DNA of 56,637 nucleotides, counting the filler, from Sphacelaria rigidula (lineage: Eukaryota), in NCBI GenBank assembly GCA_964200075.2. It is 7 parts of 7 records of this genome, joined end to end, with 100 filler letters (N's around TTAATTAATTAA, not from the genome) between each part and the next. Parts side by side here need not be neighbours in the genome. Positions count along the whole stretch, not along the records: positions 48,633 to 56,637 come from CAXNAA020012680.1; 6 more parts are not named here. One strand, 5' to 3'. Each line of letters starts with the position of its first letter. Within the stretch, counting starts at the first letter, position 1. The notes beneath the pieces are model-generated. The model made no database searches and was not told the origin of the DNA. It saw only the letters and a list, made by a program, of their open reading frames with translations. This document shows positions 1-56,637 of the stretch, piece after piece. The position numbers and the translations under genes were made by a program.

Positions 1-89
1 GGGCCCCCCCCCACAAAAAAAGTGTTTCAAAAGGCAAACACACAAGAGAACAAAAAAAAAAGGACCCCCCCCCCCCCCCCCCCCCCTAT

Positions 90-1692
90 CGTGGCATGAC
101 TTCCAAGCCTGTACAGAGTACCGCAAAGTAAAGATGACAGGAATGTACGCATGCTGAGGGAGTCCGAGAAATATTTGTAAAATTTGCGTTCTTTCATTCA
201 AAAAGTTGATGCTGCGGGGTCGTTTCGACGTTGAATGTACTCGAAAAGCCGGTTCTGTGATAAAATCAAGTACTTGGGAGTTTGTACCTTGCGAGCTCAC
301 TTGGCCGTGTTGAGGCGCAAAACCTCACGCCGAACCTTGGAGTTGAATTCTAAAGCGTTGCACACATGTACTATGAGTCAGACTCATTCCACGGTAGGGG
401 TGACACATTCGGCGCCACACTGTTTCTTATTGAGGAACTCCTCAAGTCACGGTTGGGCGTTACACGATAATACGGGTTAGCCAATCCCTGTTTCGAAATC
501 ATTTCGAGATATCTCTAGCCCGATGGAATGCTAATCGTGGCGTGCTGTCACATAGGTGATGAGTTGATGAATCTCGTTTTGGACGAGCGGGCAGGCTTCG
601 AGGGATTCAAGACTGAGACGTGGTTTGTGCACCCCTGGCGTGGTACTACTCGTCATTCCGAAACCTTTCATGGACAGCGGCTCGTTTTGTTTTCTTCGCC
701 GGTTCCCTGGGACCCCCGATAATCGGCAAAATAACAAAACAAATCTTGTCTATAAAGAGGTTTGTACTCACTCACCCCCAGTATATGTGTACAATTTTTT
801 AGAGTCCATCTCCAAAACACAGCATGAGAGTTTGCGGGATGAATAAATGTAGGTTGATGAGAAGCGTGAACCAGCCTGTACATAATTGCTCATCATACTA
901 ACTTTTACGCTTGTGCACTACGTCGAATTAGGATTTCAGGAGGTGGTATTCGGTACACCAGTCATGTCCATATAATATTGAAATGCGATATAAAATCGTG
1001 CCCACTGCCATCCCAATATCAAACTCAGACCAACTTTGACACCTCATAAACAGCCCACAGCGTGGTTGAGGAGGAGTAGTATCATAGTAGGTTTTGCTAT
1101 ACTAGCGACCATAAAACAACACCTAGCCATCATCTCCCGTGGTCTGCTCTAGTAGCTTTGATTTCCCAACTCCTCCACGAAAACCAAATGTGGCGTCGCG
1201 CTTGGTTCTCTTGTCACCGAAGTGGCTCCTGCACACCAGTCGTCAGCTATAGTCAGTCGTGCGCTTGCTTTGTACATACCTGTATGGGATTTAGACATGA
1301 CACCGTCCAGTTGCCGGCTGTTACTGTATGTAGAGGAACAGTGTCGCCAGTAGGTATCGACCTTAAAGTACCTACGATTATCTATCTGGTACTACATGTG
1401 AAAGTGCTTCACGTGATCGGCAAATATGTATACTATCCTGTACCCGAGCAGTCATTTCTGGTGACGTACTACGTAAGCATGAAACACCCAATCGACACAG
1501 TATATGCAGTATTTTTGCACGGCAGCTATACCACAGGTGGCCGTACAATCTATCTATATCAAGTAAAGTACTACTACGCCGGGCGGCCAAGCTCTACTGA
1601 TGGGAAGTTGAAGCACGCGTTGTTGTTCGCTTACACCAACACGCTGGAACATATACAGTAAGTTACAATTGTTAGACATGGCAGTGTGGGAC
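90..1692 (-). pseudogene. Decayed coding remnant, possibly from a DNA transposon (KDZ/CxC-like resemblance only)
   Basis: Long minus-strand frames with sparse stops and frameshifts (e.g. KYCIYCVDWVFHAY, GDDG*VLFYGR, QLCTGWFTLL, MRTFLSSLLCGT). Pyrimidine-rich acceptor-like site near 1693. Family resemblance is weak and from memory. Confidence 0.25.
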
Positions 1693-2090
1693 CTGGACGG
1701 CCGAAAACAAGAAAGCAGCACAGCACGCGTAAAAATCAGATGTAAAGGACTGTGGCCCGAAAAACAATGGTACCCAACAGGCGTTTTCTGCCCCACTCCT
1801 CTTCCTCTTCCCCTCCCCATGAAAAAGAGACAATGACAAAGAAGCGATTAATCGTCAGCTATAGTTTTCCTCAGAAAAATGAGTAGTGCTCCGTCCCCTC
1901 GCGGACTCATGACCGATGATCCAATAGTCTAGGCACGTCAAACATGAGCGCACCGTCCCCCTTAGATCACCCCTACCTAGGTATGCCGTGCTCATTCCGG
2001 AATCAAACTCACCGAACCCCCGTACGTGCCTTACTAGTGTTTTGTACGCTCCTCGGCGCGAATGTATACTGGCACTAACACTACCGCACG

Positions 2091-2127
<37 letters not shown>

Positions 2128-2711
2128 ACCACCCCCAAAAAACCCCCCCCCCCCCAACACAACCACCTCACCCTTTCCTTTTACAAACGCATTTCTTTNN
2201 NNNNNNNNCCCCCCACCCCCCCCCGGGCCTTACTAGTGTTTTTTACGCCCCCCGGCCCGAATGTATACTGGCACAAAAACACCCCCCCCCCCCCCCCCCC
2301 CCCCCCGTCGCATCCAACACCAATACTAACGCCAAAATTGACACCGTCGCCACAGAGTTCAACGCTTACGTTTCGTGTTACCACAGTAGCTCTTGTCTCC
2401 GTTTACGTTTTGCCAAGTGAGGAAACGGGGGGGCGGAGGAGTTGTTACTATCTGCCCCCGAAGATGCATGTCGGACACCCTTCGTTCGCTCATGACTATA
2501 CGACTCTACCGTGCTGTGACTTTCAAGATCCCCCACGAACCTGCTGACTTTACCCGGTGGGTTCCAGACTATGTCAGGACGGACAAGTAGACTTGATTCT
2601 GATCGCAACCTCTATATCTTCCCTCCCGCTTGTTTGATCCGATGGTCTTCTTCACCGTACCCCACAATGTATTCTTTATCGTGAGCGCCTCGCCCCCGCC
2701 TCTCCCCCGCT

Positions 2712-4502
2712 CTATCGCCGTCGACGACCAATTGCCACGGTCACCACCGCCGCTGCCGCCGCCGCGGCCATGACATGAGTCGGGCGCGGCAACCACCACG
2801 GCCTCCTGGGTAGGGCCGGCCCCGCCCCCTCATCCGCAGCGTGGTGTACCGCTGAACACACCGGCCGCTCATTACCGTTAGGTCGAGTAACGTAGGCATC
2901 GCTCGCACCTGGCAACCACCATCGCCTCCCGGGCGGCGCTTGGTCCACTCCCTCGTCGGTAGCGTTCTCGATAGCCAAGCGCAGCGGTCGCTGGTCGCCG
3001 GCGATTTCCACAGCTCCACGGGCTCGCGGCGGGGGGGCTACCGCAGCAGCAAGGGGATCATCTGTAGATGGCGAAGATGCATCCGGCGCCGTGCTGACCG
3101 CGATGCGGGGCACATGAGCAGATACGATGTCATCGGCCATCACCATGTGGTGGCGAGGGATAAGTCTCGCACCAACGTACCCTGGAACACCCGAAGAAGC
3201 TCCGATGCCTGTGATGCTTACGCGAATATCGAAGCTTCCCGCCACGGACACGACGTCCAGCTGTACCGGGATCGAGGAGATATCAGCGAAAACTACCATC
3301 AATCTTGGCCCAGACACCGCATGCGGCAGCGGCGGCAGTGGCATCGGGATGATTTCGCTCCAAAACAATCGTGGGCGATCAGCGCAGGTGGCGGACCTGA
3401 TGCTGAAGAATTCGTTTGACTGAGGTGTCAGTGAATGCACGCTCGCTGGCAAAGTAGCCGATCTTGTTTCCCTTGCTGGCGCAAACGCTACCTCCCTCTC
3501 GACGCCGCCGGCCATGTCGTCCTCACTGTCAACGTTTGCCACGTAGGCGTGGCCGACACCCAACGTCTCGACTTGTGCCGCCGCCGCTACCAGCCCCGAA
3601 CCCACCGTGGCGGCTGCCTCTGCACTGGCAAAGTCCTCGCTAGCTATGAATTCGGGCGAAGCCCGCCCTAGAACTTCGCTGTGCATGATACCTGGTATGA
3701 AATCCTCCATAGTGTCGCCCAGGGAGTGGATACGATCGGGCAACGTGACGGCGGGTGCGGCAGGACGCGGCGAGAGCGACCGTAGGGCGTGAGGGTCGAT
3801 ACCTTCTGGGCCTGTACCCAAGTCCTCTAAGCTCCACGATGAGATGGACGGAGCCACGGACGGGAACGGTGACCACAATCGTGTCCCAGGAACAACCCGG
3901 GACTGAGATCTCTGGACTGATCTTGTCGGGGAGATGACCTCCGCCGTCTCCGCGTTCCTTTGGCGTAGCCATCCGAGAGAAGCGTCGGAGAGCGCATCGC
4001 CGTAATACTCAGCGCAGAAGCTGGCGCTGACCAGTGCGCTCGATGTTGCGGCAGCGCTACCTCCCGAACCAATCCCTTCTTCACGGGAGGTGTACGCCGC
4101 GGTGCCCACTGTACCATGTGGAGAGTCACCCGCACCCTTGCGAGCACTGCTATCATTAACGCTGCCGGTAGCCTGTTGTGGTGGCTGCAGCTCGCCGGAG
4201 CAAGACAGCAGCCCAAACCCCTGCTTGGGGTAAGCGATGCGCTCACCATCTTCCTTCCTGTAGGCGATGTCCATGTCCACGTCGGCAGTAAAGTTGCTCC
4301 GTGGCACCCCGATCGGGAATATCAGCGAGTCAGAAGGGAGACAGTGTCCATGGTTTAGGTCGGAGTACGGCGGTGAGGCAGCAGCGGCGCCGGAAGCGGT
4401 GGCCAGATGGGGTTGGTACATGGAGTCTCCGCCCTTGCTTTCCCGGATGGCAGGGGCGCCCAAGTCCAAGGGAGGCACGTGCTGCTGGATCTGTGGCACG
4501 TG
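2712..4502 (-). CDS. Terminal exon of a hypothetical low-complexity (Ala/Ser/Pro-rich) protein
   Basis: Open GC-rich frame of ~596 codons. Acceptor tgctgtatcttttgcaccaaccAG ends at 4503, in phase 0 with the donor at 5024. Ends ...MAAAAAAAVVTVAIGRRRR*. Confidence 0.6.
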   Translation of the reverse strand, partial: HVPQIQQHVPPLDLGAPAIRESKGGDSMYQPHLATASGAAAASPPYSDLNHGHCLPSDSLIFPIGVPRSNFTADVDMDIAYRKEDGERIAYPKQGFGLLSCSGELQPPQQATGSVNDSSARKGAGDSPHGTVGTAAYTSREEGIGSGGSAAATSSALVSASFCAEYYGDALSDASLGWLRQRNAETAEVISPTRSVQRSQSRVVPGTRLWSPFPSVAPSISSWSLEDLGTGPEGIDPHALRSLSPRPAAPAVTLPDRIHSLGDTMEDFIPGIMHSEVLGRASPEFIASEDFASAEAAATVGSGLVAAAAQVETLGVGHAYVANVDSEDDMAGGVEREVAFAPARETRSATLPASVHSLTPQSNEFFSIRSATCADRPRLFWSEIIPMPLPPLPHAVSGPRLMVVFADISSIPVQLDVVSVAGSFDIRVSITGIGASSGVPGYVGARLIPRHHMVMADDIVSAHVPRIAVSTAPDASSPSTDDPLAAAVAPPPRARGAVEIAGDQRPLRLAIENATDEGVDQAPPGRRWWLPGASDAYVTRPNGNERPVCSAVHHAADEGAGPALPRRPWWLPRPTHVMAAAAAAAVVTVAIGRRRR

Positions 4503-5024
4503 CTGGTTGGTGCAAAAGATACAGCAATATATGTCCGAACGGTGGGAGGGAGGTGATGTTACAGCTTTCGATTCGGTTTCGTTCGCCATGCTTGCGTCAG
4601 GCGATAGTACAAAAGAGGTTGGCCAAGCTACTGTGGAGTGGGTAGGACACACCAGCGTTGCGGATTCGATTTACAGGTTCTCACAGGTTCTCACACGAAA
4701 GAATACGAAGAGAAAACGGCCAGAAGGGGCACACCAGAAAAACATCTATCACCGTATGTTCAAGGTACGCATCAAATATAAGACACGTTAAAATACACGA
4801 AAACAAACACGAAGACTACGTGAACAAAATGCACCATCACAAGAACACGAAATATCTCTCGCCAACATGCAGACGCCATCGCGAAAACACACTCACGCAC
4901 ATTGAACCCCCCACAAAAGCAAAAGCACAGCGTACAACTCCCCTCCACCAAGACACTTCGACCAGATATGCATTCTTTTCCAACACGACCAACACAAAAG
5001 ATCACACTCGTCAAACCTACTTAC

Positions 5025-5868
5025 CGGCCCCTCGGCCATATATGGCTCCTCTCCTGGCATTGCCCCGTCATCCCTAAACATGTATGCATGCCCCGGGAAG
5101 TGAACTGGAAGCGGGTCACCACCACCACCACCACCACCAATACCAATACCAACACCAACAACACAGCCGCCGCCGCCGCCGCCGCCCATGCCAAGCCCCG
5201 ACTCTACCGATGATCCCCTCGGATGAAAACGGTCCCCTATGCACCCAGCCCCGCTCTTGACCTTGGCCACATGACGCTTCTCGCGATCCTTCTCCCTACC
5301 GTGGTAGGCGACTTCGTCTCGCAACGCCATGTTGCGCAAATCGTTCGACTCAGCAGGCGGGATCATCGGCGGCGGGGGCACCATCGGAGCGCCTAGCACT
5401 GTCTGCGGCGGAGATATCCGAATTGGCGGCGCTGTCCTGACCGGCGACCGACCCCCGTCCTCCCACATCCCCCAGGAAGCGGTTTCGGCATTGATGTCGC
5501 GCCCAACGATACTACTGTCTGCAGACCGTACCCTACCCGCACCACGGCCATCATCATCGGAAGGCGGGGTGGCGGTAGCGGAGAGGATTTGCAAGGATGT
5601 AGACGGGGCCTTGCGGCCGCAGCGCGACTTAGTACGCTTGTGGTCGGTGGTGTAGTGCGACAAGACATGTGTTTCCGCAGTTGAGTTCGGTTCCACTTCG
5701 TCCCTGCTACTCCAGGCAGACCAGTGTAGGGAATATCTATCCATCATCGTCGCCATATCCCCGACCTCGCTCTCTCCGTTTGTTACCGCTCGCTGGATCG
5801 TTCGAATGTGCCTCCTTCTTTTCTTGTTCACTAGTGTTTTCCTTTTGCTCTGGCTTCTGGTTGACGGG
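5025..5868 (-). CDS. Upstream exon of the same hypothetical protein (5' boundary approximate)
   Basis: Open frame KRKTLVNKKRRRHIRTIQRAV...EEPYMAEGP followed by a strong donor GTAAGT at 5024. Predicted intron 4503-5024 joins the two ORFs in frame. Confidence 0.5.
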
Positions 5869-6230
5869 CTTCACCTGTGCGGGGGCGGCGGACAGCGGAG
5901 GTCGGCAAGAGGCGAGTAGGCTGTGATGGTGATGACCTTGGGGAGGGGGGGTGATGTACGCCATCATTTTGACTTCCAGTCAGCCGTCCCAACTTGGCGG
6001 CCGACTTAAAAATACGCACGTAATGACCCCTCTCTGACTGCCTGAGATATCTTTGAGGATTTTCCTTCTAGTGCAGGAGGGGCAATGGTGTTCCTCGACA
6101 TCATGCCACCAAAACCAGTGCGCATCGGCCCGAAATGAACGTGAGAAGGACCGACTACCTTCGCAGCCAGTCCAATGGTTGAAAAAACAAATCAAAGGAG
6201 ACGTCATGCAAAAGAAATCAATCCGCTCTC

Positions 6231-6477
6231 AACAACGTTTCCGTGAGATTGAGAGTAGAGCGCTAACTGAGAGTGGTTTTGATCATTCGCTTTAACTTGG
6301 CAAAGCTACACGTCGATATCCTACTCGGAGATATCAAGGGCCTCAGTGGCAAGATACTACAGAAAACATACCGGGCTTTGTGGAGGGGTATTTCGGGACT
6401 AAAACGATTTCTTCACAAATTGACCGCTTTTCACTCTCAATCGCATCCTCTACTCTCGATCTCATGAAAACTTTGTT
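6231..6477. mobile_element. MITE with ~50-bp imperfect TIRs (AACAAnGTTTTCGTGAGATTGAGAGTA family)
   Basis: Left aacaacgtttccgtgagattgagagtagag matches the reverse complement of the right end, aacaaagttttcatgagatcgagagtagag. Same termini as the 25916-28564 element. No clear TSD. Confidence 0.7.
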
Positions 6478-6939
6478 TTTCGCCTGTTGCACTTATTTCT
6501 GGCTGTTTTTTGCTTGCGCGGGAATGGTCGGTCACACGCGGCGATCAATGTAGCAATCGACCGACCGACCACTGCCAGTGAAGCGGTACCAACAGGTAGG
6601 TCATGGGGACGGGGCGCTATGTCTCCGCCAGACGTGACATCTTGTTTTTCCAGGAATCAAAGCATATAAAGAGCAGCACATGACGGGGGGGGGGGATTGG
6701 CTCACCATGCCTCCATCCTCCGTGTCTAGGCCTGAGCGCTAGAAGTGAGGACTTACATATGCACCCCATATTTGTTTCAGGAAAAGCAGGATGAACAACA
6801 CGCGCCGGACTCATAAAAGACAGACGTATGGGATAGCGAGCGGCCTTGATGGAAGTGTGCATCGTAATGCACCATTCTTGTGTCTCACGGCTCTGCGGAA
6901 CGTACAGTGCAATCGATGCGCATCTTTGTCTCTGTGTAG

Positions 6940-7105
6940 GACAGTACATCATTTTGACCTCACGGACGAACTCCACGCGGAATACTTCAAGCATCCCTTG
7001 ACCACGGGTCTGAGAAAGTCGACAGGCATGTTGATCAACAACAAAGGGTCGCCAGTGGCCAGAAAAAAAGCGAACCTCGTCGAGTCTGAGGGTGAAGCTG
7101 CAACG
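6940..7105 (+). CDS. Candidate internal exon, unknown protein (TVHHFDLTDELHAEYFKHPL...); possible next exon 7218-7308
   Basis: Pyrimidine-rich acceptor tctttgtctctgtgtAG, open frame, donor GTAAGT at 7106. Second candidate has tttcAG and GTGAGT boundaries. No recognisable domain. Confidence 0.3.
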
Positions 7106-7939
7106 GTAAGTTACGTTACAGGAGTTTAGGTGAATCTGAGGTGTACACTACGCAATACATTTTTCGAATGAGGGCAGTGTCCCTTTGTTGTTTGTAGCTC
7201 GCACAATTTAATTTCAGGCAGTGAGGGCCGCGGGGTGGGGGGTCGGCTCCCGACAGAGCTTCTTTATCTGCGGAGAATCTGCTTCCGGCGGTTCATTTGC
7301 GTTGGGACGTGAGTAGCAAACAAAGTGTATTTGGGGGGGGGCGAGAATCGACCCGGTCCGAAAATGCTGATAGTCATGATCCAAGCCGCGGTACCACAAC
7401 GTTAACGTCAGTCAGGCAGGTACCGGGGGAAAGATAGGTATATCCCTTCAGACCACGGACACCTTGCGAGGAAGGGAAAAGGGGGACAGAAGGTACCATC
7501 ACGAAAAAACAAAAGGAGTAAAATAAGGCAAGTGGCCGGAGGTGGAAGATCGCGGTGACAAAACGGCGACACTTGAGGCTAAAAGTGACGAACAAGTAGT
7601 ACGCCTTGCCTTTGTGAGCCAATTGAGGGTGCGGGACATTTCTGGTGGGCAACCCCCAACTTCTCAGCTGTGCCAAGCACCGTCCCGCTTGTTGTCGAGT
7701 GTTGTCGGCAAGAACGTCTGAAAATGAGTCAAACCCTCATCGTTTGTGCTCCGCAATAAAATCTTGCTGGCCACTGTACCCTGAAGTGACGCAAAATGCA
7801 AGCAACAAGGCCTTTTCACGTCCGTTTCCCGAAACAAACATACCGACAACGCCGAAAGGGTGCAAAAGGGGAACATGACATAGTATCTGGTCACCGTAGG
7901 ATCCGCTGCACACAACCCCTCCTATAATAGTAGTTGAAT

Positions 7940-7970
<31 letters not shown>

Positions 7971-8006
7971 AATGTTAGAAACCCGGGAGAGACAAGAAGA
8001 GTGAGG

Positions 8007-8106
8007 NNNNNNNNNNNNNNNNNNNNNNNNNNNNNNNNNNNNNNNNNNNNTTAATTAATTAANNNNNNNNNNNNNNNNNNNNNNNNNNNNNNNNNNNNNN
8101 NNNNNN
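8007..8106. other. Artificial contig spacer (N44-TTAATTAATTAA-N44); identical spacers at 16113-16212, 24218-24317, 32323-32422, 40428-40527, 48533-48632
   Basis: Identical 100-nt block with a six-frame stop linker. The intervening segments are all 8005-8006 bp, as expected for length-sorted concatenated contigs. Confidence 0.98.
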
Positions 8107-8190
8107 CCCTCCCCACGCCGTACCGACAAGACCGGTCATGGCCTTCGTCGGAGGACGGGGAACGGAGGACTACCTACCGTTGCCATATCT

Positions 8191-8320
8191 TGCTCCGTCT
8201 CGAAAGGGATGCGTGGTCAATGGTCACACGACTAAGGCAAGCAACAAATGAAAACGCTCCCCCCGAAAGGGATGCGTGGTCAATGGTCAAATGACTAAGG
8301 CAAGCAACAAATGAGTACGC
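8191..8320 (+). repeat. Dispersed repeat family A, two tandem units (GGGATGCGTGGTCAATGGTCAAACGACTAAGGCAAGCAACAAATGAG); other copies 30551-30615 (-) and 46649-46718 (+)
   Basis: Near-identical ~65-bp motif seen in three different contigs. Confidence 0.85.
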
Positions 8321-8364
8321 CCCCCCCCCCCGGGCCTGCGCTGTTTTGTTCTCTTTTTGGCAAG

Positions 8365-9071
8365 GCGAGGCGCAGATCGCGATGGTGGACCTTCTGGGTA
8401 TGCTTTCAGGCATCGGCCTGTGCACCCTGGTGGGCACCTCCCGACACTCCATCGTGGCCGCATACCTGTTCCTCAGTACGGTGGACATTGTGGCCATTTA
8501 CCTTGAGATCCGCTCCGTTGTGTTTACCGTTCTCAATCACGAACGGAGCAACCTCTTGGCGGCAGACTACGTCGCCGCCGGGAGCAATCCTAAGACCATG
8601 ATCACGATGCCGTTGACCACCACTTCGACTGCATCCCGCTCCGCCGCGGCGGGGGTGGGAGCGAAACCGTCACGGGAAGAAACAACAACAACCAAAGCGG
8701 GCGGCAAAGCAGAAGCAGCGGCGCCGGCGGGGGTGATCGGTAAGGCGGGGAAAATAGTGAGGGAGAAGAAACGGTGGCAAAAGCCGGAATCGTCGGTGTC
8801 ATCGCGGGTGGAGGAGGGAGAAAAGAGCGAATTGTTGGGGGAGCGTACCGGCAGGTTGGGGGAAGAGGGCGCAGCGGCGACGGCGGTGAGGGTTCAGACG
8901 GACCAGGGGGTGGATCCAGTCGGCGGGGCGGTAGTGGCGGCGGGGGAAGAGACGGCGGTAGCGGAAGGATTGGGAACGACTTTGTTATCGTCCCCGGCCA
9001 CGGTTTCGAGACGAGAGAACATCTTCATGTCTTCCAGGTTGAAGACGAACGTCTTCAAGACTTGGTCGCAG
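8365..9071 (+). CDS. RUS: RUS (root UVB sensitive)/DUF647 family protein, penultimate exon
   Basis: GEAQIAMVDLLGMLSGIGL...IYLEIRSVVFTVLNHER resembles the RUS GEAQ...RSVV.TLN.R motif (RUS6-like). AG at 8363-8364, donor GT at 9072. Confidence 0.85.
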
Positions 9072-9574
9072 GTGACAGTTATCGTCCACCGTTTCTCGGC
9101 TCACGCGTGTCCATGTTCCGACTCTAATTGGAGGTTGCTCTCCGTTTCTTCTGCCGAGCAGTGGGTCATGCTACAAGCGGTTCACAAGAACGGACGCGAG
9201 GCAGAGAGAGCCCCCTCTCACGTGACGACGTGCGTGCGAGTCCCCCTAGTCTTTCCAGTGAGACCCCACGGTTTGATGCCACTCTCATGTATCCGATGTA
9301 CTGTGGTATTTGGCACAGCACTTGGCAGCCCCGACTAGCACATTGATCTCTCTACTACTTGCCCAAGCGAGCGCTCAATCATCACATACTTTTTCATCCC
9401 CCCCCCCCCCTCCATACTGCAGATTCATAATCCAGACACCATCGTACGCTGGAAGGTGCTTTCAAGTTGCTTGGCACGGGTCGAAATCTCCGCCTGATCT
9501 GCAACATACTCCTTCGCTCATACTCCCTCTCCCTTCCCCCTCCCTTCCCTGATCCATTTTTCACGTATCCCTAG

Positions 9575-10282
9575 GCGGGCGTGAGCATGGATGGGGTAGA
9601 CGACCTGCTGCATATTTTCGGAGGAGAGCGATACATGCTGACTTTCACCCCCGCGAGGGGCGGCGGCGGCGACAACCGTAGCAGTGGCGACGCGGTTGAT
9701 GGTGCCACCGACGGAACATGGAACTCAAGTACTATAGGCAGAAGAGGTAGAGCTTCGAGAAAGGGCACGGCGAGCATAATCCTACACAGAGACGCCACGG
9801 GCGCGGACACCGTCAAGGCTCTCCTGGCCCTGGAGTACTTTCGACAGGAGCTTGTCGAAGCGGGCATTGCCGTCGCTGGGGTGCCAAACCATAGTAAGAA
9901 GCGCAAGAAGAAAGGGCAAGGGGAAGTCTCAACCGCCGCTGCCCCCGCCGCTACTACGACGGCCACAGCTACTGCTGGAATCCCCATTAACGGCGACGGC
10001 TCACAGGTGATAAATGGAGACTTGTCACGAGCCGTTGCCGATGCACAAGTTGGCGACAGGGCAAGGGTCTCAGCGGCTGCGTCAAGGGGAGAGGGGGTAC
10101 AGCAGGGGTCCACAGGAGCGCGCTATTCGTCATCCACGGTAGTGCTGAGGTGTCTGGAGGCCGCACGGCGACGAGCTGATCAGGGATTGCCCGGCTTTTT
10201 TGAAGCGTTAGCGGCGCTTGGGTGGGACACGGAGAAGTTCATGTTCGGCAATATTGCGTCTAGAGTGGAGTGGCGTCTCTGA
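9575..10282 (+). CDS. RUS: RUS/DUF647 family protein, last exon
   Basis: Acceptor ccctAG at 9574, phase 0 with the previous exon. Contains LLHIFGGERYML, and the C-terminus FFEALAALGWDTEKFMFGNIASRVEWRL* is typical of RUS proteins. Confidence 0.85.
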   Translation, partial: AGVSMDGVDDLLHIFGGERYMLTFTPARGGGGDNRSSGDAVDGATDGTWNSSTIGRRGRASRKGTASIILHRDATGADTVKALLALEYFRQELVEAGIAVAGVPNHSKKRKKKGQGEVSTAAAPAATTTATATAGIPINGDGSQVINGDLSRAVADAQVGDRARVSAAASRGEGVQQGSTGARYSSSTVVLRCLEAARRRADQGLPGFFEALAALGWDTEKFMFGNIASRVEWRL

Positions 10283-11847
10283 TGTGTTCGTCTCGTATTG
10301 CTAGATTGGTGGTTCTGTATTTCCTTGAATGCTTCGCGTGTTGTAACGTTGGCAGCATTTCGGTGCCTTTTTGTGCTATTGCCGGGAGAAGTGAGGGGTG
10401 ATCAGCGGGAGTACCGCGGGGGCGGGGGCGGGGGCGGAAACGACAGAGGAGTCGGAGCAGAGAAGGGAGGCCATTGTCTCAAATCATGGCAAATTTTTCA
10501 CTGATTTTGTTGGGGTGAGGGTAGAAACGGCGGTTTTCTTACCGAGTCAGGTGGAGTACGTCCAGGTCGTTGTTTGGCTCCATGTAGATGCGTTGTGCTG
10601 CATACTGTCCGTCGCGCTATCAGTAGTGTGGCAGAATCGTATCTGAAGAAGCGGAGGAGTCTGACGAAGACTGGAGAGAGGGTTTCCGTGGAGGGCAGTG
10701 CAGGAGAGAGGGTGGGGAGATCACACGATTCGAGTGTTGCCGATACGCCGCACTGAGATTTACGGGCTAGTTCAGGGACTAGTGCTTGCGCGTGTTTCGT
10801 TGTTGTAGATGAGTTTTTTTTTCTTGTGCAGACCGATTCGGTGTTTAGTTTAGTGTGTATCCGTTTTGTCAAGTCAAGAGCTCTCCATGCTGGGAGCAGA
10901 GAGACAGCTCTTTCTTCGTGTAGCTTTCTCTCATGGAAATTCGTGCTTGTGCGCCCGACAGGTTGTCAGTATAGTGCAGCACGGCAGTGAAGTGAAGGCA
11001 ACGATTATTTCAGGCAAGCAGGTTTCTCAAAACTGCTTGCGACGAAAGACGGATCGCGAAAATCCTGTCCACCCCTCAAGGCCGCATCTTGTGTTTGCGT
11101 ACAACACATAAAGGTCCACTGTGTGTTCCTGCTGGTTTATAAGCACCGGAAGCCGTGTTTCCCTCAGACCTATCTTGGCTCTCGGCGTCGCATACACAGG
11201 AAGGACCTCACACCACACGCCGTGGATTCATGTGTTCGCGTTTTCTTTTTCGCCATTCGGGTGAAGCCATATGTAATATCGTAGTACCATTCCAATTTTC
11301 AAATTGATTGTTGTCTCGGGCTATTCCAGATTCGGCATTGGATTTCTGTGACAGAAAACTGTCTCGTTTTTTTCAGAATACTTCAAAAAAAGAAGCAGAA
11401 CTTGAAAAAAAAACTGCCCGAATCGTGACCCCATTATATGGAGTACAGTGTACCAGACTGAACACAACACAATTCTGCAGTGTTTTTAGAACCTGAGCAC
11501 GGACTGTATACAGTATGCGTCAGCTTCTCTTGTTGCAAAATTAATAGTGTCCAACTGCTGCTGCTGTACTACTACGGAAGTACACGCCCTCGAGGTGTCA
11601 CCCCACGTTTACCATCATTGCGAACAGAACAAGACAAGAACACGAATTGCAGCGGTCGTGGCCGCCACACATCAACGTTACTGCAGTGAAACGCGTGCCT
11701 GAACCGACACCACCACACTTGCGGCGTTTCTTCTTGTTCGCGAAAACTTGAGCATCTAATTTTGTGGCAGTGTCCACCGACTGAGCTACGTGTTGGGGTG
11801 GGCGATCGAATTGCATACGCGCTTATGTACAGTAGAGACAAACTTTT

Positions 11848-13582
11848 CACACTCTGGACAATGTGGACACAATGATAGTTCATTGCTTCAGCAATAGACA
11901 CAGGAAAAAATCATCGGTATATGTTATCGAACACGATAGATGGTGAGACACATCTTATGTATCGCAAGGGACAATAGATGTTGCAATAGTCGATCGATAG
12001 CCCTTGGCAATTACAATAGATAAAGATCACTCGCCATCAATGGACATCGTGTACAGGAATAAGATTCTGGGTTGTATATATCGATCGCCATTGCCGTGAT
12101 CATTGGGTTTGGTGAGCCGTCCATCGATAGTCACTGCCGTCATCAATAGGTTTGGTGAGCCATCCATCGATAGTCATTGCCGTCATCAATAGATTGAGTG
12201 AGTTATCCATCAATACCTATTACCGCCATCAATAGATTTGGTGAGCCGTCTATCCGTAGCCTCTGCCGCCAACAATCCTTTGCTCTCGGGAGCACCTCAT
12301 CGATAGCCAGAGACGCCAACGATAGGTTTTGAAAAATAGATTGCTCACTGCCGTGGTCTCATGATACCAACGGCAATACTTCTTACACATGAACACGCGA
12401 AGACCAGAGGTGATAGCTGGCCATAGCTTCTGTGGAATAAGGCGGAGACATGAATCGGAAAATGTGCATACATAGCGCTCGCGATCGACGCCATTCAGCT
12501 ACCTTTGTGGTCAGCAATAGATATTGGTGGCCGCGATTCAAATTGGATTGTGACCAGCGGTAGACATTGGTGGCCGCAATTGGTATCCTATTGTGACCAA
12601 CAATATGTATTGGTGGCCGCGCGGTAGATCCTGTTGTGATTGTCAATAAACATTAGTGGCCACATTTCAGAGCCTATTGCAACAAATAAAATCTATCGAT
12701 AGATAACTGGGCCCCTCCATTGTCACGGCAATGATACATCATATCCCTTGTCCCGAATCTATTGTCGCCTACAACAGCTATCGATAGACTTTGATGCCCG
12801 TCGATTATAACTGACAATGAACATTGACAGTCGATTTTTCGAGGCTATTGCAGCGCCAATGTTCTATGACAGTCTGTTGTTCAGGGTATAAACACATCTC
12901 ACCCACACACAAAAGTAATAACACCACACCAACAACAAAAGCTGTAAACGTTTGTCTACACATGTTGTAGATTCGTACAGAATACAAGCGTTCCAAAATT
13001 GTAGAAACGGGATGTCATATATTCACAAGCGGTATAATTATAAACCCACTGCATGTCCACCTGCGGCTTCTATACCGTACCTTAACGGAGTATAATATGC
13101 TCTATACGTAGTATGTTACGATGTAGGTGTGGTAATAGACGGCAGAGAAAATCTTTCGGTAGGGATTATATACCACAGTTGATTCTGGTATGTATCTATC
13201 GATATTCATTGCCGCCATGCATAGATTCATACGCAACCCATCAATAGCTATTGCCGTCATCAATAGATTTGGTATACAATCTGTCAATAGTCATCGTCGC
13301 CATCAATAGATTTGGCACGCGATCGATAGCCATTACCGTCATCAATGGATTTGAAAAGCTATCGATCGATGCATTTCGTCGCCCGCAATAGATTTCGGTG
13401 TAGGGTCATAACAGACTCCTGCTTAGACAAGAGTGTGGGAAACTAGTCTATCGATAGACATTGCCAACGACGATAGAAAGATAAACTCGCCGATCGATGG
13501 CCGTTACGGACGACAATATTGACATCTACTGCAGCAGATTATATTGCGATCGCAATAGATGCCGTCTATTGTCCAGGGTGTG
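11848..13582. mobile_element. Non-autonomous TIR element (CACAC(T/C)CTGGACAAT ends) with internal 43-bp tandem arrays
   Basis: 15-bp TIR with 1 mismatch. Arrays of tgccgtcatcaatagRtttggtgagccatccatcgatagtcat at ~12092-12275 and ~13200-13360. ATCGATAG/CAATAGA motifs throughout. TSD not evident. Confidence 0.65.
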
Positions 13583-15036
13583 AGAGAAACAATAAACGGC
13601 GAAGACGGTTACTTCACCAACGAATGACAAGTGTCACATGTTGTTGATACATGTCTCTGTAGCACTGTTTGTTGCCCAGTGTGGTGGCACTCATCTTCCC
13701 GCTATCCTCTGGAGGCCGCCACTGATCAACGAGATGCGTGAGGCAGAAAGGGTGCAGTGTTTTTGTTGGACACAAGGCAGCCCCCTACCAACGGAGTTCC
13801 GCTTGAAGCAGTCACCCGCAATGATTACTTCTTGCTTTCCACTTTCTCAGCATACCTCCCTAGCCTACGAGTATACTGATTTGTTATTTATGATGATGGT
13901 GATGATGACGACGATGATGATGACAATAATAATAGCAATGTCAATGGTAAGAACAACAGTAAAAATAAAGTTCGATTCTCATGTGGGCAAAAAAGTTCCT
14001 CGTCACTCTCCGTCGGAGGGCCTCTACTATAGACACCTTTCTCTTCGGTCCAAGAACCGCCGCAGCGTTTCATATCATTGCGGAGAAACACGGTGTATAT
14101 TGTCTGTACTGTCTATCTATAGAAAACAAAAGGCCATGGGCAACTCAATCTACCCCAAACGGCTCTAGGCAACAATTCCAACTGGTGGTAACATGATAAT
14201 AGCGCATGCATGACACGGGGGTGTTTGCGACGAAGACCTAGAAGCACCAGCGTTGTGATGGAAGGTTTGGCGCCCCAAATTAACGGTTGCGGCTTTCAAT
14301 CTGACAACGAGGATAAGGCACATGCATGCCGTACGTCATTTGTATCTTAATTATCTTGATGATCAAAATGACATGAAACCGACTACTACGTGTCGGTCCG
14401 GCATGGTCTGGTATGATTTCTCCTATTTTGCCCAAAGCATTCCGAACAACGGCTTGGCCGTTCACAGCGGCTCGGGCGTAGGATCATATCAATACGAGTT
14501 GGGGCGTACTACGTGCTGTCCTAAGCGAGCGATTCTCGGCCAACGTTGCCGTTGTAACGTGCATATAACGGGTTTCAACGTTTGTGGAAACAGGCGTTTC
14601 CCTCCGAATGGGGGATGGGCGAACACCCGTGTTGAAACTAGGTGACAAGGACGGTTTCCTTCTTGTCTTATATTGCGCAGACTCGCCCGCACTGTATAGC
14701 AGACATCCATCTAACCGTGCTAATCCCGATAATCAGTGTTCCCTTGTGCAAGTCAAGTAACGGGGGAGAGATTGGTTGATCCATTGAGGCACGGGCTCGT
14801 CTAGGGGCGGGCTCGTCTAGGGGCGGAAGGGTTTGATTCAAACCGTACGACTGAATATTGATCGTGGTGAGCAGAGTTGCCAATTCTAATGGAAAGCGTT
14901 CTTGATCCGCGAACGCGGGGTGCGTCGTATACCTCTTCACTACCGTTGATATCCATATTCAAGCATTCTGCACTGTACCTTGCCGTTGCTGTGCTGTTGA
15001 CCGTACCCTGCACTGTACACGCGTGTGGCCCACTAG

Positions 15037-15156
15037 ATCGGGCGTTGCCTGTGCAACATCCTGCTTGGTTTCGGGGTAAAGCTTCTCTGCGTGGATGCCA
15101 TGGGAGAGATAGCGGAGCTCACCGAGAGAGGCGCATCGTTTGTAGAACTCGACGAG
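15037..15156 (+). CDS. ldhA: D-lactate dehydrogenase-like (D-isomer 2-hydroxyacid dehydrogenase), internal exon
   Basis: AG|IGRCLCNILLGFGVKLLCVDAMGEIAELTERGASFVELDE|GTCAGT, the segment right after the GxGxxG NAD-binding loop. Not in the ORF track; found by manual translation. Confidence 0.85.
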
Positions 15157-15695
15157 GTCAGTTGCTTTTCAAAACTATGTACTTGATCGAAGTCGTAATG
15201 ATTCGTTTTCGGAACAAGCTCGCAGTCGGTGTTCACAGCGAACTTGAGATATTCCGCAGCGCAACACAACGTCTCCCTTGCAGCACCTAAATGACACATT
15301 GTGATCCTGGATTCATGTTCAGGTTGTGAGCGTTTGTTTAGCTCTATATTTCCGCTGGTTGTTCCACATTTTCGGAGCACTGTGCGTAGGAAGAAGCGGT
15401 GGCTGTTTGGCGTTAGACCTCCTGCAGACTCAAGAGCGTTACTTCTCTTAATACAGCATCAGCTCGTTGTCGTGTGCCGACTCTGTGTTCATTGCCAGTT
15501 TTTTATGCCGATTAAGTTTAGTTGTGATAGTGTTATTTTGCGTACGTAGACTAGTTCCGCACACGCTAGAATTTTCTCGTCGTTATTGAATATGAAGTGC
15601 TTTTCCCGTGTTTATTCAATGCCAGGTTTGGTTGTTGCACTGGTCTTCTTCTTTTCTCAACTGCGTGTTTATGCATCTATCTGACCTTTCTCCAG

Positions 15696-15822
15696 GCGTG
15701 GCGCACAGCAGATGTAATATTCTTGCAGGTTCCTCTCTTTCCGTCTACTCAGCACATGTTCAATGAAGATGTGCTGCCCAAGCTGAAGAAGGGTGTCGCT
15801 CTCATCAACACTTCGAGAGGAG
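15696..15822 (+). CDS. ldhA: D-lactate dehydrogenase-like, next internal exon
   Basis: ctttctccAG|AWRTADVIFLQVPLFPSTQHMFNEDVLPKLKKGVALINTSRG|GTGCG. LINTSRG family signature; in phase with the preceding exon. Confidence 0.88.
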
Positions 15823-17439
15823 GTGCGCGAGATCGTTTTGGTTTCATTTGCACCTTTTGTCCTTGGTTATCACGACTCATTCGATTCCGGTCGTGTTGTC
15901 TGTTACTTGGCGTTGCCGCTTCCAGCGTCTATGCTGTGGGGAAACGGGGAGTGTAGCGGGCACGGGAGAGGCGAGGGGAAGGAAGTAGTCATTGTGTTAC
16001 ATGCCATAGTCGTGAGACCAACAGCCTCGAGGGGGGCGCGCATGGGGAGGGAGGGTGGGGGGAGGGGGGGGGGGCGACTTGACTTCGAGCGTTGGACGAC
16101 GTGTGGGTGTGTNNNNNNNNNNNNNNNNNNNNNNNNNNNNNNNNNNNNNNNNNNNNTTAATTAATTAANNNNNNNNNNNNNNNNNNNNNNNNNNNNNNNN
16201 NNNNNNNNNNNNTGACTGTTGGCCCTATCTGCCACCACAACATTGGACGCAATTTGGCGGTGCAGATAGATGCATTAAGCTCGATTGAGCAAGCATTGCA
16301 GATCATCGTGATATTTCTCTGGTCTTGTTCTTGTCATGGAAGTGTGATGTGCACTGTAGTGCCGAAACTCATGAATATAACTTGACCTTGGCTCCGAAGG
16401 TATGCGAAGAATTAAAGCTTCAACACGAATTTTTCTTCTCTGTATACTTATTATTATTATTATTATTATTATTTTTATTTTTATTCCATGTATGGGATTC
16501 AGTAACCCCCTTCCCCCCCCCCCGAAAACACCTAGGATTGAAAAAATCGGCATAGGGCCTCACATTTTTTGGGGGGGCACTCCTGAGTTAGGCATGCTTT
16601 TTTTCGCGATTTTTGCCGTTTTTCGGGTTTCCAGGGGGTTTCCCTCTGTGTTATGCAAAAGGAGCGAAATATGGTCATTTTGGGTCCGACTGATCGTTTA
16701 TCGGCCATTCGTGCACGCTGGCTTCTGCGCAAACAGGGGGGGGAAAGCAGCGATTCGACAAAAGAAAAAACTAAAAATTAAAATAGATATCGCCTACGGC
16801 ATTGTACGCGGTTTAGGGTCCGTGTGATCATAACGGGCTTAAGTTATGGGATAGAGAAAGTATACACATTATGATCCATGTCGCGAGACCCATTTCTTAT
16901 TTCGGCCGCTTCTGATAGCAAACAAAAATGAAAACCTGGAGAAGCTGTTTGGACCTTCTGCGTCGTTTTACACCCTAGAAGAGGACTTGACGGATTTCGA
17001 CACCTTGGAATGCCTTTGCTACACTCGTACTCGTTGCGACAGTTCAGTTTTTTTTGCCAATTTGGCGCTTTTCTTGGAGACTGTTCGTTTTTCTCGGAGA
17101 TCAGCCTAGCCCAGAAAAAAATCAGAAAAATCCTCTGCGTTTACCCCTGGCCGCATATTTTTTGTACAATCCTGCATTCTTCTCGAAGACCACTACTTTT
17201 TCTCGGAGACTGGTCAAGTCCACAAAAACTTCGGAAACTACCACCTGACCGGGAGTGACCGTTGATTAGGGACATTTTTTTAGCCGGCACCTACGGCTTA
17301 AGTGCGAAGTAGTATTATTACGTGTGTGGTACTGCATGTGGTTTCTGTGTCGGCCATTGTACACATCTGCATACACAGTCATTATAGGCTAACAGCCCTG
17401 AAAATGCACAAGGGATCGCAGGGAAAGGGCCGTTTGGTA

Positions 17440-17605
17440 CCCTTAGACAGCGAGCGTCGCCTCGGAACAGTTTCACAGACTGACAGTCCAGAGACATCCG
17501 TGGGGTTTCCAGGGGGCAGGGGGGGGTGACTCTTGACAGGGGATGGGGGGCCTGCTACCAGAACAGCTGAAAAGCTCACCCGTGCAATCATGTGTGTTTG
17601 GAAAT
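17440..17605 (+). repeat. Dispersed repeat family B beginning CCCTTAGACAGCGAGCGTCGCCTCGGAAC; copies 19347-19506, ~30462-30545, ~55545-55630 (-), stub at 53362
   Basis: Alignable motif gagcgtcgcctcggaacagtttcacaggctgacagtcc.gagacatccg.ggggtttcc in three contigs. Shares its first 9 nt with the piggyBac-like MITE terminus. Confidence 0.75.
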
Positions 17606-17645
17606 ATAACAGATGGAAACTTTGTTCTTGCCTGTGACGGTTTAA

Positions 17646-17743
17646 CCCTTAGACCGCGAGATTAGTCTTTCTGGGTCATGCATACTTTGTTTCACTTGAA
17701 ATTGATGCCGATTCAACAGAAGACTACCCTCGCGGTGTAAGGG
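17646..17743. mobile_element. piggyBac-like MITE (~100 bp)
   Basis: TTAA|CCCTTAGACCGCGAG...CTCGCGGTGTAAGGG|TTAA. CCC/GGG ends with a TTAA TSD are piggyBac hallmarks. Confidence 0.88.
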
Positions 17744-17850
17744 TTAAGATACAACCAACTAGACTAGTGACCAGTCAGCGAAGAGACAACCAACTAGACT
17801 ACTGACCAGTCGGCGCTGACTGGTCAGTAGTCTAGTTGGTTGTCTATTAA

Positions 17851-17947
17851 CCCTTAGACCGCGAGGTTAGTCTTTCTGGATCATGCATATTTTTTTTACT
17901 TGATATTGATGCCGATTCAACAGAAGACTAACCTCGCGGTCTAAGGG
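17851..17947. mobile_element. piggyBac-like MITE, second copy
   Basis: TTAA|CCCTTAGACCGCGAGGTTAGTCTT...AAGACTAACCTCGCGGTCTAAGGG|TTAA. Confidence 0.9.
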
Positions 17948-18235
17948 TTAAACCATCACAAAAGTTAGTCGCTGGTTCGTTTCCCGTCAGACGCACTTTC
18001 TTTGAAGAAAAAAGAGGCGAGAAAACCTCTGTAAAAAATTGTCCCAAAAGAAAAAGGGTGGGGTATAGCATGGTGGCTATGTTTGGAGTGCCCTGCTAGG
18101 GACCCCAGTGCACCCACTCTGGAAATGAGTGGGGGGGACGAGTAACTTTAGGATACGGTGAAAGCGACAACACTAGAGGTCCTGATGGTAGACGATCGAG
18201 CGCTGGCAAGGGGAGTCGCCCTCCTCGGAATGAAA

Positions 18236-18387
18236 GTGACGGGGATCGAACCCCCACGACTATAACTTTTGTGGCGGTTTAAGAGATGACCAACTAGACT
18301 ACTCACCAGTCAGATGACCAACTAGACTACTGACCAGTCAGCGCTGACTGGTCAGTAGTCTAGTTGGTCATCTCTTAAACCGTCACA
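18236..18387 (-). repeat. Second, inverted, MITE-free copy of the hairpin-capped tRNA-like repeat
   Basis: Near-perfect palindrome centred on agcgct (~18340-18345). Minus strand reads TAGTCTAGTTGG...GGTTCGATCCC (18242-18252). Confidence 0.6.
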
Positions 18388-19793
18388 CGCCACAGGATAC
18401 ATGAAGGTAGCACACTGTAGAGGGTGTGCAGAGGGTTGCCGTAGTAGGGTCTCTACCTTCGGAAGGTGTTCCGAGGGTGTAGCAAAGTGCCCACCTGTCC
18501 TTTCCCACCAGAAAATATCAACCAGGCGAGAACCGAAGTGACCATTCTGACCAATAACGGCTATCGAAATGATCACTTTGTTCCCCAACAGGTGGACTGC
18601 AGGTGGACAACTTCGCTGTCCGCCCGTGCTTCTCATTTCGGTCAGGGTAATTCGATAACCTTAGATTCCAAGGGCACAAATAACGTAGTTTGTACTCTGC
18701 GCGTGGTCTGCGCCGCCTGCCTGGCCCGCCCGCATGTGTTGCCAGCATATAGCTTCACACTTGCTGTAGTGCTCTTGTTGAATACTGAGCAAAGGCATCA
18801 GCAGCATGCAGTAAATTCTGTTCAGTGAGAGCAGTAAATTCTGTTCAGTGGAGAGCGATGCATGACACGCTGAGTGTTTCATGCCGTGGTATCCAGCGGA
18901 GACATACAGCACATACACTGACTCTGAACGCAACAGACTGCAGAGTCAAAACTGGCCAAGAGTTCCTCCGGCACCATTTTCCATATATATACGAGTGTGA
19001 GAAGGCGTATCGCTAGGGTAGACAGACTACAATAAGGAGGAGCCTGTCTTCGAGGCTGGCGATAATTTCCTCTTGTGATATGTGGGCAAGAAGTTGGGTC
19101 AGACGAGAAATGGCCACCAGGGTGCGACCAGTTCCTCGGGGGGTGTTTGTCCGTCCTGATATCAGGCTCTTCCTGGCATCACCCCAAGTTGTCTCGTATC
19201 CTTGGCACTACAGGGTCCTCGGCAATCTGGTCTTTTCGGATCGTTCCTACCTTGTACCTTTCTTCATACATGTGGTGCATCAGCCTCTGATATGTCACTG
19301 CAAAGATGTTTGGCACAGTCCATCTCATTCCATGTGCCGGGGGTAACCCTTACACAGGGAGCGTCGCCTCGGAACAGTTTCACAGGCTGACAGTCTGGAG
19401 ACATTTGTGGGTTTCCAGTGTCCGGGGGGGTGGTTTTTGAGGGGAGGGGTATCTGTTCGCAGAGGAGCCGAAAAGCTCACCACATCAACCATGTATGTTT
19501 GGAAGTTTCCCGCGGATGATTATGAGCCGTGCCCGAGGCCCGAGAGCCGCGGGATGCCCATTCTGAGAGGCGCAAAAAGTACATCCACCTATATAGGTGG
19601 ATCCTTATCCTTATTTCCACCTTAACCTTTTATCATGACCGAACCCGCGTGGTTTTTTTCAATTCGGGAAACAAGCGAAAAGTACTTGTACTGAAATGCT
19701 ACAAGAGTTTACTGATACAATATAGGGGTAACTACACGCAAACAGATCATAATCAATTTCATGTGGGGAGGAGGAAATAACACGCCAGGTGGA

Positions 19794-19992
19794 TGGGTAT
19801 CGTCGCACGTCGAAACACGGACCACCTTCCGCACGAGAAGAAGCAGCAGCAGCGGCAGCAGCAGCAGCATCTTTATTGCCAGTAGATGTGTACCGTTTGG
19901 GTTGGTTTTGAATAAGCTGGAACCGATGCTGCTGATGCTGCTGCTGCTCTTCATCGTAGACGGTCCGCGTTTCGAACTTGCGACAACACCCA
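19794..19992. repeat. Foldback with CAG/CTG triplet tracts in its arms
   Basis: tgggtatcgtcgcacgtcgaaacacggacc...gcagcagcagcatc pairs with gatgctgctg...ggtccgcgtttcgaacttgcgacaacaccca. Confidence 0.7.
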
Positions 19993-20787
19993 CGCCTTGT
20001 GAGTGATGGTCACTGTGCTGGACAGCGCTGGTACGTACTACCCGCCGATGGGTTCATGCTTGCTTACTCGGCGAGATTCTGGAAAAAATAGCTGTGCGCA
20101 TCTCTCTGGGGGAGCTGTGCACGTGGAGTGTATCTGTCTCCCACGCGTGGCTACTGCTGGTGATGGGGTGAACCCAGCGTGGCTACTGCTAGTGACCGGA
20201 TCCCAACTGTCTGTCCCATGAAGAGCTGAACAGCCCACTCCTTCCAACCATGTCATGTTCCTCTTCGCATTCTCACGCGAATGTCCCTCCGCTCTTACAA
20301 AAATTAATTTCCCAAACATTAATTTTCGTGAGCGTGATTTTAGGGAACGTGAGAATGTGGCATCAACTCACAACCAATCGGAATCATGGAAAAAAAACAA
20401 AAATCACCAACCGTCATAATCACTATCACTGTCATGTCGCGTTCTCACATTTTTGGACTTGAAAAAACGGGCCCTAACGACGTGAAAATTATGCTGATTC
20501 ACAAAGAGACCCCTTCTGCAAACCACATGTTTCTGGGAATCCGGTCCCAAACGGGTTGGATAATCAGCTATCCAGCAAAGACAGGTACGAAATGAATACG
20601 ACACCAGAATAATTGCAGGTAAGCAAGGCAGAAGGAGACAACAGCACATTATCAAGGGAAAGGACCCGGAATTTTAGGAAATCACTTATAAAGAGAGAAC
20701 ACAACATAATGAAATCGAAGGAACACAACACACTAGAAAAGTACATGCTCGGATGAAGGCGAATAACGAGAGCAAACTGAAGATTAA

Positions 20788-20889
20788 CCCTTGGACAGAG
20801 GTGCGGGTAGTTCATCTGGATCACGCATACTTATTTCAAGTGAATATTGGTGCCGATTCAGCAGGTGACCCAACCTTGCGGTCAAAGGG
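20788..20889. mobile_element. piggyBac-like MITE, diverged copy
   Basis: TTAA|CCCTTGGACAGAGG...CCTTGCGGTCAAAGGG|TTGA. Internal sequence matches the 28331-28432 subtype. Confidence 0.8.
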
Positions 20890-21290
20890 TTGAAGAAGAA
20901 TGAAAGCAACTATGACCTCTAACGTCAGGAATTTTCCACTTTTTCCGCGGGGACGCGCGGGCAGCATTTCAGCTGATTGATCACATCTCGAGTGCTTATC
21001 AGTTCAGCTCATTCATATATTCAGCGCACACCGAAACGATGAAGTGAGCAGTTCAGTTGTGTGGTTATTGTCACATTTTCCCGTTCGCGTTCCCGCCGAC
21101 GTAAACCATCTCTAATATTTTTGTCATGTCGTTGATATACGACATCACCCGACGGGAAGCAAAATGGATCTGCCGAGGTTTAAGCTCACTTCAACACATT
21201 GCACCACCAACGAGCAACACAAAGCGTGTTTTGCCCAGATTTTTTTCTGTACTCAGTGTTGGGCTATGCAAACCATCACCGTGCGTGCCC

Positions 21291-21595
21291 TCCTCGGCTC
21301 ACAGGGCCCATCCCCTCACGCGGACATCGGCTCTATTTCATCGTCCCCTGACGACTGACAACCGCTCTATTTTATCGGTGATGAAGGCATACACGGTGTG
21401 AGAGCCGCGTTGTGATTAAACAGACTTGAACTATAATTGGGAGGCGCTGGGGACCACATGAACTCCTTCCCCCGCGCCTCCAATTCTTGTTCCAAGTCTT
21501 TTGATTACAACGCGGCACTCACACCGTGTGTCCCTTCATTACCGATGAAATAGAGCGGGGATTTGCGTGAGGGGGCGGGCCCTGTGAGCCGTGGA
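21291..21595. repeat. ~300-bp imperfect palindrome (foldback MITE)
   Basis: cggctcacagggccc...ccgctctattttatcggtgatgaagg...acacggtgtgagagccgcgttgt pairs with acaacgcggcactcacaccgtgtg...accgatgaaatagagcgg...gggccctgtgagccg. Confidence 0.8.
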
Positions 21596-22379
21596 CGCCC
21601 ACGATCGAGGTTTGCGCAAGAAATCGCCGGGAAAGGGTACATGTCTCGAGTGCAGCACTCAAGCACTCAGAGTCATGGAGTTTGCTCTCGGATCAAGAGT
21701 TTCTACGGACGTTTATCGTCAGCGTGTTTTACCCACGTTGCCGCTGTGATCCATTGATATCGTCGGCGCACATCGAAGTGTCCGCGCGCCGGACCCCTAG
21801 CACTGGCATTCGGACGGACAATCATCCCCCGACGCGGGCACGGCGGGATCTGCACACTAATTTCAGCATATTATCGCGTGAACGCCTCTTTACGATGATC
21901 GCTGCACTCTCGTGCACCCTAAAGATCTTATACATACGTGTACTACGGGAAGCTCGTGTGCGGGCGGGTGCGGACATTACACACTCATTCCAGTATAAAT
22001 CGCCGGAAACATTGCAGGACCACTGCGATCATGCGCCCGTTCGAAAGGTAGCGAACGCTTGTGTACCCCCGAACAAACTGTCGCACGAATCCGCGAACCG
22101 GACTCCTAGCATTGGCCCGAACAGTCATCTCCCGGGGCGGATGCGGAAGAACTTGCACACTTCAATCAGCATTAAATCTCGTGGACGCCTCGTTACGAAG
22201 TATGCTTCACGCTCGTGAGTTCGAATTATTATTTTATATATATATATATAATACCATGACCCTCGGAACCCTTCCCCTTTCTCGGGACGAGCCCGTGGCC
22301 CCAAGAGGTGAACCCATCTGTCTCCCGGTATATGCCTTAACCACGGTCCGGACGAATCAGAGTTCAAACGGCTTGACTT

Positions 22380-23590
22380 CCCATGAACATTGAATGCGAA
22401 CCATGTGCCAAAGAGCCATGCGATATGGATCACGGATGGTGAAGTTGTGTGTTCAGGGCCATGCCGCACAAATCAAGAGTGGAAAACATGTGCGTACGAT
22501 TCATGCTGCATGAACGGAGATTGGGAAACGTGTACGCTTGATTCACCTCGTACGGATTTAAGGCGGAAAACATATACGCACCATCCATGCTTCATGAATG
22601 GAAATCGGGAAGCATATACATGTGATTCACCTCGTATGATTGGAATGTGTGAAACGTGTACCCATGATTCATGCCCCATTGATGTCGGGGGAGATCAGAT
22701 ACATACATGCTTGATTCACCTCCGAGGAGTGGAAGGTGGGAAACATGTAGATGAATCATGGCAATTATGCTGTATGAATCAAAGGATAATAAACTGCTAG
22801 AAGAATCACTCTAGCCGTGCACATGCGTGCTGTGCCATGCTGTATCGTAGTGCCTGTGGACTACTACAGAGTACGTTTTCTCGGAAAACTGGCGCGAGCA
22901 TGCAAGGATGACTCGTGCTGGTGCTGTGTTCTTCGCAAGTGTTCGTGGTATCGTATACGGTATGTTCAGGTCAACTGTACCACAAGACACAACATGAAGC
23001 CACGAAGGCTGTCAGTAGCATAGCTTGGGGAAAATATACTGCAGTTTATGTGTTACGGGAATACAAAATGTGAAAATGGGTTTATTGGGATTTGGCTCTT
23101 AAGGGGTTGTCCACCGAAGTGTCGCGCCCCATGAAATGGAAGGTGGGGAGCATGTACGTATGATTCACGCTGCATAGATGAGAAGTGGGGAGCATGTACA
23201 CTTGGTCCATCTTGTATGAAAGGAAGGTAGGGATGCACGTATGATTCATGTCGCATGAATGGAATTGGGAAACATGTACGTATGATTCACCTCGTATGAA
23301 TCAAAGGCGAGAATCGTGAACGTACGCTTCATGCTGCATGAACGGAAATAAGGAATAATGTACGCTTGAACCACCTCGTATGAACGGAAAACGAGAAACA
23401 TGTACCTCTGATCCACACCATAAATTTACGCGTGGGAGGTAGGGAACGTGTACGTTCGACGGTGTCCCGCACGAATCACGAACTGGGAATGTGTAACTCA
23501 ACGTGGTCACGTATGAATCACGAACCCAAAAGATGTACAAATCACAGCTTCTGTACGAGTCGTATGATTGATTCGTCCACATGTTGAACA
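22380..23590 (+). repeat. Degenerate 42-bp minisatellite in two blocks (~22380-22780 and ~23130-23590)
   Basis: Unit approximately ggaaacatgtacgtatgattca(tgctgc|cctcgt)atgaacggaRatYg, with starts at 22481 and 22523 (42-bp spacing) and alternating variants. Confidence 0.75.
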
Positions 23591-24171
23591 TGAGTCGACT
23601 GGATCATGACCATCAGCACTCCCACAACGCGCCAGCTCTCGTCAAACTATTTTTCGCTGCTCACGTCCTCACTCTTTTTGCTTTGAAAGCCAGATATCTT
23701 GCAAGAATCGTGCAAATCTATGCTCACACGTTTTCCCGGCGTGATAGGTGTACGCTTTCCGTTACACCACCAGGGCGCGGCGGGTTGTGGAGCTCTTCTC
23801 CAATATATTTGAAGAACGAGGGTCCTGATATGCCGAAGTGCAATCTAATGTGACGATGAAGAGCACGCGTCATACTCTCACCCTGAAGACAGTTAATACA
23901 CGGTGTTATGTTCTCAATTATGTGCATCAGCATCACAAGAGCCGACGTTAATGGTAAGTTGAAGGCACGTTGTTGTGACGTCCCCGTTTCGAAAAGGGCG
24001 TGTACTATCTCGTGGTGAATGAGCTGCGCTGTACAGAAATGATGCTTCTCTCGAGAACATGAAACGGAAGTGCAGGACTTTCACAAGATTCGATAATCGC
24101 TGCTGGAGATTGGTTTGGAAAAAAATCTGAAATCGGACAAATGTTTGGACCCCGTACACAATGAGCCGGTC

Positions 24172-24217
24172 GCCCCGGTGGCTCAGTTGGTAACTTCGTA
24201 ACCTTCTGACGGTTGAG
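24172..24217 (+). repeat. tRNA-derived SINE-like 5' head, truncated by contig end
   Basis: GCCCCGG followed by A-box TGGCTCAGTTGG, but no D-stem closure (no GAGC), so not an intact tRNA. Confidence 0.4.
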
Positions 24218-25286
24218 NNNNNNNNNNNNNNNNNNNNNNNNNNNNNNNNNNNNNNNNNNNNTTAATTAATTAANNNNNNNNNNNNNNNNNNNNNNNNNNN
24301 NNNNNNNNNNNNNNNNNTAATAATAATAATAATAATAATAATAATGGCCATGACTGCTTGACAGTATATGTGTTCAAGGAGGTGCCAGGTTTCTTCCGAT
24401 AACGAAGACTGTGTGTTTGTGAACAACAACTGTTTTGAAGTCTTCATGCTCTAGTGAGGGAGGAGGCCCTTGGAGCAGTCTTGTGACCTTGCTCTGAGTC
24501 CAGGAGGGGTCTATAAGCCCAACCCACACTGAGGCGAGAAAGAAGACTTCCGCACCTTTGTTTGGGGGACAGAAGCTCGCACGAAAGTACCGAAATATCC
24601 TTTTGTAATTGAAACACGAACGTGCACATAAAGGACGTCATGCCAGGGATCGACCTCGTGACCACCGGGGCGCAGAAGTGTCACACAAAGAGTTTCAACC
24701 TGGGCGCAATTTCGGGAGTGTTTAGCCGATGTTTTACCAGGATCTTTTGCACGCGAGTGTAAAGTTTGTGGCGGAGATACCGCCGTTTGTTTTTCGCGGG
24801 AGTAATTCTATGACAGGGGTGCACTTTTTGAGTCCGAGAGGTTTCTGAGGCTGCACACTAAGGCCCACATGTTGGCCACCGGGAGGCTCCCAAAATGCAT
24901 AGCCTCAGGAACAAATTGTGCACCCCCACCGTAGAACCACTCATGGCATTATGGCATTTTCCAGCTTTGCATACGTTTCAAATCGCTCTGACTTTCTGTT
25001 TTGTTTTCCCCACGGTATCCCCACGAATTTTGCGCGTGTTGATGAATATGTCGTGTCAAAATGTCAGTGCCTAACTCCCTCAAATTTAGTCTCGCATCAC
25101 CTGTAAACCGAAACAAAAACTATCGGCTGGCCAAGCTCGTAAAAATTTACGGACGACTCGGAAAAGCAAAGTGAAAAAGTACAAAAACCGTTGTATACAT
25201 GGTACGCTGGTAGGCGGGTCATAAGCGGCCAAAAAGACAAAAGACGGAAACTGCTTAGGTCAGCATACCGAACAAGTCCGAACGGG

Positions 25287-25330
25287 GCAACGCAACGCAA
25301 CGCAACGCAACGCAACGCAACGCAACGCAA
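25287..25330 (+). repeat. (CGCAA)n pentanucleotide microsatellite
   Basis: About 8-9 perfect units. Confidence 0.95.
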
Positions 25331-25389
25331 GAGACGGTGAGACCACGCGACGAGGGCTAAATTTGGAAGGATAATACAACTCAGCAACG

Positions 25390-25831
25390 AACAGTCGATC
25401 ATCGAAATGGAGGATGGAGCTCTTCATTAAGGATGATAACCCGGAAAATTTTCATGTTCGAATCCACACCAGTTCTTCGAGATATGGTTATGGTCATTCA
25501 TCTGCTGGCTATTGACAAGTACTACGCGCCGTACAAATTTGGACTCCGAACACCGAATTTGGGGGTCCTAGGTGGTAAAAGAAAATCTTGGGAATCTACG
25601 TGATGAGGTGAAAATCACGTAGATTCCCAAGATTTTCTTTTTCACCTGGGACCCCCGAATTTCGGTGTTCGGAATCCAAATTTGTATGGTGTGTAGTAGT
25701 CGTCAACAGCTACCAGCAGATGAAGGAATATAACCATATCTCGAAGAATTGGTGTGGATGCGAACATTACATTTCTTTTGGTTATCATCCTGAATGCAAA
25801 GCTCCATCCTCAATTTCGATAATCGGCTGTT
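25390..25831. mobile_element. ~440-bp foldback element (arms ~215 bp, loop ~9 nt)
   Basis: aacagtcgatcatcgaaatggaggatggagc...gggaatctacgtgat|gaggtgaaa|atcacgtagattccc...gctccatcctcaatttcgataatcggctgtt. Confidence 0.88.
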
Positions 25832-26047
25832 AACGAGCCTACCAAAGGGGAAAGAAAAAGCACAAAGCAGAAGAGAAATTGACGTGGTAGCATGGAACAA
25901 GTCAGTAACTACACCAAACAATGTTTTCGTGAGATTGAGAGTAACAGACCGGACTGAGAGTCATCAAATTATTCGAAAGACGGTCACATGCACCTTTCAT
26001 ATTGTTGCACGATACGTTGTCGTGTAGCATAATAAGAGGCTAGTTGA

Positions 26048-26149
26048 CCCTTAGACCGCGAGGGTAGGTCATCTGCTGAATCGACATCAATTTTCACTCC
26101 GAAAAAGTACGCGTGATCCAGATGGACTACCCGCACCGCGGTCTAAGGG
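26048..26149. mobile_element. piggyBac-like MITE nested in the left arm (mirror copy 28331-28432)
   Basis: gaggctagTTGA|CCCTTAGACCGCG...CGCGGTCTAAGGG|TTAAccgtcg. Matching empty site gaggctagTTAAccgtcg at 27166-27183. Confidence 0.92.
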
Positions 26150-27235
26150 TTAACCGTCGTTAGGCTACGTTTTAGACTGGTTGACACAATTTTACAAGTA
26201 TCGCTACCCATAACATGAACCCTAACCCACCGCATACCGAGAACCCTCGGGCAAGAGCGGGACATACATTCCCTGAGCAAAGTGCGGCCTTGGTAGATCC
26301 CAAATCGGCGAGGAGCACACGGGACTGTCAGCCCTACTTAAGTTCCGATTCTCGTCGTTCACACTCAAATCAAGTAACATCAACTATTCTGGAACGTAGC
26401 TCAACGCCGGTAAACTCTACTGAAACAAATTGTCAGCAGATGCCCCTAAAATAGGGTTCACACGCCCGAGACGAAAGAGTATCAAGACTAAACGCGCCGG
26501 TTGATGACTCGCGTATGATGTCTCGCCTTTTCCTTTCGAGAAAGAACACAATACGTCGTGGGTCACGGTAGTTCGAGTTCGTTATCGCTTAACACTGTTG
26601 ACATCTTCGCAGACTGTAACGTAGGTCCCAACCGTTAAGTTCCGGCTCGAATCTTTCCTTGGTCTGAGACTCGAAATAATGCTAACGACCACCGTACACC
26701 TGCACCAGCCACCTGGCAACAAGATGCCGTTTGTGTGTGCAACCATTATATAATATAGCCCAACGACGGCTCGGAAAATAACCGGAACCAATGGGAAGTC
26801 AATTCTTGTGGTCCGGAGCGCATTTTTTTCTCTATTAAAGGAAAAACTGACGACGGTGTCCGTTCCATTCTTGGGAATGGTACCTGACCGGTAGGGTACC
26901 TCATCATTGTACATGATAATCGTAATAACTTCGTCATGGCATGGGAATTTCACGATGCAACCTATCGGGTGGCTGTCGATAAAGCATATTTGATTTGTTA
27001 AAACAATGTGTACTGTATTTATGTTGACCATACCGATATCTCTAATTCTAACTAGAGCACGTAGGAGAGATTAATTCGTAATCAGATGGCATACGCCCTG
27101 CATCTACTATCGGGAACATAGGCTGGGACTTCACTTCTGATTATCAAGGAGGTGGCCGATCGACGGAGGCTAGTTAACCGTCGTTGCGCTATGTTCTAGA
27201 ATGGTTGACATAATTTTACATGTATCGCTACCCTT

Positions 27236-27475
27236 CACACGCCAGACAACTCATTCCATACAACTCATTCCATACAATTCATTTTCGTACAACCCAGCTA
27301 TTGAGATATACTGTATGACTCAGGGGTATCTATTCCCACTAGCAGGGTTACATTGTACAGCTCAGCGGTACCATTTTCCACCAGCTGATTTATTTGGTAT
27401 AACCCAGCGGTACCCTTTCCCACTGGACAGATCATATCACAGAACTGAGTTATATCATGAGTTGTCCAACGTGTG
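27236..27475. mobile_element. 240-bp MITE with CACAC...GTGTG ends and 8-bp TSD (hAT- or P-like)
   Basis: TSD ctaccctt at 27228-27235 and 27476-27483. TIR cacacgccagacaactcat vs cacacgttggacaactcat. Absent from the two outer arm copies. Confidence 0.85.
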
Positions 27476-29319
27476 CTACCCTTAATCCCATAACCCCAAC
27501 CCAACGCATACCGAGAATCCTTGGGTAAGGGCGGAGCATACATTCTCTAGGCAAAGTGCGGCCTTGGTAGACCCCAAATCGATTTCAACGAAAAACGCGT
27601 TCTATACATGCGAGCACACGGGACTGTCAGCCCCACAAAAATTGCGATCGTCGTCGTTGACACTTGAATCAAGTAATATTAACCATTCTAAAACGTAGCC
27701 CAACGCCGGTAAACTCTTTTGCACTGCAGTAAGGTTTACCGGCGTTGGGCTACGTCATAGAATGATTGATATTACTCGATTTGAGTGTCAAGTACGATGG
27801 TTAAATTGCCTCGTCTATACCACCGCTCCTGTTCCACCTCTCCCGTACTTGGAGCGTGGGGCATCGGGATCCACTTTTTTTCGGCATGTAGCAGTACAAC
27901 TCCACCTCTATCCCATCCATGCCCCCTCCTCGACAGAGGGCTTGGCCGACACAAACCGCCGACTGTGCGCATTTCGTCGTAATGTAGCTTCTTGAATATA
28001 AAGACACGTTGATCCAGTAGAGATTCCCGGCGTTGGGCTACGTTCCAGAATAGTTGATATTACTTGATGTGAGTGTGAACGACGAGAATCGGAACTTAAG
28101 TAGGGCTGACAGTCCCGTGTGCTCCTCGCGTGCACAGAACGCGTTTTTCGTTGAAATCGGCGCCACAGGCGCCGATTTGGGATCTACCAAGGCCGCACTT
28201 TGCTCAGGGAATGTATGTCCCGCTCTTGCCCGAGGGTTCTCGGTATGCGGTGGGTTAGGGTTTATGTTATGGGTAGCGATACTTGTAAAATTGTGTCAAC
28301 CAGTCTAAAACGTAGCCTAACGACGGTTAACCCTTAGACCGCGGTGCGGGTAGTCCATCTGGGTCACGCGTACTTTTTCGGAGTGAAAATTGATGTCGAT
28401 TCAGCAGATGACCTACCCTCGCGGTCTAAGGGTCAACTAGCCTCTTATTATGCTACACGACAACGTATCGTGCAACAATATGAAAGGTGCATGTGACCGT
28501 CTTTCCAATAATTTGATGACTCTCAGTCCGGTCTGCTATTCTCAATCTCACGAAAAAAATGTTTTAAAGAGACAAGAGGACGAAAAAAGGCAAGGGGGGA
28601 AAGGGTGTGAAGAAAGCGAAATAGGAAGATGAAACAGTCATTGGACCACAAGCGGGGGGGCGCGGGGGGGGGGGGGGAGTATGGTCAGTCGGCCGTGCGT
28701 ATATACCCGCAGTATGGATATATATATATATATATATGCCAATGCACCACCTTGTTTGTTGAGTTTTGGGGATGATCACTTCTGCAATAGAGGTCTGACA
28801 CTCTCCCCCTTGTGATCAAAAGGGCTAAGGTGGCTCCACTCACTCTTCGCAAGAGAGCAATGAATTGTCAACACGTTCATTAATTCATCGTGATTATCTC
28901 GAGCAGCAGTAGCAGCCGCATAGCTCTCCCTGCTGCAACAGTTGTTTTGTACACTGCCAGCGCCCGGTAGGGCAAGTTGTCTCGACATATTTGCGTTGTG
29001 CACCAAAGCGATGACTGCGATGCACAGGACGTATGTGCGAATATCCCTTCTTCCCTCTCGAGTTTTTTTCTTATCTTTCCTTCGTGAGTTATTGGCGACG
29101 GAACTTTTCAGAATCGTTTTCAGAACAAAACTGCCAATAACTCACCAAGAAAAAGAAAAATAACTGGGGGGGCAACGAGGGGTCTTCGCACATACATCCT
29201 GCACATAATGTCGAAATTTTATCGAAAACATTTTGAAAGTGAACAGCATCATTGCATTTGCATTATTCGTGGCAGGTACATTTCCACATACTATATAGAC
29301 CCCAGTTGTCGACATATTG

Positions 29320-29638
29320 ACGCGAGTCATGGGCTCCATTTTTAATCGTTGTCGATGAAATTTTGACACGATGTACAGGGCGTATGTGCGAAGATATAAT
29401 ATACCCCTCCCCCTGCCCCCCCTGTATTTTTTTTTCTTCGTGAGTTATTGGCGACGGAGTATTTTAGAACTGTTTTTTCGGAACAAAATGGACAGTAACA
29501 TACGAAGAAAAATAAAATCAGGTGGGGGGGGGGGGGGGGGTGAAAGGTTGTGTCTTCGCACATAGCTCTACAGTATGTCCTGTACATCGTGTCAACAGTC
29601 ATCGAAAACGATTCAAATTGAGCCCATATGACTCGCGT
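29320..29638. mobile_element. MITE with ~75-bp imperfect TIRs; related partial copy immediately upstream (~29015-29240)
   Basis: acgcgagtcatgggctc...tgacacgatgtacagg pairs with cctgtacatcgtgtca...gagcccatatgactcgcgt. Both copies share the core cttcgtgagttattggcgacgga. Confidence 0.7.
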
Positions 29639-30999
29639 GTCAGCATTCCTGTTCGCATCTTGGGCGGCCCAGGTCGTGTAAGACAGCATTAGACACAATG
29701 AGGTACAAGATACACATACGAGTATTATATTAGCTTTTGGTGGGTACACCTACGCCATTGTTGGACAAAATTGGGTACTCTGCGAGGCCCTTCTTTCCGC
29801 GGTGCTGTTTGGCCCTAAATCGCACTCCTTTTTCGCGAAAGTAGGTGTGCGTGCTCTGCATGGACTGCAGGCGCCGTGCCTTTGCGTCGAGATTGGCTTT
29901 TGAGTAGTTCGGGCCTACAGCACGGACAGCTTCATTTGCACGGCTACCTGCGACTACGTTTGGGCTGAAATAGGTGGTGATGCACCCACTTTCGTCTCTT
30001 GCCCTTGAATATGTGTTTCATTAATGAGTGGAACATCAACTTTTTTTCTGAATGGTGCACATTGTAAGCACCCCTTATGTGAATATTGCACCTGTTTTTT
30101 TTTTTTTTTTCCTTGATGGAAGGAGGAAACCCAACCCAACACTTACCTCGCTGGCGACCGAGACGCACCTGTTGTGGTGCGACGGAGAGTTGAAGACAAA
30201 AAGCACAGGGCACTGGTGGGTGTTCTGTGTATCAAAAGACTCATGTCGCATTATTACCAACAGGCGAAGCACTGACGGTTGCCCGGTGGACGAGGCGTGT
30301 GTATCGATATTTATTTGCTACCGCCTAACCCTGTGTCGTGTGTTCGCCTGCCGCATCGTGACGGGCCTGTGTTATAATTGTTGCGGATTGATACGGGCGA
30401 CGTCGCGGAAGACCTTCAGATTTGATGTCGCGCCGTTAGCTCTACGACTATTAACCCTTGACCCTCACACAGCAAGCGTTGTCTCGGAACACTAACCATC
30501 ACCGGCTGACAGTCCGGAGACGTCCGGGGGTTTCCTGGGGATAGGGGGACGTACTCATTTGTTGCTTGCCTTAGTCGTTTGGCCATTGACGACGCATCCC
30601 TTTCGAGATGGAGCACCGTTCCTACTCCTAATAGAGACTCCTTCAACATTCCGGCGCTCATTACGTTTGTTCCATACATTACACAAAAACATTTTTACAT
30701 ATTATCTTATCTCCGTCCTGTTTCGCCGTCTCTGGCCACCATCTATCTCCTAGTATAGCCATCGTTTTCTCCCTATTGTCTAATGCATCACCACATTTAC
30801 ATACACCTCACCACATTCCCACATTACATGGCCGCGAGGGCAGATGCGATGTAATGTCAGGGAGAGGAAGGAGGTCGCAAGCCACAAATCGTTCAACCCG
30901 CACGCGGTACCGTATATGGCACGGTAAATTCCCGCCACGCGTTTACAGGAGAGTAATGAGCACACTGTGGCATATGTGGCTGTGATTGGATGGTGGGGG

Positions 31000-31710
31000 A
31001 GGTGTAGCACGCCGTGAATCACCAATAACGCCAGGGGCACACCATACTGTTCGTGAGATGATTGTTTCCGCGTTACCGCATTCCCACGTTTCATAGCCGG
31101 TGAAGAAGGTGCGGTTGTATGGCCTGATCCGCGCACCGCATTGTTCACGAGATGGCATACACTGTTCTTGAGATCGTATTGTTCATGGCGTACCGTACTG
31201 TTCATGGCATGATGTTTTCCACCTCACAAAATTAACTGACCACAGTTCGACATAGCATGCCCGAGAAAGAAGGTGAGGTGGTTGTATGGCCTGATGGACA
31301 CTTTCACACAACATACGTGATGAAGGAGGTGCGGTTGTATGGTCTGATGGTCACACCGTCTTGTTCATGATATATCGTACTGTTGATAAGACCGTACTAT
31401 TTTTGGCATACCGTATTGTTCATGACATTATTCCCCCCCCCCCATTTTCCCACATTTCCACAAAACACGTGGATAATCATTGCCGCCTTACACCATTTCG
31501 ACATAATATAGCCCGTAAAGATGGTGCGGTTGTATGGCCTGATGGGCACCTTTTTGTTCATGATATACCGTACTCTTTGTGAGACACCAAGCTATGTCAT
31601 AATTATTCTTCACCTCACCACGTTTCTACGTAACATAGGCAATTAATTATCGCCACTTCACCGCGTTTCGACAAAGCGTAGCCGGGCACGAAGGTGCGGT
31701 TGTATGGGGT
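31000..31710 (+). repeat. Degenerate tandem repeat, core GAAGGTGCGGTTGTATGGCCTGAT (about 5 copies)
   Basis: Core at ~31105, 31276, 31326, 31520 and 31690, with shared taccgtactgttcatg blocks. Confidence 0.7.
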
Positions 31711-31839
31711 TCGACATGTTGGCATTTAAGAAAGTGAATTTGCAACTGTACCCCCCTGAGAGTTTAATCTGCCCCAACTACTAAAAGTGATCGGGCAACG
31801 CAGCCGTCTCAAAGAACCCATGATCTAAACGGCACTCAC

Positions 31840-32125
31840 GGTTTTGATCCTCTCTTCCTCCTTATGAGCGAGTCGCCTGGCGAGAACATCGGTCAGCGGC
31901 CGTTCTAAATCTTAGAGAGCCATGGCGAAAACTAACGTCATCAGGTGGTTCATTTTCGTTGGGTCGTTTCTGACAACGCCCCCTCCAGGTGGCATAAGCA
32001 TATAGCGCATAAGATACTTCTTTGCGTAGTCGTTGAGGGAACGGCAGACCTCGTTCGCCTCTGCCTTGAGCACTCCCCCCCTCTCCCTGAGGTCGGTCAC
32101 AGTTTTTCGTCCCACTTGATGTAAC
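31840..32125 (-). pseudogene. Candidate exon with in-frame TAA, unknown protein
   Basis: gtgttAG acceptor and GTGAGT donor. Frame LHQVGRKTVTDL...FAMAL*DLERPLTDVLARRLAHKEEERIKT has a single stop at 31912-31914. Confidence 0.3.
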
Positions 32126-32422
32126 CTAACACGCTTTCGAGCTGTGCTGGAGTGATTACCGCCACCCTCATGTACGCCTGTTGGATGTTTGGGACTAGAA
32201 GCCCGATCGAAGTCATGCTACGATAGAGGAGGGGGGGGGGGGGGGGGGGAGGAGGTAAGTGCTGCCGGTGGTACTCCAGGTTTCGCCGGAACTTGCGTCT
32301 TTTCTTGTTCTTGTTGGCGAAANNNNNNNNNNNNNNNNNNNNNNNNNNNNNNNNNNNNNNNNNNNNTTAATTAATTAANNNNNNNNNNNNNNNNNNNNNN
32401 NNNNNNNNNNNNNNNNNNNNNN

Positions 32423-35400
32423 TGTAAGCTCACAGAGTCGGCGGATCGCGCTGAAGAAGTATCTACGCGATCGAGGGGCATGAGGCCGACAAAAACGTCA
32501 TTGGACACCATCCCTGAAAGTGTGGGAAAAGCACTGTTTTAGGCTGGAACCTCATCTCGGAGTTAAACCTCAATTCGCACAATTTGTTGTCAACTCGAAA
32601 ACATAATAGCCCCCAGCATGGTAAAATTTTTCGTAATGCTTGGTTCACCTAGTGAGTCGTGCGACCATTTCTTGTAGTACTACACCGTTTTCCCCACTAC
32701 AGAGAAAGCCCGCCTTGAGCAAAAATGGACAGGACTACAGATGTCACCGGGCGAATCTCCTTTGTTTTTTCTGAGCAGGGCGAATCCAATTCGCCACAAG
32801 AGACATCATTCGGTACCATAATTTCGCAGACTGATACAAACAGGCACTATGAACGTAGGCTGTCCTCAGAATACGAGATACAGCGTGGCATTCTCCTCGC
32901 TATGTCAGAGATAGATACAGAAACCCTACACCGTACAGTAAAGACTACGCATGCTGAGTTGGAACTGGCAAGGAGTAGGGTGTACTCGTCTAAAAACCAT
33001 GCTTTATTTACCATAGGTCATGATACCTCTGACAGTGACGTATCGGGTAGGCGACGCGGAGGCCGGGGGGGCAGGCGAAACTGCCACTGCCGGGAGTGCG
33101 GCTCTGACCGCAGTGGGAGTTCTACCTCACACCAGCACCCTGACCATGAACGATCAACAAGATTCAATTCCCGATCACATTTCTCATCTCCACATGAGCC
33201 CCACAACAACCACCCCAATCCAACCCCCCAACCCTCATCATCCAATGTTCGCAATTGCAATATATGCCATGATCGAGGTATCGATTACCACACCCGAGGC
33301 AACGGGCGGACTCATGTTGATCGCCGACAAGGCGATCGATATCCTAATCCGAAACAGCGTGCCCCGCATCACGGGGGAAATCACCCCTCCACGTAACCAC
33401 TACCTCAACACCTATACTCACACCAACAACTTCCATCACACAAACAACTTCCATCACACCAACAACCCTCACCACTTCAGTGACTCCCGCCATTCGAGGG
33501 ACTCTCACTCGCGTGCAAACTTTGTACAATGGAGTGAGCCAGCGACTACTGACGAAGCCTTCACCCCACCGGGTAGGGACGGTTTCGACGGTGCTGGATA
33601 TTTCCATTGCGTGCAAAGTCATGAGGTATCATCACACCAAACACTGCCCCTATATCAGCAACAACACCAGCCTACTTCATACAACGCACCATCATACCCT
33701 CACCAATCCCCACAAAACACCTATCGACCTTCCCCACCAATAGACAACTACTCACAGCGACCTTCCCAACAGTACCAACAATCGGACCAGCAGCATTACT
33801 CCTACTACTATCCTAACCCAGGATACAGCCCTCATCACCAAGAATACCAAACCGCAGCCCTACCTTACGACCAACAACAGCAGCATAAGCAGCCGGCAGC
33901 TTCCCCAGCTACATCTGCTCCGCCTGCCGATACGTCCACCTCGGAGCATCCACGACTATATGTGACATTTTCCATGTCAAAAGGCGAGTCTCGGTTTCGG
34001 CTTGGTAATGTCGATTTGCAGGAATATGCTATGATGCATCGTGGGGAGGTGTCGGGGAGAGGTGATGATTTGGAAGAGTGGATACCTGACACCGGGGCCT
34101 CGCACCATACTGCTGGAAGTATGGAGGGGTTGTTTGAGGTGCAAGTTCCCCCTCATGGTGACGAGAATGTGATTGATCGTAGGAGATGGTACTGTACTCC
34201 CAGTAAGAGCGGTTGGTAGCCTCAACCTCAGATTTTTCATGGGACTGACTGACGGGGCTGAGCTCACTAGTTCTTGTGTGAAGCTCACTAACGTTCATGT
34301 GCTTGATGGTATTCACTTCAACCTCTTCTCTCTACATCAGGCACAGTACAAACAGGACAGTACTTTGACTAGAGCAGGCATATCGTTGTTTAACGGGCAA
34401 CTACAATCAGACCGTAATTCGCGTTCATCTTCTCAACTCGCGAAACGTATGCCGCCCACATCGGATGATGCTTCGATTGCAGTCCCCGCCATGTGGAAGC
34501 ATTCTACGAATACTGTGTCTTCGCGTGATACTGCCAGTAACTCCCCGAGTACTGTGTCCTCGCGTGATACTGTCAGTAACCCCCCGAGTACTGTGTCTCT
34601 TCGTATGCTACTGTCAGAAACCCCCCGAATGCTGTCTTCGTGTGCTTCTGTCGGTACAACCCCGACTACTGTAGCGGAATCTACTGCTACAGAGTCTTCG
34701 CGTGCTACTGTGAGAAACCCCCCGAGTACTGTGTCTTCGTGTGATACTGTCAGTAACTCCCCGAGTACGGTGTCTCCACATGATGCTGTCAGAAACCACT
34801 CGAATGCTGTGTACTCGTGTGCTTCTGTCGGTGCAACCCCGACTACCGTAGCGAAATCTACTGCGATGGAGTCTTCGCGTGCTATTGTGCGAAACCCCCC
34901 ATGTGCGGTGTCTTCGCGTTATACTGTCAACGTATCCAGTAGATTTCCCACGGGATTGACTGCTGTTCCAGGTTTGCACTTACCGGATCTACTGCTGTCC
35001 GAGGAGGATGAGATGGCTCAAAGTAGTCCCCCGGCGTTTTTCCCTCGAATGCTGAGCATTCAGGAATTAAGTGGAGCGGAGTTTTTGGATTTGGCGATTG
35101 CAGTTTAGCCCCCGGCCGTCGGCCATCAACTATCGGCGAACCCCAACAAAGGTTGGACATCAACTAGTTTCACGTTTCCCTCAATTCATGCTCACGAAAC
35201 CATTCTTCAAGCAACCGCCGCCCAACGAAGCATTACTCTCACAGGCCAGTCGGCGCCATGTGCAGGATGTGTGGAGTCAAAAGGACGACGCACCGCGATC
35301 CCAAGGTTGAGTACTCGATCACCCACGGTCCTCGGCATCGTATACCTCGACCTCACGGGACCTCACGTGCGGACACCAGGCGGCTCACTATACATGCTCG

Positions 35401-38400
35401 CCTGTGTGGATAGAAAGTCACGTTCCATCATGCTGTGCGGCTTGGCGAGGAAGGCACACGCTTTGGCGAAGGTGAAGGGATACATGACCGCCGTCAATCA
35501 GTTCGGCGTTCCTCGGTTCTTCCGCATCGTCAACGGGGGTGAGTTTCGTTCGCAAGATTTTATCGATTTCTGTGACGATGTACGGATTTGCCGCGAGTAC
35601 ACAGCACCTGACACCCCGAAGCACAACGCTGTGGCCGAGAGCGCGATCTGGCGCATGGTTCAGGCTGGCCACGCTGCGCAATGTGAAGCTCCGCGCCTTT
35701 TCCCCGCTGAAGCATACGCGGACATCCCCGAACTCGACGGCACTTTGAATAGGCTCTGGTTGGGGTCTGCGGTGTGGGCCGCAGGTAGTTTCAACAGCTC
35801 CGCCATGATGGCCAACCCTGGGAAGGTCCCGCCGTACCAGGCCTTCACCGGCCGTGCCCCTCCTCTCCATATCGTTATCTTTCATCAACCTGGAATGACG
35901 AGGGTCCCACGCCGCTTCAAGATGGACCCGCCGGCTGTCACGTTCCACTATCTCCATAACGGCTACAACCATTCCTCGCCAACCGTGAAGGTCATCAAAG
36001 CCTCAACTAGATCCGTTTGCTATACCAACAACGTGGCCTGGACAGTGCCTCGTCTACCACTCGAACTATCAGCGCCGCCCGACGGAAGGCGCGGGGAACA
36101 CGGCAACACCGATACTTCAGCTTCCGCTGCCGCTACACCATACTGCTCCACGACACCATCATCCCGCACCCGGCGCCGCCGTCTACAGCCCGCCGCCGCC
36201 ACGAAACCATACCGTCCCACAACCGCAACCACATGTTGCCGCCGACACACCATACTGCTCCACGACAACATCATCCCGCACCCGGCGCCGCCGTCTACAA
36301 TCCGCCGCCGCCGCCGCGGAACCCTACTTTCCCACAACCGCAACCACATGCCGCCGCCGCCGCCAACTTACCGCCGCCGCCGACACACCCGACTGTTCCA
36401 ACGCCGCGACCTTATTATCCCGTCTCACCACAACCATATTATACTGCTCCGCTGCGACGACACCACAAAATTTTCTATCCCGTCCCGCCGCGACCTTTTC
36501 AACACCTTTCCGCCGCGACATCGACCTTATTATCCCATTTCCCCGCAACCACAACATACCTTGACACTGACACTACACCGCACGACCGTACCACCGGCGA
36601 CATTTACACCGACTCTTGCGGCACATCATACACCACTACGCCACGCCGTCGGTACTTCCATCATCCGTCGCCACGCAACACAAGGAAAACCAGCGCGACA
36701 CACTGCCGACTTAATGACGCGAGCAACCGTATCCGCTGCACAGTCAGCTAACTTCACCCTCGATTTTCACCGGTTCTTCGGCATCATCATCCATTTCGGA
36801 GGCTTCATAATCAGCAACTCATCCTCTACAAGAATGATCTCTATCCTCGTTGCCCGACAAGGTGACGAAGGAGCTGAACCTGAGTAGTGACCCTCGGCAA
36901 CCGGGGAGGACCCGATCGGAGACGGCCCAGCATACAGCCGAGAAGGGGGGGGGCGACAACATTGCACTTGTTTATCATGTGAGGGATCTTTTTGCGCAGC
37001 TTGACAAACCATCCCTTTTATCCACCCACCTCACGCGGCCCGCAATAGAGGCCGGAAGGAAGCGGCACGGCGTTGCGGCAGTGGGGCGCATGGGTTTGCA
37101 ATATCGGACTGCGACTACGATCGCAACGAGGAAGGACATCAACATAGCGATGGAAGAGGAGCGTCTGCCGCATGAACCACGTAAACTTCCCCATCATCCT
37201 GTGAAAGAGTTGGAAACCTCGAAGACATATGCTGAAGCAACACGTCCGGAACAGGGAGGAGAATGGGTGGACTCCATGGCGCGAGAGTTTCAAGACCTGA
37301 AGGAAGCGGGAACCATGGATGCGGTAATACAGCAATCAGTAGATAATATTATTCACGCGAAGTGGGTTTACAACTGGAAGGCTGACGAGTTTGGGTGGCC
37401 AACAAAAGCGAAATCAAGACTGTTCGCAAGTGGAGATCGACAACGGGCAGACATTGACTTTGGTGAATTACAGGCACCCACAGTAGCAGTCTCGAGTGTA
37501 CGGTTGCTAACAGCACTTGCTTGTGAGCAAAATCGTTCTTACGCCATTTTGATATCGAGCAAGCTTTTATGCAGTCCGTGCTGGACGAAGATGTTTTCAT
37601 GCGTTTCCTTCATGGCTATGGTAATTTATCTGGTAAGATAGTGAGACTCAATAAATCGCTCCATGGACTCAGAAAGGCTTCGAGACAATGACATCTTCAT
37701 TTAGGAGGATGCCTGAAGAATCTAGGTTTTGATCATTACTTGGCAGATTCGTGTGTGTTCCGACTGATGGAGGATAACCAGGTTGTTATCAAATTAGTGG
37801 TACATGTAGATAATATCTTTGCCGAAGGGGATGAGGAAAGGTGTGATGGATTTGGTTGGTAAGCAGCTGAACACGATGGCGCCAGTCAAGAATCTAGGAG
37901 AACTGCGGTGGTCGTCGGGTCTATATTACGAGAGAGACTTGGGAAGGGGGACCCTTACTGTATCGCAACGGATGTTTGCAGAGGAGTTGGCGGAGGAGTA
38001 CAATATATAATGAGGGAATAAGACGCCTATGAATGCAGGTGAAAAACTCGAGGAATTTAACGTGGAGTAGTAGATCACGACGTTGGCATTCAGAAAATTG
38101 GTAGGGTCACTCATGTGGCGAGCAAACCAGACCAGACCGGATATTTGTAACGCAGTGAGAGCGGTAGCGAGGTATTGCGCATCACCAAGGTTGATTCACT
38201 GACGTACTGCTCTTGGTATACTTCGATATGTCAGGCGAACGAGTACATTGGGTATTATATTTCGGAGAGGCAGTTTGCAAGGTCTCAGCTTTCAAGCATA
38301 TGCTGATGCAGACTGCGCGAGTAAGGCTGCCGATAGGCCATCAGTATCGAGAGGACTAGTGATGTGCGGGGGTGGATGTGTGTCATGGTTCCCAAGGACG

Positions 38401-38575
38401 CAAAAGTGTGTGACGTGGTCGACTTCTGAAGCAAAATACGTTGCAATGACCGAATTGGTGAAGGAAGTGCTGTTTTTGAGACAGGTGCGAGAGTTCGTGC
38501 TGCCTGGAGTTGGAGAGTCAGGTATCCCGAGGTTCAAGGACAATCAGTGTACTATTCATATGGCACATATTTCCA
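32423..38575 (+). mobile_element. Decayed Ty1/Copia LTR retrotransposon internal region (gag-PR-IN-RT-RH); no LTRs in the contig
   Basis: Gag-like EKARLEQKWTGLQMSPGESP (~32700). Protease WIPDTGASHH (34079). Pre-integrase H-H-C-C (~35170-35270). Integrase LDLTGP / RIVNGGEF / NAVAES. RT KWVYNWK...KSRL, HFDIEQAF, VHVDNIF (~37800). RNase H YADAD...STSEAKY...DNQ. Many stops and frameshifts; IN-before-RT order defines Copia. Confidence 0.95.
34510..34930 (+). repeat. In-frame ~39-bp tandem repeats (PSTVSSRDTVSN) between Copia protease and integrase
   Basis: Repeated ccccgagtactgtgtcttcgcgtgatactgtcagtaac with a higher-order duplication. Confidence 0.8.
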
Positions 38576-40427
38576 TAGGAGGGGCGCTCGAGCAAAACCC
38601 AACAACTGACCAGGGAGGACATCGAGACATGCAGAGCACGTGAGGGGAATGGTTTGCCGACCCCCATGGACAAATACATCGGTCTGATCAAAGGGGGGAA
38701 TACTGTCTGGGGTTTGGTTGGGATTGGTTAAGTCGACCAAGTACTGTCCAGTGAGGGCGGGGGATCCGTTCCGCCTCACAAGATTCACATGGATGTGTTG
38801 AGGTTCACGGGACAGAGAGACGACGTGGTCTCCAACATAATACAGTCGAAAAGCATCACCTGTTTGTGTTGGGTCATCGACATAGGCCTGAGCCCCTGGA
38901 TTAGCGTCGTGATGTCCCAATTTGTTTTTGCCTGTCAGTGGTGGGTTCAAAACAGGTGAGTTTGTCGTGTATGTATGTGTGGAAAAACGTAGCCGGCTAT
39001 CACGTCCCAAGAAAACGTCAACCGACATGGAACCATCGGGCACAATGAGTGCCCACACAGCTAATCGTGCAGTGGGACCCGTATCATCGAAGAATCGCAC
39101 ACTGAGTCGTACTGATTGATCAACCGTAAGGGGAGTGGAGGCATCAAACCCGCCAAAAACACGAGGGGGAACAGAAGAAGGGCAACGTTTGTCTGCTGCT
39201 CCAGCGTTCATCATGTGTTGCCAGCAGCTGGCTGTGATGCAAGTTTGTGGCGAGCCAGTGTCGGGCAGTGCAACGGCCATCAAAGGGCGTGTTGCATGCA
39301 CTCCACTATGTATACCTATTCGGGTTGTGAAGGAGGCGTCATCCATGAGTGCAGTTCCACTGACCAAGTCGGTCCAAATTCCGACAATTGATCTGCAGCC
39401 GCATCGCTCTTGTGCTGTTGGGCAATTGTACTAAAATAGACTCGAGATTGATCCTCCCGAACGAATGTGTTTTCCGAAGGGCCATCGTGGCACGGGGGGT
39501 TTTGTAGTGCGTGTGGTGCAGTAGACGAAAATTGGATTTCGTACACAGTCAGGGATGGACGACGCGTAGGAATGGAAGTGGGTGTGGATGCTTGCAATAA
39601 CTGTTTGGAGCTATGAGAAACAGGGGAGAAACAGTCCTGATCGGACTGCAATTTTGACGGCACAACCGGGGTTTGTCCGGCACCATGAAATATACATGCA
39701 GGGCGTAGCGGGTTTACTGTCCCAACATATGTCAACGCTACGCTTTTCTTCAACATAGATTCCGAGGGGTCGGCAGGAAGCGGTGCCGATCTGTTCGGGA
39801 TCTGGGAAACGCCGACCTGTTCTGCGACAAGGCTTTCATCCGCTGTGCCCGGCACCCGGGTATCTTCTTGGTGAGCGGATGCAGCGGCAACTACAGGTTT
39901 ATTCACAGTTTCATGCGGACGAGCCCGCTCCTCGTGTCGCGTATAGTGCACTCTGGAGCCGGTTGTTCCAGGGGCTTTTGGGAAGCTGGCAAGATCAGTC
40001 CGTTCGTGGCTACACGCGTGGCGCTTGGTCGGCACTGTCGCTTGGGGTTCCTTCCCAACCCGCTGAGCTACGGAAAGCAAGGGTTCGGCACTGGCGTGCG
40101 TAGTGCACGAAGAATTACGCTCACCAAATAAAAGGGGACCGGGCACACGCGGAATTTCGCACTCATGTATAACCGGGGTCGACTGGACTCCTGAGTCCTT
40201 CTCGGGGCTGGGGAGTCTCTGTAAACGTTGCATCCTACGATGAACGGTCGTAGGGGTAACAACTACCGGATCAGAAGATGTATCTGCTGCTAAGGCGGTA
40301 GGCGCTACGCTACACGACTGCCGATCCCGCGGGGCGATCGGATCCAACTGGCATTGATTACTACCACTCGGAAAGACAACTGGGTGATCAGATCCAGTAT
40401 GAAAACACTGGGGTTGGTCATTGCGCA
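38576..40427 (-). mobile_element. Probable Ty3/Gypsy LTR retrotransposon fragment (gag-protease region), frameshifted and 3'-truncated
   Basis: Retropepsin motif AVALPDTGSPQTCI (Asp codon ~39260-39262) and downstream VDVFLGRD flap motif. Two long overlapping minus ORFs (39316-40347 and 38552-39367). No RT, so the superfamily is inferred from protease style. Confidence 0.75.
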
Positions 40428-41109
40428 NNNNNNNNNNNNNNNNNNNNNNNNNNNNNNNNNNNNNNNNNNNNTTAATTAATTAANNNNNNNNNNNNNNNNN
40501 NNNNNNNNNNNNNNNNNNNNNNNNNNNGTTGCTTCTCTCTCTGGTGATATCGTCATCGACACGCGTGTACACCGCATTTGTTGGGTGCATCAAGCCACAG
40601 CTGCTCAACTGCTGCAGAATTTTGGGGGGAAATAATATTTCGCTCTGTGTAACTGTGTCGCATCATCCCTGCAAAAAGATATACCACTTGAACCTCATTT
40701 TTGAGATCGACCCCATTTTTCAGGATCCGCTGTTACACTTTGATGGGCGCTGATTGGTCAATATAACTTTTCGCTCTTAGCGCTACCACTATGGCCTTAC
40801 ACACAAATCCAGCTATGTCACGCTCTTCAGCTGTCCATGGTGGTCAGTATGATATCATGTGTGCGACTATTGGGTGGGTATTGCGAAAAGCATTTTCTGA
40901 TGACAAAATTTTGGGTGAGAAGCGTGAATCAGCCTGCACGAGCCATAATTTCAGGGGATCTCCGCGTAATCAGTGTGGAGAACAACTGCAGTCCCGACGA
41001 CTTTGAGCAAATTCGGCACTGGGATACTCGCAATTTCCAATCGAGTTATCAGTTCTGACAGTATGGAAGGGAATCGAACGTTTCATTTGTAAATAAAAAC
41101 CTCCACATA

Positions 41110-41705
41110 CTAACGTCCGACGTTTGAATGGTGTCCAACTTGAACCTTAAAAGTGCGCCTGGGCTCTCGACCTTACAGTTGATGGTTTGGGTTGGAGTTC
41201 AGCTTTTAAGTCGAACGTCCCGGTTTCAAATTAAGTGCTCAAGGTGTACCTCGAGCCTTGGAATGGAATTTAAGACTCAAGGTTGAAAGTGTGAGTTGAA
41301 CGGTTCATCTGAATTTGTGAAGTTCGTTTGACCGTTCGAGGGTGAAGTTGAACGTTCGAGTTCGAGGAGTTGAACGTTCAAGTGAATAGCTCCAAGTTAA
41401 GTTAAATGCCGAGCCTCTACGTTGTATTTCCCGGTGAACCTTCAACTTCAAAATCAAGTGAAAGTCAAATTCGATTTTCGATTTAATGTCAACTTTCAAG
41501 TTCAAACCTTAGACATTAACGTTATATCTAAATGTCAGGTTTTCATGTTGAACGTCCAACTTATGCCTAGTGAATTGAGGGATCGAATCAAAGGTCGAGA
41601 CTTCAAATCAACTTTTGATTTGCACTTCGAAGGTTTGGGTTGAGCGTTCGACTTTCAATCTCACATAAAACGTTCAGCTCAAAATTTGAACATCGGTGTT
41701 GAATC
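41110..41705. repeat. Low-complexity tract of short TTGAAC/GTTCAA/TCGA motifs
   Basis: Dense, degenerate 6-7-bp self-complementary motifs. Confidence 0.55.
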
Positions 41706-41819
41706 TTACATAATGTTGGCTACCCGCAACTTTCGCCTTTCTTTCTGGATGTAGCAAAACAGCGATAGTGTCTTCGTCGTGACGTCGTCTTACACAGGTT
41801 GTTAGGGTAGTGTACAGTC

Positions 41820-42945
41820 ACAGAGTAGGGTATTTTGGCGTGTCAATACCCCGAATACCCTAAAATACTGAGTTTTTTGGCTGTCGATACCCCGGGTACC
41901 CTAGAATACTCTGAACGTTTTAGGGTGTATATCCCCTGAGAGAGGGAAGCCACACTCCTCCCCTGTCCTGTTTGTTCTCACCAACAGAGGCTCAAGCCAT
42001 GTGGGCATCTACTGCAGGCAAAGCTGTGTAATAACACTCCACCCCAAATAAAGTAGCCGTTGGGCAATTCAATTCAAGGCGTTTACAGAAATGGGGTATC
42101 CATTTTTATTATACATTTACTAACTAGAAGGCCAATAGTTCCCGAAACCACGGCTTACTAGTAGGACTCCCTTGGAACTCAGAGCAAGAGCAGGCCAAAG
42201 CTGATTGTGTCCAGATAGCCAAAGCGAGTGACCACATGCGGGGTTGATTCACTAGATACCACATTACGCCAAGAAATATATCCACACACAGTCATGATAC
42301 AAGAACGACAAGCCAACCGCAGACATACGTAAACCAAGACGTTGCTGGCCCATACACTCAACAGTCCGTCTGTACCAGCTAATACCTCGTGCATCGTATC
42401 GCCAAATCTCAATCCAAGATATATTACGGCAATACTATCCGTTGTGCACATAACATACAATATGCCGAAAGGATCATTCAACCATGCAACATGTATCTCT
42501 CATCAACCGCTATCAACAACTCGGAATATCAGTCTGGGTATTTCCAAAAAACTCACGTCCTTCAACGGCCCAATCAAAGATTCATACCCAAATGTTGCTT
42601 TTAATCCGAGTCATGTGTACCCAAGAGGTTACTGTACCTCATCGAGGCCAGTCCCTTCAAATACCATAACAGTACTGAGTATTTTCGGCAGTTAATACCC
42701 CGAAGTACTGGGTACTCCAAGATACTCTGAGATTCCGGGATACCCCAGGGTACGTATGTTCCTCTTATCACCCCAAAAGATGTGGTTAGGGTGAGGGAGG
42801 GTACAGAGTAGCAGGTCTTTTGAGGTGTCGATACCCTGGGTACCCTAGAATATCGAGTGTCTTTTGTTGTCGATACCTGCGTGCCCTGGGGTACTGAATA
42901 CCCCAAGAACTCTCAACATCCGGGGTACCTCAGTGTACATATGCT
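41820..42945. repeat. Two blocks of a GTCGATACCCYGGGTACCCTAGAATA repeat (~41820-41935 and ~42660-42945) separated by unrelated sequence
   Basis: Same motif at 41883-41910 and 42826-42855, with several degenerate copies. Confidence 0.6.
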
Positions 42946-43893
42946 ACCCCAATCACCTCAGGTGTCTTGTAGTACTTCAAGTTGCTTGATGCGGTTGAAG
43001 TGAGCCGTACTTAGGGCGGTACGCATTTGAACGAAAGCACGAAGGTCCCTAGAGAGTCGTTCAATGATGGAGGGGGGGTAAAAATCGCAATTTCCTTTAC
43101 AAAATGAGGAAAAAGGCGCTTTCACCGGCGCCCATTGTAAAGAGAAAAAGAAAAACGTCGTGTATGTTGTCTGAGTCATTACTTTATCCTTCCGTCCGAC
43201 AGGACTCGTCCCTATAATCTTGTCTGGGCTTCTTCCATGGAACAACCACAACTTAGACAGCACGATAGGGGACAAGGGTGCGGTGGGGATGATGCTGTAA
43301 CTTCCCACCCCACCTATATTGTTGAGCGACGAAAGCATTGACGTTTGCTAGGCTTTTATTGAAAGGGGCGAGAATCTATCGAATATCGTGCTATCTTCAA
43401 TTGCGCCGAGTTATTTTCCAGCCTCTCATGGCCCTAGATCAGCTGAACTCTCCCGCCCCTCCCGCAAAGCTCGCAGAGATGAGAGTACCAAAACCTGCCA
43501 GGCCATCGTCTGGAGTTGTACCACTGAGAGTGGGTGCGGTTTGTCAAACAGCTCCGCCGTCCTTACCGGCAGCAGCAGGAGCAGCTCTTACCATGTAGTG
43601 CTTTCTGTGCAACATCAGTAGTTACCTCGGTCCCTTGGGGGCTAGTGAGCTACTTTTATCAACCAACGAGAGCACAGGATGCAAGGTGCTGTGCAAAAAG
43701 GAAAAAGACACACCAGGATAAACAATTGAGACACTAGAGTAGTGTACTAGAGTTATCTTCCAAGATTCGAGTGCCCGAAAGTTGGAAGTTCCTCTGCGGA
43801 AGGGGGGGCGAGGGTGTTCACAATCTTGGGTCTTCGAGCCCTTCTCCCGTGCAGTATACTGTACGTTAACCGTGGGTCACCCTGAACGCTGTG

Positions 43894-44485
43894 TCATCTT
43901 GCACTTAGACCCTGACTCGGAACCAGGTGGCCTTGGTTCATTCTTGGAGACAAACCATCGTCCATCCCGTTATGTTGCCTTGTTCTATACCTACCAGAAG
44001 TGCTGGGCCGTATTGGTACCCTTCGAGGTGTCTTTCTAACGCCCCAATCCGCGTCCCCTGCTTCCGCACGTCGCCTCGATGACGATTCATTTCTGGATAG
44101 ATTCAAGTGAGGAACTCCTGCTAGACCCTTGCTGGGCCTATTTCCCAACAATTTTCTGTTGTCTATGTCAATGTTGATGTTGCCCCTGTCCCTGTCGCTG
44201 TTGCTATTGCTGTTGCTATTGTTCCCCTCGCGATCGCTCCCCACATCACCATCACACCACGCGCTTTTTCTGTGTTGCAACGAGGCGTTGTTCTCACCCT
44301 TATCCCCCACGGAATCGTCGGCTGCACCGCTGATGGGCTCGGTGGAGGGAGTAGGGCGCCGCGGCGAGAGCCATGAGAGGATACGGTCCGCCTCCTTCTG
44401 CGCATTATTACTTGTTCTGGCCTTGCGATGTTTTGTACGAATGACCTCCTCAGCTACCCCTATCCGGCGTTTTTCGTGCGCCTCT
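43894..44485 (-). CDS. WD40-repeat protein, probable last exon (low-complexity tail); overall resemblance to WDR49/WDR64-type C-termini
   Basis: Pyrimidine-rich acceptor ...gttccccgcAG in phase 2, matching the previous donor. Open frame EAHEKRRIGVAEEVI...GLSAR*. Confidence 0.68.
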
Positions 44486-44934
44486 CTGCGGGGAACAGTC
44501 CCCGGGAGCGGGGTTTGGGGCAGGAATAGGGACAGCGCGGGAAAAGGGGAAGTTGGGTTGTTCTCACGATCCAAGTGTCAAATTATATATGAACGGGGGA
44601 ACGCGAAAGTGGATCGTGTATCCGTGACCAGCGCATGTTTCTGTGAACGCTGTGGAACTAACTTCCTAGCTCAAGCAGTGTCAGCGAATGTACAGAACGC
44701 AGCGAAACTGATGCGTAAGTTTCCTTTGAGGTTGAGAGTTGTGTTCCTTGGGCGTCAGTACCAACATCTTTATTTGAACCCACCGCCAATTGATGTTTCT
44801 TAACCTCCGCAACTCAGTCTTAGTGTGGACCTTGCGGTCGTGACACCACTGTACAACCTCGAACCTCTGCCGGCACCAAGGGCAAAGATACGGCACCACA
44901 GCGTTTCGCCGGGATTTTGTGATTTTGTGCTAAC

Positions 44935-45017
44935 CTGTTCACGCGAAACTTCCACGGTGTGTCTGGATCTTGCTTGGGGCGCAGCACGCCCAAGAGATCG
45001 CCGGCCGGAGACCACAC
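44935..45017 (-). CDS. WD40-repeat protein, next exon
   Basis: tctgccAG|VWSPAGDLLGVLRPKQDPDTPWKFRVN(R)|GTTAG completes the WD blade (K|VWS). Phase 0 in, phase 2 out. Confidence 0.82.
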
Positions 45018-45779
45018 CTGGCAGATATATCAGTGAAGTTGTTGTTCAACACGCGAACAATCGACAAAAGGGAGGGCAAAGCGTTGGTTGTCCTGCCTTC
45101 TTGAAAATTTTAGTCAGCAGAGACCAAATTGCAAGGCTTGTGCCGCAGAGACTGGGGTTGATCCCTTGAGATCACGGACTTCTTCCCGAGAAGGGGAGGG
45201 GTTCACAGTGTGACGAAAAAAAGTTTACTCCTGGTTTGCACATACCATAACACAACGAACATACTCTGTACTCCTGTACAGTACACCGTTCACATACCGT
45301 TTTTTTCGCGGCACACATTCAAAGATTTCCACGTATTCTCGCTGATGCAGCAGTACGAGCCCTGAACGTCTCGTCTTTGTCACCAGATGTCCCCTATCAC
45401 CCCATCCACGAGCAGACACGAGTACAAAGAGGGGAGCTAGCGATACACGTAGATGGGTGCCACGGTGAGCGACAAGGCTAATACTTTCGTTTTTCGTCAC
45501 CAACTAATACTTGAAATTTACACAGGACTACGCGGGACACCCACCGATTCATCTCTTCCCCTACCCCGAAAGTTTGATCACTTACCTAGGGGCGCATCCG
45601 CGGTAATCCAGGCCACGTCTTTGAGATCTTCGAGTTCAATACATTAGACAACTGATCAAGAACCTAAACTTTGATGACACAGAACGATCTATAGACAGCA
45701 TTGGCCGACTTGCATTCGGGTGGGGAGGGCATGATCTTGCAGGGAACGAGAAAACAGCACTCCCCGAGAGGTAGTTTAT

Positions 45780-47120
45780 ACCGTCGATTTAGGGATGACG
45801 TCCACCGTTTTGGCCTATACCGTGCGAACAGCAACACGTTTGGATGATATAAAAGTGTTTTTGGCATACTTGGAGTATGAAAATGACGAAGAAAACAATT
45901 TCCTTACCCGGATTAAATGAATACTCCCCCTTCCAAAACATGATGAAACGAGTGGTATCTATCGTTTTGGCCTGTTACACAAGAATGTGACGATGTATCT
46001 AAAGACACGAACGCACAGATCGAACGCCTGATAAATCTATTTTTTCATCTTTGACTACCCGACTTTTTCCACCAGGGGATGAAATCGCCCTATTGCCTCC
46101 GCAAGCACGACAGGGAGGTCTTATCTTAAGTTTTCGCCAGATACGTAGGCATTTACACACTAATGGCGATGCCCCTGAACACGTAGCAGGTGTTTCTAGA
46201 ACGTACTCCCTTTATCGTATCCCTTGGTCACCCCTTCCTATCCCCATCCACTTTCCCGGTGATAAAACGAACGCATCCTCTCCCCGAACAATCTCAGTGG
46301 GAAGGAGGTGTTATTCGACGTTTGAGCCATTCGCGGTCGAACAACAATAGATCTGAAGACGCGACCGGTACCAATAGAAAAACTAGAACCTACCCTAAGG
46401 AGTGATTCATTCTGTTTTTCTGAACGGGACTGCATACGCCCTGGGAAAGATGTCGTTCCAAACCCTCCCTAGCTACCCGAAGGGGTCACGATACATCGCC
46501 ATGGCCTAGTGCATACCGATGGCGAGGCTCCTGAACAGGCGGGAAGTATTGTTTAAATCTAGGCATCCTATCCTATTGCTTTATAACCTCGCCCCCCCCT
46601 CACCCCTCCTCCCCGTGGAAGATATCTGGGCAGTTCCTCCGCAAATGATCTCCGTCTCGAATGGGATGCGTGGTCAATGGTCAAACGACCAAGGCAAGCA
46701 ACGAATGAGTACACCCCCAATTAATCTCGGCGGGAAGGGGGTATCATCCGACGGGTGAGCCATTTGCGGCCGGACAACAATTGATCTAAACATACATAGT
46801 CGGTACCAATCGAAATCCTACAACCTACCCTAAGTGATGATACCCCCCTTTTTCTCAACAGGACTACAGCCACCCCGAGGACGATATCATTCCATCCCCT
46901 CCTTACGTTCGTGCTGGGATCATACGCCTATCGTCAGTGCCTGTTAAATACGAGCGACGATGTCCCTGAACAAATGAGTGGTCACTAGAACGTGGGCATC
47001 CTACGTTCTGATTCCTCACCACCCTTCCTCCCCTTTCCGACGATGGGATAAGTATATCTCCCCAAACACCCTCATCTGGGGGGTGTTATTCGCCGTTTTG
47101 GCCGTTTGCGAACGGACGTG
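45780..47120 (+). repeat. Degenerate long-unit tandem repeat inside the WD40 intron
   Basis: 46290-46400 aligns with 46723-46835 and partly with 47060-47120 (ggtgttattcg.cgttt.gcc.ttYgcg, cggtaccaat.gaaa...aacctaccctaag). Confidence 0.55.
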
Positions 47121-47958
47121 GTGATGATGCTTCTGAGCGCATTAGAGGAATCGCCTAGACATCCGCACCTGTACTATTACGCATTGGATAATCAGGAGCA
47201 CCAGCGTTCGTCTACCACAGGATAAAACGGCGGATACCACCTCCGGTGACGATCACTTCCCCATCCCTGGGAAAACCATGGACTCAACGTCCGCATGAGA
47301 CATCACCAATGCATTGAAGATGGTTACTATATGGTCGCACGCGCCATGAACTGAACTAAAAAATCCAACTCTTGATGAGGTCTTGAATGTACTGAAACAA
47401 CCGAAACAAGAGTGGGGCGACATTAGCCCGCATGTAGCTTTAAACTCAAATGAATTGGTCCACACCCGTCTGTCCAAGTGCTAGAACTTCACCCCGCGTT
47501 TGCGAAGCCTGGCGTGACCCGATTATGTCAAACGCTTTGTCTACCCCCACTGTATCGATAGCGTAGATGCGATTTCCGGGTTTCGTTTTTTTATAACATG
47601 TCTTGAATACCTCTGAATGGGAACGTCAGATATAAAATAGTAATTTTCCAGTGAGAGCAAGGTTACTATTGCAAAAAGCACCTCGGATTCGGCATTTCCA
47701 CCAAAATACCAGTCGGAACATGTTTTTCATTCTCGATTTAATTCGGAATTGGGCCCACAAGACTTTGTCCTGGATTACCGCGGAAGTGCCCCTAGGTGTC
47801 TTTCGTCACGATCGGTTGGTTGAGCTTGGCTAGGCTAGGCGTACGGCACGTAGGGTTGCGGGTTGCGGGTTGTGACATGTCCGATGCCGCCGCGACTTCT
47901 GTATGGTGGGCGCGACAATGAGATAACAAGTTGGCCCTTGATGGTTGGGCGCGGTTAC

Positions 47959-48058
47959 CTTTACTAAGCGGTCTATGGCTGCCGTGAGCACCGTTGGAGG
48001 GTCTTCCACGAGTCTGAGGCATTGAATAGCTTCCGCGTGGGCCTCCCATGATCCGATC
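47959..48058 (-). CDS. WD40-repeat protein, internal exon
   Basis: ccgtctccAG|IGSWEAHAEAIQCLRLVEDPPTVLTAAIDRLVK|GTAACC, a canonical WD40 blade (AH...I...LTA.D..VK). Confidence 0.85.
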
Positions 48059-49828
48059 CTGGAGACGGTGATGGGATGGAAGGATGAAATCGAACAATGC
48101 CCACAAGGGAAGACGATGATTACCGTTTTACTGGCGGTTTGCTTACACATATCGTTAGTTGGACGCTCTGTGCACAGAGAAATCGCAAACAACAGTAAGT
48201 AGCGTCACCGAATAAGAAATATGCCGTGTCTCGCTTGATCGAGCAAGATTGTCGCAACTGGTGGTGAACTGTACCAGAAGCCCTGGGCGAATTGGGGAGC
48301 ATGAAACATACTACTATGCGGCTCAACCTGAATTACTTAAGTAGTGCAGACATTCGAGGGTTGTGCTCGAGTGCCTCCTTACCGCTGGGCACATTACTAG
48401 TGCGTAGTATCAAGAGCATACTGTTGAATAGGTCACCAGCATTCTCTCATGGGGAGTTTCTCCCATGGGGGGTTTCTCCTATGGGGGGGGGGTTGTACTC
48501 ATGATCATGCTTGCCACAGTCGTATGACCATTNNNNNNNNNNNNNNNNNNNNNNNNNNNNNNNNNNNNNNNNNNNNTTAATTAATTAANNNNNNNNNNNN
48601 NNNNNNNNNNNNNNNNNNNNNNNNNNNNNNNNCGAAAGGTGTAGACTGGTGCCCAGAATAAATGGGACGACAACACAACAACACAAACACTCACCACCCA
48701 ACAACATCTCACCCGGCATAGCACACCGTACATGGCAAAAAAAAACAAGGGTCCGTTGATCTCGTGTCTCCGTCCGTACTCATGTTTTGTACTTACCACC
48801 CCAAAACACCCCACCCAGCAATACACACCGTACATACGTAGCAATAAAAACAGGGGTCCGGTGAACTTGTGCCTTCGTACTCATGTTCTTCTGTTCTCAA
48901 ATATGAACCCGCCGACCTGTGTGGTGCTTACGCTGCTACTGCTGTAGAGAAATACTCCTGCCTGCTATCCGCGTACAGCAGCGCAGGCCATCGGGCCGGT
49001 GGACAGTGTTCATACCAAAAAGATCGACCACGGATATTCCTTTCCTCAGCCTGCCAACCACGGTGAGGATATCGACACTCCCGCTACACGACGGAATTGT
49101 GATGATGAGGGCTACCTTGTGCAACAATGACCACAGAGACCCCTCCCCCCACACACACCCACAACAGCTTCCATGTATATCTGCTTCTGAGAACTACAGA
49201 AAAACACACGACGGCTCGACCATATTTCAAGCTATTTCTTCGCGAGAACCGAAAGCCCCCCAAACTGGACGACAGGAGCACGATGATGCTCACGAGGCGG
49301 CTGGCTTATTGTACCCCTTCTTCCGTCCCAGTTCCTCAAGAACGGGAGAAAAGTTGCGCTTAGAAAGGAAGCGGTGATGGCCCAAATGAGCAAAACCTCC
49401 ACGGCTCCTCCGTGCCTCACGTCTTCACCTCGTCTGTCCAGTAGCGACGTCTGTACACAAAAGTCTTTTCAGTATAAATAGGTAACAAAATTCTGGCGCT
49501 CGTCTCGACCTGGCGATGCGTCGAAAGAAGAGGTAGCAGTCGCCCTATCCCTCCTCGCTCCATTTCATGACTACATAATATCACGACAGTACGACCAGAA
49601 TCGGAACCGACGATCATTTGCTGGAAATTCAGCCTCGGATCAAGCCAAACTCGCTCAAACCACTTCGTCAAAAATCCGTGAAAAACATGCGAAAACGACG
49701 GAAAAGCTGACTACATTTTCTCCACCCCTTGTGGTTCACGTACGGTGAAAAATTATTATCAACATGGTTATTTTCGAGGGAAATACATCCGACAATCCTT
49801 GTTCCACGTTTGCGTAATTTTTCAAATA

Positions 49829-50610
49829 TTACTGCATTGCCATCCCCTCCTCTACACCTTTCTTCTTCTGCTCAGTGCCGAAGTACACAGTGATGAGGAA
49901 AGCACACGGCACGAAAACACCGAAGACGGTCGCGAGCGTCGCCGTTCCGCTGTCAGCGATGAGCTCGGTGGGAAGCTGCGTCGCGAGGCTGCTGGATTGG
50001 TCCGCCGCACGAGCGGCGATTGGTGCAAATACGGACGTGGCGACGGCCAGAGCCGCTGCGGGTGCCCTCATCACTGGTGCTGGCGCGGGTGCCCTCATCG
50101 CTGGTGCGGGTGCCCTCATCGCTGGTGCTGGTGCGGGTGCCTTCATTGCTGGTGCTGGTGCGGGTGCCCTCATCGCTGGTGCTGGTGCGGGTGCCCTCAT
50201 CGCTGGTGCTGGCGCGGGTGCCTTCATTGCTGGTGCTGGCGCGGGTGCCTTCATTGCTGGTGCTGGTGCGGGTGCCTTCATCACTGGTGCTGGTGCCTTC
50301 ATCGCTGGTGCTGGCGCGGGTGCCCTCATCGCCGGTGCTGGCGCGGGTGCCCTCATCGCTGGTGCTGGCGCGGGTGCCTTCATTGCTGGTGCTGGTGCGG
50401 GTGCCTTCATTGCTGGTGCTGGCGCGGGTGCCTTCATTGCTGGTGCTGGTGCGGGTGCCTACATCGCTGGTGCTGGTGCGGGTGCCTTCATCGCTGGTGC
50501 TAGCGCGGGTGCCTTCATCGCTGGTGCTGGCGCGGGTGCCCTCATCGCTGGTGCCGGTGCTGGTGCCTTCATCTTAATAGCTGACGACGTCGTCGATGCC
50601 GATACTGTTC
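49829..50610 (-). CDS. psbM: Nuclear-encoded PsbM-like photosystem II subunit precursor (3' exon), with expanded repeat and one in-frame TAG at 50459-50461 (possible pseudogene or assembly error)
   Basis: C-terminal ATLATVFGVFVPCAFLITVYFGTEQKKKG resembles the PsbM helix ([21 protein letters not shown]). It is preceded by a thylakoid-signal-like AAALAVATSVFAPIAARA with an AxA site and a Ser/Thr-rich transit-like GTVSASTTSSAIKM. AG acceptor at 50611-50612. The signal-peptide exon was not found. Confidence 0.72.
50058..50573 (-). repeat. 27-bp coding tandem repeat, ~20 units (M[K/R]APAPAPA), two shortened to 21 bp
   Basis: Direct count of ATG-led units. All length variants are multiples of 3. 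Confidence 0.97.
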
Positions 50611-52508
50611 CTGCTTTTGCACAATTCGGGTCAAGTCGGGATTCAAAGAGTGCTGTTGTTGGGGGCCGGCATTGTGAGCATTATATGATCCGCCTTTGAT
50701 GGCCGTGTCACGAGTTTTGTCGTTGAGAGGGACCAGCTTCAACGGGAATCAATGTTAGGTTCGTCCTAAACTTTCACGGCAAGCTGACCATTGCCAAAAG
50801 CGAAATCGATGCACAGCATAAATATAGGGTTCTCGTCCGGACAACAAGAGAGAGTTACTGGGCAAACTAAAACACAATCTTGCGGTGTTTCAAACAGGGT
50901 GATGGCGAAGACCCACGTGATGAAAATCGTGGGAAAATGAGACCCTCGATTCGAGCAGTTTCCGATACAGTATCAACATCAGTAGGTTAGATGAAATATC
51001 ACGTTGTTCAAGGGTGAAAATATAGATGTACTCGATGCGACACCCCAGTCGATCGACAAAGACCAAGCGTGGACGCGTTGTTCTTTAGTTTTGTGCTGGG
51101 CACTATGGTGGGGTGCTCGTGCTTGATTAAAAACCACGCGGCGTAACACTTGTCAGATGACCCCAAGCCTCATAGTGAAAGCCTTGCCAGCCTGAAAAGG
51201 GCATGGCGGTTGCAGACTCATTGTCACCTCAACTCTGAGAGTTTGGAATCGCAAGGGCATGATGAGTGAAGGTTGGTGCATTTAAGATGTTTCCTCGTTT
51301 TGAGAGCAAACAAAAACCAGGTTTCACTAAACGTTCCGGAGTCATGAAAAATTCAACGCGGTCGGGTGCTTGTACTGAATTTGTATCCATACGCCATTAT
51401 ACTGTTGAATGACCACAATCAACATAGAGCAAGTCGGGTGAGGCTAGAACCGAACCTGTAGGTTGCAGGTCCATTTTCACCTCGACTTCGAGATAAGGGA
51501 TTTTCAATTTGGAATGGGGCATCGCTAGGGCTGTTGAACAAGAGACGTGACGGCGTTGAGAATGTCTCACCCCTCGAGGGCAAAAAAAATACTAAACGTT
51601 CGGAAGTCATGAATCTCAATGACCAACCCTTTTTTTCATCACGCCCTAGCGATTCTCGCACATGCCCTCGCAATTTCCCGTGATAATTCCGAAAAATGAC
51701 CCCAGAAACGAAGTTTGAGGGTCGAGCAAGTTTACGCCCGTGTGAACCACCATACCGAATCAACATTAGGGCATGACTTGGAACAAACGCACAATCAACG
51801 AGAAAAGTTGGCCGAGGCTGTTTAGCACATGGGTATCTTCCTTTTGATGAGGTGTGCTCATCACGGACCAAGTCGTTTGGGTCGATAAAATATGGCCGAG
51901 AGAGCTCAACTCCAGTTTCATGGCTTGCGCAGCTCGACGATACTTTTCCATCATCCCGGATACTTATCAGATGAAACGCGTTTCATTCGTTCTGTCCCTC
52001 GGACCCTTTGCTTCGTGTTTTGTGTGTGTCCCGCTCCCGTCATGTCGGGTCATGTTCGGTACCTGGCGACAACGCAACAAGTACCAGGGCGTGGCATTGT
52101 CCGACAAGTCATGACTGAAGAATGTCAAACCTGCCTCAGACCTCAGCGATTTCCACTGGAGCGGGCCGAAGCGGGTTCCAGGGATCGAACAGCTTTCGGC
52201 GCATTAGCCACTATGCACACTCCGCATCCAAGAGCTCGAAGCAGTTGGATGAGGTTAACATGCTCAAAAAGACAAGACACGAACCACCGTAGCCGAAGCA
52301 AGAGACAACAGAAGAAATAGTCGGGAATGTAGGCAGTCCATCTATTCTCCCTGTAGGCTATCGCAGTGGGGTCGTGTCCTTTCACAAAATTTCGAGTCGT
52401 GACCGTGCGGTGGAATCGAATTGATCGTACACAGGTTGTATCTGATACGTCCACGACGTTTTTTGTCAGATGGCTCCCAAGTCTTCTCAATAGCTAGAAG
52501 TATCTCAA

Positions 52509-52693
52509 ACTCGGCGCCCGGTATCCTGGTTTGTTTTGTATTTTTTTTTCAAGTGAAAGTGATGGCGATTCATCAGATTATGAGACCCTTCGACCGCCAG
52601 GTCAGGTCCTCATGTGAATCGCGATCACTTTCACTTGAAAATACAATACACAAGCCAGAGCCAGCGAATAAACCAGGACACCGGAAGCCGAGT
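52509..52693. repeat. Imperfect foldback
   Basis: actcggcgcccggtatcctggttt...ttttcaagtgaaagtgatggcgattca pairs with tgaatcgcgatcactttcacttgaaaa...aaaccaggacaccggaagccgagt. Confidence 0.75.
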
Positions 52694-53859
52694 ACCTCTA
52701 ATAATTATCTGCGCTTGACGTACGATAAAAAAACTGAAAAGCTTGGCTTCTTCGATCGAGAAAAGACGGTGGAAAAGCTTGAAGAGGCGTTTGACTCGCG
52801 TCCTGCCGAGAAATCATGCCCGATACCACTATTTCACAGGATCATGCGAACCCCACACGGTTTGGTCACACCACCGATCTATCGCCACCACGTACATGAC
52901 TCGAGCACGGGATACAAACGAGTGGTAGGGAAAAGACACATGGCACTACGTGCTCATTTTTTGTTGGTGGAAACTCGGGCATCTGATTCTCTGACGCGGA
53001 GTCCAGCGATGGAACTGCGCCGGCGACCGAATTGCGTACACGCTTGTAGACAGTAAAGACGGGACAAATCTGCACGTTCGAATATTATTCACGTTCTCCC
53101 AGCTACAGACAGCCCTGTGCGATCTATACTTCATATTGCCCGATTATTTTTCACATCCCTGCATGCTGTACGAAAGACGCTCGTGTACGCAGTTACAGAG
53201 AGCGCAGTACCGTCTATACTGATTACAAGTGAACCAAGTACCACTCCGCCTATTCCACCGTCACTCTATCGAAAGCGTGTAAATTCACTTCGACCCTAAC
53301 ATGGTCAAACAAGCGGTTTCAATTTCGCCGCATCAACTTGTTCGAGTCCAAAATATGTGAACCCTTAGACAGCGACCCCCCCGCTGGTAGACTGAGGTAG
53401 ACACTACAATTTTTGGGTTCAGAATCATTCCGTTGTCACAACTCGAAACGTCTACTCTACGGCCGAAGGGACCGGGAGTGCGTAAGAGGCACATAGTTGT
53501 GAGAGAGTCATAACACAGACGGTGGTGTAGTAGTCAAACACCCGGATATTACGCCTCATATTTTTACTGTACAGTCTGCAGCGTACTGGGTCTTACAGTG
53601 TTTCACGCGCCGAGTGTACGCGGCGTGCGTCTGGAAATCGTACCACGACTACCGCCGCGAACGCCCCTGACCACCATAGAGCAAGTGCTCGGCGATGGCG
53701 GTCGCCTCACCGTCAAGTACTTGTCTACATCTACGTTCGTAGGATACTCGTGGCCGCCGCTCGTGTGTTGCGCCATGACGCTATATACAAGATGGGGGTG
53801 TGGAGCTAGTAGCATGCTCAGGCGGTACTGAACACAGACACCAGCTTTGTTATATAATC

Positions 53860-54924
53860 CAGGGATGTGTACGGAGGACAATCCGCTCCGCGGTACGTTT
53901 TTTTTTCGAAAACTCACGGAGCGGCGCGGCTATCCGTTTGTGTGTAAAATTACGGATCATGACGGAGCGGATATCCGTCAATGAAAATGTCACGGGTATT
54001 GCGGAGCGGATATCCGCCAACGAAATTGTCACGGTGCGGTGCGGATTTTTCGAATGTGGTACGGACCGGATATCCGCCAGTGGGAAAAGTCACGCATTTT
54101 CACGGAGCGGATATCCGCCCGCTACAAATGCACGGATTATTGTGTAGCGGATATCCATGACATTGATTCTTTCACAGAGCGGTCGCCCTCCGTGGAACGA
54201 ACCGCACGAACCGCGGCAGTTCCACGCGGTGCACCGTGGCAGTAACCCGTGTACCGATACGGTTATCCGCGAAAAATGTAAGGATGTGCGCGGATGAGTA
54301 CCAAAAATACGAAAGGAGTTGTTTTGCTTTGACTTTCAGGTGCTGGACAGGGGGGACGGCGGATTGAATTGCGCACATATATATAAGCTCGAATTCCTGG
54401 AGAGAATAATGAGCAGTACACATTTGAATTTCCTACAAGACAGGGTGACGGGGGGCGGGGTGGGAGACGCGCAACAGCAGCAGCGCTTGACGCAGGACTA
54501 AGGCTATCCACCACAAGAAAAAGCATGGAATACATTCCTCCAGAATGACGTCCATAGCAGCACAGTAGCTCTCAACTGAATGGGAGATTTTGTTGTTAGA
54601 TATCCGTAAGTAATGCCACGGAGGACGCACGGATCACCTACGGAGTGGATAAAACCGCACCGTGGAAACCCGCGTTTCACGGTTCCAACGGCGCAGCTGT
54701 AATCTTTACGGAGCGGAGCGTTTTTTTCAATTGTCACGGAGTGGAGCGGATATCCGTACATGAAAAAATTCACGGATTATTGCGGAGCGGATATCCGTCG
54801 ACGAAAATGTCACGGTGCGGAGCGGATATCCGCCCCCTACAAGTGCCACGGAGCGGTGCGGATTGACAAAGCGCACCGTAATAATCCGCTCCGTGGATTT
54901 ATTCTTCATCCGTGCACATCCTTG
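53860..54924. mobile_element. Non-autonomous hAT-like DNA transposon (1065 bp)
   Basis: Exact 8-bp TSD atataatc (53852-53859 and 54925-54932). TIR cagggatgtgtacgga vs caaggatgtgcacgga (Ac-like CAGGGATG start). Many subterminal CGGAGCGGATATCCG repeats at both ends. Confidence 0.92.
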
Positions 54925-55347
54925 ATATAATCTATGGTTGATATGGGATTGTCAAGATCTTCGATTCTGTGTTCGAGAAGAATCGAGCTTTTGTGCAGAA
55001 GCTTATGGGAATTTTCCAGATCTGAATTGCGGTTTGAGTATCTTGAAGTTATTTTGGAAAAGACGTGATGTGATCGAGTGCGTGAGTCAGTTCCGAGCCT
55101 CAGCTCCATTGTGTAGGAAGCAGCCGAGATACAAGGGCAAGTGCAAGTACGATTAAGCGACAAAAGTGGTGAGGTATGGAGTGATGACCCCGAATGTGCG
55201 AGTTACGGGATACGAGCGTCGCGACTATCAGCGAGTTACAACATTTCGAACCGCTGCTGAAGTTCGTGCGTCCCGAGTGTTTCCGAATTTCTTGTTTGCA
55301 GTTCTCACGGCTCCCACCAACATGCGGCGAGGGTAGACGGCGAATGC

Positions 55348-55425
55348 GTCCACCAGGTGTCTACCTCTACCGGAACAAAAGTGCTCATTTCGACGACTGT
55401 GATTGGTCAGAATGGTCATCCCACG
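55348..55425 (+). repeat. Dispersed repeat shared with contig 3 (~18535-18610, minus strand)
   Basis: ggaacaaaagtgctcatttcga...attggtcagaatggtca matches the reverse complement of 18539-18584. Confidence 0.6.
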
Positions 55426-56637
55426 CCTCTCGGGCCTCGTGCACGGATCATAACTTTTCGCAAGAAACTTCCAAATACACATGGTTGACTCTGTGAGCTC
55501 CCCCTATTCTCCGCGGAGAGACGCCCCCCCCTCAAAAACCACCTCCCCCCGAGCCCTGGAAACCCCCGGATGTCTCGGGACTGTCAGCCTGTACAACTAT
55601 TCCGAGGCGACGCTCGTCGTCCAATGATTAACCAGACACCTCGTGAGTCCTCACTTAGTTGCGTGTAAAACGCACGTCTAAATTTTCAGCTCAACCCTAT
55701 GGGAACCCTTCCCTCCCGTCCTCAGGCTAGACGCCTCATTATTTCCAAGCCGACGAGAGAATGAGAGGTGTAAAGAGAAAAGACCGACGGCAGCATTTCC
55801 ACGGCGGAGGGCTACAGAAGAATCCACCAACATACCTCATGCGAGCTTCAACAATGTCACCTCGATGCAGTCAAAAAATTCTTGCACGGTTAGGACAAAT
55901 CATCACGACTCAAAATCAACAATTTACGATTTCTTCTGCCTGATTTTGGCTTCGTGCATAAACTCGAACAAACTCACGAGTTGGCACCAGCCGTCCATTG
56001 TCTCTAGACTCGAGCATTTTCTCTAGACTGAGTCCCGTGCGGCACTGGGGCACCTCTAATCGAGTATACTTACGCTCAAGGATTGTAACAGTTAACCTGC
56101 CTGGATGCAAGGGATATTGATATTGAGATTGGATCATGACTTACGGCTTCATGACCCCCGCCCACTACATACGTGTTAACTGTACACCGCAAGTCATCGG
56201 CATAAGGATAAGCAGAATTCATGACGGTAGCTCCTTTTGTCTTTCCAGGGCCCACCTGGGTTTAGTGCCTTGTGAAAATGACCACATTGTAGCATGTACA
56301 CTCCTTCCCGATTTTTTCTGGTCCACCCTGTGGTAGTATCAAGTACTGCATTTCAGTAAAGAATTGGGACCCAAAAAACACTCCGGAAAAACTCGGGAAC
56401 GCTATACTAGGTGGGCTTATCCGGGCTGGGGATGGGGCCTCCACACGATCTTTGCAGTGACATCGCACTAGACTACAATTTCCGCGATGGTCGTTCGGGT
56501 CTGGTCGATAAACTTCGCCTCGCCGTGGTTGGGCAGGTCACTCGAAGGCTTTTTTCAATAATTTCACGGAAAGCTACGAGCTGGGCCAGCCTAGAGGCTG
56601 CATGAACGTTTGCAGGCGGATGCGCCGGCCAATACTT

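What the first reader, a model, noticed from the sequence alone, without database searches (positions are those of the whole stretch)
49829..50610. PsbM-like precursor with ~20 ATG-led (M[K/R]APAPAPA) repeats in its targeting presequence and a stop inside the array
Seen: a ~515-bp in-frame array sits between a Ser/Thr-rich transit-like segment and an AxA thylakoid-signal-like segment. One unit has AAG>TAG (50459-50461), and 15 in-frame ATGs follow it. Known: PsbM is a ~35-aa single-helix PSII subunit that is nuclear-encoded with a cleavable presequence in red-lineage algae. Inference: this is either a functional precursor with a ~170-aa Pro/Ala spacer that import tolerates (the stop being a consensus error in a repeat), or a paralog where the stop uncouples the signal peptide while downstream ATGs could still initiate a differently targeted product. 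Repeat slippage could gain or lose the stop, giving a possible VNTR on/off switch.
Basis: partly seen in the sequence, partly recalled or inferred. Interest (0 to 1): 0.72.

Follow-up and report, generated by a model that had tools for sequence, protein, structure and literature searches.

The report
Spare psbM gene with repeat-expanded presequence
A brown-alga nuclear genome holds a second, weakly transcribed copy of the small photosystem II gene psbM whose plastid-targeting leader has been lengthened by about twenty in-frame 27-base repeats and is cut by a stop codon, while an ordinary, very highly expressed copy elsewhere most likely does the work.

Summary
On the minus strand, 49829-50610 reads S/T-rich segment, 20 ATG-led M[K/R]APAPAPA units (27-bp array 50058-50573, 19.6 copies), AxA-type hydrophobic segment, one-helix protein, TAA. 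TAG sits at 50459-50461 and 15 in-frame ATGs follow it in the array. PsbM identity is supported: a profile of the brown-algal relatives hits only PsbM chains in the PDB (11 of 11, best E 1.3e-8). Pfam stays below its cut-off.

New here: this is a second copy. The closest protein, from Sphacelaria rigidula (127 aa), has a normal signal peptide and one MKAPSPAAA unit where the window has the array. Contigs of four public runs carry that canonical version beside the window's. In the two RNA-like runs its depth is 7,866-18,172, against 140-152 for the window-specific 3' contig and about 5-10 background.

The window copy has no recognisable signal-peptide exon within 6 kb upstream. All six amino-acid differences from the canonical copy are derived on its side.

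Best reading: a young, transcribed, probably non-functional paralog with a coding minisatellite. The TAG could not be checked in reads. The switch idea has no support. Interest is modest.

The parts
49829..49831 (-). TAA stop codon of the psbM-like frame
49832..50002 (-). Mature PsbM-like domain (DQSSSLATQLPTELIADSGTATLATVFGVFVPCAFLITVYFGTEQKKKGVEEGMAMQ) with one hydrophobic helix
   Evidence: Pfam PF05151 E 6.5e-4, 19.9 bits, below the cut-off of 24. phmmer against the PDB: the top 16 hits are all PsbM chains, best 8iwh_M at E 2.3e-4. Family profile against the PDB: 11 of 11 hits are PsbM, best E 1.3e-8. 91% identical to P0001.
50003..50071 (-). Last ATG-led unit running into the hydrophobic, AxA-ended thylakoid-signal-like segment (MRAPAAALAVATSVFAPIAARAA)
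   Evidence: Translation. Aligns to PAAALAVATSVFAPIASRAA of P0001 and to the A-rich segment of all 20 relatives. Its role as a thylakoid signal is inferred from its form, not tested.
50058..50573 (-). 27-bp coding minisatellite, 19.6 copies, reading M[K/R]APAPAPA. It is an expansion of the single MKAPSPAAA segment of the canonical precursor.
   Evidence: for the array. for the single-copy counterpart in P0001. A loose end at 50063 in X4 and X6 shows the canonical mRNA leaving the window's sequence exactly where the array begins (table 7).
50459..50461 (-). In-frame TAG in unit 5, where the other units have AAG or AGG
   Evidence: Not verified in reads: one search lists no row at this place, which is no proof either way.
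50573..50610 (-). S/T-rich 13-codon segment (GTVSASTTSSAIK) ahead of the array, with no similarity to the GKFSRELTLQ of P0001
50611..50613 (-). Possible splice acceptor (CAG|GA, phase 1)
   Evidence: Read from the sequence. Only a weak hint comes from the X4 contig that starts at 50584 at depth 5.65 (table 8). No joint is listed.
49049..49828 (-). 3' flank, the likely 3' UTR, specific to the window copy
   Evidence: An identical 824-nt contig 49049-49872 is present in X1, X7 (1 other letter) and X6, and as a longer contig in X4. Its depth is 73.4 and 31.7 in the DNA-like runs, and 140.5 and 152.5 in the RNA-like runs, against about 5-10 for neighbouring contigs (tables 2 and 8). The strand of this RNA is not known.

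Best explanation
The window comes from a brown alga, either Sphacelaria rigidula or a very close relative, judging by the label of the nearest protein. Positions 49829-50610 (minus strand) hold a second, recently duplicated copy of the nuclear psbM gene.

In the canonical copy the precursor has four parts. First comes an ER signal peptide ending ...GSA|FVAP. Then come a short transit peptide, one MKAPSPAAA segment, a hydrophobic AxA-ended thylakoid signal, and the one-helix PsbM. In the window copy, the 27 bases encoding that one segment have been amplified to 20 units. The likely mechanism is replication slippage or unequal exchange (inferred). This adds about 170 Pro/Ala/Lys/Arg residues between the transit part and the thylakoid signal.

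As assembled, the copy has an in-frame TAG in unit 5 and no recognisable signal-peptide exon within 6 kb upstream. Similarity to the canonical protein begins only at the repeat unit. Two substitutions sit at otherwise conserved helix positions.

At least its 3' part, and probably the array, is transcribed at roughly 1-2% of the canonical copy's level. I think it most likely makes no plastid-imported PsbM, because a heterokont plastid protein needs the signal peptide (established knowledge). On this reading it is a young, decaying or dead-on-arrival partial duplicate that carries a coding minisatellite.

Shown: the array, the frame, the TAG in the assembly, PsbM homology, a second canonical version in the reads, and the depth contrast. 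Inferred: the expansion mechanism, loss of function, and a partial duplication.
For: - Homologs are brown-algal PsbM precursors. There were 20 hits at E<=0.01 among 31 candidates. The best is P0001 (S. rigidula, 127 aa, 91% identity, E 6e-36).
- P0001 carries MAFKAFFVLVALCMVALGSAFVAP... and a single MKAPSPAAAVPAAALAVATSVF.
-, table 3: all four laid runs have a contig over 49886-49931 with other letters, and three of the four (X1, X4, X6, not X7) also at 49983 and 50014. By my codon mapping, 49924 A>G gives F>L, 49929 G>A gives T>I, 49983 G>A gives A>V and 50014 C>A gives A>S. 49886 and 49931 are silent. The four changes are exactly the residues of P0001.
- In X1 both versions stand at 49983 at 61.8 of 124.7 summed depth, so about 62 each. 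Single-copy contigs there have 55.8-75.3.
- X7 differs from the window by 1-4 letters per contig, so it is another genotype. It also shows both versions.
- RNA-like runs X4 and X6: the canonical version has depth 7,866-18,172. The window-specific contig 49049-49872 has 140.5 and 152.5. The array bin 50110-50371 has 205 and 226. 50634-50895 has 5.65 and 0 (tables 2, 3, 8).
- Table 7: the loose end at 50063 (X4, X6) reads, on the minus strand, AAAV before PAAAL, as in P0001. The canonical mRNA therefore lacks the array.
- No exon encoding MAFK.../FVAP was found. tblastn with 5 precursors at E<=100 gave no credible minus-strand hit upstream. Seven motif patterns gave 0 matches above position 45000 in any frame. 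ORF and donor scans gave only one signal-peptide-like ORF, at 52341-52281. It has no F at +1 and a poor donor, and lies in contigs at background RNA depth.
- All 6 amino-acid differences from P0001 after the array are derived in the window copy, judged against the 19 other relatives. One is T for the I that the other 20 share.
Against: - The mature domain keeps every column that is invariant in the 21-sequence alignment (30 columns). There is no frameshift. The copy is therefore not visibly degraded apart from the TAG.
- The window-specific 3' contig is about 20 times above background in RNA-like runs, so the locus is not silent.
- The TAG rests on the assembly alone.
- An upstream exon could lie beyond the window end (56637) or be too diverged to recognise. 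The region 52468-56637 is high-copy repeat, where contig evidence is useless.
- The count of 4 replacement and 2 silent differences in 49843-50063 is too small to show relaxed selection. It may also be incomplete, because 130 rows of table 3 were not shown.
- The kind of runs X4 and X6 is only guessed as RNA by the tool. I infer RNA from the >1000-fold depth contrasts.
Confidence: 0.6

Rival explanations
1. This is a functional minor psbM paralog. The TAG is an assembly error or a strain-specific lesion. A diverged or distant exon 1 supplies the signal peptide. The roughly 170-residue basic Pro/Ala spacer is tolerated by import across four membranes and by thylakoid insertion, and is then cleaved off with the presequence.
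For: - The mature domain keeps all 30 invariant columns.
- The locus-specific 3' contig is at 140-152 depth in RNA-like runs, against 5-10 background. The array bin is at 205-226, whereas in the DNA-like runs the array bin is no deeper than single-copy sequence (76 and 28).
- A CAG acceptor in a phase that gives Gly sits where P0001 has Gly.
- Both short units are 21 nt, so the frame is kept.
- The unit's composition (K/R, P, A, no acidic residue) fits what transit peptides are known to tolerate (general knowledge, not tested here).
Against: - No signal-peptide exon was found in 6 kb upstream.
- No joint from 50610 appears among those listed, and the contig 50584-50966 is at background depth.
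- The TAG is present in the assembly.
- Keeping the frame is expected anyway. The unit is built of GCN-CCN hexamers, so slippage steps are multiples of 3.
- All six replacements are on this copy's branch.
- Expression is about 1-2% of the canonical copy.
Confidence: 0.2
2. Internal initiation gives a differently routed product. Translation from an ATG after the TAG, for instance the last one at 50071, would yield MRAPAAALAVATSVFAPIAARA|ADQ... Its N-terminus itself resembles a signal peptide. That would send a PsbM-like peptide into the ER or chloroplast-ER lumen rather than into the thylakoid.
For: Fifteen in-frame ATGs follow the TAG in the array. The last unit is followed directly by a hydrophobic AxA segment. 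Transcripts covering the 3' part exist.
Against: Nothing was tested directly. After such a cleavage the +1 residue would be A, not F, so plastid import is not expected by the heterokont rule (recalled knowledge). No relative with such an architecture was found. A PsbM helix outside PSII has no known role.
Confidence: 0.07
3. This is a VNTR on/off switch. Gain or loss of units by slippage removes or restores the TAG-bearing unit and toggles expression of this paralog.
For: Only the form supports it: a tandem array with a single stop-bearing unit.
Against: No length variation could be measured, because contigs do not span the array. The canonical copy supplies PsbM at about 50-100 times higher RNA depth, so a switch would control little. 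No signal-peptide exon was found.
Confidence: 0.03
4. The two versions are alleles (haplotypes) of one locus rather than two loci.
For: The depths of the two versions in X1 are equal, about 62 each. P0001 lies on a short contig of 8,578 bases, as a haplotig might.
Against: - Each version's depth equals that of surrounding single-copy contigs (55.8-75.3), not half of it.
- Both versions occur in a second genotype, X7.
- The 3' flank of the other version is laid only at 90-95% likeness with indels (table 4: 49724, 49825).
- The protein sequences upstream of the repeat unit are unrelated.
Confidence: 0.08

Closest known systems
Canonical PsbM precursor of Sphacelaria rigidula (P0001, 127 aa) and its brown-algal orthologs (Ectocarpus, Pylaiella, Undaria and others, 125-129 aa)
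   Same: The mature domain is 91% identical over the aligned part. The AAALAVATSVFAPIA[A/S]RAA thylakoid-signal-like segment is the same. The MKAP... unit sits at the same place.
   Different: The canonical form has one unit and a signal peptide with ...SA|FVAP. The window copy has 20 units, a TAG, an unrelated 13 residues ahead of the array, and no signal-peptide exon found. Six derived replacements are present.
Nuclear-encoded PsbM of diatoms seen in solved PSII structures (6j3y_M 131 aa, 8iwh_M 113 aa)
   Same: Homologous over the lumenal extension, the helix and the basic C-terminus. Profile E-values are 1.3e-8 and 1.9e-8, and the residue alignment is. The deposited chains are far longer than the 33-38 aa typical of plastid-encoded PsbM, a size given in passages of PMC3017763. 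PSBM is listed among diatom genes in PMC3592843 (one passage seen).
   Different: No tandem array occurs in any of the 26 relatives found by the exhaustive profile search. Pfam's PsbM model scores the brown-algal form below its cut-off.
Coding minisatellites (VNTRs) inside genes, and young duplicate genes that decay (general genetics, recalled, not from a call)
   Same: Head-to-tail units whose length is a multiple of three, variation mostly at third positions and K/R, and one unit with a nonsense change. An intact, expressed paralog sits beside a weakly expressed copy.
   Different: Here the array sits in a cleavable organelle-targeting presequence. I found no description of that in print with one search (12 of 234 listed, none on this) and passages of PMC7456531. 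That is a thin search.
Plant PsbW, the 'PSII 6.1 kDa protein'
   Same: UniRef gives this name to the Ectocarpus ortholog P0004. Both are one-helix PSII subunits made with a bipartite presequence (recalled).
   Different: Sequence searches point to PsbM, not PsbW. Pfam at E<=10 returned only PF05151. All 11 PDB profile hits are PsbM chains. The UniRef name looks like a mislabel.

Membership tests
PsbM (Pfam PF05151) | Score at or above Pfam's curated gathering cut-off (24 bits) | tested here: not met
   19.9 bits, E 6.5e-4, for the last 60 aa. 17.6 bits for the 209-aa ORF. Only 2 of 21 brown-algal family members reach E<=0.01 and none reaches the cut-off. The Pfam model, not this copy, is the limit.
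PsbM (Pfam PF05151) | Sequence homology to PsbM subunits seen in solved PSII structures | tested here: met
   Single sequence: the top 16 of 30 listed hits are PsbM chains, best E 2.3e-4. Family profile A1: 11 of 11 hits at E<=0.01 are PsbM chains, best 1.3e-8.
PsbM (Pfam PF05151) | One transmembrane helix followed by a short basic C-terminus | tested here: met
   TATLATVFGVFVPCAFLITVYF then GTEQKKKG aligns residue by residue with the helix region of 8iwh_M, 8xr6_M and 6j3y_M. No topology predictor was run.
PsbM (Pfam PF05151) | Physical presence in photosystem II | not testable with these tools
   Needs proteomics with copy-specific peptides.
Heterokont bipartite plastid-targeting presequence | N-terminal ER signal peptide with aromatic residue (F) at +1 of the cleavage site | tested here: not met
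   Present in P0001 and 8 other full-length relatives. Not found in the window. An exon beyond 56637 cannot be excluded.
Heterokont bipartite plastid-targeting presequence | Basic, acid-free, hydroxylated or Ala-rich transit part followed by a hydrophobic AxA thylakoid signal | tested here: met
   GTVSASTTSSAIK, then the K/R-P-A array, then AAALAVATSVFAPIAARA|A. This is read from the translation. Function is inferred.
Pseudogene or decaying duplicate | Intact, expressed paralog elsewhere in the same genome | tested here: met
   The canonical version is in all 4 laid runs. Its RNA-like depth is 7,866-18,172, and it equals P0001 at the four replacement sites.
Pseudogene or decaying duplicate | Disabling lesion (premature stop, missing exon) | tested here: inconclusive
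   The TAG is in the assembly but is not confirmed in reads (one search lists no row there). Exon 1 was not found but could lie outside the window.
Pseudogene or decaying duplicate | No transcripts | tested here: not met
   The window-specific 3' contig is at 140.5 and 152.5 in RNA-like runs, against about 5-10 for neighbours. The strand is unknown.
VNTR contingency switch | Array length, or the stop-bearing unit, varies between individuals and changes expression | not testable with these tools
   All runs were kept as contigs that do not span the array. This needs long reads or PCR.

The most novel reading that the evidence does not exclude
The array-bearing copy is a working minor psbM gene. 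An undetected upstream exon supplies the signal peptide, and the TAG is absent or polymorphic in nature. The precursor then carries a roughly 170-residue Pro/Ala/Lys spacer between transit peptide and thylakoid signal. That would be a natural demonstration that import across four plastid membranes, followed by thylakoid insertion, tolerates a several-fold lengthened and fast-evolving presequence. Slippage would sometimes switch the paralog off.
Probability: 0.12. Interest if true: 0.6.

Novelty: new variant of a known kind. Interest (0 to 1): 0.3.

Why it matters
If it is only a decaying duplicate, it matters little. It is then an annotated example of how a minisatellite can arise inside a targeting peptide, plus a warning that the Ectocarpus ortholog's name 'PSII 6.1 kDa protein' is probably a mislabel for PsbM.

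If the copy turned out to be functional, it would be a ready-made natural series (1 versus 20 units). That series could test how presequence length and composition affect import into complex plastids and thylakoid insertion of one-helix subunits.

Tried and rejected
- **Whole genome.** None is held for this window. A genome-wide count of psbM copies was therefore impossible.
- **Run listing.** No RNA holder is listed on record. Four runs are only guessed to be RNA.
- **The TAG in reads.** One search lists no other letter at 50459-50461. However, 130 rows were not shown and contigs may not cover the place. No conclusion follows.
- **Splicing.** No joint from about 50610 is among the 15 joints listed (104 not shown), and no loose end is listed there (1450 not shown). 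This is only weak evidence.
- **X4 contig start.** The X4 contig starts at 50584. I noted it as a possible graph branch at a splice site and did not rely on it.
- **Parts without RNA cover.** 50634-51157 has depth 0 in X6. I report this here only.
- **Exon-1 hunts**. The one signal-peptide-like ORF (52341-52281, MDCLHSRLFLLLSLASATVV) was rejected. It has no F at +1 and a poor donor TTC|GTGTCT. It also lies inside unbroken contigs at background RNA depth of 7.9 and 8.7.
- **Plus-strand ORF** 49818-50699 (GAGAGAFIA repeats). It has no Pfam family at E<=1 and no homology support. Rejected as the coding frame.
- **Array-bearing relatives.** None was found (2 hits; 3 hits among 8000 scored candidates, one of them a fungal Pro/Ala-rich protein) or (26 hits). 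In one search, P0023 (2156 aa) is an unrelated repeat protein on inspection. P0045 (3916 aa, E 7.4e-4) was not inspected, and I take it to be unrelated too from its length and weak score. P0030 (255 aa) looks like a light-harvesting-protein fragment fused to PsbM in a gene model, with no tandem array.
- **Metagenome scan.** It gave one weak 19-residue match (L001), which was not used.
- **Earlier findings of this scan.** Nothing was found.
- **Selection test on array units.** Dropped. The third codon positions of the minus frame coincide with those of the open plus frame, and many changes are at CpG. The pattern therefore cannot tell selection from mutation bias.
- **Literature on repeats in transit peptides.** One search and passages of one paper turned up nothing relevant.

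Full report
**1. What is in the sequence**

Tandem Repeats Finder reports one array at 50058-50573, with period 27, 19.6 copies, 89% matches and score 745. The consensus unit occurs 19 times with up to 3 mismatches, all within 50058-50558. None of 100 shuffles gave a match.

Read on the minus strand in the frame that ends with TAA at 49829-49831, the region gives AKAGTVSASTTSSAIK, then the units, then MRAPAAALAVATSVFAPIAARAADQSSSLATQLPTELIADSGTATLATVFGVFVPCAFLITVYFGTEQKKKGVEEGMAMQ.

Parsing by codons gives 17 units of 27 nt, 2 units of 21 nt and the terminal MRAP. That makes 20 ATG-led units. Unit 5 is ATG TAG, with the TAG at 50459-50461. Five in-frame ATGs precede the stop and 15 follow it in the array.

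An open frame is no argument here, since all six frames run open through most or all of the array. The unit is built of GCN-CCN hexamers, so slippage steps are multiples of three by construction.

**2. What the protein is**

The last 60 residues hit only Pfam PsbM (E 6.5e-4, 19.9 bits), which is below the curated 24 bits. Against PDB sequences the top 16 hits are all PsbM chains. The best are diatom chains of 113 and 131 residues, and the alignments cover the N-terminal extension, the helix and the basic tail.

The large protein collection returned 20 relatives at E<=0.01 among 31 candidates. The best is P0001 (Sphacelaria rigidula, 127 aa, 91% identity).

A profile of 21 sequences (A1) hits 11 PDB sequences at E<=0.01. 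All are PsbM, with best E-values of 1.3e-8 and 1.9e-8. Pfam's model recognises only 2 of the 21 members even at E<=0.01, so the sub-threshold Pfam score reflects the model.

UniRef calls the Ectocarpus ortholog 'PSII 6.1 kDa protein'. From memory that is the plant name for PsbW, and the searches here do not support it.

Passages of PMC3017763 describe nuclear psbM in a dinoflagellate and its similarity to cryptophyte homologs, and give 33-38 aa as the usual size. One passage of PMC3592843 lists PSBM among Phaeodactylum genes.

**3. Where the array sits**

Full-length brown-algal precursors read MAFKAF.VL.ALC.V.L.S.FVAP..., a heterokont signal peptide with F after the cleavage site. A short basic stretch, an Ala-rich hydrophobic segment ending A-x-A and the mature protein follow.

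P0001 has ...RHGKFSRELTLQ-MKAPSPAAA-VPAAALAVATSVFAPIASRAADQ.... The window has ...GTVSASTTSSAIK-(M[K/R]APAPAPA)n-MRAPAAALAVATSVFAPIAARAADQ....

The array is therefore an expansion of one nine-codon segment at the junction of the transit part and the thylakoid-signal-like part.

**4. The decisive addition: a second, canonical copy**

Nine listed runs hold the stretch. I laid four of them on 48800-56637: X1, X7, X4 and X6, from 3 studies. All are kept as contigs.

- Every run has the contig 49049-49872 matching the window. X1, X4 and X6 show 0 other letters and X7 shows 1.
- That contig ends at 49872, which is 30 bases past 49842. Position 49842 is the middle base of the codon where the window has M and P0001 has K. 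Unique sequence ends there and sequence shared with another copy begins.
- All four runs carry other letters over 49886-49931 (49886 C>T, 49924 A>G, 49929 G>A, 49931 C>T). X1, X4 and X6 also carry 49983 G>A and 50014 C>A. X7 shows only the window's letters at those two places.
- Mapped onto codons, two of these are silent. The other four give F>L, T>I, A>V and A>S, which are exactly P0001's residues.
- In X1 the two versions stand at about 62 each at 49983 (61.8 of 124.7). Single-copy contigs there have 55.8-75.3.
- X7 is a different genotype, with 1-4 differences per contig, and also shows both versions.

I read this as two loci rather than two alleles, but I could not align the two contigs to prove it.

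**5. Expression**

X4 and X6 are only guessed to be RNA by the tool. Their depth ranges from 0-10 over most of the stretch to more than 10,000 over the gene, which only RNA would give (my inference).

| Feature | Depth in X4 / X6 |
|---|---|
| Canonical version | 7,866-18,172 (tables 2, 3) |
| Window-specific 3' contig | 140.5 / 152.5 (tables 2, 8) |
| Array bin 50110-50371 | 205 / 226 (table 2) |
| Contig 50584-50966 (X4) / bin 50634-50895 (X6) | 5.65 / 0 (tables 8, 2) |

- In the DNA-like runs the array bin is no deeper than single-copy sequence (76 and 28).
- A loose end at 50063 in both runs reads AAAV ahead of PAAAL on the minus strand, as in P0001. The abundant mRNA therefore has no array (table 7).
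- The window copy's 3' part, and probably its array, are thus in RNA at about 1-2% of the canonical level.
- The strand, the 5' end and the splicing are not shown by contigs.

**6. Is the window copy whole?**

- tblastn with five full-length precursors at E<=100 gave no credible minus-strand match to the signal-peptide exon.
- Seven motif patterns gave no match above 45000 in any frame.
- Scans for ATG-led hydrophobic ORFs, and for phase-1 donors preceded by an ATG-led ORF, gave one signal-peptide-like candidate (52341-52281). It lacks F at +1, has a poor donor and lies in contigs at background RNA depth.
- The 13 residues ahead of the array are unrelated to P0001's, so similarity begins at the repeat unit.
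- From 52468 onward the upstream region is very high-copy repeat, with depth 1e4-1e5 in the DNA-like runs.
- A partial duplication, or an exon beyond 56637, both remain possible.

**7. Constraint**

The window copy keeps all 30 invariant columns of A1. However, all six residues by which it differs from P0001 after the array are derived on its side, judged against the other 19 sequences. One is T for an I that the other 20 share, and another is F where the others have V, L or I.

Four replacement and two silent differences are listed in 49843-50063. These numbers are too few for a rate test, and the table was cut.

**8. Relatives with arrays**

None was found.

- 2 hits in the 114-366 aa range.
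- 3 hits among 8000 scored candidates.
- an exhaustive profile search of 1.84 billion representatives gave 26 hits at E<=0.001, with lengths of 77-255 aa apart from two very long proteins. P0023 is an unrelated repeat protein. P0045 was not inspected.
- The 255-aa hit looks like a fused gene model.
- The window's own ORF did not appear as a catalogued protein.

**9. Verdict**

The locus is a second copy beside an intact, array-less, dominant psbM.

The most likely reading (0.6) is a young, transcribed but non-functional duplicate carrying a coding minisatellite in its presequence. A functional minor paralog with a tolerated spacer (0.2) is not excluded. It hinges on two checks I could not make: reads at the TAG and the 5' end of the transcript. 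The on/off switch has no evidence.

The novelty is a new variant of a known kind, and the interest is modest.

Noticed in passing
window 52468-52729 and 53254-56637: Very high-copy repeats. Summed contig depth is 1e4-4e5 in the DNA-like runs, against about 70 for single-copy sequence, with many joints and loose ends. This is probably transposon debris starting about 1.9 kb upstream of the psbM-like copy.
   Followed up: partly
window 35109-37641 (+): A copia-type retrotransposon fragment. The integrase core (rve) scores E 8.4e-7, just below Pfam's cut-off. RVT_2 scores E 1.2e-11, above its cut-off.
   Followed up: no
window 8295-9338 (+): An ORF piece matching Pfam UVB_sens_prot (PF04884), E 9.5e-10, above its cut-off. 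It is probably an exon of a RUS-family gene.
   Followed up: no
P0004 (Ectocarpus siliculosus ortholog): UniRef names this PsbM ortholog 'PSII 6.1 kDa protein'. From memory that name belongs to plant PsbW. The PDB and Pfam searches here point to PsbM only, so it is probably a database mislabel.
   Followed up: partly
window 51934-51972: X1, X4 and X6 carry a contig with six other letters within 40 bases, while X7 shows none (table 3). It looks like a second, diverged copy of this stretch laid at 90% likeness.
   Followed up: no
P0023 (2156 aa): A long bacterial-type repeat protein scored E 3.3e-18 against the brown-algal PsbM precursor profile, through seven repeats of ...SDQQALLSE.DIALVSDNGKGTLAV.... 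The resemblance to DQSS.L.QLPTELIADNGTATLAIV looks coincidental. It is a caution for profile searches with short presequence-bearing proteins.
   Followed up: partly
window 50058-50573: The K/R pattern of the units (K R K K * K K K R R K K K K R R K R R R) suggests a higher-order repeat of about six units: K K K R R, then a short unit, seen twice. That would fit growth by unequal exchange of blocks.
   Followed up: partly
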